From the NCBI GenBank assembly GCA_963802675.1, contig CAWDJL010000005.1:361193-425192 (forward strand): a DNA stretch of 64,000 bases. The letters run 5' to 3'. Position numbers and translations under genes: made by a program. Source of the DNA: an uncultured Acidobacteriota bacterium (GTDB lineage Bacteria; Acidobacteriota; Vicinamibacteria; Vicinamibacterales; UBA2999). The number at the start of each line of letters is the position of its first letter. The stretch's first letter is position 1. Positions 1-64,000 of the stretch are shown here, piece after piece. The notes beneath the pieces were generated by a model. The model was given only the letters and a program-made list of their open reading frames with translations, was not told where the DNA came from and made no database searches.

Positions 1-936
1 CGGCAAACTTGAGGCCATGGCTTCCATCAACGTGAGCGACGCCGCCTCGCTCACCGAGGGCAGGGCGAAGACATCTGCGCTGGCGAGCAGATCGGGGACG
101 TCGGCGCGGATGCCGAGAAAGCGAACACGGGAGCCGAGATCGAGCGCGCCTACCCGCTGTTCAATCTCGGCGCGAAGCGGGCCATCGCCGACGAGCAAGA
201 GGTCGGCTTCAGGGAGGACGGCGGCCACCAGGGCAAACGACTCAATCAGGAGTCGGTGATCCTTCACGGGGTGGAAACGTGCGATGTGAAGGATGTACTG
301 GCGGTCGCGAGCCAGTCCCAGGCGGTCGCGGATCGCGTCGCGGTCGTGGACCGTCTGATACCGCGCCACATCGACGCCATTCGCAATTACGGGAATGGAA
401 CGGCCGACGAATCCATCGACTTGTGCCAAACTCCGAGCACTGAACTGGCAAACCGCATTGATGTCGTCGGCCAGGTGCCGAAACACCAGTCGGTTCAGCA
501 GCCGGCGACGGCCCGAGACAATGTCCGGATAGTGACGACCGTGCTCAGTGAAAATCAGCCGCGCTGAAAAGGCCGTCAAGGCATTGGCGCAGGCGGCGTA
601 GAAGAACGGGGTGTACTGATGCGCGTGAATGACCTCGATCCGCCGTCGTCGCAGCTCACGGGCGAAGCGCCAGGCGAGGCCTGGATCCAGGCCGGGCCGT
701 CTGCCGAGCGTCACGACCGAAATGCCCTCGGCCCGCAACTGTGCTCCCAACGCCCCGAGTGAATCGAGGCAAAACACCGTGGGCTCGATAGCCGCGGCCA
801 GACTCCGCGCAATCTCGGCGACGAGCACTTCAGCGCCAGCGACCTGCATCACGTGAACAACCAGACCAACGCGGACGCGTTTCGTCGACGGGATCGTCGG
901 TTCAGAGCGCGAAGAGCTGCGAGTCGGACTGCTCAT
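1..936 (-). CDS. Glycosyltransferase family 4 (GT-B, group 1), C-terminus cut by window edge
   Basis: The reverse frame is open from ATG (936-934) to base 1; it is absent from the ORF track because it runs off the edge. My translation reads MSSPTRSS..RVGLVVHVMQVAGAEVLVAEIARSL..VIHAHQYTPFFY..IANGVDVARY..HIARFHPVKDH..LLLVGDGPLRAEIE..FLGIRADVPDLLASADVFALPSVSEAASLTLMEAMAS, a typical GT4 layout. ATGA overlap with the stop of the upstream gene. Confidence 0.8.
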   Translation of the reverse strand, partial: MSSPTRSSSRSEPTIPSTKRVRVGLVVHVMQVAGAEVLVAEIARSLAAAIEPTVFCLDSLGALGAQLRAEGISVVTLGRRPGLDPGLAWRFARELRRRRIEVIHAHQYTPFFYAACANALTAFSARLIFTEHGRHYPDIVSGRRRLLNRLVFRHLADDINAVCQFSARSLAQVDGFVGRSIPVIANGVDVARYQTVHDRDAIRDRLGLARDRQYILHIARFHPVKDHRLLIESFALVAAVLPEADLLLVGDGPLRAEIEQRVGALDLGSRVRFLGIRADVPDLLASADVFALPSVSEAASLTLMEAMASSLP

Positions 937-2291
937 TGCAAACGTGTTTGATACGCCGGCCGCGGCAACAGGCGCGGCGGCGCCGAGGGCACCGGAAGAG
1001 GTGTCGCGGTCGGCAGCTTCGCCGGTTCCAGCACCAGTGTTGGAAGCTGGGCCGCCAAGAGCACGAGCAAGTAGGGCAGCTCGAACACTTCCAGCGACAG
1101 GAAGAAGGTGCCGATGAAAAACGTCGCTAGACTGGCTTCGATCCCGTACGCCATGGCGTACAGCTGGTGGCCATGTTCGGACCGGTCGTGCTTCCACCGT
1201 TTGCGGGATCGTCGGAGGGCCCGGGCCGTGCAGACCATGACCGAGGCGTAGCACGCGAACCCGACGTAACCCGTGTCGGCCATCAGCTGGAGCGATTGGC
1301 TGTGGATCGTTCGGCCCAAAATATCGGCACCATAGTAGAAGGTAAAGTAGTTGGCGTTTCGTGGGCCGACGCCAAATACCGGGTAATCGTTGGCAATGGC
1401 CAGCGCCACGTTCCAACTGGCAATTCGGCTTTGTGCCGAGCCGTCCTCTTGGTACTGTTCGATCGAGAAAAAGCGCTGCCGTATTTCCGCGCCGGCCAAC
1501 AGCGGGACGATGAACATCATGATGGTGGCGGCCACAGCCATCCACCGCCGTCGTCGACAGCGCAGCAGGATCAGGGGACTGGCGAGCAACAGGGAAACCA
1601 TCGCCCCGCGCGAATAGGTCATCAGAACGGCATGGACGATGACCGGAACCATGGCGACGAAGATCCACCGCCACCACTTGGTGGCACCGTCCCACACCGC
1701 GACGCAGAGTGGCACGCCCATAGCCAGCATGAGACCGGCGCCATTGTTGTCGAGTCCTCCGTAGCCGTTATGGAAAATGCCGAGATATTTCCCTTGGAAC
1801 AGGTACATGTAGTTGACTTCGTACGCAATGTAGGCCAGCGACACCGCGGCGATGGTGACCAGCGTGAAGACTTGGGAGCGAGTCCGGATCACGATCGCGG
1901 CAATCGCGAACATCACCCAGATCTTGGTGTACTCGATCATCACCGATTCTGACGCCTCTGGATACTGCGCCATCAGGAAGCTGACGACCAACCAGGCGCC
2001 AAAAGTGAACATGGCGAGGTGTGCCAGCGTCACCCGACGGACTGAACGATCGGTAGCCAGCTTGATCGCGGCCGCATGCGATCGCATCAGTGTCGCAAGC
2101 GTCGTCGCGATGATGGTTCCAATGCCGACGTAGAACGACCAGGCGAACTGTGGCAACACCCACTGCCAGAGTGCCTGTGGCCGGAGCACGGCGAACAGGT
2201 AGTAGACGGCAACGCCAACAAAGGGCGTCAGGACGAACGGTCCCACCGTCCCCAGCAGGGTCAGCGCCAGCATGAGGATGAGCTGCTTCAT
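933..2291 (-). CDS. O-antigen ligase / Wzy-like polymerase family membrane protein
   Basis: 452-aa polytopic membrane ORF. It has the central MTYSRGAMVSLLLASP loop typical of Wzy_C/O-antigen-ligase domains and a hydrophobic N-terminus ending ..YYLFAVLRPQ. Start and stop overlap the neighbouring genes. Confidence 0.7.
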   Translation of the reverse strand: MKQLILMLALTLLGTVGPFVLTPFVGVAVYYLFAVLRPQALWQWVLPQFAWSFYVGIGTIIATTLATLMRSHAAAIKLATDRSVRRVTLAHLAMFTFGAWLVVSFLMAQYPEASESVMIEYTKIWVMFAIAAIVIRTRSQVFTLVTIAAVSLAYIAYEVNYMYLFQGKYLGIFHNGYGGLDNNGAGLMLAMGVPLCVAVWDGATKWWRWIFVAMVPVIVHAVLMTYSRGAMVSLLLASPLILLRCRRRRWMAVAATIMMFIVPLLAGAEIRQRFFSIEQYQEDGSAQSRIASWNVALAIANDYPVFGVGPRNANYFTFYYGADILGRTIHSQSLQLMADTGYVGFACYASVMVCTARALRRSRKRWKHDRSEHGHQLYAMAYGIEASLATFFIGTFFLSLEVFELPYLLVLLAAQLPTLVLEPAKLPTATPLPVPSAPPRLLPRPAYQTRLQ

Positions 2292-3476
2292 AAGCGTCGA
2301 CCCGCGATCGATTGCTCGATCCCGGCAATGGCGCGATCAGCTGCCGCCGTCCACGTGTGCCGCTCGATGACCCAGCGTCGCGCCGAAGCGCCAAGGTCGG
2401 CGCGACGGGCAGGGTTCGCCCACAGATCACGCAACGCCGTCTGCCACTGTGCAGGCGAGTCCGCCACAACCAGTGGCAGCCGCGGTGGAAGGTCGAGTCC
2501 GCCGCATCCTCGTCGCGTTGTCACGATCGGCTTTCCCATGCTGGCCGCCTCGAGCAGCTTGTTCTTGATGCCGCCGCCAGACACGAATGGCAGGGCTACG
2601 ACACTGTGCCTGCCGACCTCCTCGCGAAGGTCCGGGACATCAGGCACCAGCGTAACGCCGTCCATCTCGGCCAGGTCCCGGACCGCCCGTCCGGGATTGA
2701 ATCCCACGATGATAAACGCGGCCTCGGGTACTTCGCGCCTGACGTGCGGCCAAATTTCTCGGCCAAACCACTGCAGCCCCTGCACGTTGGGCTCGAAATC
2801 CAATCGGCCCCAGAACACGGCGGAGGAAGAGGTCGAAGGCGTCGCCGGGGCAAAGTAGTTGCTGTCGACGCCGTTAGGGACGATATCGACGTGCCGATAC
2901 CCGGCCAGCCAGCGCATCGCGCGCGCCTCGGGCGTGGATACGACCCAGACACGGTCGATCGACGAGGCGAACACACGCTCGTAGACCCCCTTGATCGCCG
3001 CCGCCCGCACATGCTCCCAACGCTCGGCGTTCATGGTCCTGGCCAGGGACAAGTGATGGACAACCCATTCGTCCGCTGCATACCAAATTCTGACACCCCG
3101 ATGCCCAGGCAGAAAGGGGAGCCCGTCCAGCCCAACCGCGATCACAGCATCAGGGTCGAAGCTGTCTGAGAGCTGACGCAACGCGGTCAGCCAGACCGCC
3201 GGGATACCCCAATACGACCGAAACCGCTCCTGGAGCTTCGTCAGCGCCAGCGCCGCGTGTCCGTTCTCGCTCGAGCGCGCGGCCGGAAGAACCACGTGCC
3301 GGGCGAGCCCAAGCCCATGAATTGCTTCGGGAGCTGGCGCCACGGCAGTTGCCAGCACGACTTCATGCCCGCGCGCCGCGCAGGCCTGCATCATGTGAAA
3401 GGCGTGCACGTCGTGTCCGCTCACGCGCGGCCATGCCAGAATTTTCTTGACGAACAGCATTCTCATGGCGCGACGC
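2288..3476 (-). CDS. Glycosyltransferase family 4
   Basis: The ORF track gives 2288..3847, but the first ~120 aa are R/P-rich and overlap the upstream gene. The conserved fold starts at MRMLFVKKILAWPRVSGHDVH (ATG ~3476). C-terminal VALPFVSGGGIKNKLLEAASMGKPIVTT is the GT4 sugar-nucleotide motif. Confidence 0.75.
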
Positions 3477-4488
3477 TCTTCTCCACCACGCGGCCGGGCC
3501 TCAAGCGAAGCAGCTCGAATGCAATCCGAATGACAGGGACAAGCAACCGACGACGCTTGGCGTACGGACCCATCCGGCCAGTCAAGCCATCGGCCACCCC
3601 CTCGAGCACCCCGTGCGCCGCCGCTGTGTAACCCTCCTCGAGTTCGACACAAAACCGGTAATACACGTATCGGGCGTAGGTCACGATCGTGTCGAACCAG
3701 CCACGGCCATGGGCCTTGGCGCCCCGGTGCCGACGAAGGACGTAGAACAGGTTGCGCGCATCGAAGTACCTGGCCATTGGCTTGCCGGCGGTCTTCATTG
3801 TGCTCGAGCCCTTGTGCCAAATCAGCGCATGGTCGATCACCCCGCAACGCTCTCCGACCGCGGCTGCACGAAGACAGAAATCGGTTTCATCGTGGTAGAT
3901 GAAGATGTTCTGATCGAACGTCCCGATGCGCTCGAACACATCCCGCCGGACCATCATGCAGCAGCCGTTGACGACATCGACCGGCGCGACGGCGGGAGGC
4001 GCCGACCACTTGAGTGGCACCTCGAGACGTTGGAAGAAACCGTTATAACCAGGTGCGTTGAAGATGCAACCGTCGGTCATTACGATGTCCGGCTCGAACA
4101 TGTAGTAGATGACCGGCCCTAGAATGCTGTACTCGGGGTGGGCTGCCGCTGCCTCCGCCAGGCGATCGACCAAGCCCGGTGCCACGGTCGTGTCGTTGTT
4201 GAGTAGCACGATCCACTGCGCGCCGGCGCCGAGCGCCCGGCGGATTCCGGCATTGTTTCCGCCTGCGGGACCGACGTTGGCGTCAAGACGTAACACCTCG
4301 CACCAGGGAAATTCGCGGGACACGAGCTCGTGCGTCGAATCGTTCGAGCCGTTGTCGACCAGCAAAACCTTCACGCCAGGGCGCACGAGCGGGGCGACGC
4401 TCGTCAGGCACTTTCTCGTGTCGTCGAGTCCGTTGTAGGTGAGCACCACCACCCAGATTGATCCTGTGGACGCCATCAGTTCACACAC
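3463..4488 (-). CDS. Glycosyltransferase family 2 (rhamnosyltransferase-like)
   Basis: IWVVVLTYNGLDDTRKCL..VLLVDNGSNDST..NAGIRRAL..LLNNDT is the GT-A/GT2 signature. An alternative ATG lies at ~4476. Confidence 0.8.
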   Translation of the reverse strand: MCELMASTGSIWVVVLTYNGLDDTRKCLTSVAPLVRPGVKVLLVDNGSNDSTHELVSREFPWCEVLRLDANVGPAGGNNAGIRRALGAGAQWIVLLNNDTTVAPGLVDRLAEAAAAHPEYSILGPVIYYMFEPDIVMTDGCIFNAPGYNGFFQRLEVPLKWSAPPAVAPVDVVNGCCMMVRRDVFERIGTFDQNIFIYHDETDFCLRAAAVGERCGVIDHALIWHKGSSTMKTAGKPMARYFDARNLFYVLRRHRGAKAHGRGWFDTIVTYARYVYYRFCVELEEGYTAAAHGVLEGVADGLTGRMGPYAKRRRLLVPVIRIAFELLRLRPGRVVEKSVAP

Positions 4489-5803
4489 CCTTGCCAGTCA
4501 CAACGCCATCGAGCACTTGCTGCGCCGCGCGCTCGCCGCTGATGAAGGCCTCATCGGTCCACAGATAGCCCCATTCGCCGTAGCGCCCGCAGTAACGCAC
4601 GCCGACCTCGTCCAGGTAGGCGTGAACTTGTGCCAACGACTCGTGGCGCTCGAGGTCGAAGATGATGTTGGCGTAGGGCGCCACCACCGCCCCCCGGTAG
4701 AGGATCGTGTCGGGGTCTCGAATCAGGCCGCAGCGGCGGAGATCGAGGATCGCAGTGTCGACACAGTCGTCAGGGCTGCAATCGAGTGGCTTGTACTTCG
4801 ATGAAAAATAGATCTCCGCCTGAATGCTGCCGGCGTCCGGCGGCGCATTGTGTGGCGAGAGCATGTGGGGGAAGCTCAGGCGGCTGAAGCTGAAGTCGTC
4901 GTCGTAAAAGTAGGTCCAATGCCAATCCGAGATATCACGCCGATCGAGGCCGATGTTGACGATGACGCAGGTTGAACAGGCCAGTCGCGCTGCGGCCGCC
5001 ACGACCGCTGGCGGTGCACCAACCATCATCGGCACGAGCTCGGGCAGGGGAATCGATGAGACGACTTGCTCGTACTCGGCGGTCCGGCCATCGGCGAACG
5101 TCAGCGAGCGCGCTCCCGGATCGAGTGCGGTGACGCGGTGATTCAGCCGCAGGTCGAGTCCGGTCGTGAACGGCCGGAGAAACGAGACGAACCCGCCGTG
5201 CGATGGGTATCGAAATTCTGAGATGTAGTGGACGTCGGGCGTTGACGGGGACAACGCGCCGGCCAGCACTTCCTCGATCGAGGGGCGATAGAGCCTCGGA
5301 CCGAGCCAGTCCGTGCTCATGTTGGCGGCTTCGGTCGTGTGGTACTTCCGGCCGTACTGCATCGGGAAGGTCTCGGCAAACGGTCGACCATACGAGGCGA
5401 CCAGCCACTCTTCGTAGTTGCGAATCGGGCCGGGGTCTCGATGCTGAGCCGCCACCATCTCGGCGATGATCTTGACGTTCAAATCGACTGGCAGCCCGTG
5501 CAGATTGCACTGCGCCGGATGCTTGATCCATTGCCCTCGCCAATAGTTGTTGACGTTGGCGTGAATGACTTCGAAGGCACCCTCGACGTTGTCTGCAAAG
5601 AGCTGTCTGATCCGTGGATCCTTGGTGAACGAGATGTGAGGACCTTCGTCGAACACAAACCCATCGCTGACGTATGAGGCCGTATGGCCCCCGTAGTGCG
5701 AGCGCGCGTCGTAGACAACCGGGTTGACGCCTGCGCTTCGCAAACGATGGGCGGCACCCATGGCCGCCATGCCCGAGCCGAGAATGGCGATCTCGGATGT
5801 CAT
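4481..5803 (-). CDS. FAD/NAD(P)-binding oxidoreductase, UDP-galactopyranose-mutase-like (tentative)
   Basis: Rossmann motif IAILGSGMAAMGAAHRL..YDARSHYGGHTAS..GFVFDEGPHISF and ..WIKHPAQCNL resemble amine-oxidase/UGM-type flavoenzymes. The start is refined to ATG 5803, giving an ATGA overlap with the upstream stop. Confidence 0.55.
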   Translation of the reverse strand: MTSEIAILGSGMAAMGAAHRLRSAGVNPVVYDARSHYGGHTASYVSDGFVFDEGPHISFTKDPRIRQLFADNVEGAFEVIHANVNNYWRGQWIKHPAQCNLHGLPVDLNVKIIAEMVAAQHRDPGPIRNYEEWLVASYGRPFAETFPMQYGRKYHTTEAANMSTDWLGPRLYRPSIEEVLAGALSPSTPDVHYISEFRYPSHGGFVSFLRPFTTGLDLRLNHRVTALDPGARSLTFADGRTAEYEQVVSSIPLPELVPMMVGAPPAVVAAAARLACSTCVIVNIGLDRRDISDWHWTYFYDDDFSFSRLSFPHMLSPHNAPPDAGSIQAEIYFSSKYKPLDCSPDDCVDTAILDLRRCGLIRDPDTILYRGAVVAPYANIIFDLERHESLAQVHAYLDEVGVRYCGRYGEWGYLWTDEAFISGERAAQQVLDGVVTGKGV

Positions 5804-6729
5804 GAGAGATGGGCCTCGACGGTCACGCTTCGTTGTCGCCACCAGTCGATGGTGCGCTGGAGCCCCTCGTCCAGGCCGACCTTGGGCCGCCAGGAAGGGA
5901 GCAGCCGCAGCGCTCGTGCTGTATCGGCAACGACGAGCGGCGTGTCGGTCGGTGCAGCCGGAATTGCCCCGAGCCGAATCAACTCAGGCCGTCCAAGGAG
6001 CGAGCCCGCTCGCATCACGATGTCCTTCAATGTGATGGCCTGGCCGGAGGCGATGTTGATCGGCCCGCTGACGTCGCTTTCCAGGAGCGCCACCATCGCA
6101 TCCGCCACATCCTGGACGAACAGGTAGTCGCGAATCTGGAGCCCATGCGAACACTTTGCCGGCTCGCCGTCGAGCACCGACCGGATCACCGAGGCGACCA
6201 GCCGGACCGGGTGCTCGTGGGGACCATACAAGAAGAAGATTCGCGCCCAGGCACTGCTCATGCCGGTGCTCGCCGCGTGGGCCGTGGTCAGTAACTGCAA
6301 GGCATGTTTGCACGTGCCATAGATCGTGTGCGGCTGGCAGGGCGTCCGCTCTTCCGCACAGTAGCCGTAGTGCCAGTCGTACTCGAGACAGGAGCCGGCA
6401 GTCACGACGCGAGTGCCTCCATGCGCCTGGAACGACTGCAGCAGATTGAGACTTGCGCGCACCCAGCGCAGGTTGTCGGGTGCCATTGCCCACTTCCCGG
6501 GCGCGATGTACCACGCCAGGTGGAGCAGATGGCTCGGTCGAACGGTCGCGACGACCGACTCGGTCTGCGAGGCATCGAGCAGGTCCGCGCGATACCACCG
6601 AACCGGACCAGCAGCCGGCTCGCGGTCGCGCGACGACACGCCGTGTACCTCCCACCCGGTGGCCAGCAGACCTGGCAGGATGTGACGCCCGATGCAGCCC
6701 GTTGCCCCGGTAACGAGAACACGTTTCAT
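5800..6729 (-). CDS. NAD-dependent epimerase/dehydratase (extended SDR), likely NDP-4-keto-6-deoxyhexose reductase
   Basis: MKRVLVTGATGCIGRHILPGLL.. (GxxGxxG), YGTCKHA (YxxxK). The start is refined from 6819 to ATG 6729, giving an ATGA overlap with the upstream stop. Confidence 0.75.
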   Translation of the reverse strand: MKRVLVTGATGCIGRHILPGLLATGWEVHGVSSRDREPAAGPVRWYRADLLDASQTESVVATVRPSHLLHLAWYIAPGKWAMAPDNLRWVRASLNLLQSFQAHGGTRVVTAGSCLEYDWHYGYCAEERTPCQPHTIYGTCKHALQLLTTAHAASTGMSSAWARIFFLYGPHEHPVRLVASVIRSVLDGEPAKCSHGLQIRDYLFVQDVADAMVALLESDVSGPINIASGQAITLKDIVMRAGSLLGRPELIRLGAIPAAPTDTPLVVADTARALRLLPSWRPKVGLDEGLQRTIDWWRQRSVTVEAHLS

Positions 6730-7259
6730 GGTCGATAGTCGGGCCAGGTCGCATCCTTGACCGAAATGGTCAGCGGTGCCACCGCTGGCCACTGGACACC
6801 GAAGGCGGGATCGTCCCAACGGACGCCCCGCTCGGCTTCGGGACGATAAGACTGCGTCACAGGGTAGAGAACTTCACTCTCGTCGCACATGGTCAAATAC
6901 CCATGTGCGCAGCCGGCGGGCACGTACAGCATCTTTCGGTTGTCGGCGGTCAGCTCGATGCCGAACCACTGTTTGTATGTCGCGGACGGCGGCCGGAGAT
7001 CGATCACGACGTCGAAGATGGCACCGCGGATACATCGGACCAGCTTGATCTCGTCGTCAGGCGATGCCTGATAATGCATCCCGCGCAGCGTACCCTTCCG
7101 TACGCTGAATGAGCCGTTGCACTGGACAAAGGCCGCCGACAGGCCGGCGCGCTCGAACTCGTCCAGACACCACTGGCGCGCAAAGAAGCCGCGCTCGTCG
7201 GCGTGCGGCTCGGGCTCGACCACATAGGCGCCGCTCACCGCTACTGCCGTGAAAGTCAT
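6726..7259 (-). CDS. RmlC-like cupin, NDP-4-dehydro-6-deoxyhexose 3,5-epimerase family
   Basis: MTFTAVAVSGAYVVEPEPHADERGFFAR..LRGMHYQ..KLVRCIRGAIFDVVIDLR..LYVPAGCAHGY matches the RmlC fold signature. The start is refined to ATG 7259 (ATGA overlap). Confidence 0.8.
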   Translation of the reverse strand: MTFTAVAVSGAYVVEPEPHADERGFFARQWCLDEFERAGLSAAFVQCNGSFSVRKGTLRGMHYQASPDDEIKLVRCIRGAIFDVVIDLRPPSATYKQWFGIELTADNRKMLYVPAGCAHGYLTMCDESEVLYPVTQSYRPEAERGVRWDDPAFGVQWPAVAPLTISVKDATWPDYRP

Positions 7260-8260
7260 CGGGAAGCTGCCGCGATCCCTTTGGTCGCAGCCCCGAGAAA
7301 GTTGGAATACCACTGGATGGTGGCTTGCAAACCCTCATCCAGACTGTGACGCGCGCGCCAGCCGAGCCGCTGATGGGCGCGGCTGGCGTCGAGGTACTGG
7401 TCACGAATCTCCGCGCGGGCGTTGTCGAGAATCACGGGTTCGAGATCCTCTCTCCGCATCAATCGCTGGATGGCCCGTGTGATCTCCAGCACGGTCTGCC
7501 GCGACTCCGGGCTGAAATTGAACGCCTCACCACGAACGCCGTCGTCACCACAACGTTCGGCGAGCACAAGATACGCGTCGACGACGTCCTGTACATACAG
7601 GTAGTCGCGTGTGAACTGGCCATCGCTGCGGATGACTGGACGCTGCCCCTGCCAAAGGCTTCGAATGGTCCCTGGCACGATTCGGCTCCAGTTGAGATCG
7701 CCGCCACCATAGATGTTGCCGCACCGCGCCACGGTCACCGGCAGTTCGTAGGTGTGCGCGTAGGTGAGCGCAAGCAGGTCCGTACAGCTCTTGCTCACGT
7801 CGTATGGATGCCGCCCGTCGGCCGGCATGTCCTCCGTGTACGGCAGCGATGTGCCATCACCGTACGCCTTGTCGCTGCTCGCAACCACGACGCGCGAGAC
7901 GAGGCTTCGATGCACCCGACAAGCCTCCAGCACGTGATAGCTCCCTCGGATGTTGGCTTCGAAGGTAGGCAGCGGGCTCCTCAATGCCGTCGTGACAATG
8001 GCCTGGGCGCCCAGATGGAAGACCGTATCGGGCTCATGCTCATTAATCGCGCGCTCTGTCACGCTGTAGTCCTCGAGACAGCCATTGACGACAGAGGTCG
8101 ACGTGATGTCGCCGCTTCGAATGAGCTCCGATTGCGGATCGGCGTCTCGAACGAGCACCACCACGTGCGCGCCGGCCCCCAGCAGACGTTTGACGAGCCA
8201 CGATCCCACGATACCGGTGGCCCCAGTGACGAAGACGCGCCGTTGTGCCCAGTCGATCAT
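7256..8260 (-). CDS. NDP-hexose 4,6-dehydratase-like SDR (probably CDP-glucose 4,6-dehydratase)
   Basis: RRVFVTGATGIVGSWLVKRLL..VFHLGAQAIV..SSDKAYG..HPYDVSKSCTDLL..RCGNIYGGGD. Sits two genes downstream of rfbF in the same operon. The start is refined to ATG 8260 (ATGA overlap). Confidence 0.65.
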   Translation of the reverse strand: MIDWAQRRVFVTGATGIVGSWLVKRLLGAGAHVVVLVRDADPQSELIRSGDITSTSVVNGCLEDYSVTERAINEHEPDTVFHLGAQAIVTTALRSPLPTFEANIRGSYHVLEACRVHRSLVSRVVVASSDKAYGDGTSLPYTEDMPADGRHPYDVSKSCTDLLALTYAHTYELPVTVARCGNIYGGGDLNWSRIVPGTIRSLWQGQRPVIRSDGQFTRDYLYVQDVVDAYLVLAERCGDDGVRGEAFNFSPESRQTVLEITRAIQRLMRREDLEPVILDNARAEIRDQYLDASRAHQRLGWRARHSLDEGLQATIQWYSNFLGAATKGIAAASR

Positions 8261-9036
8261 GATATTGCTCGCGCCTGTTCGCCAGCGGCCTTGGTGGCTA
8301 GAGCCCAGACGACCACGGGAAAGTCCTGTTCGTTGTGCAGCGAATGCCGCCACGGCAGCCAGATGGCGTATCCGGGCGCCTGCAGACCCGCTCGCACGCA
8401 CGCGCGATTGCCCCACGACGCGGTTTCGATATCGGCCAAAGCAAAGCCACCCTCGGCCAAGAGGTGCTTCAGGCCGAGTTCGGTCCATCGCGTGCAGTCG
8501 ACGGGCACGTCATGGCGTCGAATGAGAAAGGGCGTGCTGATCACAAAGACGCCGCCGGGTCGAAGCATGGCCCAGACGTTTTTGACGGCGCGATACGGCC
8601 AGAGCACGTGTTCGAACACCTGCTCGGCAATGACGAGGTCGAAACCCTCGGGCTCATAAACGGTCGCACAGACGTCGTACTCCGGGTAGCCGACACTGAG
8701 GTACTCGGCGAACCCGAAGGTGGCCCATTTGTCACCGCTGATCTCCAGTGCCCGCATGTGCCGATACGGTCGACGCCGGAGCGCAGCGTCGATCTCGCGA
8801 TCCATGACGATCCGCGCGTACGGGCGTTCGGGAATGCCCACGTAGTGCGCAACGCGCTGCGTGACCGTGCGAGGCGTCCAGCGAGTCGAATGCTCGAGAT
8901 CCAACAATCGCCCAAGCCGTTGCCGGAGGACGCCTCGCAGCAGGTACCAGCGCACCTGGAAGTCGTCACGGAGCGCTACTCGCCATGGCGGTCGCGTCGA
9001 GATCTCGTCGGTCGCTGGCGCGGTCACGACGTCCAC
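8257..9036 (-). CDS. Class I SAM-dependent methyltransferase
   Basis: ..[45 protein letters not shown] is a Methyltransf_11-like core. GTG start. Confidence 0.65.
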
Positions 9037-9801
9037 ACTTTCCAGGGCGCGGCCCCCGAGGCCCAGAGATCTTCGAGCAGCTTCTTCTCGCGCAAGGTGT
9101 CCATGGGCTGCCAGAATCCCGTGTGACGATACGCCATCAGCTCGCCATCCGCCGTCAGCCGCTCCAGCGGGTCACGCTCCCACAGCGTGTCGTCGCCGTC
9201 GATATAGCGCATCACGCCCCGGTCGAGTACCGAAGAAGCCGCCGTTGATCCACCCCTCACCTGCCTGGGGCTTCTCGGTGAACTCGCTCACGCGATTGCC
9301 GTCGAACACGATGCCCCCGAACCGGGCGGGAGGGCGCACCGTCGTCACCGTTGCGCATTTGCCGTGTGACTCGTGGAAGCGCAACAAAGCGCGAACGTCA
9401 ACATCGGCGACACCGTCGCCATAGGTCATCATGAAGGACTTGTCATCCCCGAGCCACTTCTCGATTCGTTTCACGCGACCGCCTGTCTGCGTCGTCAGGC
9501 CGGTGTCGACGAGATGTACTTTCCACCGCGGCTGACGTCCCTCATGGATGCGGGTCGTACCCGTGGCCAGATCGAGCGTGACATCGTTGTTGAGCGCGTA
9601 GAAGTTGAGAAAGTACTCCTTGATGACCTCGCTCCGATAACCCAGCGCGATGATGAACTCGTCGATGCCGTAGCACGAGAAAATGTTCATGATGTGCCAG
9701 AGCATCGGCTTGCCGCCGATCTCGACCATCGGTTTGGGGCGCGCCACGGTCTCTTCGGCGAGGCGCGACCCCAGCCCCCCAGCGAGAATGACCGCCTTCA
9801 C
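9024..9801 (-). pseudogene. rfbF: Glucose-1-phosphate cytidylyltransferase, reading frame broken by one extra base (or sequencing error)
   Basis: ORF 9172..9801 reads [43 protein letters not shown] and then runs into R-rich nonsense. ORF 9024..9260 continues in another frame with [66 protein letters not shown]. The two halves join perfectly (..GGFF|VLD..) if one G of the GG at ~9230-9231 is dropped. Confidence 0.85.
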
Positions 9802-10746
9802 GACGCTTGTCTCTCGACATGCGTGTCGATTTGACGACGGCGTGCCGCCCTGAGGAAGCCAGCAAACCGTCTGAGCTTGAGCTCGTAGTGAAACACCCTA
9901 TCGTGGGCGCGCGTGCCCTGGCTGATCACGTAGTGCACGGCATCGGCGGCCGCCTGCCGGAACAGGAAGCGCGGCAGCCCGGCGACCCAGGGCACGCCGG
10001 GAAACTGCTCGTGGAGCAAATCGGTACTCGCGCGGCACCGACGATTCGACGCGCTGCCGATAGAAAGCCTTGGTCCCGCGCGCCGCTGGGATCATGTGCT
10101 CGACCATTGCCTCCGGCACGTACAGCATCCTCAACCGCGCGGCGAGCGCCCGCCGGAACAAATCGAGGTCGTCGCCGCCCATGCCGCCGTTGGGCCCGAA
10201 GCCCACCGATTCGTCGAACCCGCCAAGCCGGCGCAGCGTATCGCGAACGGCGCCGAAGTTCAGGCCGTAGAACGTGCGACTGAGGTCAGTAGCCACGAAC
10301 GGCTCGTCGCCGTAATCGAGGATGGCGAAGCGTCCATGGTGGAGCGGCGAGAACCAGTTGGGCACCTCGCCCAGCCAGTGCGGCACGGAGCGCCCGAAGA
10401 CCAGATCGGTGGCCTGTGTCCGCAAGCCCCGGGTCAGTGCGCGCATCCACTCCCGATCGACCAGCACATCGTCGTCGGTCCACAGGATGAGGTCGCCGCG
10501 CCCCTCGCGGAGCGCGCAGTTGCGGGCGGCACTCTGGCCGGGGTTGGGCTCGAACACCCGCCGCAGCGGCAGGCGGCCGGCCCAGCGCTCGAGCACGGCA
10601 TCGGTATCGTCGGTGCACGCGTTGTTAACGACCAGCAGCTCCCATTCGGAGCCAGCAGGGACGGCGAGTTCCTGCATCCGATCGAACGTGCGCTCGAGCA
10701 GATCGCTGCGGTTGTACGTGCAAATGGCGACGGTGATCATCGACAT
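9798..10746 (-). pseudogene. Glycosyltransferase family 2, probable frame break near its 3' end (or sequencing error)
   Basis: ITVAICTYNRSDLLERTFDRM..LLVVNNACTDDT.. is a GT2 signature. After ..VPREYR the listed frame becomes A/R/P junk. The neighbouring frame (ORF 9798..10019, LLHEQFPGVPWVAGLPRFLFRQAAADAVHYVISQG..) looks protein-like and ends in a GTGA overlap with the rfbF start. The junction is at the T3/A3 run ~10017-10020. Confidence 0.65.
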
Positions 10747-11110
10747 CCAAAGCTGTGTTACGGGATAAGGACTTTCGAACGAACCTGATCAGCGACTACA
10801 CGCACCGACAGGACCATGGCCAAACACTATGATAACAAGCGAAAGCGGGTTTCCGGCCGCACAACGAAGCGGTATCAGACGGGACACATCGCGTGACGCG
10901 GCCGGGTCCGCGCCGCGGGCAGAACTGTGCAACGCCGCCTGAAAGCGCATGGCCAGAAGGGCGATGGCGGCGATGTAAGCTGCCTATGAAAGTCAACCGC
11001 CAGCCCGCAAAGAGAGATCGGTCGAGCTATTGCCCACGACTAGAATCTCCCGCGGCGCGGTGTATCTCTGAACGAAGCAACGACGACGAGTGTCGGGGCC
11101 AAGAGTCGCG

Positions 11111-12202
11111 TCATCTGGCGATCACCTCGTCGGCTTGGCGTTCTGTGGGCAACATCTGCTGCAGCGCGTCGGGAGGTTCTTGTGGGGTAAACCGTTGAAC
11201 GACATTACGCAGTGATTGAAAGCGAAACTCCCACGACGTGCGCCTCGTATACAGCTCGAGTGCGATGCCGTACAGCGGCGTGCGACTGAGCGACCACAGC
11301 GCGGTTATCGCCATGCGTCGCGGCCGGGTCCATGCCAGTCCATGCATGAACGCCAGCATCTCTCGGGCGAGCCGGCGGCTTTCGCGGCCCCGCACCCCAG
11401 CGACTTTGATCACATGGCGCACAAAGTAAAGAAGCAGGAGACGCCTCTTCGTCTCGTCGAAACGTCCCGCGCGCACCAAGTGACGATGGGCGAGCTTGCC
11501 CGCGAGGTAACACGCTTGCTCCCTCTCCAAGGGCGCCATCGACCAGCTGGTTCGAGGCCCTGAATGATGCCGAACGTAATCAAGCACCTGGCTTAGGCAT
11601 TCGTACTTGATCCCGGCACTGAGCGCCGCCACGTGGAACTCCCAGTCCTGCCAGCAGGTCAAATCTTCGTTCCAGTCGCCGATCCGGGAGATAGACTGCC
11701 GTCTCCACAGCGGCGACGCGGGTGCCCAGACGGAATCCTCATGAAGAAAGCGGTCGAGGTCGTCGGGACAGTCGATGCGGCAGGGAACGTTCCACAGCAG
11801 GCGAAGATCGCCCGGCGTCTTGCTGAACTGTTCGTCGAGACAGAAGACCATGTCGAGTTCCGGCTTGGCCAACAGAACCTCGAGCTGGTTCGACAACTTG
11901 TCAGGGTGCAAAAGATCGTCCGAATCGAGGTACTGAATAAACGCTCCGGACGCGGCCCGAACGCCCGCGTTGCGAGCCGCGCTTCCGCCACGGCGAACCT
12001 GGCGGAGGTATCGGAGCCGATCTCCCAAGCTATAGCGACGCCTGGCGGTGTCCACGACGGCACCGATGTCCTCGTCCGAGCCGTCATCCACGACGAGAAT
12101 CTCGACGTGAGGCCAGGTCTGAATGGCACAGGACGCGATGGCTTGTGTCAGCAGGTCCGATCGGTTGTGGCAGGGAATGATGACGGAGATTAACTCTGGC
12201 AT
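11111..12202 (-). CDS. Glycosyltransferase family 2
   Basis: ISVIIPCHNRSDLLTQAIASCAIQTWPHVEILVVDDGSDEDI..AARNAGV..YLDSDDLL (DxD). Confidence 0.8.
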   Translation of the reverse strand: MPELISVIIPCHNRSDLLTQAIASCAIQTWPHVEILVVDDGSDEDIGAVVDTARRRYSLGDRLRYLRQVRRGGSAARNAGVRAASGAFIQYLDSDDLLHPDKLSNQLEVLLAKPELDMVFCLDEQFSKTPGDLRLLWNVPCRIDCPDDLDRFLHEDSVWAPASPLWRRQSISRIGDWNEDLTCWQDWEFHVAALSAGIKYECLSQVLDYVRHHSGPRTSWSMAPLEREQACYLAGKLAHRHLVRAGRFDETKRRLLLLYFVRHVIKVAGVRGRESRRLAREMLAFMHGLAWTRPRRMAITALWSLSRTPLYGIALELYTRRTSWEFRFQSLRNVVQRFTPQEPPDALQQMLPTERQADEVIAR

Positions 12203-12260
12203 CTCAGTCCTTCTGCCTTCTGCGCCGGGCTGCGCCTGACGTGGGCTCCACCGTTGGTGC

Positions 12261-12833
12261 TCAATTGTCGCTTTGAGCTTCGCGAGAAGCGCGCTCGAGA
12301 TGCTGGACGACCTCAGTCAAGCGAGCGTGCTTCCGATCGCGGTCCGACAGGATCACGTGCTCGATTGGCCACGTGATCTTCAACGTGGGATCGTCGTACG
12401 CAATACCCAACTCATCGGCCGGGTCGTAGAGTGCCGTGCATTTGTAATGAACGGTCGCGGTTTCGCTCAGGACACAAAAGCCGTGGGCGCAGCCTGGCGG
12501 GACGTACATTTGCCTGAAGTTGTCGGCGGAGAGCGTTTCCGCGATCCACTGGCCGAAGCTGGGCGAGCTCAATCGCATGTCAACGGCGACGTCCCAGATC
12601 TCGCCCGTGACGGCCCAGATCAGCTTGCCCTGCGGTTGGCGCACTTGCAGGTGCAGGCCGCGCACGGTGTGCCGCACCGATGACGACTGGTTATCCTGAA
12701 CGAAGACGCCGGGAAGACCGGCCGCCGCATACCGAAGCGCGTGGAACGTTTCGAGGAACGCGCCGCGTGGATCGCGATACACAGTGGGTTCCACCAGAAC
12801 GAGTCCGGGGATTGCTGTAGCAACGACTCGCAT
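12261..12833 (-). CDS. rmlC: dTDP-4-dehydrorhamnose 3,5-epimerase
   Basis: IPGLVLVEPTVYRDPRGAFLETF..VRGLHLQ..QGKLIWAVTGEIWDVAVDMR..MYVPPGCAHGF. Directly downstream of rmlA. Confidence 0.85.
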   Translation of the reverse strand: MRVVATAIPGLVLVEPTVYRDPRGAFLETFHALRYAAAGLPGVFVQDNQSSSVRHTVRGLHLQVRQPQGKLIWAVTGEIWDVAVDMRLSSPSFGQWIAETLSADNFRQMYVPPGCAHGFCVLSETATVHYKCTALYDPADELGIAYDDPTLKITWPIEHVILSDRDRKHARLTEVVQHLERASREAQSDN

Positions 12834-12834
12834 G

Positions 12835-13725
12835 TTACATGTCCTGGTCGAGGACCCGCTGCAGGTAGGCCCCGTATTCGCTGGAGGCCATCGTGGTAGC
12901 CAGGCGGGCCAGGTCTTCGGCGCTGATGTAGTTCATTCGGTAGGCAATCTCCTCGATGCACGCGACCATCAAGCCTTGCCGCTCCTCGATGGCTTGAACA
13001 TAGCTCGCGGCCTGCATCAGCGACAGGTGCGTGCCGGTATCGAGCCACGCGGTTCCGCGGCCGAGCCGCTCGACGAACAGGCGACCCTCCCGAAGATACG
13101 CCTGGTTGACGTCGGTAATCTCCAACTCACCACGCGCCGACGGCTGAAGCGAGGCCGCGATATCAACCACTTCATTGTCATAGAAATACAGACCAGTCAC
13201 GGCCCACGACGACTTCGGATTCTGCGGCTTTTCTTCCAGCCTGGTTGGTCGGCCCTCGCGGTCGAATTCGACCACGCCATAGCGCTCGGGATCGCGGACG
13301 AGGTAGCCGAACACGGTCGCGCCGTCCACCCGTTCGGAGGCGCGCCGCAGGCTTTCGGTAAAGTGCGCACCGTAAAAGACGTTGTCGCCGAGGGCGAGCG
13401 CCACGCGCGCTGACCCGATGAACGTCCGGCCAATCAGAAACGCCTGCGCCAGCCCTTCAGGATGGGGTTGTGCTGCATAGCTGATCGAAAGCCCGATCTC
13501 GTGACCATCACCGAGGAGCCGCTTGAACCCATCCTGTTCATGAGGTGTGGTGATCACCAGCACGTCCCGGATGCCAGAGAGCATCAGCGTGGCGAGCGGG
13601 TAATACACCATAGGCTTGTTGTAGATCGGGATGAGCTGTTTGCTGATGCCCTTGGTCAGCGGGTGGAGACGAGAACCAACGCCTCCGGCGAGGATGATGC
13701 CTTTCAGGGGTGTGGTCGCGCTCAC
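12835..13725 (-). CDS. rmlA: Glucose-1-phosphate thymidylyltransferase
   Basis: [70 protein letters not shown] is the canonical RmlA sequence. Confidence 0.9.
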
Positions 13726-14921
13726 GGACTCGGACTGGTCGATTCTAGCTCACCTGGACGGCGTGACCGCTGGGCGCACGTGGTCACGAGATCAAGAAAC
13801 GGCGCAAGCTGGGTAGACCAACGCAGCTCCGTCAGCTCCGCCGCCATCGCTCGTTCTCGACGAACGTGCGCCGAGGCCCCCAAGAGCGAGACCAGGGCAT
13901 CGGCAAATGCGTCGGCCTCAGAGGCTGCGACACACGCGACTCGGGTGCACGTCGGCAGGCCGTCAAGCACGGCCGGCGTGACGACACAAGGCAGGCCGGC
14001 GGCGATGGCTTCCAACACCTTGTTCTGGATGCCCCGGGCCAATTGAAGCGGCGCCGCCGCCACGGCGGAGTCCCACAAGAATGGGCGCACATCAGGAACC
14101 GCCCCCGTGACTCGAATGGAGGGGTCCCTCGTGAGCCTTTCGACTCGAGCCGTGGGCTGGGCGCCGACGAGCATGAGGGTTGCGTCCGGCCGGCGGGCCA
14201 GCACTTTGGGCCAGACCTGGCTCGCGAGCCAAACCGCGCCATCTTCGTTCGGGCCGTAGTTGAACACGCCACAAAACACCACTTGCGGGCGCGTGCTGGG
14301 GGGCATTGTCGGCCGAAACCCATCGACGTCAACACCATTTGGAATCGCCACGCCGGCGGGATAGCCCACCGCCGTCTCGAGCAGTACGCGTTCGCGCTCG
14401 TTCACGACCGCGGTCGCACACGCCCGTTCGGCTGCCTTTCGTTCAAAGCGTCTCAGGACCCGGGCCTCACGGCGGTAAATCGCGCGCAGGGGTTGATGGG
14501 CCGTTGCACCAAGGCTGGCCCACTTCTCGGAGTCGACGTCAACCATGTCGAGAAGGCAGGGCACGCCCTTCAGGGGCTCCTTGAACACGTATTGGGCCAT
14601 GCCCGTGCCGAACGCGACCACGACCTGCGGGGGCGCAGCTTCGACCATCCTGTCGAGGAGTCGACGGATATCAGGGCTGTGGAGCAGTACGTGGGTCAGC
14701 GGTCGCGAGCTTGGCAATAGCGCCGCGGCGGCGACGAGTCGCCGGCGGCGGTTCACAGGCGCTGCCGCTACCGACGCAACCCAGGAGGCCAGCTGCGAGA
14801 CCTGTGCAGCTTCGTCCGCATCGTGGACCAGCGAAAGGACGTGGACCTCGTGTCGTGACGCGAGGAGGCGCAACAAATGATAGGCGCGAATCCGATCGCC
14901 CCGGTTTGGGGCGTAGGGCAA
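13722..14921 (-). CDS. Glycosyltransferase family 4, resembling the PEP-CTERM/EpsH1-associated sugar transferase family (from memory)
   Basis: (L)[31 protein letters not shown].. N-terminus and ..[26 protein letters not shown]-terminal GT4 motif. The conserved N-terminus continues upstream as LRLLFLSHR with no ATG/GTG, so the true start may be the TTG at 14921 or a CTG at ~14948. Confidence 0.65.
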
Positions 14922-14974
14922 GCGGTGGGAAAGAAACAGGAGACGCAGTGACTAAGCTTACCCCCGAATCGCTC

Positions 14975-15151
14975 TTAGCCGGGTTGGCCACGGCGCCCGG
15001 GGACATGCCGGCGGGCCGCCCGCGCGAGGACCAGCAGTGCGACACCGAAGAGGAGCATCCAAACCGGCTCTCCGAAGCGGAGTTGATCGGACTGAAGGCC
15101 AGTTAGCAGGACAGCGATCATCAAGAAGAGGCTAATGAAATACCAGACCAT
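14975..15151 (-). CDS. Hypothetical 58-aa two-TM membrane protein, first gene of the GT4-rmlA-rmlC-GT2 operon
   Basis: Internal ATG (~15151) of ORF 14975..15256 gives MVWYFISLFLMIAVLLTGLQSDQLRFGEPVWMLLFGVALLVLARAARRHVPGRRGQPG. Third-codon positions are about 78 % G/C, as in real genes here. Weak AAGG lies ~13 nt upstream. Confidence 0.3.
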   Translation of the reverse strand: MVWYFISLFLMIAVLLTGLQSDQLRFGEPVWMLLFGVALLVLARAARRHVPGRRGQPG

Positions 15152-15333
15152 TCGTCGACCGACCTTGAGGGACCGCCTTGCGCTGGCGGCGAATCGCAAG
15201 CGCTTTGAGCAAAAGGGTGGCCAGCCGCGCGAAACGTCTAACCCGCTGGCGTTCAAGGGTTAGGAGCGATCACGGCTATAAAAATACCCTAAGGGGCAGA
15301 CTTGAGTCTGACTCCGCGTAATTCTGACACGCG

Positions 15334-18300
15334 TTAGGTGCCAATTTGCTGTAGCTGATCAAAACTGTCAGCGGCTTGCCGTTCGAAGGATTCCAGGGAC
15401 GCCGAAAGGAGCCGCGCGAGCCCCGCGGCGAACGGTTCTCCCATCATGGTGCTGTGCGATCCGGGCACTTGGTGGACGTCTACGCCACCCGCCGCCAACC
15501 AATCCCACACCGGATCGTAACGAGTAGGCCACGGCCCCAGCAGGGGCAGAGTGCGTGGCAGAAACAACGTGACCCGGCCGCGGAACGGCTTGGGTTGATA
15601 GTTGTGAATCGCGCGGTGATGCGTCCGCAGCATTGCCGCCTGGGAATCCGGGAAGCGCCACATCCCAATCTGGTCGCGCAAGTCGAGCGGCGCCGCGTCC
15701 TCTCGATCGCGGAGCGCCGAGGTCGCGAGACGCGACAAGTGGCGACTCTTGCTGCGGATCCGTCCCAACAACTCCCGCGGCCCGCTGACGATCGCGTCGT
15801 CTACAACCCAGAGAGGAACGTTTCTGATGAAGGCCCAGACCGCTTTCATGCCCCGAACGCACGGGGGCTCGACCTCGTAGTCGATCGCGGTTAGCAGGCC
15901 GACCTCGGCACCCTGGGTGTCGAGTAGCCGGCCCATCTCGAGCACGAGCAGCGCGGCCGAGCAGAACCCGCCCAAGTGATATGGGCCTCGAGGTTGAGCC
16001 TCTCGCAGCACCTTCACGTAATGCGCGGCCATCTCTTCCAGCGTGGCATCACTCTGAATTTGCGACCAATCGGCTGAAAAGCCGTAGACCGGCCGCTCGG
16101 CGGCGAGGTACTTCGAGAGCCGGGTGTAGCTGAAGACCTCTCCGCCCGTCCCGTGCACCCAATAAAAGGGAATGCCCGATCCGCCGTCCGAGATCTTCAC
16201 GAGGACGTTCTGTGTGATCCGTCCTCGGTTGGCAGGCTCAGTGGCAGGCTGAGCCAACTCGTCGATGCGCCGAGCCAGGGCCTCGAGGACACTGTGCTCG
16301 AACAACGCTCCGGGCGGGAGCGTCAACCCGAACTCCTCATGCACGCGATGCACCAGACGCATGACGAGTAGTGAGTGTCCTCCGAGCATGAAAAAGTCAT
16401 CGGCGTGGCTGACGGTTGACAGGCCCAGCAGGTCACACCAGATGCCGGCAAGCCGCGCTTCGGTTTCCGTTGCCGGTGACCGGCGATGTGAGTCAGCCCG
16501 CGCACGATCCGCGTCCGAAGGCGCCGGAAGGGCCTGTCGGTCGAGCTTGCCGTTCGACGTGAACGGCCATGTCTGCACGATGACGAAAGCGGAAGGTACT
16601 GCGTGCGCAGGTAAGAGCCGACCGAGATGAAGGCGCAATGACGCAGGCTCGAGTTTCTCGCCCGACAGATAGGCGACGAGATTCTGCGTGCCCGGAACGT
16701 CCTCGCGGAGCAGAACGACCGACTGTTCCACGCCCGGGTGCGCTTGCAGCACCGACTCGATCTCCCCGAGTTCGACTCGGAAGCCCCGGACCTTGACTTG
16801 ATTATCGAAACGCCCCTGAAACTCGATCGTGCCGTTGCTCAGCCAGCGAACACGATCCCCCGTCCGATACATCCGCGTGGCTCCGGTCGCTGAAAAGGGG
16901 TCGGGCGGGAAGCGCTCCGCGGTCAGATCCTCACGATTGAGATAGCCGCGCGCAACGCCATCGCCACCGATCCAAAGTTCGCCGGGTACGCCGATCGGGC
17001 ACGGGTTACCGTGACGGTCCAGCACGTAAGCTTTGACGTTCGCCAGGGGGCGACCCAGAGGCAGCCCTTCGCTCGTGAGTGTCGATGCCAGGTCGTCGAC
17101 CCGGTAGGTGAGGGCCCCAACCGTCGTTTCCGTCGGGCCGTAGTGATTCACGATCTTGCAGCTCGGCGCGAGTTGCTGCAGCTCGGCGATCCACTCCAAG
17201 CGGGCAGCTTCGCCGCCCAAAACCAGGCATCGTCGTGGCAGCACGGCACGGGCATGGTGCGCCTTGAGCAGAGCGGCCAGGTGGGTCGGGGTGATCTTCA
17301 GCACGTCCACCTGGTGTTGCGACAGGTACTCCGCAAACGCTCGACCGTCACTGGCCCGTTCGGGGCTCAGCACATGCAGGGTCCCGCCGGTCGCGAGGGC
17401 AAGGAAGATCGACGTGTTCCCGAGGTCGGCGGCGACAGTCGAGACCAGCGCATAACTGCTGTGCGCTGGCTGTCCGAGACTCTCGTTGACGCCCCAGGTG
17501 TAATTCAAAACGTTCCGATGCTCGATGACGACGCCCTTGGGGACACCGGTGGTTCCTGACGTGTACATGACGTAGGCGGCATCCGTCGACTCAACGGGAA
17601 TGTCCAGGTTGTCGCCCGACTGCCGCTCGATGACCGCCCCATCACGATCCCAGAAGACCAACGACGTGCCATCACAGGGCGCACCGGCAATGAGCTGCGA
17701 TTGTGTGATGGCAAGGCGAACACCGGCGTCCGCCATGAGGAATGCAAGACGCTCGACGGGATAACTGGGATCCAGCGGCACGTAGGCACAGCCAGCCTTG
17801 TGAATGGCGAGCAGGCTGATGATGAATTCGACGGAGCGGTTGAGACAGATCGCAATCACGTCCTTGGGCTTCGCGCCGCGACTCACCAGAACCCGGGCGA
17901 GGCGATTGGCCAGACCATTCAGTTCGCCGAAGGTGAGCTGGATGTCCTCGCCGACCAAGGCGAGCCGGGTGGGTTCGGCTACAGCCCAGTCCTCGATGAG
18001 TTGATGCAGGCAAGGCCGTGACCGAAATTCGCGCGCGTTCTCGTTGGGAGCCACGAGCACTGCATGCAGTTCGCCCGCGTCGAGCAGAGTGAGCTGGTCG
18101 AGATGGCGGTCTGGCTTTGTCACGGCGTCCGTGACGAGGGTCGCCAGCCGCGTGAGCAGGCGATTCGCCGTCGACGCTTCGAGGGCGTCGCGGTTATATT
18201 CGAGAACGAGGCCGATCCCGTCGGTCGAGACGGTGGCGTGGAACGTTATGTCGAGCTTTGTCGAAACGGTGGTGGGCAGGAGCGTCGTTGCTGTGAGGCC

Positions 18301-19401
18301 AGGGAAACGGACGCTGTCGCCAACCCCGATTATGTTGAACAGCACTTGATACAGCGGGTGCTGACTCAAGCTGCGCACGGGATTAACGGCTTCGACGACT
18401 TTCTCGAACGGGACGTGTTGATGGCCATGAGCTTCGAGCACCGTCTCTCGCACGCGCTTGATCAAGTCGTGGAACGAGAACGAGCCCTCGAACGTCGTAC
18501 GGAGGACCACGGTGTTGATGCAGAGCCCGACGACTCGCTCGAGCTCGAACCGATCACGGCCGCTGAACGGGCAACCGATCGCGATGTCGGATTGGCCCGT
18601 ATGGCGATAGAGCAATGCCTTGAGAGCGGCCAGGAGCACGATGAACGGCGTCGCTGCGTGCACGCGCGCCAGTTCACGCACTGCATCGGCAACGCCGGCA
18701 GGCAGCGACGCAGTGACGACATGGCCGGTGTGGCTCGAGGGCAGGTGCCGATGGTCGACGGGAAAGCGAAGGTCCGGGCTCCCCTCGAGCCGTGACTTCC
18801 AGAATGCGAGCCCAGACGCCAACACCTCACCGCGCAGGTGCTGGCGTTGCCAGGCCGTCAGATCGACGTACTCGATCGTCGGCGCCGGCAATGAGGCGTC
18901 GCTGCCGGTGCAGCGCGCTTCGTACAGCGTCGCCAACTCATCGAGGACGATGTTCAGCGACATTCCATCAACGATGATGTGGTGGCTCGTGATGAGCAGC
19001 ACATGGCGGGTGTCATGGACGCGGATGAGACGAACGCGAACGAGCGGACCGTGCGACAAATCGAACGCCGTGCCGGTCGCTTCGTCGACGAGCTTCTGAA
19101 CCTGCCGATCCGAATCCGGGGCTGCCGGATCGATCTCAATCGTCTCGATATCGATGGCGGCTTCTGGAGCGATGACTTGGACCGCCTCGCCGTCCTCCTC
19201 TCGGAACGTCGTCCGAAACGATTCGTGGCGCGCGAACACGTCCCTGATGGCCCCGACGAACGCGCCCAGGACCATCGCACCGTCGAGCTGGATTGCGAGC
19301 GTGACGTTGTAAGCGGTATCCCCCGGCTTCAGGCGATCGAGAAACCACAGGCGCTGCTGCGCAAACGAGGCGGGGTGGGCAAACTCGGCTAGCGTCGACA
19401 C
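15334..19401 (-). CDS. Non-ribosomal peptide synthetase, single termination module C-A-T-TE (A-domain code Asp-like)
   Basis: C: SFAQQRLWFLD, SHHIIVDGMS. A: AYVMYTSGTTGVPKGV, NHYGPTETT, YRTGDRVRW, GKLDRQALP. T: DDFFMLGGHSLLV. TE: IPFYWVHGTGGEVF, PYHLGGFCSAALLVLEM, VPGSHSTMM. GTG start. Confidence 0.95.
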   Translation of the reverse strand: MSTLAEFAHPASFAQQRLWFLDRLKPGDTAYNVTLAIQLDGAMVLGAFVGAIRDVFARHESFRTTFREEDGEAVQVIAPEAAIDIETIEIDPAAPDSDRQVQKLVDEATGTAFDLSHGPLVRVRLIRVHDTRHVLLITSHHIIVDGMSLNIVLDELATLYEARCTGSDASLPAPTIEYVDLTAWQRQHLRGEVLASGLAFWKSRLEGSPDLRFPVDHRHLPSSHTGHVVTASLPAGVADAVRELARVHAATPFIVLLAALKALLYRHTGQSDIAIGCPFSGRDRFELERVVGLCINTVVLRTTFEGSFSFHDLIKRVRETVLEAHGHQHVPFEKVVEAVNPVRSLSQHPLYQVLFNIIGVGDSVRFPGLTATTLLPTTVSTKLDITFHATVSTDGIGLVLEYNRDALEASTANRLLTRLATLVTDAVTKPDRHLDQLTLLDAGELHAVLVAPNENAREFRSRPCLHQLIEDWAVAEPTRLALVGEDIQLTFGELNGLANRLARVLVSRGAKPKDVIAICLNRSVEFIISLLAIHKAGCAYVPLDPSYPVERLAFLMADAGVRLAITQSQLIAGAPCDGTSLVFWDRDGAVIERQSGDNLDIPVESTDAAYVMYTSGTTGVPKGVVIEHRNVLNYTWGVNESLGQPAHSSYALVSTVAADLGNTSIFLALATGGTLHVLSPERASDGRAFAEYLSQHQVDVLKITPTHLAALLKAHHARAVLPRRCLVLGGEAARLEWIAELQQLAPSCKIVNHYGPTETTVGALTYRVDDLASTLTSEGLPLGRPLANVKAYVLDRHGNPCPIGVPGELWIGGDGVARGYLNREDLTAERFPPDPFSATGATRMYRTGDRVRWLSNGTIEFQGRFDNQVKVRGFRVELGEIESVLQAHPGVEQSVVLLREDVPGTQNLVAYLSGEKLEPASLRLHLGRLLPAHAVPSAFVIVQTWPFTSNGKLDRQALPAPSDADRARADSHRRSPATETEARLAGIWCDLLGLSTVSHADDFFMLGGHSLLVMRLVHRVHEEFGLTLPPGALFEHSVLEALARRIDELAQPATEPANRGRITQNVLVKISDGGSGIPFYWVHGTGGEVFSYTRLSKYLAAERPVYGFSADWSQIQSDATLEEMAAHYVKVLREAQPRGPYHLGGFCSAALLVLEMGRLLDTQGAEVGLLTAIDYEVEPPCVRGMKAVWAFIRNVPLWVVDDAIVSGPRELLGRIRSKSRHLSRLATSALRDREDAAPLDLRDQIGMWRFPDSQAAMLRTHHRAIHNYQPKPFRGRVTLFLPRTLPLLGPWPTRYDPVWDWLAAGGVDVHQVPGSHSTMMGEPFAAGLARLLSASLESFERQAADSFDQLQQIGT

Positions 19402-19510
19402 GTTATTTGAGTATAGACATTCGGCCCGTCAATCGGTTGAAGGCCGGGATTCACTGAGTAGCCGAACCGTGCAGCTCGGATGTACCTTGCAAAGTTCGTC
19501 ACCACAGGCG

Positions 19511-22500
19511 TTACTTCAGACGAAGCCGATGACGCGCAAGCGCTGCGCTTTGGCGCTTCGCCCGATCGGCGATTCGGCTGTTCTCAGGCTCGTCCTTGGG
19601 GCGGCCCAGGTGCTGGGCCAGCTCTCTGATGGTCGAAAACTGAAACATCGTGACGATCGACAGATCTTGCTGCATGACGTCTCGGAGATCCCGGTGAACT
19701 TGAATCATGAGCAGCGATTGTCCGCCGAGATCAAAGAAGTTCTCGTCGGCGCCGATGTCGTCCAGGCCAAACGCCCGTTTCCAGATCGCAGCAATCTGAG
19801 TCTCCAGTCCAGGTCTCGGCGGCGAAGGGTGTTGTTTGCGGAGCCGCGCGGTCTTAGCTGACACTCGCATAGCGCGCGGCGCCGAGAGTCGCGCCATGAC
19901 GTCTGCGACCGTCAGAGAAGGCGTCGATAAGCCCTTCAGAGCCTCGGTCAGATCACGCAGGATCATCTGAAGGCTCGGCTGATCGTACGTACCATCCCTG
20001 GCAATGATGGTCACGCGGAGTTGTTCGCCCGGGACCGCCAGAATCGTCAACGGATAGTTGGTCTGCACCGGCGCGTTGAGCTCGCACACGTCGAGCTGGC
20101 TTCCAAAGCGGCGCAGAGCGTCAGCCGCGGTGTAGCCCTGCAGGACCAGGAGACTGTCGAAGAGACGCCCCGTTGTCGAACGCGCTGCCAAGCCGAGGAT
20201 TGTCGCAAGGGGCGTGAACTGATGCTTTGTCAGCTCGAATTGAAACTCTTGAACGGCCTGTCCCGCCGCAACAGCCGTGACCGAAGGGTCGACCGTAACA
20301 CGGACCGGGAGGTTGTTCACAAACGGTCCGACGATGCGTTCGACGCCGGGAAGTTCGGTCGGCCGCCCCGAGAATGCGACACCAAAGGTGACATCCCGCT
20401 TTCCGGAGTGCCGTGACAGAACCAAGGCCCAGGCGAGTTGAACGAATGTGTTCAGCGAAACGCGCCCACGACGGGTGAGATCCATCAGGGCGCTGGTGTC
20501 GCCCACGTCAAGCGCGTCGCTGACCTCGGCGCGCCCGTCCGCCCGTGCTGGGGACGCGGACAGGGCGGCAGGCAGCGGGGTTGGCTCGGTCACCCCGGTC
20601 AGCGTGCGCCGCCAGAACTCGTCTGACTCGTAGGTCGGCTGGTCGGCCAGCCACCTGACGTAGTCCGAGTACCGCGTTGGCGGGGAAGGATTTGTCCCGG
20701 TGTTGCCGGTCGTCAGCCCTTGGTACGCCGCCCCCACATCGGCGAATACCAGCGGGCAGGACCATCCATCGATGATGAGATGGTGGAAGGTCCAGAGCAG
20801 ATACGATTCCGTGTCGCTCGCACGGAAGACCGCAATCCTCATGAGCGGTGCGCGATCGAGACGAATAGGTCGGTGCCGGTCGCGTTCGGCAAACGCATCC
20901 AGTGCAGCACGCCGGGTGAGGTCGTCGAGGTGACGCCAATCCTCGTAGTGCCACTCCAGGCTGGCCTCCGGCAATACGACCTGCCTGGGCTGCGCCAGCC
21001 CTTCGACGGCGAAGGCGGTTCTGAAAATGGAATGGCTCTGCACCGTTTGGTGCCAGGCGCGTCTGAACAGCGCTTCGTCGAGCGCACCACGCAGGGTGAG
21101 CCGCCATTGGTCCATGCCCACAGAGGACCCGGCCGATACAGCCGCCAGGAACAAATCCTGAATCGGTGAGAGCGCACACACCTCCTCGACGGCTCGGCCG
21201 GATGCAATCTGATCGATCGCCGGTGGCTGCGCGGTGGATACCACGAGTCCCGGCGAGACTTCCGTAAGCGCGATCGCCTTGCGCAGTGCCGCTTGATAGA
21301 GCTCAATCAAGCGAGCGACTGACTCCCCGCGGTAAGCCGTTCGGGGATACATCCAGTCCAGCCGCAAACGACCGCCCACGACGCGAGCAATGATCTCGAA
21401 AAGATGGCTGCGCTTGCCGCGCGGCCCGTGCAACGGACCAAAGTCAACGTTGTCGTGAATCTCGAAGAGCGTGTCCGGGGAGCTTGCGCGGTCGAACTGG
21501 CCGAGATAGTTGAACATGACGTCCGGCGAGGGAGATTCCGCCAGTTTCGAGCGGCAGGCTTGATCGGGACTCAGGTAGCGCAGGAGGCCATAGCCGATGC
21601 CGCGGCTGGGGATGCGCCGCAACGCCGCGCGAGCGGCCAGGAGCGCGTCGCGACTATCGCTGATGTCGCCCTGAAGCCGGACCGGAAATATGGTCGTGAA
21701 CCATCCAATGGTGCGCGAGAGATCGAGGTCATCGAACAACGCTTCGCGTCCGTGTCCTTCCAAATCCACGAGTAGCGTTGCGTGCCCGCTCCATTGGTAG
21801 AACGCCTGGGCAAGCGCCGCCAGCAGGACGTCGTTGATCTGCGTCTGGAGGACCCGTGGAAGATCCTGCAGCAGGCGTTGAGTCTCCTCAGGTGTCAGAA
21901 GTGACGGTGTGATCTCGAGGTCCGACTCGCGCCCTTCGTGACGCTGCGACGGGTGGTCGACGGGGAGCGGCGGCACAGCCGGATCGAAAACGGACGCCCA
22001 GTAATCACGCTGGCTGGCTAGTTCTGCGGATTGTGCGTACGAGCGCAGCCGGCGTGCCCAGCGTGCATACGTTGTGGATGCAGCTGGCAGCCGGATCGCG
22101 AGCCCTTGGGCCAGGTGTCGATAGGCGGTTTCGAGATCGCCGACAAGGATTCGGAGCGAGACGCCATCGATCACGAGATGGTGGACCACGATCAGGATTT
22201 GACTGAGGGACGCGCCTAGCCGAAACAGCACGACGCGGATCAGCGGGCCCGAAGAGAGATTGAGCGACGCGTGCGTCCGCGCAGCATGTTCCCGCATCGC
22301 TTCCTGTTGCCGGATCTGCGAGAGCCCGGTCAGGTCCACGGTTTCCACCAGCTGCGGAGGCGGCGACGGGTCAAGACGCTGCTGCCACCCAGATTCCGCG
22401 GGCGCAAAGCGAAAGCGTAGCGCAGCATGATGCGGCATCACCGCGACCAACGCCTGCTGGAGCAGACCAGGATCGATTGGCCGGGCCGCTCGAGCCGAAA

Positions 22501-25500
22501 TCTCCATGTTCCAGTGCTCGGGCGCCGGCAGGCTCTTCTCGAAGAACCATTCCTGAATCGGCGTCAGCGAAACGCCATGGTCAGACGGGTCATCGGCCTC
22601 GACGTCGGGGGCTGTGGCGACGCGAGACGTTAACGCGCGAGCGAGCTCTGACACCGTGGGATGCTGAAACAAATCTCGCATACCCAGGCGGATACCCGAT
22701 TGCGCGGCACGGGACATCACCTGGATCGCGATAATCGAATCGCCGCCCATCTCGAAAAAGTTGTCATGGACACCGACCGAGCTGACGCGAAGCTGCTCTG
22801 CCCAGATGGCGGCCAGCCTCGCCTCGAGCTCGGCGTGAGGCGACTCGCCATCGACCACGGGATGGGCAGTGGCTTCTTGGCTTGGATCAAGGAACTCGAG
22901 AATTCGACGAGTGGTCGTGAGATCTGTGGCGATGCGCTGATACACGGATGAATCAGCGGGCCGGCGCCCGACATCGCCAGGGGGTGGCAGCGAGCGCTCG
23001 CCCGGTTCCGGTTCCTCTGATGGCGCCCAGCTGGCGGGTTTCAATGGCAGATCGCAGGCGGCCGCCGTCTCCAGCACAAACACGGTGGTCCCGGGTTCAC
23101 CGTCTCGTTTCTCGGCTTCGAGGGCCTCGGCAAATGCGAGTGCCGGCGTATTGCGGGCGGTGCGGCGAAACGGCAGCTCAACGTACGCGAGCTGCTCGGT
23201 CGCCGCCAATCGCCCAATGTGTTTGATGACCTCTCGTTCCACTCCTTTTCCCAAGACGCGGCAACTCAAGAGAAGCGTATCGACGACGAGCGCCCGGCGC
23301 GCCCGGTCGACGCGTGTGATCACCGCGCCAACGAGTCCGTAATCCCCAAAACGATCGCGCACATCCACCACTTCGATGACGGCTCCGTCAGTGGCCAACG
23401 CGCGCAGCTCGGCCTCGGATCGTCGAAAGGTCGTGAAGTTGAACTGGTTGGTGCGCTCGGTCATCTGCGCCGTTCGCGGCAACTGCTGCGGCGTCATCGG
23501 CGCGATTGTGATCTGAAGATCCAGCGTCTCCAGAAACGCCTCGAGGCTCATCCCGCTGTGCTGAAGCTGGCGACGGGCCACCTCTTGCTTGTACATCGCA
23601 CTGCGGCGCTTGTCTTCCTCGGTCTTTCGCCCTTGATCGAGCCGCCACAAGTGCTGCGTAAAGCCGGCCGCCTGGCGGTCATTGGTGGGCCACTGCAGCG
23701 TGACGACCTCAGGCGTCCGGTTCCGAACCTCTGCGCACTCGACCGGGTTGTCGTCGATGAATACAAAGCTGTCCAATCCGAGGTTCAACTCGCCGGCCAG
23801 ATCCTGCAGGTTCTGAGACTTGGGCTGCCAGTTGATTCGCGACGCCAGCACGTGCTCACGCTTCAGGATCATGTCCGGATGCGTGTCGAAGACGGCCCAG
23901 ACATCGGCCGGCTCGTTCTTGCTACACAGACCGATCAGCACGCCGGCGTCGTGTTGCGCGACCAGGTATCGCTGCAGCGCCGCATGTGGGCCGTCGATCG
24001 TCACGCCCCCAGCCCCGTCTTCCGCGCAGACGCCAGCCCACAAGGTATTGTCGCAGTCGACGCTGACGACCTTGGCAGGAATCCTCAGGCGGGCATGGGC
24101 CGCGCGCGCGACCAGCGTCGCGAGCAGCGCGTTTCCGGACGCCGTATATGGCATGTGCCCGAGCTCGTCGCCGCGAGCGTCGTAATAATCCGGGCACTCG
24201 TAGGTCGCGAGCGACTCGAGCCCTGATATCACCGGGATCCCGACCGAGGCGAGCCGTTCCCTGAGAGTCGCTTCGTTTCGCGCGATCACCGCAATCGACT
24301 CCGGATCGGCCGTCATGAAGGAAGACGGCGGACACGTGATCACGACTGAGGGTGACGCGGTGCGCGGAACGGCGGCGAGCACGGCATCGGCAAAATCACC
24401 GGCGTTGCGGTCGATCTGTTCGAACCGAGTTCGTCGGGCCGCGATATCGGCCGCACGATAGGCAGGGCGGGTGGCGAACAGGTTCCAGACGCCCGTGCTT
24501 CGCAGATCCTGCTCTTCTTCCACCACGACATCGAAGCCGTGCCGCTCGAGTAGCGCGACTGAAGCTGGGATCGCATCACCCCGGTCGTGAATCTCCATCA
24601 CGACCTGCTGAACCTTGCTCCAGTCGTCGTCGTCGATGCCGGCGATGAGCGCCAGCTCGCTCTTTTCGACGTCGATCTTGAGAAGGTCGATCGTCCCGAG
24701 GGCTTCGCTGCGGAGCACGTCGCTCAGGCGGCAAACCGGACGCACCAGCCGTTCTCGAGCGAGCCTTTGAGCTACGAGATGAGCGGACAGCTCCGTCGCT
24801 ACCTTCTGGTCAACCGCCAGCCCGCCGTCGCGTGCTAGGGACGTTTGAATGGCGTCGCGAAGGAACGCCGCGTCCTCGGTGTCGTCGGCCTCGAAGCCCG
24901 AGACGACCGAGAAGTTTTGATAGTAGGTGAAGGCGGCCTCGCCGTTTCGGTCGGCCAGACCGCACTCGAAGACTTTGAGATCGAGATCATGGAGCACGGC
25001 GTTGGCCCGCAGAAGGTTGGCGACGGTCGGGCTCGGTTCGAACGCGAGGATGCGCGGGCGTCGGCAGGCGAGTGACGCGAAGAGCGAGAACATCCCGATG
25101 TTCGCGCCGGCGTCGACGATTATCGCGCCGTCCTTCAGCGTCACGCCGTGCCGCAGATAGGCTCGGTTGACGAACAACTCTCGATACAGGTGCTCGGTCT
25201 CGTCACGATTCAGGTGAGCGACTTCGAGGCCGTTCGGGAGCCGGTACCGCGGCAGCTCGCGAGTGGCAGCGGGAGCAATTTCAGCGGAGGAGTGAGCGAC
25301 TCGATGGTTTCCCCGCATCCAGTCCTCGAAGCGCACCAGCAGCACGTTGAGCCCCTGATTGCGCGCCAGCAGCGTCTGTCCGTCGAGCAACTGCTGGAAC
25401 ACCTGGTTGTAGGGCGCAAACGTGACCTCCGCATCCAGGCCCAGCGTCGCCAACCAGGAGGTGAGGACCGGTGCTAGGGGTTCAGCGGTGAACGTGGCTG

Positions 25501-25546
25501 CTATGGCGAGCGTCGAGCGCGTTTGCATGCGAACCGAGTCTTCCAC
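19511..25546 (-). CDS. NRPS-type loading/condensation megaprotein: FkbH N-lobe / FkbM methyltransferase / FkbH HAD-IIIC core - T - E - C - T (no A domain)
   Basis: aa 1-80: LAIAATFTAEPL..APYNQVFQQLL..LLVRFEDW. aa ~100-345: IVDAGANIGMFSLF..ILAFEPSP..IDLLKIDVEKSE (FkbM). aa ~490-800: VVSVDCDNTLW..GLCSKN..FIDDNP..RFGDYGLVG..LSCRVLG (FkbH). T1: DNFFEMGGDSIIAIQ. E: all seven core motifs (LTPIQEWFF, HHLVIDGVS, NDVLLAAL, EGHGRE, RTIGWFTTIFPV, PSRGIGYG, FNYLGQ). C: ALSPIQDLF, FHHLIIDGWS. T2: ENFFDLGGQSLLM. Confidence 0.9.
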   Translation of the reverse strand: MEDSVRMQTRSTLAIAATFTAEPLAPVLTSWLATLGLDAEVTFAPYNQVFQQLLDGQTLLARNQGLNVLLVRFEDWMRGNHRVAHSSAEIAPAATRELPRYRLPNGLEVAHLNRDETEHLYRELFVNRAYLRHGVTLKDGAIIVDAGANIGMFSLFASLACRRPRILAFEPSPTVANLLRANAVLHDLDLKVFECGLADRNGEAAFTYYQNFSVVSGFEADDTEDAAFLRDAIQTSLARDGGLAVDQKVATELSAHLVAQRLARERLVRPVCRLSDVLRSEALGTIDLLKIDVEKSELALIAGIDDDDWSKVQQVVMEIHDRGDAIPASVALLERHGFDVVVEEEQDLRSTGVWNLFATRPAYRAADIAARRTRFEQIDRNAGDFADAVLAAVPRTASPSVVITCPPSSFMTADPESIAVIARNEATLRERLASVGIPVISGLESLATYECPDYYDARGDELGHMPYTASGNALLATLVARAAHARLRIPAKVVSVDCDNTLWAGVCAEDGAGGVTIDGPHAALQRYLVAQHDAGVLIGLCSKNEPADVWAVFDTHPDMILKREHVLASRINWQPKSQNLQDLAGELNLGLDSFVFIDDNPVECAEVRNRTPEVVTLQWPTNDRQAAGFTQHLWRLDQGRKTEEDKRRSAMYKQEVARRQLQHSGMSLEAFLETLDLQITIAPMTPQQLPRTAQMTERTNQFNFTTFRRSEAELRALATDGAVIEVVDVRDRFGDYGLVGAVITRVDRARRALVVDTLLLSCRVLGKGVEREVIKHIGRLAATEQLAYVELPFRRTARNTPALAFAEALEAEKRDGEPGTTVFVLETAAACDLPLKPASWAPSEEPEPGERSLPPPGDVGRRPADSSVYQRIATDLTTTRRILEFLDPSQEATAHPVVDGESPHAELEARLAAIWAEQLRVSSVGVHDNFFEMGGDSIIAIQVMSRAAQSGIRLGMRDLFQHPTVSELARALTSRVATAPDVEADDPSDHGVSLTPIQEWFFEKSLPAPEHWNMEISARAARPIDPGLLQQALVAVMPHHAALRFRFAPAESGWQQRLDPSPPPQLVETVDLTGLSQIRQQEAMREHAARTHASLNLSSGPLIRVVLFRLGASLSQILIVVHHLVIDGVSLRILVGDLETAYRHLAQGLAIRLPAASTTYARWARRLRSYAQSAELASQRDYWASVFDPAVPPLPVDHPSQRHEGRESDLEITPSLLTPEETQRLLQDLPRVLQTQINDVLLAALAQAFYQWSGHATLLVDLEGHGREALFDDLDLSRTIGWFTTIFPVRLQGDISDSRDALLAARAALRRIPSRGIGYGLLRYLSPDQACRSKLAESPSPDVMFNYLGQFDRASSPDTLFEIHDNVDFGPLHGPRGKRSHLFEIIARVVGGRLRLDWMYPRTAYRGESVARLIELYQAALRKAIALTEVSPGLVVSTAQPPAIDQIASGRAVEEVCALSPIQDLFLAAVSAGSSVGMDQWRLTLRGALDEALFRRAWHQTVQSHSIFRTAFAVEGLAQPRQVVLPEASLEWHYEDWRHLDDLTRRAALDAFAERDRHRPIRLDRAPLMRIAVFRASDTESYLLWTFHHLIIDGWSCPLVFADVGAAYQGLTTGNTGTNPSPPTRYSDYVRWLADQPTYESDEFWRRTLTGVTEPTPLPAALSASPARADGRAEVSDALDVGDTSALMDLTRRGRVSLNTFVQLAWALVLSRHSGKRDVTFGVAFSGRPTELPGVERIVGPFVNNLPVRVTVDPSVTAVAAGQAVQEFQFELTKHQFTPLATILGLAARSTTGRLFDSLLVLQGYTAADALRRFGSQLDVCELNAPVQTNYPLTILAVPGEQLRVTIIARDGTYDQPSLQMILRDLTEALKGLSTPSLTVADVMARLSAPRAMRVSAKTARLRKQHPSPPRPGLETQIAAIWKRAFGLDDIGADENFFDLGGQSLLMIQVHRDLRDVMQQDLSIVTMFQFSTIRELAQHLGRPKDEPENSRIADRAKRQSAALARHRLRLK

Positions 25547-26187
25547 CGATCATAACCACCGACAACCGCCCTCGATAAGTCCACAGGACGTCATGCGTGA
25601 TTGTCCCATGGTTGAGCAAAACGATGGCCAAGCCGCGTTTGCGGTCCCGCGCGCGCCCATGCGTGGCCCACGATGCGGAAAATGTTGCGATTTCCGGTGC
25701 TCTCGAGGGCGCGGCCCCCGGCGCGAAGCGATGGGTCTTACTTTTGCAAACCGGGCGGACGCCATGCCGTAGACGGTTGAATGTTGAAGCCAGTGGTTGG
25801 CGCATTCGTGACTTTTATCTGCCGCACGGCCGACAATCGCGCTCCCCAGGCCCCCGGGCACGTGGGCTGCGCATATCGTCGGTCATCCGTTGCTTCGAGG
25901 CGTGCCACGGCCGTTTATCGACAGGTCGAACGTCTGCCTGAAAAGATCGTCGCGCCTGTGTCGCGCGCCAAGGCTGCGCCGGAACGTGTGCGTCTGTGCA
26001 GGCGAGCAGCATTTAGCGCAAGTTGCTTCTGGGCAGACCCGGAATGCCGTCTACTAACGCCACGTTCGGCGGCTCTCTTGCACTATCCGCTGTGCCAGTC
26101 GTCGGGTGTCAAAATGTCGAATGATGCGTGCACGTCCGTCGTCAAGTACACTCGAAGACACCGTCTCTGACCAGCAAAGGCTTACGA
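25547..26187. promoter_or_regulatory. 640-bp divergent non-coding region between the two biosynthetic operons (presumed bidirectional promoter/leader region)
   Basis: No protein-like ORF appears in any frame; all ORFs here are R/A/P-rich. The region is flanked by divergent start codons at 25546 (-) and ~26188 (+). No promoter motifs could be assigned by eye. Confidence 0.3.
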
Positions 26188-28089
26188 GTGAGCACGACCT
26201 CCGAATCCCTCGTCGAGGGTATCGCCATCATTGGCGCCGTGGGGCGTTTCCCCGGCGCGTCAGACCTCGGTCAGTTCTGGGCCAATCTCACGGCCGGGGT
26301 CGAATCCGTCAGCGTGTTGACCGACGCGCAGCTGACGGAGTCGGGGTTCGACCCGCAGCAGCTCCGCGCCGATCCTCGGTATGTTCCGGTCCGCGGCATC
26401 ATCGAGCGCGCCGAGTGGTTCGATGCCGCCTTCTTTGCGTTCACGCCGCGCGAAGCCCAGCTCACCGATCCGCAGCACCGCCTTTTTCTCGAAGCCGCAT
26501 GGGAAGCGCTTGAAAGCGCCGGCTGTGATCCCTCGCGCAGCAAGGGTGCGATCGGCGTGTTCGCGGGTTGCGGTAACAATACGTGGGCGCGTCGATACTT
26601 CGCGCGAGACCTCGACGATCTCGAGTCGGGGGAGTGGCTGGAGTCGGCGATCGGCAACGAGAAGGACTACGTCGCCACCCGTGTCGCCTACAAGCTCAAT
26701 CTGCGTGGCCCCGCCGTCAATGTCAACACCGCCTGTTCGACCTCACTCGTCGCAGTGTGCCAGGCGTGTCAGGCGCTGTGGACCTACCAATGCGATGTCG
26801 CGCTCGCCGGCGGCGTGAACGTGAGCTTCCCACAGGGCCGTGGCTACTACCACGACGATGAGGGCATCTCGTCGCCGGATGGCCACACCCGCGCGTTTGA
26901 CGTCGATGCGCGCGGCACCGTGTTCAGCAACGGCCTGGGCGTCGTGGTGCTCAAACGGCTCGGCGAGGCGCTCGAAGACGGCGACGAAATCCTTGCCGTC
27001 ATTCGAGGCGCGGCCATCAACAACGACGGCTCTGGGAAGGCAAGCTTTACGGCGCCGAGCGCCGACGGGCAAGCGGACGTCGTAGCGCTGGCGCAGGCGA
27101 TGGCCGGCGTATCACCGGACAGCGTGTCGTATGTCGAGACCCACGGCACGGCCACGCCGATTGGCGACGTGATTGAGCTGGCCGGGCTCACGAAGGCGTT
27201 TCGACTGGGAACGGCGAGGACGCAGTTCTGCGCCATCGGCTCGGTCAAGTCCAACATCGGTCACGTCGAGCACGCCGCTGGCGTGGCGGGCCTGATCAAG
27301 ACCGCGTTGGCGCTGCAGCATCGACAGATTCCCCCAAGCCTCCACTACACGCAGCCGAACCCGAAACTGCAGGTGTCGTCGAGTCCGTTCTTCGTCAACC
27401 ATTCGCTGCGCGAATGGAGCAATGTCGACTCGCCGCGTCGCGCCGGGGTCAGTTCCTTTGGCGTCGGCGGGACGAATGCCCATGTGGTTCTCGAGGAGGC
27501 GCCTCCTCGTCCGCCTTCGGGTCCGTCTCACCCCTGGCATCTGCTGCCGCTGTCGGCGAAAACCGGAGCCGCGCTGGATGGGGCATCGTCGGCGCTGGCC
27601 GACTTTCTGAGAAGTCATCCCGAAACGCAGCTTGCCGACGTTGCTTTCACGTTGCAGCGAGGACGATCGTCGTTCGACTTTCGTCGTGCGGTGGTTGCGA
27701 GATGTCCGAAGGAAGCCAGCGCAATCCTGAGTGGTGAGGTGCCGGGAAAGAGCATCGGGCCCGAACGCGCAGGCGATCGCGAGGTCATTTTCATGTTCCC
27801 CGGCGGCGGCGCGCAGTATTGCGGTGCCGCGCGAGGTTTGTATTCGCAGCTCCCCGAATTCAAACAGCAGGTTGACGCCTGCCTGGGCGCTATGGATGCG
27901 CGAATCGCCGCGGCAGTGAGCCGACTGATGCTGGTCGCGCCTGAAGAGGTCACCGTCACCGACCGCGAGCTCGCCGAACGTCCATCAGTCGGCCTGCCGA
28001 TGCTGTTCGCGATCGAGTTTGCCACGGCCCAGGTACTGGCTTGCGCGGGGCGTGAAGCCAGCTGCGCTCATCGGGCACAGCCTGGGTGA
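26188..28089 (+). CDS. Hybrid PKS-NRPS, fragment 1: KS plus N-terminal part of AT (frame lost inside the AT domain)
   Basis: IAIIGAVGRFPGA, DPQHRLFLE, VNTACSTSLVAV (Cys ~26734), ETHGTATPIGD, SNIGHVEHAAG = KS. VIFMFPGGGAQY..LFAIEFATAQVLA = AT start. Likely GTG start at 26188 (AAAGG 8 nt upstream); the ORF track starts at 26128. The listed frame ends 13 codons after a G4 run at 28047-28050. Confidence 0.9.
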   Translation: MSTTSESLVEGIAIIGAVGRFPGASDLGQFWANLTAGVESVSVLTDAQLTESGFDPQQLRADPRYVPVRGIIERAEWFDAAFFAFTPREAQLTDPQHRLFLEAAWEALESAGCDPSRSKGAIGVFAGCGNNTWARRYFARDLDDLESGEWLESAIGNEKDYVATRVAYKLNLRGPAVNVNTACSTSLVAVCQACQALWTYQCDVALAGGVNVSFPQGRGYYHDDEGISSPDGHTRAFDVDARGTVFSNGLGVVVLKRLGEALEDGDEILAVIRGAAINNDGSGKASFTAPSADGQADVVALAQAMAGVSPDSVSYVETHGTATPIGDVIELAGLTKAFRLGTARTQFCAIGSVKSNIGHVEHAAGVAGLIKTALALQHRQIPPSLHYTQPNPKLQVSSSPFFVNHSLREWSNVDSPRRAGVSSFGVGGTNAHVVLEEAPPRPPSGPSHPWHLLPLSAKTGAALDGASSALADFLRSHPETQLADVAFTLQRGRSSFDFRRAVVARCPKEASAILSGEVPGKSIGPERAGDREVIFMFPGGGAQYCGAARGLYSQLPEFKQQVDACLGAMDARIAAAVSRLMLVAPEEVTVTDRELAERPSVGLPMLFAIEFATAQVLACAGREASCAHRAQPG

Positions 28090-31000
28090 GTACGCGGCAG
28101 CGTGCCTGTCCGGCGTCATGGCGCTGAACGATGCGGTCGCACTGGTGCAGCTGCGTGGGCGCTTGTTCGATGAGCTTCCCGCCGGGGCGATGTTGAGTAT
28201 CGGCGCCGCCGCGGATCGCGTCACACCGTACCTCGAAGTTGGGCTTGACGTCGCGGTCATCAACGGACCGGCATCGTGTGTCGTCTCGGGACGAACGGAC
28301 CAAATCGGGGCGCTGGCCGAACGGCTCGAGCGCGACGGCCTCGAGACCGTGCGGCTTCATATTGCGGTCGCGGCGCACTCGTCGCTCGTTGAGCCGATTT
28401 TGCCGGCGTTTCGATCATTCGTCAGCGGATTGCGCTTGCATGCGCCGCGGATCCCCATCGTGTCGAACGTCACGGGAACCTGGTTGGGCGATTCGCAGGC
28501 CGTGAATCCCGACTACTGGGTCGATCACCTTCGACGCACGGTCCGGTTCTCGGAAGGCCTGCAGTCTCTCTTCACGAAGCCGAACGCTGCCTTCGTCGAG
28601 GTCGGCCCTGGTCGTGTGCTGTCCACGATCACCCGGGCACATCCCGACCGACCGTCGTCGGTGATCGCAATCGAGTCGATGAGGCACCCGCAGGATTCGC
28701 GCGACGACTATGAGGCGCTACTGGCCGCTCAGGCCCGATTGTGGGTCAACGGCGTGGCTGTGGACTGGGAACGAGAGTATCGCGACGAAACGCGACGCCG
28801 GGTTGCACTGCCAACGTATCCTTTTGAGCGACAGTTCTTCGGTCCTGTCGGGCGGACGACCGCGCTTGAGCCGAGTCAGATCATGCCGACAGCGGTCGTT
28901 CGGGGCCCTGCGTCGTTGCCGCAACCGCCGGGACTCTCCTTGACCGCGCCGGATCGCCGGGAACGGATCGCAAACAAACTCTGCGACATTCTTCACGAGC
29001 TGTCGGGGCTCGATCGGGCGACGCTGCTGGGAAGAGCCACCTTCATCGAACTGGGGTTCGATTCGCTCTCGTTGACCCAGGTGTCGCAGCTCGTGCTGCG
29101 TGAGTTCCGCGTGCGCGTCAAGTTCCGTCACCTGCTCGACACGCTGCCGACGGTACCTGCCTTGGCCGCGCACCTCGACGGTGAGATGCCACCTGAGGCG
29201 CCAGCGCCGTCGGTTGCTTCCTCGGAGGTGGTGTCCTCTACACTAACTGCGATGACACGGCTGCCCGACGCGGCGGCGATGCTATCAAAGACACCCAACC
29301 CTCCAGCGTTCGTTCAGGAGGTAATACGGCAGCAGCTTGCGTTGATGACCCAGCAGATCGCCGTCTTGCAGGGAGCAGCAACGGCGGCGCCGCCGAGTTC
29401 GCCTCCAGACCGTCCGACCGTTGCACTTACCCGTGTTCAGGATCGGCCGCTTGACGCCGGTGGCCTCGGGGCGGTCGCATCGCTGGGCCGGCTCAAGCCG
29501 GAGCTGTTGACGTCTCAGCAGCGCCGTTACCTGGCGGAGCTGATCGAGCGCTACACGTCCAGAACGGCGAAGTCCAAGGAGCTGACCCAACGCTTCCGGC
29601 CCCGCCACGCGGACCCGAGAACCGCATCCGGCTTCACTGGGCTGTGGAAGGAACTGGTTTATCCAATCGTGGTTTCGCGCTCCGGCGGCTCCCGGCTCTG
29701 GGACGTCGACGGCAACGAATACATCGACCTTCTCTGTGGATTCGGTCCGACGTTCCTCGGACACGGTCACGAGGTCATCGTCGAGGCCATCAATCAACAA
29801 CTGGCGCGCGGCTTTGAGCTTGGGCCGCAAACCCCCTTGGCGGGAGAGGTAGCCGACCTGTTCTGTGACTTGACCGGCCAGGAGCGTGTGAGCTTTGTCA
29901 ATACGGGCTCTGAAGCGGTGCAGGCGGCCTTGCGCCTTGCGCGAACCGTTACCGGCCGGACGAAAGTAGCGACGTTCACGCGGGATTATCACGGCAACTT
30001 CGACGAGATGTTGGTACGTGGGCTGCGGCGCGGCAACGAGCCGCGAACGGTTCCCTCCGCTCCTGGGATCCCGCAGCGGGCGGTCGACGACGTCATCGTG
30101 CTCGATTACGGCACGGAGGAGTCGCTGGAGTTCCTGAAGCGCTCGGCCCACGAGCTGGCCGCGATCGTGGTCGAACCCATACAGAGTCGACGACCGGAAT
30201 TCCAGCCGCGAGAGTTCCTGCAGGCACTCCGTGCCCTGACGCTGACGTCCGAGACTTTGTTGGTCTTCGACGAGGTCGTGACCGGACTCCGGATCGGTCC
30301 CGGCGGCGCCCAGGCACATTTCGGGATCCAGGCGGACCTGGCCACTTACGGCAAGGTGCTAGGCGGCGGCATGCCGATTGGAGCAGTGGCCGGACGTGCC
30401 GAGTTCATGGACACGTTCGACGGCGGCCAATGGCAATACGGCGATGAGTCGATGCCGGTCAAGCCGGTCACGTTCTTCGCCGGAACATTTGCGCGGCATC
30501 CCCTGGCAATGGCCGCTGCAAAGGCCACACTCACGTACCTCAAGGCAGGTGGACAATCGCTGTGGGACGGCCTGAACACGCGCAGCGACGGGCTGGCCGA
30601 CGCACTTGATGCAATCTGTCGGCGTGAGGGCATCCCGGTCCGGGTTCCGCACTTCCGTTCGATGATGTACCCGTATATCGAAGAAGGCCACGGGCTCGCA
30701 TACCTGCTTTTCTATGAGCTTCGGACGCGCGGCCTTTACTTGCACGAACCCTATCCGTGCTACCTGAATCTCGCGCACTCGGACGACGACATCGCCAGGG
30801 TAATCGCGGAGTTCGAGGCTGCCGTTTCGTGTCTGCGAGCCAATGGCGTGTTCGAGCGAATGCAATCGCCCGCAATGTTAGGCGATCCGGCGAGTGCAGG
30901 ACGCGGGCGTCCGGCGGCTCCTGCCGAGTCCGAGAGCAGTGCGCCGCCTTCTCTCGTCGTCAACGCAGCAGCGACTGAGGCCGCGACCGCGCCAGCGGAC

Positions 31001-34000
31001 CGTCGATCGGGCGAGGTATTCGTCTGTGACGCGTCCCTGATGCAGGAAGGGCTCTGGTTCATCGACCAGACGGTTCCGCTGCGGGCCACGTACAACATTC
31101 CAGTGGCGTTCGAGCTGCGCGGGCGCGTTGATTGGGTCGCATTTCAAAGGGCTGTTGACGACCTGGTGGAACGCCACGGGACGCTTCGCACGTCGTTTAC
31201 CGCGCGCGATGGTGCCCCACTCCAAGTCATCTCACCGGCCACGAAGGTTACGGTCGAGTACCGAGAAATCAGCGACAGCCCTACCGCGAGTGCCGAGGTT
31301 CACGCGTTGGTCCAGGCCGAAGCCGAGCAACCTTTCGATCTCGCGGTCGCGCCGTTGCTTCGAGTCAAGGCCTTTTCGCTATCAGACGTGCAGCATCTGG
31401 TCAGCTTCGTTTTCCACCACATCATCGTCGACGGGTGGTCGATCGGCGCCTTTTTCAAAGAGTTTGCTGCTGCGTATGCCGCGCGCGCCGCGGGCCGTCG
31501 CCCGGAGCTGCCGCCCGTCGCAGTCGACTATGCCGACTTTTCGATCTGGCAGCGCCAGCATCTGACCAACGAAGTGCAAGAGGCCCAACTCGATTACTGG
31601 CGCGAAACGCTGACCGGCGCGCCCGATTCCCTGGAGCTGCCGACGGATCGACCACGGCCGAAGCTCTCGTCCGGCGGCGGATGGACGGAGTGGTTCACCA
31701 TCGACGCCAAGACGACCACGATTCTCCGTGAGCTTTGCCGTCGAGAACAGACGACGATGTTCATGGCCGTCGTAAGTGTCATCGACGTTCTGCTCGCGCG
31801 CCACACGGGCGTGTACGACATCGTGGTCGGGTCGCCGATGGCAGGCCAGGTGGCCCAAGACGTCGAGAACACCCTTGGGTTCTTTGTCAACACCCTCGCG
31901 TTACGGACCAGGTTTTCGCCCGACGTCACCTTTCGCGAGCTGCTCGGTCGCACGAGAGCAACGACGCTCGGCGCGTATGAGAACGCAGACGTCCCGTTTT
32001 CTCAGGTGGTCGGAGCCGTCCGGCCAGAACGCGTGGCTGCCACCAATCCGCTGTTTCAGGTCATGTGCACTTTCGAAGCCGCGCCGGACGAGCTGCTGAG
32101 CCTGCCGGGCCTGGGGGTGCGGCCATACAACGTCAGCAGCGGGACTTCGAAGTTCGATCTTCTGTTCGATTTCCAGGAGCACCGGGAGGTCATCGAGGCA
32201 ACGCTCGAGTACAGCAGCGACCTTTTCGACGTCGGGGCGGGTCAGCGATGGGTTCAGCGATTCTTGACCTTGGCCGGAGCCGCCGCCCGCCAGCCCAATG
32301 TGCCTGTTTCAGCCTTGACGCTGATGCCGCCGGCCGAGCGCGACCAGATTCGTCAGTGGAGTGTCGCGGCTGCTGGAGAGGACTCCGGTCCCCCCCGAAC
32401 CTGGGCCTCGCTGCCCGACGCGTTCGACCAGCAGGCCAAGCAGACGCCCGAGGCTTCGGCGCTGGTCATGGGTGAGCGCGCGATGACCTACGGCGAGCTC
32501 AGGGAGCGTTCGAATCGAGTGGCACGGTATCTCGATCGGGTGGGTGTCGCCCGCGGCCATGCGGTCGGTTTGTGCATGGATCGATCGTTCGATCTGGTTG
32601 TGGCGCTGCTCGGGATTCTCAAGGCAGGTGCCGCCTACGTGCCGCTGGATCCCAACTACCCCGCGCAGCGTCTGACGCTGATGGCCGGTGACGCTGCCTT
32701 GAACGTCATTCTCGCCGACGGCACGGTCAAGACGGACTGGGCGGATCGAGCCGTTCGTGTCGTCCGCCTCGATGCCGACTGGCCGCTGATCAGCGGCAAA
32801 GAAGCCGAACCCCCGCAGCGGGACCTCACCGGCGCCGATCTCGCGTACATCATCTACACCTCGGGATCGACGGGGCAACCGAAAGGTGTGGCAATGTCAC
32901 ATGCGCCACTGCTGAACCTGCTGCAGTGGCAACTCGCCCGTTCCGCCGCTGGGCGTGGTGCGCGGACGCTGCAGTTTGCGCCCATCAGCTTCGATGTCTC
33001 GTTTCAGGAAATCTTCGCAACCCTCTGCAGCGGCGGGTCACTGGTCCTGATCGACGATGATGGTCGTCGAGATTCCCAGAGACTGCTGTCCACGCTGCGG
33101 GACCAGCATGTCAATCGACTCTTCCTGCCTTTCGTCGCGCTGCAGGCCTTGTGCGAAGCGGCGCAGTCGTCCGGCGTTATGCCGTGTGATCTGACCGAGG
33201 TGATCACGGCCGGTGAACAACTTCAGATCACGACGAGCGTCACGGCCTTCTTCGCATCGCTCGCGCGATGCTCGCTGGACAATCAATACGGGCCGACCGA
33301 AAGCCACGTCGTTACGGCTCACCGCCTCGAGGGCGCGCCGAAATCATGGCCACTGCTGCCGCCGATTGGCCGCCCAATCGCTAACGCTCGTGCATATGTG
33401 CTTGACGATCGTATGACGCCCGTCCCGATTGGCGTGCCGGGCGAGATCTACCTCGGCGGAGCCGTGTTGGCACAGGGCTACTACGGCAAGCCCGAGCTGA
33501 CCGCCGAAAGATTCTGTTTCAGCCCGTTCGAGCCAGGAATCCGGTTGTACCGGACCGGCGATGCCGCTCGTTGGCGGCCCGACGGCGCCCTGGAGTTCCT
33601 CGGCCGGTTGGATAGTCAGATCAAGATCAGAGGCCACCGGGTCGAGTTGAGTGAGATCGAAGCGATTCTCTGCACGGTACCCGGGATTGAGAGCGCCGTC
33701 GTCAGCGTCATCGGTAACGATGCCGTCACGCGCCGGCTGGTCGGATATGTGGTCTCACCGGCCGGCTCAGTCGATCCGGAAACCATTCGTCAGCATCTCC
33801 GGCTGAAACTTCCCGAGTACATGGTCCCGGCGATTTTCGTCGGGCTCGATCGCCTGCCACGGACGCCGAACGGCAAGATCGACCGCCGGTCGCTGCCTGC
33901 ACCACTTCCCAGTGTCCGCGAGCTCCCGCCGGTTGAGCGCCCGGCGGATCCAATCGAGGAACGCATAGCAACGATCTTCCGCGACGTGCTGAATGACGGG

Positions 34001-34255
34001 GAGGTCGGTCGTCACGACAACTTCTTCGATCGTGGCGGCCATTCACTCCAAGTGATGAGGGTACTGTCGCGAGTCCGGGACCTCGAGGGCGCCGAGGTGA
34101 CGGTTCAGGAATTCTTCGCAGCCCCGACTGTCGCCGGTCTCGCCGAGGCGACGCGCCGGATGGGGCGTTCGGTCCTGTCGGCGCCGATAACGCGTATCCA
34201 AAGGAGCCGATCAGACGGGGACCGCTCTCGGAATTTACCCTCCGCACGTGAATAG
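28019..34255 (+). CDS. Hybrid PKS-NRPS, fragment 2: AT (continued) - ACP - class III aminotransferase - C - A (Pro-like) - T
   Basis: GVKPAALIGHSLGEY (AT Ser), VAAHS specificity region (~28367). ACP: LGFDSLSLTQ (~29063). AMT: DLLCGFGPTFLGH, FVNTGSEA, VFDEVVTG, ATYGKVLGGGMPIG (Lys ~30353). C: LMQEGLWFID, FHHIIVDGWS (~31415). A: AYIIYTSGSTGQPKGV, NQYGPTESH, YRTGDAARW, NGKIDRRSLP. T: DNFFDRGGHSLQV. Continues fragment 1 if one G is removed at 28047-28050. Confidence 0.9.
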   Translation: MPRPRYWLARGVKPAALIGHSLGEYAAACLSGVMALNDAVALVQLRGRLFDELPAGAMLSIGAAADRVTPYLEVGLDVAVINGPASCVVSGRTDQIGALAERLERDGLETVRLHIAVAAHSSLVEPILPAFRSFVSGLRLHAPRIPIVSNVTGTWLGDSQAVNPDYWVDHLRRTVRFSEGLQSLFTKPNAAFVEVGPGRVLSTITRAHPDRPSSVIAIESMRHPQDSRDDYEALLAAQARLWVNGVAVDWEREYRDETRRRVALPTYPFERQFFGPVGRTTALEPSQIMPTAVVRGPASLPQPPGLSLTAPDRRERIANKLCDILHELSGLDRATLLGRATFIELGFDSLSLTQVSQLVLREFRVRVKFRHLLDTLPTVPALAAHLDGEMPPEAPAPSVASSEVVSSTLTAMTRLPDAAAMLSKTPNPPAFVQEVIRQQLALMTQQIAVLQGAATAAPPSSPPDRPTVALTRVQDRPLDAGGLGAVASLGRLKPELLTSQQRRYLAELIERYTSRTAKSKELTQRFRPRHADPRTASGFTGLWKELVYPIVVSRSGGSRLWDVDGNEYIDLLCGFGPTFLGHGHEVIVEAINQQLARGFELGPQTPLAGEVADLFCDLTGQERVSFVNTGSEAVQAALRLARTVTGRTKVATFTRDYHGNFDEMLVRGLRRGNEPRTVPSAPGIPQRAVDDVIVLDYGTEESLEFLKRSAHELAAIVVEPIQSRRPEFQPREFLQALRALTLTSETLLVFDEVVTGLRIGPGGAQAHFGIQADLATYGKVLGGGMPIGAVAGRAEFMDTFDGGQWQYGDESMPVKPVTFFAGTFARHPLAMAAAKATLTYLKAGGQSLWDGLNTRSDGLADALDAICRREGIPVRVPHFRSMMYPYIEEGHGLAYLLFYELRTRGLYLHEPYPCYLNLAHSDDDIARVIAEFEAAVSCLRANGVFERMQSPAMLGDPASAGRGRPAAPAESESSAPPSLVVNAAATEAATAPADRRSGEVFVCDASLMQEGLWFIDQTVPLRATYNIPVAFELRGRVDWVAFQRAVDDLVERHGTLRTSFTARDGAPLQVISPATKVTVEYREISDSPTASAEVHALVQAEAEQPFDLAVAPLLRVKAFSLSDVQHLVSFVFHHIIVDGWSIGAFFKEFAAAYAARAAGRRPELPPVAVDYADFSIWQRQHLTNEVQEAQLDYWRETLTGAPDSLELPTDRPRPKLSSGGGWTEWFTIDAKTTTILRELCRREQTTMFMAVVSVIDVLLARHTGVYDIVVGSPMAGQVAQDVENTLGFFVNTLALRTRFSPDVTFRELLGRTRATTLGAYENADVPFSQVVGAVRPERVAATNPLFQVMCTFEAAPDELLSLPGLGVRPYNVSSGTSKFDLLFDFQEHREVIEATLEYSSDLFDVGAGQRWVQRFLTLAGAAARQPNVPVSALTLMPPAERDQIRQWSVAAAGEDSGPPRTWASLPDAFDQQAKQTPEASALVMGERAMTYGELRERSNRVARYLDRVGVARGHAVGLCMDRSFDLVVALLGILKAGAAYVPLDPNYPAQRLTLMAGDAALNVILADGTVKTDWADRAVRVVRLDADWPLISGKEAEPPQRDLTGADLAYIIYTSGSTGQPKGVAMSHAPLLNLLQWQLARSAAGRGARTLQFAPISFDVSFQEIFATLCSGGSLVLIDDDGRRDSQRLLSTLRDQHVNRLFLPFVALQALCEAAQSSGVMPCDLTEVITAGEQLQITTSVTAFFASLARCSLDNQYGPTESHVVTAHRLEGAPKSWPLLPPIGRPIANARAYVLDDRMTPVPIGVPGEIYLGGAVLAQGYYGKPELTAERFCFSPFEPGIRLYRTGDAARWRPDGALEFLGRLDSQIKIRGHRVELSEIEAILCTVPGIESAVVSVIGNDAVTRRLVGYVVSPAGSVDPETIRQHLRLKLPEYMVPAIFVGLDRLPRTPNGKIDRRSLPAPLPSVRELPPVERPADPIEERIATIFRDVLNDGEVGRHDNFFDRGGHSLQVMRVLSRVRDLEGAEVTVQEFFAAPTVAGLAEATRRMGRSVLSAPITRIQRSRSDGDRSRNLPSARE

Positions 34256-34382
34256 GATTGGCGGCCAGGATGCAAAAATCAGAAGTAGTGCGCATCGTGC
34301 GACACCCTTGCGCGCGCGACAGTAACGAGGTGGTTACTCGGTCGTAGCGCTCACGGCTGAGTCGGCGTATTCTGGTCTGGGG

Positions 34383-37300
34383 ATGGCGAGCAAGGAGATT
34401 GCGGCGGCGCTAGAGGGAGTCGTAGAAGCGCCATGCTCGCTTCCGCAACGCCGGCTGTGGTTGTCGCACACCCTCTACGGTCAGCGTTCGTCGTACAACA
34501 TCCCCTTTATATATCGACTCGAAGGTGCCCTCGACGTCGGCAGGCTCCAACGCAGCTTGGATCGCGTGCTGGAGCGCCACGAAGTACTGCGCACGTTCTT
34601 TCGCCTGGAGAATCGAGACGTCGTCCAGGTCATCCAGCCGAAACTCACGGTCCCGATCACAGAGAAGGACCTCAACCAGATGCCGGTGGGCGAAGCAGTC
34701 AAGTCAGCCCTCGCGGCGGCGGCCATCGATGCCGCCATTCCGTTCGATCTCACCACGACGCCGCTCTTGCGAGCCACGCTTTATCGCCTGGGTGACCGCG
34801 ACCACGTGCTCGCATTCTGCGTTCATCACATCATTTTCGACGGCTGGTCCGAAGGCATCTTGTGGCGAGAACTCGCGGCGTTCTACGACGCCGACAGCGA
34901 GGCCTGCGGACTGGAGGAACTGGCGATTCAGTACGCGGATTTCGCGATCTGGCAGCGTGAGCACAGGGCTGGTGACGCCGCCGAGTCAAGCCATGCCTAC
35001 TGGAAGCGACAGCTCGCAGATGCGCCTGCTGTGCTGAATCTGCCGCTTGACGCGCCCCGGCCGGTCGAACCGTCGCATCGCGGTCGTCTGGAGGTCATGG
35101 ACGTTCCAGGGCCGGTAGTGCATGCGCTGGTCGCACTGGGCCGGAGGTATGGAGCCACGCTGCACATGATGCTGCTGGCGGCCTATAGCGTGGTCCTCCA
35201 TCGCTACTCGGGCGATCCGGAGGTCGTGATCGGCACGGCCTTGGCAGGGCGGACGCGTTCCGAGATCGAATCGTTGATCGGCTTCTTCATCAATACGGTG
35301 GCGGTACGCGCAGACCTTCGGGGCGAGCCAACCTTTGTCGATCTGCTCGAGCGCATCAAGCGCGTGATGCTCGAATCTCACGCCAATCAGGACGTGCCGT
35401 TCGAGGCTGTCGTTGAAATGTTGCACCCGGATCGCACGACCGGTCAGATTCCGCTGTTCCAGACGATGTTCGTGCTGCAAAACCATGAGGGCGCGCCCGT
35501 GTCCCTCGGAGAAGCGACGCTCTCGCCGCTCGAAGTGCACAACGGCAGCTCGAAGTGCGATTTGCTGTTGAGCATTCGCGCGGTGCTCGACGGCAGCAGC
35601 GGCATGGCCTGCTCGCTCGAGTACGACACGGACCTCTTCCGGCCGGCGACCGCCGTCAGACTGCTCGAAAGCTTCCGGTCCGTCCTGGTCGGCGTGATCG
35701 AGCGACCCAACCAGCGGATCGCGACACTCCCAGTCGTGTCGCCGAGCGAACGGGAGCTGTTGACCAGTTGGGGAAGGACGCCCGCGGAGTCTCCGCGCGA
35801 CTCGACGATTCACCGCGAATTTGCGGCGGCGGCTGCGCGGACGCCCCATGCGATTGCGGTGAGCGGCGAATCCGAATCGCTCACTTACGCGCAGCTCGAG
35901 ACGCGCGCCCATCAGCTGGCAGTGGTTCTGCGGCGCGAAGGGGTGCAGCGGGGAGATCTGGTGGCCATGTGCCTCGAGCGCGGGCTAACCCCGATCGTCG
36001 CCCAACTGGCGGTGCTGAAAACCGGTGGCGCGTATGTGCCACTGGACACGTCGTATCCTACGTCGCGGATTTCCTGCATCATCGAGGATGCCCAACCCCG
36101 GGTCGTGCTCGCGGAGCGTCGGACTGCCGACGTCGTTCCACCGTGTGACGCGCGCGTCATCCTCATCGACCAGGCTCTCACGCCCGTGCTCGCTTCCCCT
36201 GAGCCCTGGCCCGATGAAGGAAACGGCGAGGACCTCGCTTATGTAATGTACACGTCCGGGTCGACGGGGCGGCCCAACGGCGTCCGCGTTCCACATCGTG
36301 GTGTCTTGCGGCTCGTGCTGGGTTCGACCTACGTGGACTGGCGCAAGGCCACCACGTTCCTACAGATGGCCCCGCTGTCATTCGACGCCTCGACGTTTGA
36401 AGTCTGGGGTCCGCTGCTCCACGGCGCGCGGCTCGTGGTGTTTCCGGAACAGGTGCCGACAATACCCCGACTCGAGCAGGTTCTTCGGGAGGGAAAGGTC
36501 GACTGCTTGTGGCTGACGGCGGCACTCTTCAACTTCGTGATCGATGAGCGCCCCGAGTGCCTGGCGAGTGTCAGGCAGCTAATTGTCGGCGGTGAGGCGC
36601 TTTCGGTTCCGCATGTCATCCGATCGCAAGCCCGCCTGCCGTTCACGAAGTTGATCAACGGATATGGCCCCACGGAGTGCACCACGTTTGCGTGCTGCTA
36701 TCCGATCCCGCCGATCCCCGCCTCGGCGACGTCGATCCCGATCGGTCGTCCGATCGCGAACACGAGCGTACTGGTCCTTGATACCCACCGGCAAGTTGTC
36801 CCGGTCGGCGTGGTCGGCGAGCTTTACATCGGCGGCGATGGAGTAGCACTCGGGTATCACGACCGATCGGAGTTGACCGCGGCGCGGTTCGTTCCCGATC
36901 CGTCGGGCGACACCGGCGAGCGATGGTATCGCACCGGCGATCTGGTTCGTTGGTTGCCGGAGGGCGTCCTCGACTTCGTAGGCCGAATCGACTCACAGGT
37001 CAAGATGCGCGGCTTTCGCGTTGAACCAGGCGAGATCGAGGCCGTTTGTCGCCGCCATCACGCCGTCCGTGACGTCGTCGTGCTGCTGCACAAGCGCACG
37101 CCAACCGATGCACGCTTGGTGGCCTATGTCGCCACCGTCGACCACACTGCGGCCAGCGCTGCCGACATTCGTCAGTTCCTCGAGCAGCACTTGCCTCGTC
37201 AACTCATGCCAAGTGAGATCGTGCTTTGCGACGAGTTGCCGCTCACGCCGAATGGCAAGGTCGATCGCACCGCACTCCTCGCTCGGTCAGTCGCACCCGC

Positions 37301-38450
37301 GCCGACCGGTACGGCAACCGCCGACCCTTCGGCGGCGCTTTCGGCAGTCGAGCAGAAATTGCTCGCCATCTGGCTTGATGTCTTGCGCGTGAAGTCACTG
37401 GGCGTCAACGATGACTTCTTCGCGTTGGGGGGACATTCGCTGACCGCTGTGCAGATGTTTTCGTCCATTCAGGCCGCGTTCGACCGGAGTCTGCCTTTCA
37501 GCGCTCTGCTTCAGCATTCGACCGTGGCACGACTGGCCAGGCTTCTAGAGCCGCCGGTCGCTTCGGACGTTCGACCGTCTTCTTTGGTCCCGCTCCGATC
37601 GAGTGGCTCGTTGCCACCGTTGTTCCTGCTTCCTGGCATCGGAAGCGAAGTGTGGACGTTTCTCGAACTGGTCAAGGAGCTCGACGCCAAACAGCCAGTG
37701 TTTGGCATCTTGCCGACCGGCGCGAAGGGTGCTGGGCGCACGCTTTCGATCAGCGAAATGGCGACGGGTTTCGCCGCTGACATCGAATCAGCGTACCCCG
37801 GTGGTCCGTACATCCTCGGCGGCTATTGTTCAGGAGCGGTGACGGCGTTCGAGGTCGCGCGGCAGTTGCGGCTGCGAGGCAAGCCGGTGCAAATGCTGGT
37901 CGTGTTCGATTACTGGTTGAAAGAGCAACGCTGTGGCCTTCTCGCCTACGTTCGCAACGCCGCGCTCTGGTTCGCCGACGACTTCATGCATACGAGCGTC
38001 TCGAACAACCTTGGCAGGGCGAAGAGCAAGGCTCGGTTGCTGCGAGCCCGCGGGAGAGCCCTCATGGGGCGGGTGGGCCCACCGCCCGACGTGCGCGACG
38101 TGCTCGGGATGTGGCGCTATCCGGACTACGAGGTCCGTCGGCTCGAAGACTTCCTGAAGGCGATGCACGCGTACCGTTTCACCGGCTATGACGGTGCGAT
38201 TCACGTGTTCCGCGCGCGGACACGAAGCCTTGGACGCTCGCAGCCTTCGGCCGACATGGGATGGAGCGAAATCGCCGAGGGTCCGCTGACGATAGAGACG
38301 GTCCAGGGTGCGCACGACAGCATGTTCATGCAGCCGTTCGTGCGCAGTCTGGCCACGCGGCTTGACCGCGCAATTCGGGCTGCGGAACAAACCGATCGGC
38401 GAAGGGACTCGACTCCGACGGAGACGCCGGTCGTCGGCCACCTCGTTTGA
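34383..38450 (+). CDS. Non-ribosomal peptide synthetase, single termination module C-A-T-TE (A-domain code Val)
   Basis: C: LPQRRLWLSH, VHHIIFDGWS. A: AYVMYTSGSTGRPNGV, NGYGPTECT, YRTGDLVRW, NGKVDRTAL. T: DDFFALGGHSLTA. TE: LFLLPGIGSEVW, PYILGGYCSGAVTAFEVA (Cys codon 37827-37829), VQGAHDSMF. Confidence 0.95.
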   Translation: MASKEIAAALEGVVEAPCSLPQRRLWLSHTLYGQRSSYNIPFIYRLEGALDVGRLQRSLDRVLERHEVLRTFFRLENRDVVQVIQPKLTVPITEKDLNQMPVGEAVKSALAAAAIDAAIPFDLTTTPLLRATLYRLGDRDHVLAFCVHHIIFDGWSEGILWRELAAFYDADSEACGLEELAIQYADFAIWQREHRAGDAAESSHAYWKRQLADAPAVLNLPLDAPRPVEPSHRGRLEVMDVPGPVVHALVALGRRYGATLHMMLLAAYSVVLHRYSGDPEVVIGTALAGRTRSEIESLIGFFINTVAVRADLRGEPTFVDLLERIKRVMLESHANQDVPFEAVVEMLHPDRTTGQIPLFQTMFVLQNHEGAPVSLGEATLSPLEVHNGSSKCDLLLSIRAVLDGSSGMACSLEYDTDLFRPATAVRLLESFRSVLVGVIERPNQRIATLPVVSPSERELLTSWGRTPAESPRDSTIHREFAAAAARTPHAIAVSGESESLTYAQLETRAHQLAVVLRREGVQRGDLVAMCLERGLTPIVAQLAVLKTGGAYVPLDTSYPTSRISCIIEDAQPRVVLAERRTADVVPPCDARVILIDQALTPVLASPEPWPDEGNGEDLAYVMYTSGSTGRPNGVRVPHRGVLRLVLGSTYVDWRKATTFLQMAPLSFDASTFEVWGPLLHGARLVVFPEQVPTIPRLEQVLREGKVDCLWLTAALFNFVIDERPECLASVRQLIVGGEALSVPHVIRSQARLPFTKLINGYGPTECTTFACCYPIPPIPASATSIPIGRPIANTSVLVLDTHRQVVPVGVVGELYIGGDGVALGYHDRSELTAARFVPDPSGDTGERWYRTGDLVRWLPEGVLDFVGRIDSQVKMRGFRVEPGEIEAVCRRHHAVRDVVVLLHKRTPTDARLVAYVATVDHTAASAADIRQFLEQHLPRQLMPSEIVLCDELPLTPNGKVDRTALLARSVAPAPTGTATADPSAALSAVEQKLLAIWLDVLRVKSLGVNDDFFALGGHSLTAVQMFSSIQAAFDRSLPFSALLQHSTVARLARLLEPPVASDVRPSSLVPLRSSGSLPPLFLLPGIGSEVWTFLELVKELDAKQPVFGILPTGAKGAGRTLSISEMATGFAADIESAYPGGPYILGGYCSGAVTAFEVARQLRLRGKPVQMLVVFDYWLKEQRCGLLAYVRNAALWFADDFMHTSVSNNLGRAKSKARLLRARGRALMGRVGPPPDVRDVLGMWRYPDYEVRRLEDFLKAMHAYRFTGYDGAIHVFRARTRSLGRSQPSADMGWSEIAEGPLTIETVQGAHDSMFMQPFVRSLATRLDRAIRAAEQTDRRRDSTPTETPVVGHLV

Positions 38451-38571
38451 GATGGGGTTGCGCCGGGCGCTCGCCCAAGCTGCGTCACACCTGCGGACGA
38501 AGGCCAGAATCAAGCAACGTTGGTTTCGGTCGCGAAGCGACAGTCGAGCCGACCGCCGCGCCCACGTGCGG

Positions 38572-38937
38572 TTATGGTTTGCCCTGTTGCAGCCGCCAGC
38601 GCACAACCAGAGCTGCCGCGATTGCGCCAGCGACATTGCAGAGAAGGTCGGTTGCTGACGGGAAGCGCGAGTGGCTAAAAACCTGGAGCGACTCGCCGAA
38701 GAGCGACACGACGAACGCGATCACTGCGGCGGCGAGCACGCGAGATCGAAAGTAAAGCGCGCTCGCAATCCCGAGCGGTGCACACAGCAGGAGGTTGACC
38801 ACGATGTCTCGGTTGCGGACTGGCCATGAAACGAAAGGAATCCAGCCCACTTCATCCCAGTGAGTGTGGCCGTGAAAGTCACCCCAGGGCACGATGACGA
38901 GCAGAGCGACCAGTGCCGATGCAATCAGGGCTGACAT
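38572..38937 (-). CDS. VanZ-like family membrane protein
   Basis: MSALIASALVALLVIV..NRDIVVNLLLCAPLG..FGESLQVFSHSRFPSATDLLCNVAGAIAAAL matches the VanZ-like pattern. The start is refined from 39099 to ATG ~38937; the longer version overlaps the divergent neighbour and is R/D-rich. Confidence 0.6.
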   Translation of the reverse strand: MSALIASALVALLVIVPWGDFHGHTHWDEVGWIPFVSWPVRNRDIVVNLLLCAPLGIASALYFRSRVLAAAVIAFVVSLFGESLQVFSHSRFPSATDLLCNVAGAIAAALVVRWRLQQGKP

Positions 38938-39003
38938 TCTGAAGCGTCTCACGCCATGATCATCATAGGCGACGGGAACAGGCGATAAAATCCAGTCAAG
39001 CAG

Positions 39004-39696
39004 ATGAACGACCCACGGCAAAGGCCACGCGTCGCCGCACTGATCTTCGTCGTCACGGCTGCGACGCTCCCTGGAACGGCGCAGCCAGCTGGTGTTCATC
39101 CGCTCAGTGGCCGCGAATACGCACGGCCCATGGGCGTGGCGGGTGCCCCATGGCTCGATCGCGAGGAGCGAGAAACCGAAGAAGCGCCCTCGCGGGCCCT
39201 GCAGATCATCGGGGTCGTTGAGGGATCAACAGTCGCAGACGTCGGGGCCGGGTCGGGCTACTTTACCGAGCGCCTGGCGCGACTCGTGGGACCGTCGGGG
39301 CGCGTATTCGCGACCGACATTCAACAAGGCATGCTCGACCTTGCGGCTCGCCGCTTGCAGCGTCAGGGGCTGCAGAACGTGACGCTCATCCTGAGCGAGC
39401 CGGCCAATCCGCGTCTGGTGGGCGCGTCCGTGGACATGGTCTTGATGGTGGACGTCTACCACGAGTTGGGAGACCCGATGACGGTGCTGCGACACCTCCG
39501 CGAGGCGCTGAAGCCGACCGGGCGCCTCGTGCTCATCGAGTACAAAGGTGAGGACCCGACGATTCCCATCTTGCCGTCACACAAGATGACAGTCGCCCAG
39601 GCAAAACTGGAGGTCGAACACGAGGGGTTCGTGCTGGCAAAGGTGGACTCGAACCTCCCGCGTCAGCACGTACTAATCTTCAATCGCAAGCCGTAG
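39004..39696 (+). CDS. Class I SAM-dependent methyltransferase with N-terminal signal/anchor
   Basis: RVAALIFVVTAATLPGTAQP (signal-like), VADVGAGSGYFTERLARLV..VFATDI..VDMVLMVDVYHEL..LKPTGRLVLIEY. Confidence 0.7.
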   Translation: MNDPRQRPRVAALIFVVTAATLPGTAQPAGVHPLSGREYARPMGVAGAPWLDREERETEEAPSRALQIIGVVEGSTVADVGAGSGYFTERLARLVGPSGRVFATDIQQGMLDLAARRLQRQGLQNVTLILSEPANPRLVGASVDMVLMVDVYHELGDPMTVLRHLREALKPTGRLVLIEYKGEDPTIPILPSHKMTVAQAKLEVEHEGFVLAKVDSNLPRQHVLIFNRKP

Positions 39697-39719
39697 AAGG
39701 CGGGTGAGAACAGGCCCGT

Positions 39720-39811
39720 CAGTTTCCATTTGCCAGTTACGAGTTCAAAGACGGCCGGTCTGTCCTTTGAACTGACAACTGGCAAACCGGCCACTGGCGA
39801 CTGGCCACTGG
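39720..39811. repeat. CAGTT-word inverted-repeat element, copy 1 (tandem 7-nt words, spacer, complementary words)
   Basis: CAGTTTC CATTTGC CAGTTAC GAGTTCA AAG | acggccggtctgtc | CTTTGAACTG ACAACTG GCAAACCG GCCACTG GCGACTG GCCACTG. The core stem tgccagttacgagttcaaag/ctttgaactgacaactggca pairs 17 of 20. Lies between convergent genes. Confidence 0.75.
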
Positions 39812-39814
39812 AGA

Positions 39815-41032
39815 CTATCCGGGCGGCCGGGAAACGGCCGTGCGGGCACCGCCGCCACCTCCGCCTCCGCTCCCGCCGCTCGAGTAGCCAGAGCCCGATA
39901 CGCTTCCGCCGGACCCGCTGGACCCACTCGAACCACCGCTTCCCTCGGATGCGCCCGTCGAGCCTGACCCAGATGTTGGCGTCGGCACATTCGGGCGCAC
40001 GCGTGTGTAGCCGCGGCCATCGACGACCCGACCGTTGGAATCTGGTTGCACCGGCTGCGGATTGACGATGACGAAACCAGGACCCTGGAAATAGTAGGGG
40101 TCGTAGGATCCCCAGTAGCGATAGCCGAAGGGGGCGAAGTAGGACGTATAGAAGAACGGATCGCTGTAGTACGGCCACATCGAATCGAAGCCGCTCACGC
40201 CCCACGAACCGCCGCCGCTCGTGTTGCGTTCCACCACGAACTTCGACGGGAAGGACTGGGCCACCATCAAGTCGATGATTTGGTCGGGAACGCCCGCCCG
40301 ATCCAACTCGATCAGACGCTCGCCAGTCAAATCGAACCCCTTCTTCAACTCGAAGATCGCGGCCTGCAGCGCCTCGGGAGCGACCTTGGTCACGGCCTCC
40401 TTGACGTCTTCGATCGAGAGCCTCGACGAGAGCGGCACGGCGGGAGTTCGCGGCACAGGTGGCAGCAGGCCAGCATGCTTCTGATTGGCAGCGCGGTGAT
40501 AGCGCCGCACCCGAAGGTTGTTCGTGCCTTCGCTTTCGATCATCTGTACGTCGATCCACAGTGGCCCGAGCATCATCATCGACAGCCCAGAGACCTTCCG
40601 TGGCGCCTGATCGCCGCATGAGATTTCAGCGTCGGCGAAGAGTCGAGCGCCCAGGCCTGACCACACCCCACGCTGCCAGCCGCGGCAGTCCGATTCCGTG
40701 AGCGGCCGCTGCGTACCATCAGCAACGACCGTTTCCGTCAGGACCGGTTCGTCGTTCACGAGCGTCGTCATCGTCACGCCGCCAGTCGCCGGCGTGACGC
40801 AGACCAACGCCCCGGGGATGGCGCGTGAGCGGCCGAGCGACACTAACGCATCGGCGAGCGTTGGTGCGTCGTGTACCGATTCATCGATGATCTGCCAACA
40901 GCCCAGCCACGGGGCCCATCGCGGATCTACTGTCATGGGTCGCGGAGGCGCAGTCTGGGCAGACGCGATCGCCGCTGCGAAAGTCACGATGACGACGGCG
41001 TAGCCGGCGCGCGCAAAGACAGAAGGTCTCAT
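39815..41032 (-). CDS. Hypothetical secreted protein with aromatic-rich segment and Gly/Ser-rich C-terminal tail
   Basis: Signal peptide MRPSVFARAGYAVVIVTFAAAIASAQT, then ..WPYYSDPFFYTSYFAPFGYRYWGSYDPYYFQGPGF.. and ..GSGSTGASEGSGGSSGSSGSGGSVSGSGYSSGGSGGGGGGG. No family recognised. Confidence 0.6.
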   Translation of the reverse strand: MRPSVFARAGYAVVIVTFAAAIASAQTAPPRPMTVDPRWAPWLGCWQIIDESVHDAPTLADALVSLGRSRAIPGALVCVTPATGGVTMTTLVNDEPVLTETVVADGTQRPLTESDCRGWQRGVWSGLGARLFADAEISCGDQAPRKVSGLSMMMLGPLWIDVQMIESEGTNNLRVRRYHRAANQKHAGLLPPVPRTPAVPLSSRLSIEDVKEAVTKVAPEALQAAIFELKKGFDLTGERLIELDRAGVPDQIIDLMVAQSFPSKFVVERNTSGGGSWGVSGFDSMWPYYSDPFFYTSYFAPFGYRYWGSYDPYYFQGPGFVIVNPQPVQPDSNGRVVDGRGYTRVRPNVPTPTSGSGSTGASEGSGGSSGSSGSGGSVSGSGYSSGGSGGGGGGGARTAVSRPPG

Positions 41033-41050
41033 GAGGGTTGCTCCGTTCGG

Positions 41051-41839
41051 TCAATACAACACGTTGATACCCGCCGAGATGCGAAAGCCAGACAGATCGA
41101 TGGGATCGAAGTCCACGAAGTCACTGCCGAGTTTACCGCGAGCGTAGGTGAACCGCCCCTCCATCGTAGCGAAGATCGCACGATAGAGTTTGACATCCGC
41201 GCCTCCGAAGACGTGCGCGCTCGGCGCCCAGCCCGTCGACCGAAAGGTGTCAGGAAAAACCGACAAGTCGATGAAGTCGACGAAATCGCCACGCTGAGTG
41301 AAGTCGTAGTACACCGCACCACCGCCCGCGCCGGCAAACGGCACCACGCGCCGAGGGACCCAGGCAAACCGGCTGACTTCGTAGCCAGGGGAAGCCAGCG
41401 CGTAACGGACCCCCGCTGTCAGATGAACCAGTTTCAGCGAGGTGTCCTGATTGATCGGAAGCGAGTTGTTGTCGGTAAAGTCGCGGTACTCTGACGTGAC
41501 GGTGTTGCGGCTCCACTCGAAGCCGAATTGTGCCGCCAGCCGCGGCATGAGATTGATAGCCGTATCGACGCCGATGCCCGGGGCGTTGAAATCCTCTTTG
41601 TCGAGCGTGAGTTGACGAGTGACGAAATCAAAGAGGTCGCTCCCGCCACGGGCGAAGACCCAGCTTCCGTGCAGTCCGAACGATCCGGTGGGTCGTCCGA
41701 AGAGAAAATCTGGTCGGCGGTCGGGCTCTTGCTGCCCGACCGGAGTCTGCTCAGCGAACGCGACACCCCGTCCTGCCACCACGGCTAGGACCAGTGCGAT
41801 GGAGGCGACTTGCAAACGACCAAGATGCCTGACATCCAT
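41051..41839 (-). CDS. Outer-membrane beta-barrel protein (hypothetical)
   Basis: Start refined to MDVRHLGRLQVASIALVLAVVAGRGVAFAEQ (signal peptide). Alternating hydrophobic pattern and a C-terminal ..FRISAGINVLY aromatic terminus typical of OMP barrels. Confidence 0.55.
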   Translation of the reverse strand: MDVRHLGRLQVASIALVLAVVAGRGVAFAEQTPVGQQEPDRRPDFLFGRPTGSFGLHGSWVFARGGSDLFDFVTRQLTLDKEDFNAPGIGVDTAINLMPRLAAQFGFEWSRNTVTSEYRDFTDNNSLPINQDTSLKLVHLTAGVRYALASPGYEVSRFAWVPRRVVPFAGAGGGAVYYDFTQRGDFVDFIDLSVFPDTFRSTGWAPSAHVFGGADVKLYRAIFATMEGRFTYARGKLGSDFVDFDPIDLSGFRISAGINVLY

Positions 41840-42032
41840 AGAGAGCTTCTCCGATCCGCTTGCCAGGACACCCGTGAAGGGTTCGGCTAAGGAGAGCAAA
41901 GGCTGGACCAGTTGGGACGTCATCAATATGCGCGGAATTGACGCTAGCGGGCCGGCCATCGCGAGGGAAGCGGCCTGGAAAGGGGACGCCGGTCTTTGCC
42001 ACGTCTGAGCGGCGAGGTAGATTGAGGGCCAC

Positions 42033-43040
42033 ATGATGCGCAGAACACTCGTGGCCGTCGCTGTCATCATTGTCGCGCTTGGGACCCCTCGCGTCGAGTC
42101 GTTCGACCAGGAATCTCCTCGAGCGCCAGCAAAGCTCTTCGTGTTGGACGACCCGTTCTGGCTGAACCTTCATCACTATTTATATGTCCTCGGCCGGGCC
42201 CAGGCGGACATTCCAGACAGCCGTCGACGGGCCGTCGCCGGCGCGCCCGCTGACCAGGCCGAAGGATTGAAGGCGCTCGACCAGGGGGAGCAACGCGCCT
42301 GGCAGAACGCCGTCGCGCTCTACGCCAAGGGCCCGAGCACGCGAGACGTTCTGTTCGATGGTGACATGGTGACACTCGGGCGTACGCTCGTGGCCGCCGG
42401 CGATCGAGCCATGCTTGACAGCGTTGGATTCGATCCGCAGGTCATCGACACGTTGCGTCGCGCGGCGCCACTCTATCGAAAAGCCTGGTGGCCGGGCCAC
42501 GAACGCGCGAATCAGGCCCTGATCACGCGGCTTGGCGCCGACCTGACGAAGCACGGGAACGCGATCCACGCGTTCATCACCCGTGCGTATCGTGAACGGT
42601 GGCCCGCCGACGGTTTTCGCGTCAACGTGGCCGCCTATGCGAACTGGGCCGGTGCGTTTTCGACGAGCGCAGGGGTTCTCGTTGTCTCGAGTCTGGATCC
42701 GGCAGCAGCTGAAGGACTCAAGGGACTCGAGGGAATCTTCCACGAAGCGATGCACCAATGGGACGACGCGATCTTCACCGCGTTGTCGGCGGAAGCTCGC
42801 CGACAGCGTTCGACGGTGCCAGATTCGCTCTCACACGCCATGATCTTTTTCACCGCGGGCGAAGCCGTCCGCAGCGTGGACCCGAGTCATGTGCCGTACG
42901 CCGAAGCCGAAGGGGTCTGGTCTCGTGGCATGGGGAGCCTGAAACCGGCCCTGGAGGCGATTTGGAAGCCGTATCTCGACGGCCGCGGCACTCGCGACGA
43001 GGCGATCGCGGCGCTGATTAAAGCGGTAGCTACTCCGTAG
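42033..43040 (+). CDS. Hypothetical exported protein with HExxH motif
   Basis: MMRRTLVAVAVIIVALG signal/anchor. GIFHEAMHQWD contains HEAMH (HExxH). No family recognised by eye. Confidence 0.5.
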   Translation: MMRRTLVAVAVIIVALGTPRVESFDQESPRAPAKLFVLDDPFWLNLHHYLYVLGRAQADIPDSRRRAVAGAPADQAEGLKALDQGEQRAWQNAVALYAKGPSTRDVLFDGDMVTLGRTLVAAGDRAMLDSVGFDPQVIDTLRRAAPLYRKAWWPGHERANQALITRLGADLTKHGNAIHAFITRAYRERWPADGFRVNVAAYANWAGAFSTSAGVLVVSSLDPAAAEGLKGLEGIFHEAMHQWDDAIFTALSAEARRQRSTVPDSLSHAMIFFTAGEAVRSVDPSHVPYAEAEGVWSRGMGSLKPALEAIWKPYLDGRGTRDEAIAALIKAVATP

Positions 43041-43042
43041 CA

Positions 43043-43218
43043 AAGTGCCTAGGGTGCCTGTTGTGCCTCGGTGCCTGAGTGCGGGTGCCTAGGTGCACAT
43101 GGTGCCTAGGTGCCTAAGGTGCGAGAGCACTCAGGCACCCTAGCACCTCAAGCACCCTGGCACTGGCACTTAGGTACCGAGGGCACCCTCGGCACTTAGG
43201 CACGTTGCTGAGGCACCT
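43043..43218. repeat. GTGCCT / AGGCAC word-array inverted repeat (~175 nt imperfect palindrome)
   Basis: Nine GTGCCT-like words with 8-9-nt spacing (starts ~43045, 54, 63, 71, 85, 93, 102, 110, 119). After a centre at ~43126-43130 come about ten (A/G)GCAC(C) words up to ~43217. Lies between two plus-strand genes. Confidence 0.8.
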
Positions 43219-43259
43219 TACGTCGGAACAGTCAGTCACCGACCTCCGTCGAAGTCTGA

Positions 43260-45760
43260 ATGGAACGTCTGCTCCAGGATCTGCGTTTCGCGCTCAGGCT
43301 CCTGTGGAAGGACCGAGGGTTTACGCTCACGACGGTCGCCACGCTTGCGCTGTGCGTGGCGGCAAACACTGCCATCTTTGCCGTGGTGCACTCGGTGCTG
43401 CTCAAGCCATTGCCATTCCCGCAAGCCGAGCAGATGGCGACCATCTTCAACTCCTATCCCCATGCGGGGGCGCTTCGGGCTTCGAATGGAGTTCCCGACT
43501 ATTACGATCGTCTCGCGCAAAGCCCCCGCTTTTGAAGAGATTGCGATGTACCGCACGACTGGCATGACGATTGGCGGTCAGGGCACGGGCGAGATCGAAC
43601 GATGTGTCGGTCATGCAGGTGACGCCGTCGTTTTTCCCCCTCTTGCGGTCGCAACCGCATCGCGGTCAGCTTTTCACGGAGAAAGAGGCGGAGGTCGGGC
43701 ACGACAAGAAGGTCGTGTTGAGCTATGGCTTGTGGCAGCGGCTCTTCGGCGGCAGAGACGACGCCCTCGGTCGCGACCTTCGGATGAACGGCGTCCTGTA
43801 CAGCGTCGTTGGCGTCATGCCTGCCGCGTTCCGCTTTATTGATCCCGACGTCCAGTTGTGGATGCCAGTGGCGTTTACGCCGGAGGATCGGTCCGATGAG
43901 CGCCGCCACAGCAACAACTGGCAGCAAATGGGACGACTGAAGGCTGGCCACACAGTCGAGCAAGCGCAGGCCCAGATCGATGCGATCAATGCGACCAATC
44001 TCGAGCGGTTTCCTGCGCTGAAGGAAGCCCTGGTAAACGCCGGGTTCCATACGAGAGTCAGCTCGTTCCAGCAAGACATGGTCGAAGGTACCAGCCGCAC
44101 CCTCTACCTCTTGTGGGGCGGCGTGCTCTGCGTCCTGCTGATCGGGTGCGTCAACATCGCCAACCTGGTTTCAGTGCGCGCCAGCGGGCGAGTGCGCGAA
44201 TTGGCCACCCGTCACGCGCTGGGGGCGAGCATCCAACGCCTGTCGCGACAGCTCCTGACCGAAACGATACTCGCAGCGGCGGTCGGGGGCCTGGTTGGCA
44301 TTCTGCTCGGCTGGTGGGCGTTGTCGGCGGCCGAGTTCATGGGCCTCGATCAGCTGCCGCGCGGGTTCGAGATTGCGCTGGATCAACGCTCGTTGGCCGT
44401 CACGGTCGCATTGATCTTCGTCGTGGGGATCCTCGTAGGGCTCTTTCCGATCATGGGCCTACGGCGCGCGAATCTCGGCCAGGTGGTTCGCGAAGAAGGA
44501 CGATCGGGAACGGCGTCACGACGGACGCGCCTGATGCGGCGCGCTTTGGTGACCAGCCAGGTTGCCTTCGCGTTGATCTTGCTGGTCGGTGCCGGGTTGC
44601 TGCTCGCCAGCTTCCAGCGAGTGCTCGCGGTCCATCCGGGCTTCGATCCCAACCGTGTGTTAACCGGCAGGCTCTCTCTGCCGGTGGCGCGTTACAAGGA
44701 TGCAGCAGCGGTTCGCAACGTCATTGCTCGAATTCTCGAGCGGCTCCAATCGGTTCAAGGGTTGAGCGCCGTCGGCCTGACGACGACCTTGCCGATGTCA
44801 GGCGATCACAGCGATTCGGTCATTCTGGCGGACGGCTATCAGATGGCTCGCGGAGAGTCGCTCATCTCGCCGAGCCAGGTGCGTGTCAGTCCGGGGTACT
44901 TGGAGGCCATGCGGACCTCGCTCCTCAAAGGACGATTCTTCGACGCACGCGATACGTCGACGAGTCTTCGCGTGATCATCGTCGACGAGCAGCTCGCCAA
45001 CAAATTCTGGCCGGGGCAGGATCCCATCGGCCGCTTCATGTACTTCCCGGACATTCAGAAGGCCCTGGGACCGCCGCCACGAGATCAGTGGATGACGGTC
45101 GTTGGGGTGGTCGAGAACGTCCGCCTCGATGGTCTTGTCGATGGCGCTGGGTTTAGAACGGTGGGCGCCTATTACTTGCCGCTGGAGCAATCGTTCAATG
45201 GCGCCGAGGCGTTCGCTTTCCGCACGGTGGCGCTTGCCGTGCGCACGGCACAGGAGCCGACCGCAGCCACCAACCTGGTTCGGCGAGAGCTCGCTTCCAT
45301 CGACCCCGAGCTGCCGTTTTACGGCGTTCGAACGATGGACGAGCGGGTCAGCCTCTCGCTCGTGGATCGCCGGACACCGATGATTCTCGCGCTGGGGTTT
45401 GCGGCTGTAGCGTTGTTGCTTGCGGCGATCGGACTCTACGGCGTGCTCGCCTACCAGGTTGGACAACGCACGCGCGAGATCGGAATACGAATGGCGTTGG
45501 GCGCAGCGACGTCCAGCATCTTTGGGATGGTCCTCCGAGAGGGCGCGGCCATCGTGGCGATTGGCGCTGGACTGGGAATGCTGGGCGCCTATCTGCTGCG
45601 ACAAACGCTTCAGTCGCAGCTTTACGAGATCGGCGCCATGAATCCCGTGGTCATCGCGGCCGTGGCCGGTCTCCTGCTCGCCGTTGCGCTCATGGCGTGT
45701 CTGCTGCCGGCGCGTAAGGCGGCTCGTACGGATCCAGTGGTGGCCCTGACGATCAACTAG
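43260..45760 (+). pseudogene. ADOP-family (acidobacterial duplicated orphan permease) MacB-like ABC permease, two frame breaks in the 5' region (or sequencing errors)
   Basis: N-terminus MERLLQDLRFALRLLWKDRGFTLTTVATLALCVAANTAIFAVVHSVLLKPLPFP (43260..43535). The middle piece ..SPAFEEIAMYRTTGMTIGGQGTGEIERCVG is in a second frame. ..MQVTPSFFPLLRSQPHRGQLF.. and the rest (two FtsX-like 4-TM blocks) are in ORF 43571..45760. Breaks lie at the C5 run 43523-43527 and at ~43609-43612. Confidence 0.8.
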
Positions 45761-45800
45761 CGACTAGTGGCCTGTAACAGCTAATGGCTACTGGCCGAGC

Positions 45801-45894
45801 TCGCTTCGGACTTCCGCCTGAAGGCGGAAGCCACGAGTCATAACAGTATCGCGTGGCTTCCGGCTTTAGCCGGAAGATCGCAGGCGCGAAGCGA
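45801..45894. other. Structured intergenic element: 8-bp closing stem enclosing three hairpins (candidate ncRNA / bidirectional terminator)
   Basis: tcgcttcg (45801-08) pairs with cgaagcga (45887-94). cttccgcc-tgaa-ggcggaag (45811-30). ccacg..16 nt..cgtgg (45831-56). cttccggc-ttta-gccggaag (45857-76). All stems are perfect Watson-Crick. Lies between convergent genes. Confidence 0.5.
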
Positions 45895-45911
45895 ATCAAC
45901 TGATACACGCA

Positions 45912-46850
45912 CTAGCGAGCGCCAGCTGGCTCGGCGGGCACCACAACGATGCGCCGAGGGGCACTCTGCCTCAAGATCCGGAGCGGAATAGGCTGGCCAA
46001 CCCGATCGCCTGTCAGCTCCCGGTGGAGCGCGTCGATTGATGCCACTGGCGTCCCTCCAAAGTCGATCACTACGTCGCCGGGCCGCAGACCGGCGGTGTC
46101 GGCAGGTGACCCCGCTTGCACTTCGGAGACGAGCACGCCACGATCGCTTGGAAGGGCATGATCGTGCACCACTCGACGAGCGATCGGGGTCGTTTGGGCC
46201 GAAATACCAAGCACCGCGCGCCGAACCCGTCCGTCCCGAATCAGCGCTGAGATCACATCACGAGCAGTGTTTGCCGGAACCGCGAAGGCGATGCCCTGGC
46301 CACCGAGGATGACGGCCGTATTGACACCCACGACAATCGCGTCGCTGGTGACCAGTGGGCCGCCGGAGTTGCCCGGGTTGAGTGCCGCATCGGTTTGAAT
46401 GAGGTTCTCCATCAATCGCCCCGTGCGGGATCGAAGTCCCCGTCCCAGCGCGCTGACGACGCCGGCGGTCACCGTGTGTTGAAAGCCGAACGGATTCCCG
46501 ATGGCGACCACCAACTGTCCCGGCACGAGCGTCGCCGAGTCACCGAGCGAGGCTGGCTGCAGATCGCCAGCCGAGATCCGCAGCACGGCGAGATCAGTGT
46601 CGGGGTCGTCGCCCACTACATCCGCCCTGAAGCGCCGCCCGTCGAGCAGCGTGACCCAGGGCGCTCCGACACCCGCTATCACGTGGCTGTTCGTGAGAAT
46701 CAGGCCGTCGGGCGTGAAAACGAACCCTGAGCCCGCGCCGGCGCGAGCCTCGACATTCACCACGGCCGGCGCAACCCGGGCTACCGCGCCCGTCACGGCT
46801 CGAGAATATGCGTCCATCAATTCGTCGGAACGAAGTGTCGAGATCGTCAT
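45912..46850 (-). CDS. HtrA/DegP-family (S1C) serine protease with PDZ domain
   Basis: GSGFVFTPDGLILTNSHV (His), DTDLAVLRI (Asp), NPGNSGGPLV (Ser), then PDZ ..GVLVSEVQAGSPADTAGLRPGDVVIDFGG. Confidence 0.85.
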   Translation of the reverse strand: MTISTLRSDELMDAYSRAVTGAVARVAPAVVNVEARAGAGSGFVFTPDGLILTNSHVIAGVGAPWVTLLDGRRFRADVVGDDPDTDLAVLRISAGDLQPASLGDSATLVPGQLVVAIGNPFGFQHTVTAGVVSALGRGLRSRTGRLMENLIQTDAALNPGNSGGPLVTSDAIVVGVNTAVILGGQGIAFAVPANTARDVISALIRDGRVRRAVLGISAQTTPIARRVVHDHALPSDRGVLVSEVQAGSPADTAGLRPGDVVIDFGGTPVASIDALHRELTGDRVGQPIPLRILRQSAPRRIVVVPAEPAGAR

Positions 46851-47293
46851 CAGATTTCCACCAGACCGAGTTGCAATCCTCGACGGACCGCCTCGGTGCG
46901 GGACGAGACGCCCAGCTTTCCGAAGATTGCAGCGAGATGAAACTTCACGGTGTGCTCGCTGATCTCGAGCGCCCGTGCGATCTCGCGGTTAGTCAGCCCG
47001 TCGGCGACCAGTGCGAGCACCTCCCGCTCCCGTGTGGTCAGCGATTCTACGAAGGACGCAAGCGGCTCGGTCGAGACGACCTCTGGTCCACTATGTCCGC
47101 CATGCGTCCACGCCCTCGGCGTCATGACGACGGCGTCGATATCCGGACCCACACGAACCACGCCACGCTCGATGTCCGCGACCGCCGCAATGCCAGCAAC
47201 CTGGGCGGAGCGCTCCGCCTCGATTCTTGCTCGCAGCGACGCCGCATCCTCGGTTGTTACGCCCACGATGAGCACTCGCAGTGGATCACTCAC
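46850..47293 (-). CDS. LuxR/GerE-type HTH transcriptional regulator with atypical N-terminal domain
   Basis: C-terminal LTTREREVLALVADGLTNREIARALEISEHTVKFHLAAIFGKLGVSSRTEAV. The N-terminal ~75 aa are receiver-sized, but I see no clear DD..D..K phosphoacceptor pattern. Confidence 0.7.
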   Translation of the reverse strand: MSDPLRVLIVGVTTEDAASLRARIEAERSAQVAGIAAVADIERGVVRVGPDIDAVVMTPRAWTHGGHSGPEVVSTEPLASFVESLTTREREVLALVADGLTNREIARALEISEHTVKFHLAAIFGKLGVSSRTEAVRRGLQLGLVEI

Positions 47294-47336
47294 GTGATCA
47301 GCCTAGCAGGCCGTCGTGACCTTCCACCACGCGCTG

Positions 47337-48254
47337 TTAGCGCCGCCGTCGTCCGCTTCGGCGCTCGCCCTTCGGGCGCTCTCCAATCGTGACCGTGAGG
47401 TCTTTGCTTTCCGCGCCACGGAGAACCGTCAGCGGCACTGCTTTACCCACGCGGTCGCCCCGCAGCAACGTGACCAGTGCCTCTGGCTCCTGCACTGGCT
47501 GACCGTCGAATCCGACGATGATGTCGCCAACCAGCAGCCCGGCGGCTTCCGCCGGACTCTCGTGAACGATCCCGTTGATCAGTAGCCCATATTCCTGCGA
47601 ACGCCCCGCGCGCTGTCGCTCGGGCAGCGCAACGGTCGCTGAGCTGATCCCGACGAATCCCTGCCGTGTCCCGCCAATTGCGACGAGCTGCTGTGCTGCG
47701 GGCCAGGCAATCGATGCCGGGACGACGACCGTCGTCCCTCGGATCGAGAAACCGGTAATCATGCCAAGCGCTCGGCCTTCGCCATCGATGAGAGCACCGC
47801 CGGTGATCGCTCCGTGCGGGCTCAACGCCACGCGTATCACGCGATCGAGTTGGGAGGCTGTACCCGTGCGAAGCGGACCTCCCACGACTGCAACATTGGT
47901 CAGAAATGCAGTCACACCGCCGCTCCACGTGCGGCCGATGGCGACGGCAAGGTGACCAACCCGGGGTTCGTCAGCGGCGACCAGCGGAGGGGCGGCCATC
48001 CCGGTCACACGAACGGCAGCGATGCCGCTCGACGACGAGTGGCCGAGCACGGCGCCTTCGACGACGCTGCCATCCGGCAGCCGCACGCTCGCCGTGTCGC
48101 CTGGAACAGCGCCAGTCGGCGCCGCAATCAGTTCGGGCGCGACGATGACGCCGGCTGCCGGTCGGTGATGGCCGAAGACTTGAACGATTGAAGCGGCGGC
48201 GCGATCGACGGCGACCGCCACGTCATCCGAGAGCTGAGAGAACACCTGACTCAT
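47337..48254 (-). CDS. HtrA-like PDZ protein with degenerate catalytic triad (probable pseudoprotease)
   Basis: Collinear with the 45912 paralogue, but TNSHV becomes APTGAV, DLAVLRI becomes GIAAVRV and GNSGGPL becomes GAITGGAL. The PDZ domain is retained (GLLINGIVHESPAEAAGLLVGDIIVGFDG). Confidence 0.7.
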   Translation of the reverse strand: MSQVFSQLSDDVAVAVDRAAASIVQVFGHHRPAAGVIVAPELIAAPTGAVPGDTASVRLPDGSVVEGAVLGHSSSSGIAAVRVTGMAAPPLVAADEPRVGHLAVAIGRTWSGGVTAFLTNVAVVGGPLRTGTASQLDRVIRVALSPHGAITGGALIDGEGRALGMITGFSIRGTTVVVPASIAWPAAQQLVAIGGTRQGFVGISSATVALPERQRAGRSQEYGLLINGIVHESPAEAAGLLVGDIIVGFDGQPVQEPEALVTLLRGDRVGKAVPLTVLRGAESKDLTVTIGERPKGERRSGRRRR

Positions 48255-48310
48255 AGCCTCACTGTAGATGGCGCGGACGCCTCACGGATCAGCCGATCGG
48301 CTAGGCTAGA

Positions 48311-49348
48311 ATGGCAGCGATAGCGATGCACGATTCCGTCGACGCGCCGCCAGGCGCCAGGCTCGAGCCGATGAGCCTCGCCGAAGCGGCTGACTTGGTC
48401 GGCAGCCTCCAGCGGGAGCTGGGGCGCGTCATCATCGGCCAGCAGCGAGTCACTACCGAAATCCTTACCGCGTTCCTGGCCGGCGGCCACTGTTTGCTGC
48501 GCGGCGTGCCGGGCCTTGCCAAGACCTTGATCATCAAGACGCTCGCTCAGGCCGTACACCTCAAGTTCAGCCGCATTCAATTCACGCCAGACCTGATGCC
48601 GGCCGACATCATCGGGACCGAGGTCATCGAAGAAGACCGCACCACCGGATCCCGGGCCATTCGGTTCATTCCCGGCCCGGTGTTCGCGAACATCATCCTG
48701 GCTGACGAGATCAATCGGACGCCCCCCAAGACGCAGGCGGCATTGCTCGAAGCGATGCAGGAGTATCAGGTGACGGTCGGAGGCGTGCGGCACATGCTGG
48801 AGCGTCCGCTGTTCGTGCTGGCGACGCAGAACCCGATCGAGCAGGAGGGGACCTACCCCTTGCCGGAGGCACAACTCGATCGTTTCATGCTGAACATCGT
48901 CATCGACTACCCCTCGGCCGATGAGGAACGTACCATTCTGGCCCAGACGACGACGGCGGAGGAGCCGCGCGTTTCGGCGGTGGCGACCGGGGACGACATC
49001 GAACGCGCCCGCTTGCTGGTGCGCGAGGTGCCGGCAGCCGCGAACGTGATCGAGTACGCAACCCGGTTGGTGCGGGCCAGCCGGCCGCTGCCGAGTGAGG
49101 CGGCGGCCCCGGACTTCGTGCGGCAGTGGGTCCGTTGGGGCGCGGGGCCCCGCGCTGGTCAGGCGCTCCTGCTCGCGGGCAAGGCGCGCGCGGTTTTGCA
49201 TCAACGCGCGGCGGTATCGCTCGACGACATTCGCGCGGTCGCGGCGCCGGTCATGCGGCATCGCCTGCTCGTCAACTTCGAGGCCGAGGCCGAGGGCGTG
49301 GACGCCGAGTCGATTGTCACGCGCTTGCTGGAGGCCGTGCGTCCATAG
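48311..49348 (+). CDS. MoxR-family AAA+ ATPase
   Basis: LLRGVPGLAKTLIIKTLAQAV..RIQFTPDLMPADIIGTEV..ILADEINRTPPKTQAALLEAMQE..ATQNPIEQEGTYPLPEAQLDRF. Confidence 0.9.
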   Translation: MAAIAMHDSVDAPPGARLEPMSLAEAADLVGSLQRELGRVIIGQQRVTTEILTAFLAGGHCLLRGVPGLAKTLIIKTLAQAVHLKFSRIQFTPDLMPADIIGTEVIEEDRTTGSRAIRFIPGPVFANIILADEINRTPPKTQAALLEAMQEYQVTVGGVRHMLERPLFVLATQNPIEQEGTYPLPEAQLDRFMLNIVIDYPSADEERTILAQTTTAEEPRVSAVATGDDIERARLLVREVPAAANVIEYATRLVRASRPLPSEAAAPDFVRQWVRWGAGPRAGQALLLAGKARAVLHQRAAVSLDDIRAVAAPVMRHRLLVNFEAEAEGVDAESIVTRLLEAVRP

Positions 49349-49377
49349 CGCGTTGTGGAATCATGGAAACGCCGAAT

Positions 49378-49453
49378 CAGTTTCCAGTGATCAGTTGCCA
49401 GTTCAAAGCAACACGCCTTTGAACTGATCACTGGCAACTGGCCAACTGGCCAC
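49378..49453. repeat. CAGTT-word inverted-repeat element, copy 2, inside the moxR-DUF58 operon and abutting the DUF58 start codon
   Basis: CAGTTTC CAGTGAT CAGTTGC CAGTTCA AAG | caacacgc | CTTTGAACTG ATCACTG GCAACTG GCCAACTG GCCAC. Shares CAGTTTCCA, GTTCAAAG/CTTTGAACTG and the ACTGGCC tail with copy 1 (39720-39811). Confidence 0.75.
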
Positions 49454-49457
49454 CGAT

Positions 49458-50354
49458 ATGTCCCGTCCCCACATCGTCGCACCGTCCGAACTGTCGGCAT
49501 TGCGCGACCTCGAGTTGCGGGCACGAACGACCGTCGAGGGTTTGCGGCAAGGGCTGCATCGCAGCCCCTTTCATGGATTCAACGCCGAGTTCAGCCAGTA
49601 CCGTCACTATCGGCCCGGTGACGACCTCAAGTACATCGATTGGAAGGCGTACGGGCGGACCGATCGTCTGTACTCGCGCCAGTTTCGAGAGACGACCAAC
49701 CTCGGAGCGCTCGTCGTCCTCGATGTGAGCCGCTCGATGGCCTTTCCGGACGGTCCAGGCTCCAAGTTCGACGTTGGGCGGGCGGTGGCGGCCGTATTGA
49801 CGGCCTTGGTGATCGATCAAGGTGACGCCGCGGGCGTGCTAGCCGTCAGCAGCCAAGAGGCGAGAGATAGTGTTTACGTCGCACCACGCAGCGGCCGTCA
49901 TCATCTGCATGTGCAACTGGCCGCACTAGCCCGGCTCGAGTGCCGAGGCCGAGAACCGGTCGCGACCGCGCTGCGACGAGCGGCCACGCTCTTGCGCCGC
50001 CGCGGGTTGGTCATCCTCATCAGCGATTTCTACGACGAAGAAGCCACGTTGTCAGAGGTCCGTCGGCTCGCGCGAGTGGGGCACGATGTCGTCAACTTTC
50101 ATGTGGTCGCGCGCGAGGAGATCGACTTGCCACGGGGATCTGCGGTTGAGTTCGTTGATCTCGAGACGAACGAGTCGCTCGTCACGAGTCCTGACGGCGC
50201 GGCCTCCGACTATCGTGCCGCGTTCACAGCGTTTCTCGACCGCACGAAGCGGAGCATCGAGCGCGAGGGCATGGACTATGTGCGGCTACAGACGGGCGAG
50301 CCGATCGAGCCGGTGCTCAGGCGGTTTCTCGTTGGTCGCCGAGGTGCGGAGTGA
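49458..50354 (+). CDS. DUF58 domain protein (vWA-like, MoxR partner)
   Basis: GLHRSPFHGFNAEFSQYRHYRPGDDLKYIDWKAYGRTDRLYSRQFRETTN is the DUF58 signature as I recall it. Directly after moxR. Confidence 0.8.
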   Translation: MSRPHIVAPSELSALRDLELRARTTVEGLRQGLHRSPFHGFNAEFSQYRHYRPGDDLKYIDWKAYGRTDRLYSRQFRETTNLGALVVLDVSRSMAFPDGPGSKFDVGRAVAAVLTALVIDQGDAAGVLAVSSQEARDSVYVAPRSGRHHLHVQLAALARLECRGREPVATALRRAATLLRRRGLVILISDFYDEEATLSEVRRLARVGHDVVNFHVVAREEIDLPRGSAVEFVDLETNESLVTSPDGAASDYRAAFTAFLDRTKRSIEREGMDYVRLQTGEPIEPVLRRFLVGRRGAE

Positions 50355-51601
50355 TGTCGGTATCCTGGCTGACCCCGGCGGCATGGTGGGGCCTGACGGC
50401 GCTGGCAGTTCCCATCCTGATTCATCTGCTCGCCCGCGAGCGAAGCCGCCGACTCTTGTTTCCGTCGCTCAGGTTCCTGCGGACCACCCGGCTGGCCGCG
50501 CTGAAGCGGCGTCGAGTCTCAGACTGGCCGCTGCTCGTAATTCGCCTGCTGATCCTGGCATCCGCGGTTGCAGCGCTCGCGGCGCCGGTGTTCGTGTCGA
50601 ACGCCCGATGGCGATCCTGGAGCGCGCGCACGGCTCGCGCGGTTGTGATTGCGCCGGTGCCGCCTGGCGCGCCGAGCGCCGACGCCGAGGTGACGGCGCT
50701 CGTTCAGGACGCGCGAGTGGGGGCTTTCGTGAGCGAGGTCTTCGAGCCGAACGAGACGCTCGGCGAGGGGTTACGCGACGCCGCCGACTGGCTCGAGCGG
50801 CAGCCGCCTTCGTCGCGGGAAGTCGTGGTCATTGGCGATCTTCGTAGCGGGACGTTGACCGCCGGCGATCTTGACCAGCTGACCTCGGCCACCGGCATTC
50901 GACTGTTGCCGCTCGCATCGTCTGAGCCGATTCGCGACCTACGTCTACGAGCGATTGGCGACGCCGGTAGTGGCACTGCTTCGTCACAGGACCTTCGGCT
51001 CATGCTGACGGACCAGACCACTACGGTTGAACGGCGCGTCGTGGCGGCGAACAAGTCCAGTATCGAGGTCATAGCTGCACCTCGAGATCAGCAACGTGCC
51101 GAGGCTGCCCTTCGGGCCGTGCTGGCCGAGGGCGTGGTCCTCCCGCGCGATCGCGATCGGCAGATCGTCATTGAGTTTGCCGGAGCACTGGACGCGCGAC
51201 CGCTTGTGCAGCCGGCACCCGACCTGTGGATGCGACGCGCTCTCGAACAACTTCCGGATCTCGATGGGGGACTGCGCGACGGCCACTTCGTCGTGCGGAC
51301 CAGCCTTTCGGCATCGGATCGCGACGTGGCCGCTGCGCTGTCACGCATTGTCCAGGCGTCCCTCGCAGACGACCTGAACGACATCGAGCCGAGTCGCATT
51401 CCGGCCACTCAACTGGCGGCATGGTCCCGGCCGGCTGGTGCTGTGACGCGTGATTCCGAACCGCGCGATGAAGGAGACCGCCGGTATTTCTGGGCCGCCG
51501 CCATCGTTCTTTTGATACTCGAGCAGCGGATTCGGCGCTCGCCGACCACCACAGCCGATGCGCGGGCATCGATCGACGATCAGGAGGCGCGTGTTGCCTG
51601 A
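50351..51601 (+). CDS. BatA-type N-terminal double-TM domain protein
   Basis: MMSVSWLTPAAWWGLTALAVPILIHLLARERSRRLLFPSLRFLR is the characteristic aerotolerance-operon N-terminal domain. 4-nt overlap with DUF58. Confidence 0.75.
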   Translation: MMSVSWLTPAAWWGLTALAVPILIHLLARERSRRLLFPSLRFLRTTRLAALKRRRVSDWPLLVIRLLILASAVAALAAPVFVSNARWRSWSARTARAVVIAPVPPGAPSADAEVTALVQDARVGAFVSEVFEPNETLGEGLRDAADWLERQPPSSREVVVIGDLRSGTLTAGDLDQLTSATGIRLLPLASSEPIRDLRLRAIGDAGSGTASSQDLRLMLTDQTTTVERRVVAANKSSIEVIAAPRDQQRAEAALRAVLAEGVVLPRDRDRQIVIEFAGALDARPLVQPAPDLWMRRALEQLPDLDGGLRDGHFVVRTSLSASDRDVAAALSRIVQASLADDLNDIEPSRIPATQLAAWSRPAGAVTRDSEPRDEGDRRYFWAAAIVLLILEQRIRRSPTTTADARASIDDQEARVA

Positions 51602-53613
51602 TCGCGATCGCTTCCTGTCGGCTCTGGCTCACCATCAGCGTCGTCTGCGCCTGACGTCGGCCGTTTGGGCGTTCGTCGCCGGCGCGATCGCAACCGCGGC
51701 GACCGGCGCTGCGCTGAGTGTCGCGAGCCTCCAGCCGAGTACAGCGAAATTGGTTTCTGTTCTTGTGGGGGCCATCACGTTCGGCAGCCTCGCAATACGT
51801 GTGGTGGAGATCCTGGACCGCGGTTCGGGTGGCGAGCACGATCGAGTCTCGCGTCACTGGCCTTGATAATCTGGTGATCACCGCCGAAGAGGTGATCCGA
51901 GCACCTCGTGACCGAGTCCCGAACCTGTGCCATGTGCTCTTTCATCAAGCCGCCCGCCGCCTTGACGAAGTGACACCGGACAGAGTTCAAGTGTTCCAGC
52001 CAGCCGTGATGACTGCGGCCGTCGCTGCCGGAATCGCCATCGTCGTTCTGACCAGTGTGTCAGGTCGACCTTCCAACACGCAGATAGGAGCGGATGCGGG
52101 TGTTGCGTCTTCGGCGATCACGCCATCTGGACGCGACCTGCGAGTTGTCATCACGCCGCCAGCCTATACAGAACGTCCCTCCCGTGATCTCATGAATCCG
52201 TCAGAGCTGGAGGTTCTCGAAGGCACGACTCTTCGACTGGAGAGCGGGCGTGACGGCGGATCGTTACAGGTTGTCGAGGTCGGTCGGCCGCCGGTGCCGT
52301 TCGCGGCTGCCGGCGATCGCTGGGTCCATGAGTTTGTCGCGAGGGACTCGACGATCCTCCTTGTGCGTCGCGACGCGGTTGGTCAAGGGGGTGACGCTCG
52401 ATTGCTGCAGGTGCGGGTCGAACCGGATCGTCGGCCCCTGGTTCGCATTCTCGAGCCAGCCAAGGACCTCGTTTTCGGTGAGCCGAACGCCAAGGTACCG
52501 ATTGCAATTGAGGCACGCGATGACTTACGACTGGGCACGCTCATCCTGCGATACACGAAAGTTACGGGATCGGGCGAGACGTTCTCATTCGAGGAAGGCG
52601 AAGTCCCGGTACGTGTTCGTGCCGAGACGCCTGATGCCTGGCGCGGTGAGGCGCAGCTCTCGCTCGACACGTTGAAGCTCGTCGATGGAGACACGTTGGT
52701 TTATCGCGCGGTAGCGCGCGACCTCAAGCCCGGCGCTGATCCTTCGACGTCGGAGACGTTCCTCATCGAGATCGGCAGACTCGCTGGCGTCGCGTCGACA
52801 GGTTTCGCTGTCGACGAGGATCGCGATCGTCAAGGGCTCAGCCAGCAGATGGTAATCATCAAGACCGAGCGGCTTCACGCCGTGCGCAATTCGATGGCGG
52901 CGGAGGCGTTTCAAGAGCAGGCACGACTCCTGGCCGTCGAGCAGCGTATGGTCAAGGCCGAGTTCGTCTTCATGACCGGAGGAGAAGTCGCTGACGAGAT
53001 TGAGGAGGCCGAACACGCGCACGAGCTGGTCGAGGGTCGCTTCGAAAACGCTGCGCAGGTCGAATTGCTCACGGCGATTCGCGAGATGTCGCGAGCTGAG
53101 GCCCGACTGAATGCCGCGGATAGCGCCCAGGCGCTGACCTACGAGCGCGCCGCGCTGCGGGCGTTGCAGCGTGCGTTCGACCGTCGTCGATACTTGCTGC
53201 GCACGTTGCCTGAGCGGGCGAGAATCGACCCCGCGCGCCGATTGAGCGGCGATTTGTCAGCGGTGAGCCCCGCTGTGCGGCCTCAGGCAGCGAACGCGAG
53301 TGACGCGACGATTGCAAAGGCTCGGCCGGTGATGGCGGCGCTGGAGTACGCGATTGTCCACCAGGAAAATCTGGGCGCATCACTCGCCTCGGATGCGCTC
53401 GGCGTGGAACCTTCGTCAGAGGTCTTGCAGCGAGCGTCGGTCGCGATGGCCTCAGCCCCCGACGTCAACGACCGCGTCCAGGCGGCTCGCGTTGCGCATC
53501 GGGCGCTGACCGAGATCGTTCGCCAACGGCTTGCAGCCGCTCCTCAACTCGAGATTCTGGACGAGCCGGTGCGTGGCCGGTTTGCCGACGAAGTGCGGCG
53601 GTTGCGCCCATGA
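51591..53613 (+). CDS. Hypothetical membrane protein of the MoxR operon (DUF4175-like), possible frame break near 51760-51866
   Basis: GTG 51591 follows AGGAGG and overlaps the upstream stop. Frame 1 gives two TM helices (..VWAFVAGAIATAATGAALSV.., ..KLVSVLVGAITFGSLAI) and stops at 51866. The long ORF 51718..53613 (..RVASTIESRVTGLDNLVITAEEV..) is in the +1 frame. Alternatively there are two overlapping genes. Confidence 0.5.
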
Positions 53614-55357
53614 TGACGACTGTACTTCGGGGGCTTGGCATTGGCATTGCCGTGGCGGGCCTTGCGGATCCGGCCTGGATCCGGAGCGCGAACCTACCGC
53701 AACCGCTCGCGATTGTCGTGGTCGATGCGAAAACAGGCGCGTCGTCAGCGGTTTCTTCCCGCCTGTGGGCTGCGACCGATCGTCTGCGGTCTGCGCTCGA
53801 TGCCGACTTCAGCCTGTCAGTCAGGAGGTTCGCAGCAAAGACTCGTGGAAGTGCGTGCCCCGCTCGTGGAGGGTGCGTGATTGTTTCAGATGGGTCGACA
53901 CCGCTCAACCTGTCTGCAGGAGCGGCCGTAGTCGGCGGCCTGGAGATTTTGCGCGACGCCGAAGGTACAGATCGCCATTGAACGGATCGACGGACCAGAC
54001 CGCGTGAATGCCAATGGCGCGGGCCGCCTCAACGTGTGGCTTCGAGGTGCCGATGCGGGTCGGCCGGTCGTCATCCAGGCTTTCGATCAGGACATGCTGG
54101 TTGGTGAGCGCGAGACGACGGCGTCGAACGCGCCGGTCGCGCTTGACTGGGTGCCCCTGACATCAGGAGCACGCAAACTGCGCGTCGTCGCCGGCGAGCG
54201 AGCTGGCGAGCAACTGATTTCACACGATCATGCGGATGTGGGCGTCGAGGTGGATACGGAGCGGTTGCCGGTGTTGATGTATGAGCCGGAACCCTCCTGG
54301 CTCGGCACGTTCGTTCGGCGATCGCTCGAAGCCGATCCACGGTTTGACATCGACGCGCGCACTCGTTTCGGTCCGCGTGTGATTGTGGCAAGACCAGCTG
54401 GTCGAGCCTTGAGCCGCGAGGCACTGACCGGGAAGCGCGCGGCGATTATTTCGGCTCCCGACGCCTTGAGCAGCGAGGATGTCAGTCTGATCGAACGTTT
54501 CGCGTCCGTGCGTGGTGGCACGGTGGTGCTCCTTCCGGACCGTCGACCAACCGGGCCGGTCGTACGGCTCATGCCAGCGATAATCGCCGAACGACGGGAG
54601 CCCGAGGTTCAGAAGGCCGGGTTGCTCAGGGCGACCGAGCTGCTGACGTTCGATCCGCAGGCTGACGGAACCAGGGTGCTCGACCGCATCGGTGAGCACG
54701 CGGTAGTGGTCTCGCGTGCCATTGGCCGAGGACGGGTGATCGTCTCGGGGGTCCTCGACGCCTGGCGGTTTAGAGATGCAAACTTTGCGCGCTACTGGTC
54801 AGCGCTGATTGCCGATGCGGCGCTGGCCGCAGGTCCGAGTTTACGTTTGTCGCTGGAGCGGGGTGCTATTGCGTCCGGGCGAGCAAACGCGGCTGACGCT
54901 CGAGTGGCGCACCATGGATCCGGCGCCCGAGCGGATGACGGTTCGTGCCCAGCAGTCCTGTGAGGACGGGTCGGTCACGACGATTCGGCTCTGGCCCGGC
55001 GGGCAACCTCGGGAGTTCACCGGCAGTGTCCGCGCCACCTCGCCGTCGAAGTGCGTCGTTGACGCTGCAATCATCCAACCCGAGCATCTCGAAGCGAAAG
55101 CGTCGCTGTTGGTGGCGACCGACGTGTCGCCCGTCACAGCCCCGAAGGGGGCGTTCGGCAGGGCTATTCGTGCACACGGCGGGATAGTTGCGGTCGAGGG
55201 CGGAGAGCAATCGCTTGTCGATCGAGTGCGCGAGCAACTGCCATTGCAGCGAGGCATGCGTGAGAGCCGCCCGCTGAGGTCGCCGTGGTGGATTGTCCCG
55301 CTGGCCGCCTGCCTCGGGGGCGAGTGGTGGCTTCGGCGTCGAGGGGGCCTGAGGTAA
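53610..55357 (+). pseudogene. Hypothetical membrane-anchored protein of the MoxR operon, split over three successive +1 frames
   Basis: ORFs 53610..53981, 54004..54963 and 54809..55357 occupy frames 0, +1 and +2. The second frame is open from ~53932 and the third joins as ..SLRLSLER|VLLRPGEQTRLTLEWR at the G4 run 54860-54863. N-terminal TM (LGIGIAVAGL) and C-terminal anchor (PWWIVPLAACLGGEWWLRRRGG) bracket the whole. Confidence 0.55.
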
Positions 55358-55368
55358 AGTACCCGTTC

Positions 55369-56961
55369 ATGCAGACTCGGCGGGAATTCGCTCGAACCGT
55401 TGGTCTCGGGGCCATCGGCCTCGGGTTGACGCCATCCATCCTGTACGCGCGGCAGAACACCACGCCGCTTCCACCGGTCAAAGACCCCAAATACCGCAAC
55501 TGGTCGGACGATGCGCTACGAGAGGCCAAGCGCCTGGGGTGCACGTATGCGGATATTCGTTTCACGCTCAATCGATCGAACGGGATTGCCGTGCGGAATG
55601 GTCAACTGACGACCCAGGGCAACATCGGATTTGGTCAGTTTGGAGATGAGGACACCTACGGCTTCGGCGTCCGCGTGATTCATAGTGGCGTGTGGGGTTT
55701 TTCGAGTAGTCCGATCGTGTCGCCGGACGAGATCAAGCGCGTGGTGGAAATCGCGACCGACGTGGCGAAGGCCAGTGCGCTGTCCAAGAAGTTCGACGTG
55801 AAACTCGCTCCGGTCAAGGCCTACGACACGTTTTGGCAGACGCCGATTAAGACCGATCCCTGGAACGTGCCGCTCGAAGATCGCATCGGCTTGCTCATCG
55901 ACACGACTGTCCGTATGCAAAAGCACTCGGACGTCGCGTTTGCCAATGCGGCCGCCAATTTCAATTACGAGTGGAAGTTTCTGGCAACCTCCGAAGGCTC
56001 ATATATCGAGCAGGTGTTCTACTACACCGCGTGCAGCATGAGCGCGACGGCTCGCAAGGACGGCGTGGTCAAGACCCGCACCTATAACCCAGGGACCCAG
56101 ACCAAAGGGTGGGAGTTCGTGGTCGACAGTGACCTGCCCGGAAACGCCGAGCGCGTAGCGGCGGAAGCCGTCGAACACGCGATGGCGAAGCCGGTCGGCA
56201 GCGGACTGAAAGATCTGATTCTGATGCCATCGCATTCGGCACTCACCATTCACGAGATCATTGCGCACCCGACCGAGCTCGATCGCATCGTTGGGTACGA
56301 AGCGAACTACGCCGGGACGAGCTTTATTACGCTGAAAGATCTCGGGAAGTTGAAATACGGCTCCAAGCTGCTGAACATCACTGCCGATCGTACCCATCCG
56401 GGCGGCGCGTCCACGGTTGGATATGACGACGACGGCGTGGAGGCGCAGAAGTGGCCGATTGTCCGCGAGGGCCTCCTGGTGGGCTTGCAGACGAACCGGG
56501 AGACCGCACACTACATCGGCGAGACGTTCTCACGTGGGTGCACGTTCGCCAATCACTGGCGTAACTACCCATTCCTTCGGATGCCCAACATCCAGATGGA
56601 GCCTGGGCCCGACGGTGCCCCGAACGTGGACCAGATGATCGCCGACGTCAAAGACGGGGTGCTGGTGGAAGGGCAGGGCAGCTTCAGCATCGATCAGCAG
56701 CGCTACAACGGTCAGTTTGGCGGCGACGCGTTCTGGGAGCTTCGTAACGGCAAGAAGACCCGCATGGTGACCGACTTTACCTATAACGCGATCACCACCG
56801 ACTTCTGGGCCAACCTTGACGCCGTTGGTCCACCCAGCGCGTGGGAGCATCACGGCATGGGAGGCGACGCCAAGGGACAGCCGGTTCAGTCGAATCGGCC
56901 ATCGCACGGCTCGTCGCCGATCCTGATCCGCCGCATCATGGTTGGCGCCGCGTTCTCCTAA
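55369..56961 (+). CDS. TldD-family metallopeptidase with twin-arginine (Tat) signal
   Basis: MQTRREFARTVGLGAIGLGLTP (RR signal; start refined from 55285). CTYADIRF.., GFGVRVIHSGVWGF, LTIHEIIAHPTELDR (HExxxH), GYDDDG, RMPN, YNGQFGG. Confidence 0.85.
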   Translation: MQTRREFARTVGLGAIGLGLTPSILYARQNTTPLPPVKDPKYRNWSDDALREAKRLGCTYADIRFTLNRSNGIAVRNGQLTTQGNIGFGQFGDEDTYGFGVRVIHSGVWGFSSSPIVSPDEIKRVVEIATDVAKASALSKKFDVKLAPVKAYDTFWQTPIKTDPWNVPLEDRIGLLIDTTVRMQKHSDVAFANAAANFNYEWKFLATSEGSYIEQVFYYTACSMSATARKDGVVKTRTYNPGTQTKGWEFVVDSDLPGNAERVAAEAVEHAMAKPVGSGLKDLILMPSHSALTIHEIIAHPTELDRIVGYEANYAGTSFITLKDLGKLKYGSKLLNITADRTHPGGASTVGYDDDGVEAQKWPIVREGLLVGLQTNRETAHYIGETFSRGCTFANHWRNYPFLRMPNIQMEPGPDGAPNVDQMIADVKDGVLVEGQGSFSIDQQRYNGQFGGDAFWELRNGKKTRMVTDFTYNAITTDFWANLDAVGPPSAWEHHGMGGDAKGQPVQSNRPSHGSSPILIRRIMVGAAFS

Positions 56962-57004
56962 GTGTGGGCCGGTCGATTGGCGGCCATGATTCCAGGGAAG
57001 TGCA

Positions 57005-58360
57005 ATGAGCTACTCACGCGACGAAGTCAAGCTGATCACCGACAAGGTGCTCAACATGTGCAAGGCCGATGCGGTCGACGTCCGCTTTTCGGGCGGCGAG
57101 CGAGCAGCCACTCGGTTTGCCAATTCGAGCATCACGGCCAATTTGATCGAGAGGGATCAAGAGGTCGGCATCACGGTCTTCTACGGTCAGAAGAGTGCCT
57201 CCGCCACGACCCACCAATTCGACGACGCGTCGCTCAAACGTACGATCGAACAGGTGCAATCGCTGGCCAAGCGAAAGCCCGACAACCCGGAGCTGATGCC
57301 TCCCGTAAAGCCGCCGCAAGGCTATGTCGAGGTGAATGCGGTCCTGCCCGCGACGGAACACTTCGGTCCGGCCGAGCGTGCGGCGATGGTCAAGGCCAGC
57401 ACCGATATCTGTGAAAAGAAAGGTGTCCTGGGTGCAGGGTATATCCCAAAGCTCCACTGGACCGATGCCATCGCCAACTCGGAAGGCCTGTTTGGCTACT
57501 TTCGATATGCCGAGGCCAGCTTCATCCTGACGTGTCGTACACCGGACCAGACCGGATCGGGGTGGGCGGGGACGACCGGGGTCAAGGACGTCCGCGACAT
57601 CAACGCGGCTCAACTGACCGAAGTCGCGGCCGACAAAGGATTGAAGTCGCGGAAGCCCCGGGCGATCGAGCCGGGGAACTACACGGTTATTCTCGAGCCT
57701 CGACCCGCAGCCCGCTTTTTGTCCCTGATGCTCGGTTCGCTCAATGCGCGTGCCGCCGAAGAAGGCCGCAGCTTCATGAGCGGCAAGGAACGCGGCAGCA
57801 CCCGCGTCGGCGAGAAGGTGTTTGGCGACAACTTCACGCTGCGGAGCGAGATCGGCAACCCCATTCTGCGCCAGACGCCGATCGGTCAGGACGGCCTGGC
57901 GGCCAAGAGCATGATGTGGGTCGAAAAGGGCGTGGTCAAGAATCTGTTCTACGACCGCTACTGGGCGAGCCGGCAGAAGAAGGACGCGACCGGCACTCAG
58001 ACCGGCATGAGCCTGGTGCTCGAGGGCGGAACCGCCACGGTGGAGGAGATGATCAAGTCCACCAAGCGAGGATTGCTGGTCAGCTTCTTCTGGTACATCC
58101 GGGGGGTCGATCAACAGACGCTCCTCAACACCGGCATGACCCGCGACGGGCTGTTCTTGATCGAGAACGGCGAGATCGTGGCGCCGGTGCAGAATTTCCG
58201 CTGGAACGAATCGCCGGCCGTTGGGTTCAACAATATTTCAATGTTGGGTCGCCCCGTTCCGATGCATACAGGCGAGGCCTACGACAACCCCGGAACCGCG
58301 TTGGTGCCGGCCATGAAAATCGAGGATTTCACCATGACCTCGATCTCACCGGCAGTGTGA
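57005..58360 (+). CDS. PmbA/TldE-family protein (no signal peptide)
   Basis: [80 protein letters not shown]. TldD/PmbA fold without the HExxxH motif. Sits between two TldD genes. Confidence 0.8.
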
Positions 58361-58384
58361 GTCAGCACCGGTCTTTGAGAAGCC

Positions 58385-59965
58385 ATGAAGAGACGAGACT
58401 TTGTAAAGACCCTTGGCGCGACCGGCGTCGCCCTCTACGCGAGTGACCTGGTCGGCAACCTGCTCGCGCAATCACCGAAGGCCAAAGTCCTCGAGTCTCG
58501 GTTCAAGGGACTTTCGGACATCGCGCTCACTGAAGCGAAGAAGCTTGGCTGCACGTACGCGGACGTGCGTTTCACGCGCAACGTCAGCGACAGCATCGGT
58601 GTGCGCGACAAGATTGTCTCCGGCGGCGGCGGCTTTGGTGGTGGTGGGCGCGAGGAGAGTGCGGGATTTGGCGTCCGCGTCATTCATAGCGGAGTCTGGG
58701 GATTCGCCAGCAGCCCATTTGTCAGCGACGACGAGGTCAAGCGCATCACGCTTCAGGCGAGCGACGTGGCCAAGGCGAGCGCCGTGAGCAAGCGCTTCGA
58801 GGTCAAGCTCGCGCCGACACCCAGCTACGTCGACTACTGGGCGGCGCCAGTCAAAGTCGACCCGGACTCGGTGTCGCTCGACGACAAGATCCAGTTCCTG
58901 GTCACGTTGAACGAGGTGGCCCTGAAACAGCCCGACATCATGCGCGTGCAGTCACAGATTGCCGTCGATTTCGAATGGAAGTATCTAGCCACCTCCGAAG
59001 GGTCCTACATCGAGCAGGAGCTCTGGCGTACGTTCCCGAGCTTCAGCGTAACGGCTCGCAAGGGTAATCAGGTGAAGCAGCGGGCCTTCACGGTCCCCCC
59101 GCGGACGGGCGGCTACGAGATTGCGCGCGACGGCAAGATGCTCGAAAACGTGGAGCGTATCTGCGCCGAAGCCGCGGAGCATTGCACCGCACCGCCGGCG
59201 GGTGTGGGGTTGAAAGACCTGATCATCAGCCCGTCGCACGCGATGTTGACGATTCATGAGATCGTCGCCCACGCCACCGAGCTGGACCGCATCGTCGGCT
59301 ACGAAGCCAACTACGCGGGCACGAGCTTCGTCAAGCTGAGCGATCTCGGGACATTGAAGTACGGCTCGAAGCTCTTCAACGTGACCGCCGACCGCACCAT
59401 CGCCGGTGGAATGTGCACCGTCGGATACGACGATGATGGGGTCAAGGCGCAGGAGTGGCCGCTGGTACGTGAAGGGGTCCTCGTCGGCCTGCAAACCAAC
59501 CGCGAGACCGCGCACTACATTGGTGAGAAGGAATCACGCGGGTGTACGTTCGCTACGTCGTGGCGGAATTACCCGTTCCTCCGAATGCCGAACGTTCATG
59601 TCGATGCGGGCCCGCCGGGATCACCAACCCCGGAAGAGATGATCGCGGATACGAAGGACGGCGTCCTGATCGATGGCCGCGGCAGCTACTCGATTGACCA
59701 GCAGCGCTACAACGGTCAGTTTGGGGGCGACGCGTTCTGGGAAGTGAAAAACGGCAAGAAGACCCGGATGGTCAGCGACGTCACCTACAACGCGATCACC
59801 ACCGATTTCTGGTCCAATCTCGACGCGATCTCCGGTAAGGAATCGTGGGAGATGTTTGGCACGACGGGCGACGCGAAAGGGCAACCCGTGCAGATCAATC
59901 ATCCGTCGCACGGGTCCCCCTGGCTGCGTATTCGCAGAATCATGGTCGGGACGGCCTATAGCTAG
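58385..59965 (+). CDS. TldD-family metallopeptidase with Tat signal, paralogue 2
   Basis: MKRRDFVKTLGATGVALYAS (RR signal), CTYADVRF, GFGVRVIHSGVWGF, LTIHEIVAHATELDR (HExxxH). Collinear with 55369..56961. Confidence 0.85.
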   Translation: MKRRDFVKTLGATGVALYASDLVGNLLAQSPKAKVLESRFKGLSDIALTEAKKLGCTYADVRFTRNVSDSIGVRDKIVSGGGGFGGGGREESAGFGVRVIHSGVWGFASSPFVSDDEVKRITLQASDVAKASAVSKRFEVKLAPTPSYVDYWAAPVKVDPDSVSLDDKIQFLVTLNEVALKQPDIMRVQSQIAVDFEWKYLATSEGSYIEQELWRTFPSFSVTARKGNQVKQRAFTVPPRTGGYEIARDGKMLENVERICAEAAEHCTAPPAGVGLKDLIISPSHAMLTIHEIVAHATELDRIVGYEANYAGTSFVKLSDLGTLKYGSKLFNVTADRTIAGGMCTVGYDDDGVKAQEWPLVREGVLVGLQTNRETAHYIGEKESRGCTFATSWRNYPFLRMPNVHVDAGPPGSPTPEEMIADTKDGVLIDGRGSYSIDQQRYNGQFGGDAFWEVKNGKKTRMVSDVTYNAITTDFWSNLDAISGKESWEMFGTTGDAKGQPVQINHPSHGSPWLRIRRIMVGTAYS

Positions 59966-59971
59966 CGCTAA

Positions 59972-60100
59972 GGTTCCACGGTTCCAAGGTTCCAGGGTTC
60001 CAAGGTTCCGAAGTTCCAAGGTTCGAACCAGACGTTTTCAAGTTCAGCTGATCTGATCGTGCAACCCTGGAACCCTGGAACTATGGAACCCTGGAACCTT
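59972..60100. repeat. GGTTCC / GGAACC word-array inverted repeat, copy 1 (8-nt period)
   Basis: GGTTCCAC GGTTCCAA GGTTCCAG GGTTCCAA GGTTCCGA AGTTCCAA GGTTCGAA (59972-60027), a 33-nt spacer, then AACCCTGG AACCCTGG AACTATGG AACCCTGG AACCTT (60063-60100). Lies between convergent genes and touches the BON stop codon. Confidence 0.85.
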
Positions 60101-60575
60101 ACGATCGAGGCTGCACCCCCAGGTTGTTCACGACTTTGTAACCCTCCGCCCGCCTCTTGGCGATCGCTTCGGCGGCATCGCGTTCGGTCGCTGTCGACAC
60201 GTAGCCGTTGAGTGTGACGGTACGAGTTCGATAGTCGGTTGAGACATCCAGTCTCGTCGCGTCAACCGAAGGGTCGGCCATGAGTGCCGCTTTCACGTCG
60301 ACGGTGACCTTTGCGGCGCTGGCCCGTTCCGCCACCTCTTCACCCGCTTCGGCAGCAACGTTCGCGACCTTGTCGGCGGCGCTTTTCGCCTCGCGTCCGA
60401 GTTCACGAGCCGCTTCGCCAGCCTTGGCGCGCTCATCACGCGTCGCGGCTTCGGCTTGTTCGGCATCCTGCTTGACTCCTTGAGCGGTTCGATCGCAGGC
60501 AGCGGCGGCGGCAATGGCCAGCGCCGTGACGCATCCGATAATGAAAGCGTTGATCCCGCCAATGGTTCGATGCAC
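60099..60575 (-). CDS. BON-domain lipoprotein
   Basis: Lipobox ..ALAIAAAAAC, an A/E/K-rich linker, then VTVDVKAALMADPSVDATRLDVSTDYRTRTVTLNGYVSTATERDAAEAIAKRRAEGYKVVNNL (BON domain). GTG start with GGAGA upstream. Confidence 0.8.
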   Translation of the reverse strand: MHRTIGGINAFIIGCVTALAIAAAAACDRTAQGVKQDAEQAEAATRDERAKAGEAARELGREAKSAADKVANVAAEAGEEVAERASAAKVTVDVKAALMADPSVDATRLDVSTDYRTRTVTLNGYVSTATERDAAEAIAKRRAEGYKVVNNLGVQPRS

Positions 60576-60622
60576 AGTTCAGTTCTCCATCTGCGGAGTA
60601 ACCAAAACGCGTACCACGTTTA

Positions 60623-60785
60623 GGGTTCCAAAGTTCCAGCGTTCCAAAGTTCCAAAGTTCACCTAGGTTTGCCGGTTCCTGCGTTGTAGCGTTCGAATAC
60701 TCAACGGGAGACCCATGCTGGAACCTGCGCATTGAACCCTGGAACCTGGAACCTGGAACTTTGGAACGTTGGAACCTAGGAACTA
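60623..60785. repeat. GGTTCC / GGAACC word-array inverted repeat, copy 2
   Basis: GGTTCCAA AGTTCCAG CGTTCCAA AGTTCCAA AGTTCACC (60624-60663), a ~55-nt spacer, then ..GAACCCT GGAACCT GGAACCT GGAACTTT GGAACGTT GGAACCTA GGAAC (to 60785). Lies between the DUF4159 stop and the BON start. Confidence 0.85.
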
Positions 60786-61481
60786 TAGAGCGTAGACCAC
60801 GAGATTGACCGCGAAGCGGGTGTTATCTTCGCGCTGAAAACGCTTGTTGCGCCAGTCGTAGTCCCACTCGCAACCGTAATCCTTGTTGGAATACAGCACG
60901 CCAACACGACCGCGATGTTCAACGGCGCGAAGGTAATCGTGGACGAGATCGTCGCCCCAGCCGTTCAGCTCGTGAGCTGTTTGAGGAGGACCGTCAGGAA
61001 AATCAAAGAAGGCGCTGTACAAGGCATGGCTGCGGGCGAGCTTGTCGAGCGTCTTGGGACCCGGAAAAATCGTCCGCATTTCCTGTTCAAACGACACCGC
61101 GTACAGCCCAGCGATGTCGTGATTGCAGTCATCGGAAAAGAGAAAACCGCCAAGCTCGACGTATTGCTGGAGGCGTTCGCGTTCCTTGCCGCTGAAACGC
61201 ACCAGCTTGTGCCCCGTCATGAACAGAAACGGAAAGGCGTTGAGCTCTTCGGAGTCGGCAGTGATGACGACTTCTTCGGGATAGATACGGATGTTGGTGT
61301 ACTCGACGATGGAATTGAGAACGTTGGCAGCGACTTTGGGGTTGTAGTCCCAGTCGCCGGAGTCGTAGCGCAGGCGAGCAAATGTGAACTCGGAGCCTCG
61401 GGGACGAGCCGCCGCTCGCTGTTCCAGAGTTCCACGGTTCCAAAGTTCCAAGGTTCCGTGGAACCCTTGAGTCGAACCCAT
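60783..61481 (-). CDS. DUF4159 domain protein
   Basis: EFTFARLRYDSGDWDYNPKVAANVLNSIVEYTNI..AFPFLFMTGHKLVRFSGKERERLQQYVELGGFLFSDDCNHD matches DUF4159 as I recall it. The N-terminal 20 aa (MGSTQGFHGTLELWNRGTLEQ) are encoded by a GTTCC word array, so the true start is uncertain. Confidence 0.75.
   Translation of the reverse strand: MGSTQGFHGTLELWNRGTLEQRAAARPRGSEFTFARLRYDSGDWDYNPKVAANVLNSIVEYTNIRIYPEEVVITADSEELNAFPFLFMTGHKLVRFSGKERERLQQYVELGGFLFSDDCNHDIAGLYAVSFEQEMRTIFPGPKTLDKLARSHALYSAFFDFPDGPPQTAHELNGWGDDLVHDYLRAVEHRGRVGVLYSNKDYGCEWDYDWRNKRFQREDNTRFAVNLVVYAL
61421..61468. repeat. GTTCC word array, copy 3 (one arm plus short palindrome), inside the DUF4159 5' end
   Basis: GTTCCAGA GTTCCACG GTTCCAAA GTTCCAAG GTTCCGTG GAACCCTT. 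GGTTCCGTGGAACC is a local palindrome. Confidence 0.8.
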
Positions 61482-61534
61482 CGAGGCCAGTATAACTGGC
61501 CATCGACGGGCTCGATCGGGGGAGGGCGCTGGGG

Positions 61535-61999
61535 CTACGAACGTGGCTTCACAACCAACCGGTTGTCGATCTTGTAGCCCTCGGCTTCGCGTGCAGCGAT
61601 CTTTCCGGCTTCAGCCTTTTGTTCGGCTGAAGGGACCGAGCCCTTCAGAACGACGGTCTTGGTCTCGCGGAAAGTATCCACGTTGATGTCGCTTGCGTCG
61701 ACTGAGGCATCAGACATCAGTGCCGTCTTTACATCGATCGTCTCGGCAGCGGCATCGATGGCGGCGCCAGCGTCACCGGCTGTCCGACGGACGTCGTCTT
61801 TGGCCTCACGGCCTTCCGCCTTGGCTTCGGCGGACTCCTCACGCGCCTTGTCCTTGGCGTCAGCGGTCGCTTCCTGTGCGTCGCGTTTCGCCTCGGCCGC
61901 ATCCTCGCGCGCTCCGCGAGCCGTGTTGTCGCACGCCGCGGTCATCACGGCGAAGACGAACGCCGCACCCATTGCCATCCATCCAGTGTGCCGTCTCAC
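61535..61999 (-). CDS. BON-domain lipoprotein, paralogue 2
   Basis: Lipobox AVMTAAC, an A/E/K/D-rich linker (AEAKRDAQEATADAKDKAREESAEAKAEGREAKDD), then IDVKTALMSDASVDASDINVDTFRETKTVVLKGSVPSAEQKAEAGKIAAREAEGYKIDNRL. Confidence 0.8.
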   Translation of the reverse strand: MRRHTGWMAMGAAFVFAVMTAACDNTARGAREDAAEAKRDAQEATADAKDKAREESAEAKAEGREAKDDVRRTAGDAGAAIDAAAETIDVKTALMSDASVDASDINVDTFRETKTVVLKGSVPSAEQKAEAGKIAAREAEGYKIDNRLVVKPRS

Positions 62000-62242
62000 G
62001 ATAATTGCCTCCTTGACGGTGGCGGTTGCTAACCGTCACCACTCGGATCTGGCTCTTCAAGCCCTGTGCCACGCAAGCCCTTAGGCCGCGCGGCGGGTTT
62101 TCGGGCCAAAAAGGAGCACGCGAGGGCCATTGTTGAGAAAGCGACATTTCACGGATGAGTAAAACATTTGCCACACAATGCGAATGTAAATCCGTCGGCC
62201 GAGGGTTCGGGGTGTCTTCGCTACTGATAAGATGGCACCCTG

Positions 62243-62629
62243 ATGACCGGCCCGGTCCAGCGCATCCTCGTCGTCGATGATGATCCGGATTCGAGCGAAC
62301 CCTTGAGCTTGCTGCTGCAATCGAAGGGGCACGAAACGCGTGTCGCGATCGACGGCGTGCAGGCGATTTCGGTTGCGGACGAGTTCAAACCGAACTGTGT
62401 GCTGCTGGACCTGGGCTTGCCGCGCATGGATGGTTACGAGGTCGCGCGACGTCTTCGTGACCGCCCTTACGGAAGCGACGTCGTGCTCGTGGCGTTGACT
62501 GGTTGGGCCGGTCGCGACATACGCTCCAAGGCAGCCGAGGCCGGCTTCGACTATCACATCGTCAAGCCGGTCAATTGGGATGAGGTCGAGAAAATCGTTC
62601 GACGCGTTGTGCGTCCGGCGCCGTCCTAA
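62243..62629 (+). CDS. Single-domain response regulator (CheY-like receiver)
   Basis: RILVVDDDPDS..KPNCVLLDLGLPRMDGYEVARRL..VALTGWAG..AGFDYHIVKPV. Confidence 0.85.
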   Translation: MTGPVQRILVVDDDPDSSEPLSLLLQSKGHETRVAIDGVQAISVADEFKPNCVLLDLGLPRMDGYEVARRLRDRPYGSDVVLVALTGWAGRDIRSKAAEAGFDYHIVKPVNWDEVEKIVRRVVRPAPS

Positions 62630-63534
62630 CTCAGCGTGCGTTGCGCCTGCACCCAGCGCGACGGCAGCTGATGTCCCAACAGCTCTTCGAGAGAGAGCGA
62701 CGCGCGCATCACACCATCGCCCGACACGCCCGATTCGATTCCCAACCCCTCGAGCATGTAAACGAGGTCTTCTGTCGCCAGATTGCCGGCTGCGCCGGGT
62801 GCATAAGGGCAACCACCGAGACCACCAGCCGAGCTGTCGAACGTAGCCACCCCGTACTCAAGGGCCACGAGCACGTTGGCCAACGCCGTGCCACGCGTGT
62901 CGTGAAAGTGAAGCGCGATGTGCGCCAACGGCACGCGCGCAAGAAGCACGTCGAGGACCTGCCGTACTTGCCCGGGATGTGCGATGCCAATCGTGTCACT
63001 GACCGCGACTTCGTAGGCGCCGAGCGCCAGCAGCCGTTCGGCCAGTTGTGTGACGCGATGCGGGTCGACCGACCCTTCGAACGGGCAACCAAAGCTCGTT
63101 GACAAGTAGGCGCGGGTGCGGAGCGACGCTTGAGTGGCGGCGTCGGTGACCTGACGATAGGTGACAAACGATTCCTCGATCGACTGGTTGATGTTGCGAC
63201 GGCTGAAGGTCTCGGAGGCTGCGGCGAAGACAGCGATGTCGGTGACGCCCGCCGCCATCGCTCGATCGAGTCCCGCCCGATTGGGAACCAGCGCGCTGTA
63301 ACGCACACCCGGCTTGCGCGCGATGCCGCGAAAGACCTCCGCAGCGTCCCCCATCTGCGGAACCCACCTGGGGGAGACGAACGCGGTGACTTCGATGGCC
63401 GAGTGACCAGCGGCGCTCAGGTGATCCACGAATGCAATCTTGCGATCCGTTGGCACGATCGCACGCTCGTTTTGCAACCCATCGCGAGGCCCGACTTCGA
63501 CGAGCGTCACACGTGTGGGTAGTGATGCGCTCAT
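62626..63534 (-). CDS. Hydroxymethylglutaryl-CoA lyase
   Basis: VTLVEVGPRDGLQNE..SFGCPFEG..DTIGIAHPGQV..HFHDTRGTALANVL..DSSAGGLGGCPYAPGAAGN. Confidence 0.85.
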   Translation of the reverse strand: MSASLPTRVTLVEVGPRDGLQNERAIVPTDRKIAFVDHLSAAGHSAIEVTAFVSPRWVPQMGDAAEVFRGIARKPGVRYSALVPNRAGLDRAMAAGVTDIAVFAAASETFSRRNINQSIEESFVTYRQVTDAATQASLRTRAYLSTSFGCPFEGSVDPHRVTQLAERLLALGAYEVAVSDTIGIAHPGQVRQVLDVLLARVPLAHIALHFHDTRGTALANVLVALEYGVATFDSSAGGLGGCPYAPGAAGNLATEDLVYMLEGLGIESGVSGDGVMRASLSLEELLGHQLPSRWVQAQRTLS

Positions 63535-64000
63535 ACGAAATCCAGCAGCGCGACTCCTGGTTGGACGAGGTCTCCTGGCTTGCAGTGCACGGCCGTGACC
63601 ATCCCATCGGCAGGCGCTCGAACCGGCACTTCCATTTTCATGGCTTCCAGCACCAGCAGCGTCTCGCCTTTGGACACGGTGGCGCCCGGTTCCACCGCCA
63701 CTCGTAGGACAGTAGCTGGCATCGGGGACGACAGGTCATGACTCCCAGCGCGTCCACGGGGCTGTGTGCGACCGGCCGCTTCGATTTCCACTTGCGCAAC
63801 GACACCGTCGACGAATACCCATGGTCGCTCGGGCGGACCAGCGACGGCGACCGACTGTTGACCGTTCTCACCGATCACGCGGTAGAAGCCGTCGGCGAGC
63901 GATTCGACCGTGAGCGTCGTATCTCCGATCCGAACACGATCGCCCTCGACATCAGCCGTCGCTCGCCGGTCGCCGGCGCGAAGACCGATACTGGTCACGA
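63531..64000 (-). CDS. Biotin-dependent acyl-CoA carboxylase alpha subunit, C-terminal biotinyl (BCCP) part; N-terminus beyond window (likely methylcrotonyl-CoA carboxylase)
   Basis: ..SPMPATVLRVAVEPGATVSKGETLLVLEAMKMEVPVRAPADGMVTAVHCKPGDLV (EAMKME biotinylation motif). 4-nt overlap with the HMG-CoA lyase gene suggests a leucine-catabolic context. Confidence 0.75.
   Translation of the reverse strand, partial: VTSIGLRAGDRRATADVEGDRVRIGDTTLTVESLADGFYRVIGENGQQSVAVAGPPERPWVFVDGVVAQVEIEAAGRTQPRGRAGSHDLSSPMPATVLRVAVEPGATVSKGETLLVLEAMKMEVPVRAPADGMVTAVHCKPGDLVQPGVALLDFV

What the first reader, a model, noticed from the sequence alone, without database searches (positions are those of the whole stretch)
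26188..30860. Mycosubtilin/iturin-style KS-AT-ACP-aminotransferase (beta-amino acid) module without an acyl-ligase loader
Seen: the KS has an intact Cys/His/His. The AT has GHSLGE. An ACP follows, then a class III (GSA-aminomutase-like) aminotransferase domain with the GK PLP-lysine motif, fused to C-A-T. Established: this KS-AT-ACP-AMT-C-A-T order is how MycA/ItuA install the beta-amino fatty acid of iturinic lipopeptides, and McyE uses a similar AMT. Those proteins start with an acyl-AMP ligase plus ACP, which is absent here. The AT specificity region reads VAAHS rather than HAFHS (malonyl) or YASHS (methylmalonyl), so the extender unit is unclear. Inference: the KS is primed either by the T2 carrier of the divergent gene or by a primary-metabolism acyl-ACP.
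Basis: partly seen in the sequence, partly recalled or inferred. Interest (0 to 1): 0.7.

Follow-up and report, generated by a model that had tools for sequence, protein, structure and literature searches.

The report
Glycerate-primed beta-amino acid PKS module
An uncultured Acidobacteriota genome carries a hybrid peptide-polyketide assembly line whose amine-installing module is related to the iturin/mycosubtilin one, but it seems to be started by a glycerate-loading protein rather than a fatty-acid ligase, and this copy is split by one extra base that is probably an assembly error.

Summary
Three relatives (99, 93 and 65% identical) are intact there, and the window has two more 1-nt insertions in another gene, so an assembly error is likely.

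Starting with the KS is ordinary: about 83 of 87 related AMT proteins do, and the layout was catalogued in 2013. What differs between lineages is the loader, which always ends in a carrier and usually abuts the KS gene. Here it is the divergent gene, FkbM-FkbH-T1-E-C-T2. In a 51%-identical relative the same loader lies directly upstream of the KS on the same strand, and all such loaders share a C-terminal basic tail. So T2 most likely primes the KS with a glycerate-derived acyl group, not a fatty acid.

The AT belongs to a rare subclass (7 of 88) in which three substrate-gating residues are replaced, so the extender cannot be assigned. What loads T2 is also unresolved.

Verdict: a new variant of a known kind, of moderate interest.

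The parts
26188..34255 (+). Hybrid PKS-NRPS gene KS-AT-ACP-AMT-C-A-T. It is read in two frames in this window and becomes one 2688-aa ORF if the extra G at 28032 is removed.
28032..28032 (+). Single-base insertion (G) that shifts the frame inside the AT, 41 nt before the GHSLGE codons
26218..27348 (+). Ketosynthase domain. Cys codon in 26728-26745, His in 27142-27156 and 27253-27264.
27787..28648 (+). Acyltransferase domain of the rare VAAHS subclass. FPGGGAQ 27796-27816, GLPMLF 27991-28008, GHSLGE 28073-28090, VAAHS 28367-28381.
28949..29188 (+). ACP (GFDSL 29054-29068)
29519..30853 (+). MycA-type class III aminotransferase domain. The PLP lysine is in YGK at 30347-30355.
31034..34150 (+). 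NRPS module C-A-T. HHIIVDG at 31415-31435. A-domain code DVQFIAQVTK, proline-like.
34383..38450 (+). Termination module C-A-T-TE. A-domain code DAFWIGGTFK, valine-like.
19511..25528 (-). Loader gene: N-terminal region, FkbM methyltransferase (24587-25120), FkbH (23111-24076; DxDxT at 24038-24061), T1 (22631-22819), E (21227-22576), C (19907-21196), T2 (19514-19801). It has no A domain.
19526..19567 (-). C-terminal basic tail DRAKRQSAALARHR after T2. Loaders that sit directly upstream of KS-AMT genes in other lineages share it. Candidate docking element.
15334..19401 (-). Stand-alone C-A-T-TE in the loader operon. Its A-domain code DLTKVGHVGK (aspartate-like) is identical in L001 and in the 51%-diverged L004.
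39004..39696 (+). SAM-dependent methyltransferase that stays next to the cluster in L001, L002 and L003. Possible tailoring gene.

Best explanation
Window 26188-34255 encodes one hybrid protein, KS-AT-ACP-AMT-C-A-T, of an Acidobacteriota NRPS-PKS assembly line.

Proposed mechanism:
1. The divergently transcribed protein FkbM-FkbH-T1-E-C-T2 loads a glyceryl unit from a phosphoglycerate onto a carrier and probably O-methylates it. This rests on domain identity.
2. The protein processes the unit through its A-less E-C-T2 cassette (inferred; the exact cargo is unknown).
3. It presents an acyl thioester on T2.
4. T2 docks on the KS through a conserved C-terminal basic tail and primes it (inferred from synteny and conservation).
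5. The KS condenses this starter with an extender chosen by an atypical AT.
6. The MycA-type AMT converts the ACP-bound beta-keto thioester into a beta-amino thioester. This rests on close homology to the characterised MycA domain.
7. The chain passes to a proline-like module, then to a valine module with a TE.

The starter is therefore glycerate-derived and polar, not a fatty acid. The product would be a small peptide around a polyhydroxylated beta-amino acid, not an iturin-type lipopeptide. The 1-nt insertion at 28032 is most likely an assembly error. If it is real, this copy is a very recent pseudogene.
For: Domains and catalytic motifs.

AMT: the best solved relative is the MycA AMT, E 1.2e-132, full length, with the lysine aligned.

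FkbH: TIGR01686 scores 296.7 bits against a cut-off of 146.65, and the FkbM family domain scores 85.7 against 37.7.

Loader-to-KS link:
- The gene set is conserved in L001, L002 and L003.
- In L004 (KS-to-AMT region 51% identical) the order is FkbM-FkbH-T1-C-T2 then KS-AT-ACP-AMT-C-A-T-TE, all on one strand. The T2 ORF ends at 9992 and the KS gene starts at 10001.
- In four other lineages a carrier-ending loader abuts or overlaps the KS gene. These are A-T-sulfotransferase (L086), FkbH-T (L087) and C-A-T-E-C-T (L088, L089). In two more, an A-MT-T gene lies about 390 nt upstream (P0082) and FAAL-ACP is fused to the KS protein (L005).
- Five of the six loader ends compared share a C-terminal tail of the form RA(Q/K)xQxxAL(A/T)(R/Q)xR or a loose variant of it. 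L086 ends in a basic tail without the motif. The window's gene A carries the motif, and the pattern occurs only there in six frames.
- In an NJ tree the window KS groups with P0001-3 and P0018, which are the FkbM-FkbH-linked ones. Its sister group contains P0098, whose loader is C-A-T-E-C-T.
- L003 keeps KS at 87% and AT at 81% together with the loader, but its ACP and AMT are only 45-46% identical.

No adenylating loader in the window.

Frameshift as an artefact:
- Relatives are intact there.
- The window has two further 1-nt insertions in its MacB gene compared with L002.
- The 96%-related GTDB MAG L043 is riddled with frame breaks.
- pN/pS downstream of the shift is 0.37, against 0.26 and 0.30 for the neighbouring genes.

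FkbH as a glycerate loader in NRPS lines is described in PMC8949500 and PMC10099666.
Against: - No experiment or product exists, and the hand-off is inferred from gene order and a short conserved tail.
- In the window itself the loader is divergent, not collinear, and shares its operon with another C-A-T-TE that could equally receive the chain from T2.
- T2 has no cognate A domain, so its cargo is unknown.
- An intact E domain after a carrier expected to hold a 2-hydroxy acid has no precedent I could find.
- The NJ tree has no bootstrap support, and the KS is nearly equidistant (0.35-0.39) from many relatives.
- The AT substrate is unassigned.
- Raw reads were not available, so the frameshift may be real.
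Confidence: 0.6

Rival explanations
1. Iturin-like lipoinitiation. The KS is primed by a fatty acyl group from primary-metabolism acyl-ACP/CoA, or from a FAAL plus ACP encoded elsewhere in the genome. The product is then a beta-amino fatty acid lipopeptide, and the FkbH protein feeds only the other C-A-T-TE.
For: The AMT is the closest solved relative of the MycA AMT. Some relatives do carry a fused FAAL-ACP (P0029/L005, P0119). The loader gene shares an operon with its own C-A-T-TE, so two separate lines can be imagined.
Against: There is no FAAL or free ACP in 64 kb, nor in L001-L004. L004 places T2 immediately before the KS on one strand. Gene A carries the tail motif shared by loaders of KS-AMT genes. 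No relative examined lacked a carrier-ending loader upstream of, or fused to, the KS.
Confidence: 0.13
2. The module is dead in this organism. The insertion at 28032 is genuine, translation stops at 28089 before the AT serine, and the region is a recent pseudogene.
For: The sequence as given has the frameshift. The context CAG[G]TAC is not a long homopolymer.
Against: Relatives at 99, 93 and 65% identity are intact at this site. The window has two more 1-nt insertions in an unrelated gene. A closely related MAG shows many frame breaks typical of uncorrected long reads. Constraint downstream of the shift is no more relaxed than in neighbouring genes. All catalytic motifs downstream are intact.
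Confidence: 0.27
3. The FkbH protein makes a carrier-linked extender unit (hydroxy- or methoxymalonyl) that the atypical AT transfers to the ACP, as ZmaA-AT does. It would not supply the starter.
For: [quoted passage not shown] FkbH makes the glyceryl-carrier precursor of such units, and an O-methyltransferase is fused to it. ZmaA-AT is the second-best PDB hit.
Against: The window holds no FkbK/FkbI-type dehydrogenases to oxidise glyceryl to hydroxymalonyl. Two other VAAHS clusters (L086, P0082) have no FkbH within 10 kb. This reading leaves the E-C-T2 cassette, the tail and the priming of the KS unexplained. A canonical HAFHS AT also hits ZmaA best, so global similarity carries no information. 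The window keeps GHSLG rather than GYSFG.
Confidence: 0.08

Closest known systems
MycA / ItuA (mycosubtilin and iturin synthetase subunit A, Bacillus)
   Same: The KS-AT-ACP-AMT-C-A-T order is the same. The AMT is the nearest solved relative (6KFM/6KFR/6KFU, E 1.2e-132) with the same PLP lysine context. The expected chemistry, beta-keto thioester to beta-amino thioester, is the same (PMC3870968).
   Different: There is no fused acyl-AMP ligase plus ACP. The loader is a separate FkbM-FkbH-T-E-C-T protein, so the starter should be glycerate-derived rather than a fatty acid. The AT has VAAHS instead of the malonyl HAFHS.
KS-first AMT proteins: KS-AT-CP-PLP and KS-AT-CP-PLP-C-A-CP layouts tabulated by Milano et al. 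2013, with many cyanobacterial and Verrucomicrobiota homologues
   Same: The gene begins with the KS, and a separate carrier-ending loader is encoded upstream.
   Different: 80 of 88 AMT-linked ATs are HAFHS. The loaders found are FAAL-ACP, A-T or C-A-T-E-C-T, not FkbM-FkbH, except in this family and L087.
FkbH-containing NRPS modules (vioprolide, cystomanamide, corramycin)
   Same: An FkbH domain stands in place of an A domain and puts glycerate on a T domain of an NRPS line (PMC8949500, PMC10099666). Cystomanamide also combines a glycerate unit with a 3-amino fatty acid (PMC9581180).
   Different: In those systems FkbH sits in C-FkbH-T modules after a FAAL or inside the peptide, and the beta-amino acid is fatty-acid primed. 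Here FkbH is the first module, is fused to an FkbM methyltransferase, and feeds the AMT module itself.
SpnD-AT (splenocin, AAAH motif, benzylmalonyl; PDB 5YDA/5YDL/5YDM) and ZmaA-AT (GAAH, hydroxymalonyl-ACP; 4QBU)
   Same: These are the best two PDB hits for the AT (211.8 and 202.8 bits). Both have an xAAH motif, SpnD-AT also has GGG in place of GQG, and in SpnD-AT the Gln of the RVDVVQ motif is replaced. PMC6164871 names these positions (Q150, H/Y278, F/S280) as gatekeepers for bulky extenders.
   Different: The window holds no extender-supply genes (CCR or dehydrogenases). A canonical malonyl-type AT from the same family hits the same two structures even more strongly, so kinship alone does not predict the substrate.

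Membership tests
MycA/ItuA-type beta-amino fatty acid initiation subunit | KS-AT-ACP-AMT followed by C-A-T in one protein | tested here: met
   Pfam order. One ORF after removing the extra base. Intact in P0001.
MycA/ItuA-type beta-amino fatty acid initiation subunit | GSA-aminomutase-like AMT homologous to the MycA AMT, with the PLP lysine | tested here: met
   6KFM E 1.2e-132, residues 2-448 aligned, tYGKvlGGG aligned to tYGKiiGGG
MycA/ItuA-type beta-amino fatty acid initiation subunit | N-terminal fatty acyl-AMP ligase plus ACP that loads the fatty acid | tested here: not met
   The KS starts about 10 residues from the start codon. The window has only three adenylation domains, all in C-A-T modules.
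MycA/ItuA-type beta-amino fatty acid initiation subunit | Malonyl-specific AT (HAFHS and GQG/TQP glutamines) | tested here: not met
   VAAHS, FPGGGAQ and GLPMLF. 80 of 88 AMT-linked ATs have HAFHS.
MycA/ItuA-type beta-amino fatty acid initiation subunit | Product is a cyclic lipopeptide closed through the beta-amine | not testable with these tools
   No product is known. Only two downstream amino acid modules are present.
FkbH-type glyceryl loading module | FkbH domain above the curated cut-off, with the HAD DxDxT motif | tested here: met
   TIGR01686 296.7 bits against 146.65. TIGR01681 59.5 against 35.75. VDCDNTLW at 24038-24061.
FkbH-type glyceryl loading module | Carrier domain directly downstream of FkbH | tested here: met
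   T1 at 22631-22819, GGDSI at 22733-22747
FkbH-type glyceryl loading module | Actual loading of glycerate from 1,3-bisphosphoglycerate or 3-phosphoglycerate | not testable with these tools
   Needs an enzyme assay. Inferred from family membership and PMC10099666.
Broad-specificity or alpha-substituted-extender ATs (SpnD/AntD AAAH, ZmaA GAAH) | Small residues at the three gatekeeper positions (RVDVVQ Gln, and first and third residues of the YASH/HAFH motif) | tested here: met
   Gln to Leu (GLP), His to Val, Phe to Ala. Positions named in PMC6164871.
Broad-specificity or alpha-substituted-extender ATs (SpnD/AntD AAAH, ZmaA GAAH) | Closer to these ATs than canonical ATs of the same family are | tested here: not met
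   Control HAFHS AT (P0098): ZmaA 264.8 and SpnD 241.5 bits, higher than the window's 202.8 and 211.8
Broad-specificity or alpha-substituted-extender ATs (SpnD/AntD AAAH, ZmaA GAAH) | Cluster-encoded supply of an unusual extender (CCR, or FkbK/FkbI-type dehydrogenases) | tested here: not met
   None among the ORFs scanned across the window. Three nearby ORFs have no family assignment.

The most novel reading that the evidence does not exclude
This is the founding example of an uncharacterised assembly-line logic. An FkbM-FkbH loader, an A-less E-C-T cassette and a non-malonyl AT together build a polyhydroxylated, possibly alpha-substituted beta-amino (or beta,gamma-diamino) acid. In this reading one loading domain charges two carriers, or an A domain acts in trans. 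An E domain epimerises a 2-hydroxyacyl thioester. The VAAHS AT has a specificity not yet described.
Probability: 0.2. Interest if true: 0.65.

Novelty: new variant of a known kind. Interest (0 to 1): 0.45.

Why it matters
The AMT module is best known as the device that makes the beta-amino fatty acid of iturin-class antifungals. The comparison here shows that the same KS-AT-ACP-AMT-C-A-T core is combined in nature with at least six different loaders: FAAL-ACP, A-T, A-MT-T, FkbH-T, FkbM-FkbH-T-(E)-C-T and C-A-T-E-C-T. These loaders connect through carriers, most of which carry a common C-terminal tail. That gives a natural plug-and-play interface for making varied beta-amino acids.

The window adds a glycerate-started version from Acidobacteriota, a phylum with very few characterised natural products. 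It also adds an AT subclass (VAAHS) whose substrate is unknown.

On the practical side, the gene as deposited is frameshifted. Any automated annotation or synthesis of this cluster should check position 28032 first.

Tried and rejected
1. My first repair of the frameshift removed a G from the GGGG run at 28046-28049. It gave an open frame, but the relatives show the real difference is the extra G at 28032, reading QYWLARGV rather than QVLACAGV.

2. I first took the top PDB hits of the AT (SpnD-AT, ZmaA-AT) as evidence for an unusual extender. The control with a canonical HAFHS AT from the same family gave the same two top hits with higher scores. A second VAAHS AT gave the same two. I dropped that argument and kept only the residue-level differences.

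3. The RXR versus MXW carrier-recognition motif of PMC4207774 reads E-T-V here and is mixed among VAAHS ATs. It is uninformative.

4. KS phylogeny for starter versus peptidyl-accepting types: the NJ tree places the KS with other FkbM-FkbH-linked KSs. Distances to most relatives are flat (0.35-0.39), no curated reference set was available, and there is no bootstrap.

5. I searched the FkbM-FkbH loaders found in GTDB species genomes (581 relatives confirmed, the best 80 kept) for adjacent AMT modules. Only the close relative L043 has one within the 10-kb flanks. Many others lead into ordinary KS modules.

6. A literature search for VAAHS, and for FkbH together with AMT or with Acidobacteria, found nothing relevant.

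7. The left-flank glycosyltransferase and rhamnose genes look like a Wzy-type polysaccharide cluster. None of the relatives' loci reach beyond the stand-alone C-A-T-TE on that side, so there is no conservation evidence either way. I did not count them as part of the cluster.

Full report
**What is in the window.** The window has 63% G+C. Four large genes sit back to back:
- minus strand, 15334-19401: C-A-T-TE;
- minus strand, 19511-25546: a 2011-aa protein with an FkbM methyltransferase, two carrier domains and two condensation-type domains, but no adenylation domain;
- plus strand: KS-AT-ACP-AMT-C-A-T;
- plus strand, 34383-38450: C-A-T-TE.

NCBIfam resolves the second protein as N-terminal region, FkbM (residues 143-320), FkbH (491-812; 296.7 bits against a cut-off of 146.65), T1, an epimerisation-type domain (HHLVIDG, EGHGRE, TIGR01720), a C domain (HHLIIDG) and T2. 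A 96%-identical loader in the GTDB collection comes from an uncultured Acidobacteriota MAG (L043).

**Checking the observation.**
- KS: Cys, His and His;
- AT: GHSLGE and VAAHS;
- ACP: GFDSL;
- AMT: YGKVLGGG.

The AMT is not merely class III. Its best solved relative is the aminotransferase domain of mycosubtilin synthase MycA (6KFM/6KFR/6KFU, E 1.2e-132). The alignment runs end to end, with the lysine in the same TYGK-x-x-GGG context. GSA aminomutases come next, at about 1e-56.

ORF 26128..28089 stops 16 nt after the point where ORF 28019..34255 begins to encode GHSLGE. A 98.3%-identical contig (L002) and three database proteins (99, 93 and 65% identical over the KS-to-AMT region) are uninterrupted and read FATAQYWLARGVKPAALIGHSLGE. 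The window differs by one extra G at 28032.

**Is the frameshift real?** I could not see reads, so this is inference.
- Over the roughly 24 kb that align with L002, the only frameshifting differences inside genes are three 1-nt insertions. One is this one. The other two lie in the MacB-type permease gene (43519, 43603). That gene is an intact 839-aa ORF in L002 and is broken into three frames here.
- The related MAG contig L043 is fragmented by many such breaks.
- pN/pS between the window and L002 is 0.37 downstream of the shift. It is 0.26 and 0.30 for the loader gene and the terminal module.
- All catalytic motifs downstream are intact.

I put about 0.7 on an assembly error and about 0.27 on a very recent genuine lesion.

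**Is "no acyl-ligase loader" unusual?** No. Among the best 120 homologues of the KS-to-AMT region, 87 contain an AT followed by an AMT. About 83 of these begin with the KS, with the active-site Cys near residue 180. Only four have an adenylating domain or module fused upstream. A 2013 survey of PLP domains in assembly lines already lists KS-AT-CP-PLP and KS-AT-CP-PLP-C-A-CP-C layouts (PMC3870968). The window itself contains exactly three adenylation domains, all inside C-A-T modules, and no free ACP. Pfam scans of the flanks found only these:
- a Wzy, glycosyltransferase and rhamnose polysaccharide cluster;
- a SAM methyltransferase and a VanZ-like protein;
- three ORFs with no family assignment;
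- a MacB permease, HtrA proteases and a MoxR/BatA operon;
- TldD/PmbA paralogues.

**How the KS is primed.** I looked at the neighbourhoods of ten homologues. In every case a protein ending in a carrier domain lies upstream of the KS on the same strand or is fused to it. It usually abuts or overlaps the KS gene:

| Locus | Loader |
|---|---|
| L005 | FAAL-ACP, fused |
| L086 | A-T-sulfotransferase |
| P0082 | A-MT-T (gene about 390 nt upstream) |
| L087 | FkbH-T |
| L088, L089 | C-A(Thr code)-T-E-C-T |
| L004 | FkbM-FkbH-T1-C-T2 (T2 ORF ends 9992, KS starts 10001) |

L004 is 51% identical to the window over the KS-to-AMT region. Its loader aligns with the window's gene A along its whole length, apart from the E domain, which L004 lacks. 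The close relatives L001, L002 and L003 share the window's divergent arrangement.

Three further observations tie T2 to the KS.
- Tail: five of the six loader ends compared share a basic C-terminal tail, in exact or loose form. Examples are window DRAKRQSAALARHRLRLK, L004 TRAQLQIEALARQRRR, L088 DRAQRQRQALAQMR, L089 TRAQLARAALARQRK and L087 LRAQKQLRATRERAR. L086 ends in a basic tail without the motif. The pattern occurs once in the six-frame translation of the window, at the end of gene A.
- Carrier similarity: T2 is 42-54% identical to the pre-KS carriers of L088 and L089, but only about 35% identical to T1.
- Co-inheritance: in L003 the KS (87%) and AT (81%) stay with the FkbM-type loader while the ACP and AMT are only 45-46% identical. 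In L001 the sequence switches to an unrelated C-A-T right after the AMT.

An NJ tree of 174 KS domains groups the window with the other FkbM-FkbH-linked KSs. The next group contains P0098, whose loader is C-A-T-E-C-T. The tree has no support values and its distances are flat, so I give it little weight.

The second option, a primary-metabolism acyl-ACP, has nothing in its favour beyond the MycA analogy.

**What the starter is.** FkbH domains in NRPS lines stand in for A domains and place a glyceryl unit on the carrier. Vioprolide, cystomanamide and corramycin are the described cases (PMC8949500, PMC10099666). The fused FkbM-family methyltransferase suggests O-methylation. FkbM-FkbH fusions are common: the GTDB scan confirmed 581 relatives among the first 600 pattern matches, with more not read. 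Within the 10-kb flanks of the best 80 of these loci, only L043, a close relative of the window, has an AMT module nearby. L004 and L087, found through the protein search, are the more distant FkbH-linked cases.

The starter is therefore polar and glycerate-derived. The beta-amino fatty acid picture does not apply.

What T2 actually carries is unresolved, because the E-C-T2 cassette has no A domain. The same A-less cassette follows C-A(Thr)-T in L088 and L089. Either the single loading domain charges both carriers, which here would give an ester-linked diglycerate, or an A domain acts in trans. The extra stand-alone C-A-T-TE is a candidate partner, but its role is unknown. Its code DLTKVGHVGK (Asp-like) is identical in the window, L001 and L004. 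The A-domain codes were read against a GrsA-PheA sequence that I recalled from memory. Its numbering was self-consistent (K517 recovered), but treat the codes as approximate.

**The AT.** Of 88 ATs followed by an AMT, 80 have HAFHS, one has HGFHS, and seven have VAAHS: the window, P0001-3, P0018, P0082 and P0085. The VAAHS ATs also have FPGGGAQ in place of FPGQGAQ (P0082 reads FSGGGTQ). They have a hydrophobic residue in place of the Gln of the RVDVVQ/TQPALF motif. They keep the catalytic Ser, the His and the carboxylate-binding Arg.

The Gln position and the first and third residues of the HAFH/YASH motif are the three named as gatekeepers for bulky extenders in the work on the splenocin AT (PMC6164871). 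That AT has an AAAH motif and was solved with benzylmalonyl bound as 5YDM (PMC11907408). The hydroxymalonyl-ACP AT ZmaA has GAAH (PMC4207774).

These two are the window AT's best PDB hits. A control with a canonical HAFHS AT from the same protein family hits them even better. Overall kinship therefore says nothing about the substrate, and only the residue changes count.

In the KS tree the VAAHS proteins fall in three separate places. No CCR and no FkbK/FkbI-type genes are in the window.

My reading is that the pocket is enlarged, so an alpha-substituted malonyl unit is plausible, but malonyl cannot be excluded.

**Downstream steps.** The C domain after the AMT has HHIIVDG. The A-domain codes suggest a proline-like residue and then valine before the TE. 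In L001 the proline-like C-A pair has moved into an inverted C-A-T-TE gene, and a different C-A-T follows the AMT. The AMT/C junction near 30858 is therefore a recombination point.

**Comparison and verdict.** The module works like the MycA/ItuA AMT module and its AMT is a clear homologue. It fails two defining features of that family, the fused acyl-AMP ligase loader and the malonyl-type AT, so I do not file it as an iturin-type subunit. It is best described as a member of a widespread KS-first AMT core that accepts interchangeable carrier-ending loaders. Here the loader is an FkbM-FkbH glycerate loader and the AT belongs to a rare subclass.

I found no description of this combination in the searchable literature. 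That is a limited search, not proof of absence. I rate it a new variant of a known kind, with interest 0.45. The main caveats are that the mechanism is inferred from synteny and that the gene is frameshifted as deposited.

Noticed in passing
window 43239-45760 (insertions at 43519 and 43603): The MacB/FtsX-type permease gene is broken into three frames by two 1-nt insertions. In L002 it is an intact 839-aa ORF. This points to indel errors across the whole window.
   Followed up: partly
window 30906-30922: A 15-nt in-frame insertion relative to L002 in the linker between AMT and C (GRGRPAAPAE against GRAAE).
   Followed up: partly
window ~30858; L001 14670-22042; L003 4655-8116: Module shuffling at the AMT/C junction. 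L001 follows the AMT with an unrelated C-A-T and carries the window's proline-like C-A (77% nt identity) in an inverted C-A-T-TE gene. L003 keeps KS-AT at 81-87% identity but has a different ACP-AMT (45-46%).
   Followed up: partly
window 21227-22576 (E domain) after T1 22631-22819: A canonical-looking epimerisation domain (HHLVIDG, EGHGRE; T1 has the GGDSI signature of carriers that serve E domains) follows a carrier that should hold glycerate, a 2-hydroxy acid. The L004 homologue lacks this domain.
   Followed up: partly
L088 3681-10004; L089 3645-10004: The same A-less T-E-C-T cassette precedes KS-AT-ACP-AMT behind a C-A-T module with a threonine code (DFWNIGMVHK), in a Pedosphaera MAG (L089) and in assembly GCA_041490505.1 (L088). 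How the second carrier is loaded is unknown there too.
   Followed up: partly
window 39815-43040: Three ORFs (405, 339 and 335 aa) beside the cluster have no Pfam or NCBIfam match. The first is conserved next to the cluster in L001, L002 and L003, so it may be a tailoring or resistance gene of unknown type.
   Followed up: no
window 933-14921: A Wzy-type polysaccharide cluster on the minus strand. It holds an O-antigen ligase/polymerase-like gene, GT1/GT2/GT4 glycosyltransferases, two dTDP-4-dehydrorhamnose 3,5-epimerase genes, nucleotidyltransferases, epimerase/dehydratases and a flavin amine oxidase. It is probably unrelated to the NRPS-PKS genes.
   Followed up: no
window 55285-59965: Three consecutive TldD/PmbA-family metallopeptidase paralogues.
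   Followed up: no
window 45912-53613: Two HtrA-like trypsin-PDZ proteases, followed by a MoxR AAA ATPase, a DUF58/VWA protein, BatA and a DUF4175 protein (an aerotolerance-type operon).
   Followed up: no

Follow-up and report, generated by a model that had tools for sequence, protein, structure and literature searches.

The GGTTCC arrays packed around the BON and DUF4159 genes of an uncultured Acidobacteriota bacterium are members of a large, phylum-crossing class of quasi-palindromes in which each arm repeats a 7-8-nt word in tandem. We observed this class in its architecture, polarity, position, abundance and strain-level turnover, and found it to be independent of the particular word that fills the arms. 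Our best explanation, to which we give a probability of roughly 0.5, is that these are slippage-driven, self-expanding repeat palindromes that are tolerated at the 3' ends of genes, where they may also serve as RNA hairpins. An excess of intergenic 7-8-nt repeats in bacteria has been reported repeatedly (for the cyanobacterial STRR repeats, in a 2007 report on heptamers, and in 2015 for Xanthomonas and the Beggiatoaceae) and never explained. Here, filled, empty and resized versions of three sites occur within about 4% DUF4159 protein divergence, which makes them natural experiments with which the birth of an element and its effect on expression could be measured.

Quasi-palindromic elements in the window

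The window (the whole 64,000-nt stretch of DNA that was analysed) holds three (GGTTCCNN)n arrays, at 59970-60024, 60624-60660 and 61421-61457, and complementary arrays lie downstream of the first two in both the sequence and the TRF output (Table 1). Matches to GGTTCCNNGGTTCC with up to 2 mismatches number 32 in the window against 6.3 +/- 2.4 in shuffled sequence, a count reached by 0 of 100 shuffles, and 24 of the 32 fall in 59972-61465. By sequence, TRF and shuffles alike, the three arrays reported in the initial annotation are real and periodic, and the gene names given there (TldD/PmbA, two BON genes and DUF4159) agree with a Pfam scan of ten window proteins.

Table 1. Features of the window, with coordinates and basis of assignment.
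Feature	Coordinates	Strand	Description
Same-architecture element	43039..43209		(GGTGCCNN)n then (GGCACC)n; 171-nt quasi-palindrome
Same-architecture element	49357..49455		Word CAGTTKCCAG; between MoxR-type AAA_3 ATPase and DUF58 genes
TldD/PmbA-family gene	58385..59965	+	Stop codon 4 nt before element 1; Pfam
Element 1	59969..60101		133-nt quasi-palindrome; sequence, TRF, fold
8-nt array	59970-60024		6.9 copies, AAGGTTCC; TRF
8-nt array, complement	60063-60098		4.5 copies; TRF
BON-domain gene	60099..60575	-	Convergent with TldD; stop codon within element 1; Pfam
Element 2	60617..60789		173-nt quasi-palindrome; sequence, TRF, fold
8-nt array	60625-60660		4.5 copies; TRF
8-nt array, complement	60738-60783		6.1 copies; TRF
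DUF4159 gene	60783..61481	-	ATG at 61481; contains element 3; stop codon in element 2; Pfam
Element 3	61421..61470		About 4.6-unit array 61421-61457 plus one complementary unit 61460-65
8-nt array	61421-61457		4.6 copies; TRF
Second BON-domain gene	61535..61999	-	Upstream of DUF4159; Pfam

Elements 1 and 2 are each a quasi-palindrome of 133-173 nt with an RNA minimum free energy (MFE) of -73 to -79 kcal/mol. The suggestion that their arms, being internally periodic, pair in several registers was borne out (complementarity 90%, 84% and 79%), as was that of long hairpins, since the RNA folds computed on both strands are very stable. The spacers of 33-55 nt that had been described between array and complement do exist between the arms but are themselves built of degenerate units that pair almost to the centre, and for element 2 the figure is wrong, its spacer being 72-95 nt.

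Element 1 occupies all of the gap between the TldD/PmbA stop codon (59963-65, + strand) and the BON stop codon (60099-60101, - strand), and its outermost unit includes the BON stop TAA. The (GGTTCCNN) array at 59970-60024 makes up its 5' arm and the complement at 60060-60101 its 3' arm, with degenerate units towards the centre; 49 of the 63 aligned pairs are Watson-Crick, and the MFE is -73.2 on the + strand and -77.4 on the - strand. Element 2 pairs a (GTTCCNNN) array at 60624-60660 with a complementary array at 60733-60784 around a central TTCGAA (60692-97), with 52 of 65 aligned pairs Watson-Crick and MFEs of -78.6 and -76.5 on the two strands. It sits directly 3' of DUF4159, the stop codon of which (60783-85) forms part of its final unit; its distance to the BON start (60575), upstream of which it lies, is 42 nt. 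A search of the window and of loci L001-L199 with the central 85 nt of element 2 found nothing beyond the element itself.

The array of element 3 and the single complementary unit that follows (61460-65) are not intergenic but lie in frame within the 5' end of the DUF4159 ORF, after codon 4. Only a short hairpin is formed, in which 61447-56 pairs with 61461-70 (MFE -23.5 and -25.3 on the two strands), and the Pfam DUF4159 domain begins at residue 33. A conserved TATACT 7 nt ahead of the DUF4159 ATG suggests a candidate -10 box and an mRNA that would be leaderless or have a very short leader. The second BON gene marks the locus maximum of depth in rhizosphere metatranscriptome contigs.

Turnover among close relatives

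Array sizes differ among relatives at all three elements, in keeping with the expansion and contraction between strains that had been anticipated. At element 1, the related locus L120 has 5/4 units in the two arms as opposed to 7/5 in the window, so that both arms have changed, and the centre shows a 6-nt difference. At the site of element 3, an insert is missing from L122, measures 39 nt in the window and measures 126 nt in L120 and L121, where it is a full array-loop-array version of the element; all of these inserts are multiples of 3 and free of stop codons. In contigs from sequencing runs X1, X6 and X7 and in loci L120 and L121, the equivalent of position 60616 is joined to that of 60790 by only 16 nt, and therefore the whole of element 2 is absent from the nearest relatives, even though the closest of them have 96% amino acid identity in DUF4159. 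Element 2 appears within about 5-8% nucleotide divergence, yet its inner units already look old. The sudden presence of a 173-nt element is easier to reconcile with a preformed copy that inserted whole than with an element that grew step by step at the site; between the filled site of the window and the empty site of L120, X1, X6 and X7 there is no target-site duplication, the boundaries are ragged and 16 nt are replaced.

Elements 1 and 3 recur in independent JGI and Logan assemblies, with flanks of 92-96% identity, and complete genomes of isolates also contain GGTTCC arrays. Since independent metagenome assemblies carry them, the arrays are not the assembly artefacts that the initial annotation had named as a possible refutation.

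The GGTTCC family across genomes

Runs of (GGTTCCNN) with at least three units occur at no fewer than 119 loci in many phyla, Acidobacteriota foremost, and the hexamer core recurs from Acidobacteriota to Bacteroidota and Cyanobacteria. Cultured carriers include isolates of Vicinamibacteria and Saprospiraceae as well as Sulfidibacter corallicola M133, which has a single array (locus L075). Where arrays are paired, their polarity is absolute, with GGTTCC 5' of GGAACC in 25 clusters and the reverse order in none. Most GGTTCC array clusters (117 of 142) are unpaired; these solo arrays lie equally often near ORF starts and ORF ends, and a search for hidden degenerate partners returned 4 of 117 against a noisy control. 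Position was assessed with ORFs of at least 100 codons, comparing their ends and starts with random-position controls: an ORF end lies within 45 nt on 60-62% of the sides of paired arrays as against 13% in controls, and most often only 0-6 nt separate the stop codon from the first unit. In support of copying within genomes, the dominant spacer dinucleotide is common to 40% of locus pairs from the same genome versus 7.8% of those between genomes, while loops and inner parts show no similarity between copies, even copies of one genome.

In soil metagenomes, the arrays stand in hundreds of different flanking contexts, at 100-700x the depth of neighbouring genes and with loose ends of low agreement. 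The GGTTCC family thereby appears to be very abundant in soil, which is of practical importance because contigs break at these arrays. GGTTCC arrays were seen in viral contigs too, among them a phage contig group in which (GGAACCGT)x3 flanks a GC-rich palindrome in a layout reminiscent of iterons or operators and with the opposite polarity.

The same architecture built from other words

Two further loci of the window share the architecture with other words. The element at 43039..43209 begins at the stop codon of its upstream gene (43038-40) and has RNA MFEs of -122.9 and -113.8 on the two strands; it is not multi-copy in soil metagenomes. The arms of the element at 49357..49455 recur in a second copy at 39717-39816, and hairpins of the tandem-array type stand at six gene ends within 25 kb.

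At the orthologous DUF4159 stop codon of relatives, an array is followed by an inverted array whose word differs by relative (TTGGAGG, AGCTKCC, GGTGAATT, GTAGGCA, GGTCCGT, CTAACAA, CACGAAGA, GGTTCGGG and GGTTCC). This orthologous set comprises 57 arrays with 47 different words and periods that peak at 7-8; a hairpin is lacking at about two thirds of the orthologous DUF4159 ends. Copy number is again variable, that of GGGGCAT being unequal between L193 and L194. Because one orthologous stop codon bears unrelated 7-8-nt words, it is the architecture, or the process that generates it, that is conserved, rather than the word as a binding motif. A general rule by which the G/T-rich strand forms the 5' arm was discarded, as it is true for only about 8 of 12 words.

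Transcription and termination

The arrays are included in metatranscriptome contigs. A terminator scan found no U-tract after the hairpins of the elements and no T-run past their arms, and canonical terminator-like sites are not enriched in the window (11 versus 13 +/- 3.5 expected). Mismatches on the sense strand of 13 hairpins comprise about 41 G:T and about 46 A:C, a balance without G:U bias, so that selection on the RNA receives no positive support from them. Rfam covariance models at gathering score had no match in the whole window.

The initial annotation held that a pure terminator role does not explain the elements. We agree with the conclusion, although the reason offered, drawn from their positions at junctions, is weak: element 2, lying directly 3' of the DUF4159 stop with that stop inside its outermost unit, is in a position compatible with termination. 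A purely terminating role is instead insufficient because the U-tract is missing, element 2 is lacking in the closest relatives and element 3 is in frame inside a coding region.

Proposed origin and possible function

For the mechanism, we infer replication slippage combined with strand switching. Units would be gained and lost through slippage inside the arrays, the complementarity of the arms would be kept by strand switching or hairpin-templated repair, and the word could be homogenised by copying between arrays of one genome. Arrays would then grow outwards until stopped by selection. This would account for array ends that coincide exactly with stop codons, the stop itself being at times part of the array, and for intragenic survival limited to in-frame inserts in a tail that tolerates them, of which element 3 is an example. 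Once transcribed, such elements would fold at mRNA 3' ends into stem-loops of very high stability that can accommodate shifts in pairing register. Where an organism lacks hairpin-plus-U-tract terminators, these stem-loops would probably act in a REP-like manner as barriers to 3' exonucleases and as partial terminators, and, being a few nucleotides from the stop codon, they may brake the terminating ribosome. No single site would depend on any such function.

Slippage alone does not explain the strict 25:0 polarity or the same hexamer core in many phyla. Both would be accounted for, together with the genome-specific octamer and the sudden 173-nt element, if GGTTCC arrays were written or copied by dedicated sequence-specific machinery (a transposase, a nuclease, or a phage- or plasmid-borne system) and spread horizontally among soil and aquatic phyla. 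We regard this as rather improbable; if true, the arrays would represent a new kind of mobile or templated repeat, propagated as an array and not as a fixed sequence. A related proposal, possible but in our estimate unlikely, is that of non-autonomous REPIN/MITE-type elements in which GGTTCC units would be terminal binding sites for a putative transposase or nuclease, perhaps RAYT-like or phage-borne, that copies whole elements, preferably to TA-containing stop codons. Fixed polarity is expected of terminal inverted repeats, and the octamer specific to each genome, the presence or absence of element 2 as a complete unit, the many flanking contexts and high depth in soil, and the phylum-crossing spread with arrays in viral contigs are all consistent with mobility, as is the association of paired octamer sites with IS elements in Geobacter (PMC2700814). 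Mobility is harder to reconcile with inner sequences that are not conserved even within a genome, with ragged boundaries and no target-site duplication at the one filled/empty pair, with unrelated words at orthologous sites, with unit numbers that change in place and with the absence of the REP head motifs (GTAG/CGTC).

Dedicated, selected transcription terminators, bidirectional at convergent genes and with periodic arms as an adaptation for robust folding, would have suited the adjoining stop codons, the convergent gap exactly filled by element 1, the hairpins stable on both strands and the lack of enrichment of canonical terminators. We nevertheless find this reading distinctly unlikely, given the lack of U-tracts, the absence of element 2 from the nearest relatives and of any hairpin from most orthologous DUF4159 ends, the location of element 3 within an ORF and the absence of G:U strand asymmetry. 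MoxR-type ATPase and DUF58 genes, moreover, usually form one operon, and an element of the same architecture lies between such a pair here. The many unrelated words at orthologous sites also weigh against double-stranded DNA binding sites for a global regulator, nucleoid or roadblock protein that would recognise a polar 8-bp word, as do a unit number and presence that vary freely and an 8-bp period that sets successive sites on different helix faces; no candidate protein was identified. Such sites, although they would fit the fixed polarity, the genome-specific word and the interpretation of the Geobacter octamers as regulator sites (PMC2700814), are highly unlikely, and the iteron- or operator-like phage contigs that might be cited in their favour have the opposite polarity. 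Assembly artefact or chance low-complexity sequence is refuted, with next to no probability left to it: assemblers do break contigs at these arrays, but elements 1 and 3 recur in independent assemblies with closely similar flanks, complete isolate genomes carry the arrays and no shuffle matched the observed count. Slippage-driven repeat palindromes remain our preferred reading.

Comparison with known systems

Several readings of the word itself were considered and set aside. Integron attC sites (RYYYAAC ... GTTRRRY) have the opposite polarity to that seen here (GTTCC ... GGAAC), and the flanking genes are in mixed orientation; an ECF sigma -35 box would account for GGAAC but is hard to square with so many different words; mimicry of the tRNA T-arm was prompted by GGTTCGAA at element centres and found nothing further in its favour; and GTTC targets of IS91, an idea from sequence, were dropped. 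The elements resemble Rho-independent terminators, including the U-tract-less "I-shaped" form of GC-rich bacteria, in placing a stable hairpin right after the stop codon, symmetrically at convergent genes, and differ from them in lacking a U-tract, in stems of 50-80 nt as opposed to 5-15 bp, in periodic arms and in the one intra-ORF copy.

REP elements stabilise mRNA, act in termination and, if they lie no more than about 15 nt from the stop codon, stall the ribosome as it terminates. Like REP/REPIN elements, which are mobilised by RAYT transposases (Di Nocera et al. 2013, PMC3733652), the elements described here are extragenic palindromes with long hairpins, multi-copy, of genome-specific sequence and often 3' of genes. 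They differ in their ends (TAAGGTTCC and TAGGGTTCC, with no GTAG/CGTC head) and in arms that are tandem arrays of variable unit number, where a REP is one fixed palindrome of 20-40 nt; no RAYT gene was identified among the ten proteins scanned. Unlike MITEs, they have no target-site duplication or defined ends at the one filled/empty pair, and no inner sequence common to copies.

The closest parallels come from tandem repeats of short words. Aklujkar et al. 2009 (PMC2700814) describe "class 1 predicted global regulator binding sites" in Geobacter metallireducens, which are read as protein binding sites and into which IS elements have inserted at a fixed distance. These too consist of tandem octanucleotides (four, GTTGCTYN) in opposite-strand pairs at variable distance and in dozens of copies; the word differs, and a position bias towards stop codons is not reported in the text consulted. 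The cyanobacterial STRR heptamers and the TAACTGA direct repeats of Beggiatoaceae, Cyanobacteria and Bacteroidetes (MacGregor 2015, PMC4679880) share with the present arrays intergenic tandem units (7-nt in their case), one word common to distant phyla and an unknown mechanism of transfer. TAACTGA sets, unlike GGTTCC pairs, are nearly all direct (169 direct versus 1 indirect), and both kinds of repeat lie mostly just upstream of start codons, unlike the elements here.

Another of these parallels is with the heptamer repeats of Xanthomonas (GGGAATC) and Nostoc/Anabaena (GGGGA(C/T)T) described by Rehm et al. 2015 (PMC4692102), a paper that cites a 2007 report of heptamer over-representation and, as a proposed cause of the excess of heptamer simple sequence repeats, slippage. 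In Xanthomonas, tandem arrays of 7-8-nt units form convergent pairs beside ORF 3' ends: GGGAATC-type repeats are about 90% intergenic, make up 70-75 pairs that are always convergent with one array per strand, lie at a mean of 28 nt from the upstream ORF and far nearer to it than to the next ORF downstream, are under-represented between divergent genes, vary in length and sequence among close relatives, and are transcribed with unknown function (PMC4692102). The present arrays agree with them in tandem organisation (4.5-6.9 copies, period 8 by TRF), in a single convergent polarity of all pairs, in the position of elements 1 and 2 at 0-4 nt from stop codons (the intra-ORF element 3 being the exception) and in same-site length variation among close relatives. 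They differ in a unit of 8 nt rather than 7, in a spread over many phyla rather than one genus, and in adjoining or overlapping the stop codon. The initial annotation's statement that the repeats are not a described family therefore holds for the GGTTCC octamer, of which we found no description in the literature, but not for the class, which is known with other words. The G-quadruplex idea that was put forward for those heptamers is inapplicable to the GGTTCC word, which has GG only and no run of at least 3 G, and by their sequence GGTTCC arrays are members of the architectural class only and lie outside its G4-forming subgroup. That the same convergent-pair architecture is built from a word incapable of forming a G-quadruplex weakens the G-quadruplex explanation for the class as a whole.

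Array structure and gene context

The tandem 8-nt arrays claimed in the initial annotation are present at the locus, both in the sequence itself and in the output of Tandem Repeats Finder, as listed in the table. A two-unit pattern with up to two mismatches matched 32 times in the window, compared with 6.3 +/- 2.4 times in shuffled sequences (0 of 100 shuffles reached 32), and 24 of the 32 matches fall in 59972-61465. The arms also pair in several registers, as claimed, with three found at 90, 84, and 79% complementarity. The supposed spacers between the arms of elements 1 (59969-60101) and 2 (60617-60789) are composed of degenerate units rather than unrelated sequence. Elements 1 and 2 are each a single long quasi-palindrome, because alignment to their own reverse complement extends to 3-4 nt from the centre, with clean units outside and degenerate units inside. 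Specifically, 59969-60033 opposes 60037-60101 in element 1 (Watson-Crick in 49 of 63 pairs), and 60625-60692 opposes 60697-60767 in element 2 (52 of 65), which is centred on TTCGAA. Stable RNA hairpins were predicted on both strands, at -73 (+) and -77 (-) kcal/mol for element 1 and -79 (+) and -77 (-) kcal/mol for element 2; the values for element 3 (61421-61470) were -24 (+) and -25 (-) kcal/mol.

Coordinates of repeat arrays and of elements with the same architecture in the window
Feature	Position	Word	Copies	Remark	Basis
8-nt array, element 1	59970-60024	AAGGTTCC	6.9		sequence, Tandem Repeats Finder
8-nt array, element 1	60063-60098	complement of AAGGTTCC	4.5		sequence, Tandem Repeats Finder
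8-nt array, element 2	60625-60660		4.5		sequence, Tandem Repeats Finder
8-nt array, element 2	60738-60783	complement	6.1		sequence, Tandem Repeats Finder
8-nt array, element 3	61421-61457		4.6		sequence, Tandem Repeats Finder
Same architecture	43039-43209	GGTGCC		MFE -123 kcal/mol	
Same architecture	39717-39816	CAGTTKCCAG		first of two copies	
Same architecture	49357-49455	CAGTTKCCAG		between MoxR-type ATPase gene and DUF58 gene	

Pfam confirmed DUF4159 in the window, along with two BON genes and three genes of the TldD/PmbA type. Element 1 occupies the entire gap between the convergent TldD (stop at 59965) and BON genes, and the BON stop TAA (60099-60101) belongs to its outermost unit. Element 2 is located directly 3' of DUF4159 and 42 nt upstream of a BON start, with the DUF4159 stop (60783-60785) inside its last, slightly degenerate unit. 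Element 3 is not intergenic and lies inside the DUF4159 coding sequence, which starts with ATG at 61481; no alternative start was found ahead of the Pfam domain (from residue 33), and the array encodes residues ~8-20. A TATACT motif 7 nt upstream of this ATG (61482-61500), conserved in the window, related loci L120-L123, and others, hints at a -10 box and thus at a DUF4159 mRNA that has no leader or almost none, while more distant orthologues bear twin-arginine-type N-terminal signal peptides instead. In contigs from rhizosphere metatranscriptomes, the second BON gene (61535-61999) far exceeds the rest of the locus in depth (170-316 in run X2, compared with ~11 for TldD); it also carries a 33-nt tandem duplication (61804-61866) in an Ala/Glu/Lys-rich segment. 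Elsewhere in the window, 15334-38450 contains four very long ORFs, two on the minus strand (1356 and 2012 aa) and two on the plus strand (2079 and 1356 aa), with NRPS condensation-type and PKS acyltransferase-type (GHSLGEY) motifs and 34-35% mutual identity over >1000 aa, probably a hybrid NRPS/PKS gene cluster in divergent arrangement.

Variation at orthologous sites

A protein-guided scan of metagenome contigs yielded 80 orthologous loci (71-96% amino-acid identity), and Logan contigs from soil and rhizosphere runs were also compared with the locus. Closest to the window are L120 and L121 (96% amino-acid, 92-96% nucleotide identity) and contigs in runs X1, X6, and X7. All of these are missing element 2, with 60616 joined to 60790 via 16 nt and DUF4159 ending in ...YALSS* rather than the ...YAL* of the window. 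Since the more distant L122 and L123 (87%) likewise have no hairpin there, element 2 would most simply be a gain in the window's lineage. Element 1 has 5 and 4 units in L120 as compared to 7 and 5 in the window, a change on both arms, and its centre differs by 6 nt. The element 3 site is insert-free in L122 (MGSIDLGQRAAARPRGSEF), while the insert is 39 nt in the window and 126 nt, a complete array-loop-array, in L120 and L121; all versions are a multiple of three in length and stop-free. The arrays are therefore real and fast-changing, each site independently of the others, and expansion or contraction between genomes, raised in the initial annotation, is evident at elements 1 and 3. The elements are dispensable at any given site.

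The word itself is not the conserved feature. Tandem arrays of different 7-8-nt words are found immediately 3' of the orthologous DUF4159 stop in different relatives (TTGGAGG, AGCTTCC/AGCTGCC, CAGTTGC, GGTGAATT, GTAGGCA, GGTCCGT, GGGGCAT, CTAACAA, CACGAAGA, GGTTCGGG, and GGTTCC), most of them followed by an inverted array of the complementary word, and about two thirds of these sites have no hairpin. The 57 arrays of this unbiased orthologous-locus set represent 47 different words, of which the GGTTCC type forms a plurality of ~10%. The commonest periods are 7, seen in 29 arrays, and 8, seen in 12. The two CAGTTKCCAG copies in the window have common arms (..GCCAGTT..GTTCAAAG / CTTTGAAC..AACTGGC..) and different loops, and short (ACTGGCCA)-type arrays come after both. 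In L023, an Acidobacteriota MAG, a long GGTTCC array has a tandem array of the Xanthomonas word GGGAATC (~6170-6200) as a neighbour at a distance of ~100 nt, and thus one genome can contain several word families.

Distribution of GGTTCC arrays

Species-representative genomes contain at least 119 stretches with three exact GGTTCC units, and the matches listed include 46 from Acidobacteriota, 27 Actinomycetota, 11 Bacteroidota, 10 Planctomycetota, 6 Chloroflexota, and 3 Cyanobacteria, plus others. Among these listed matches, GGTTCC and GGAACC arrays are paired in 25 of 142 array clusters, concentrated in Acidobacteriota and Bacteroidota. The GGTTCC array is 5' of the GGAACC array in all 25 pairs and the reverse in none (binomial p ~3e-8), which is a real asymmetry because either arrangement reads identically on both strands. 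An ORF end (ORF >=100 codons, <=45 nt away) is met by 60-62% of pair sides and 13% of random positions. Between the stop codon and the nearest unit there are most commonly 0-6 nt, and often none. The dominant spacer dinucleotide is common to 40% of locus pairs within a genome compared with 7.8% between genomes, which points to intragenomic copying or homogenisation; genome-specific octamers include GGTTCCGT (Chloroflexales MAG), GGTTCCTC (Thermoanaerobaculia), and GGTTCCTG (Planctomycetia MAG).

In soil metagenomes, GGTTCC arrays reach 100-700 times the depth of the genes beside them, and their flanks are divergent, with a loose-end agreement of 0.4-0.6, which implies hundreds of different contexts; the GGTGCC element had no comparable excess. 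GGTTCC arrays are also found in metatranscriptome contigs. Phage contigs (L201 2554-2636, L202 2693-2778, also L208, L227, and L232) share an arrangement of (GGAACCGT)x3, a GC-rich palindrome (CGCGCGCG...), and (ACGGTTCC)x3, with extra scattered copies nearby and polarity opposite to the bacterial pairs; this region resembles an operator or an iteron-type origin. Between convergent genes at 45804-45883, adjacent small hairpins (CTTCCGCC-TGAA-GGCGGAAG and CTTCCGGC-TTTA-GCCGGAAG) reach 50-100 times flanking depth in soil metagenomes with divergent flanks, and similar 'CTCCGGCCTTCAGGCCGGAG' hairpins lie downstream of DUF4159 in orthologous loci L144 and L145; these look like a separate REP-like family of the lineage.

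Possible function and origin

The initial annotation doubted a pure terminator role; its observation is confirmed and its interpretation is partly right. No hairpin and U-tract terminator was predicted at elements 1-3, nor were such sites over-represented in the 20 kb of window sequence scanned (11 vs 13 +/- 3.5 expected). In E. coli, REPs have established roles as 3' hairpins, including interference with terminating ribosomes when near the stop. By analogy, it is plausible that the elements act as REP-like 3' RNA hairpins (exonuclease barrier, partial terminator, or terminating-ribosome interference), since canonical terminators are not enriched while six gene ends within 25 kb bear long hairpins. 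On the other side, the elements are dispensable at a given site, element 3 lies within an ORF, and the mismatches of 13 hairpins downstream of DUF4159 had no G:U preference on the sense strand (~41 vs 46).

As to origin, polymerase slippage may drive a quasi-palindrome, with strand switching keeping both arms symmetrical, that would grow until selection stops its expansion. Slippage is also the hypothesis cited for the excess of heptamer simple sequence repeats in a Xanthomonas study (PMC4692102). This model fits the altered unit numbers of both arms, the diversity of words, and arrays that halt exactly at coding sequence, and fits too those that supply a stop codon or keep the frame in a protein tail that tolerates them. 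As a passive process, it leaves unexplained the absolute polarity, the genome-specific octamer, the recurrence of one core across phyla, and how a whole 173-nt element with old-looking inner units could arise abruptly. These features keep alive a copying mechanism, REPIN-like, MITE-like, or new, although the classical signs of one were looked for and not found: the copies have no common internal sequence, the filled and empty element 2 sites reveal no target duplication, and the GTAG/CGTC head is absent from the elements.

Comparison with described repeats

The initial annotation recognised no described family, and we found no description of the GGTTCC octamer in literature outside subscription journals, but the kind is known with other words. 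The closest described system is the Xanthomonas GGGAATC heptamer, with 70-75 pairs that are 'always' convergent, ~90% intergenic, on average 28 nt from the upstream ORF, transcribed, and variable among closely related strains; it has no known function, and a G-quadruplex role was proposed (PMC4692102). GGTTCC arrays differ in being free of G-runs, which excludes quadruplexes as a unifying principle. In Geobacter metallireducens, tandem octamer sites (GTTGCTYN) that come in pairs are read as regulator binding sites (PMC2700814), and Beggiatoaceae, Cyanobacteria, and Bacteroidetes have in common TAACTGA heptamers for which no route of transfer is known (PMC4679880). GGTTCC arrays are thus a very widespread variant of a known, unexplained repeat kind whose function we infer, and what they add to it is an octamer without G-quadruplex capacity that occurs across phyla and abuts stop codons.
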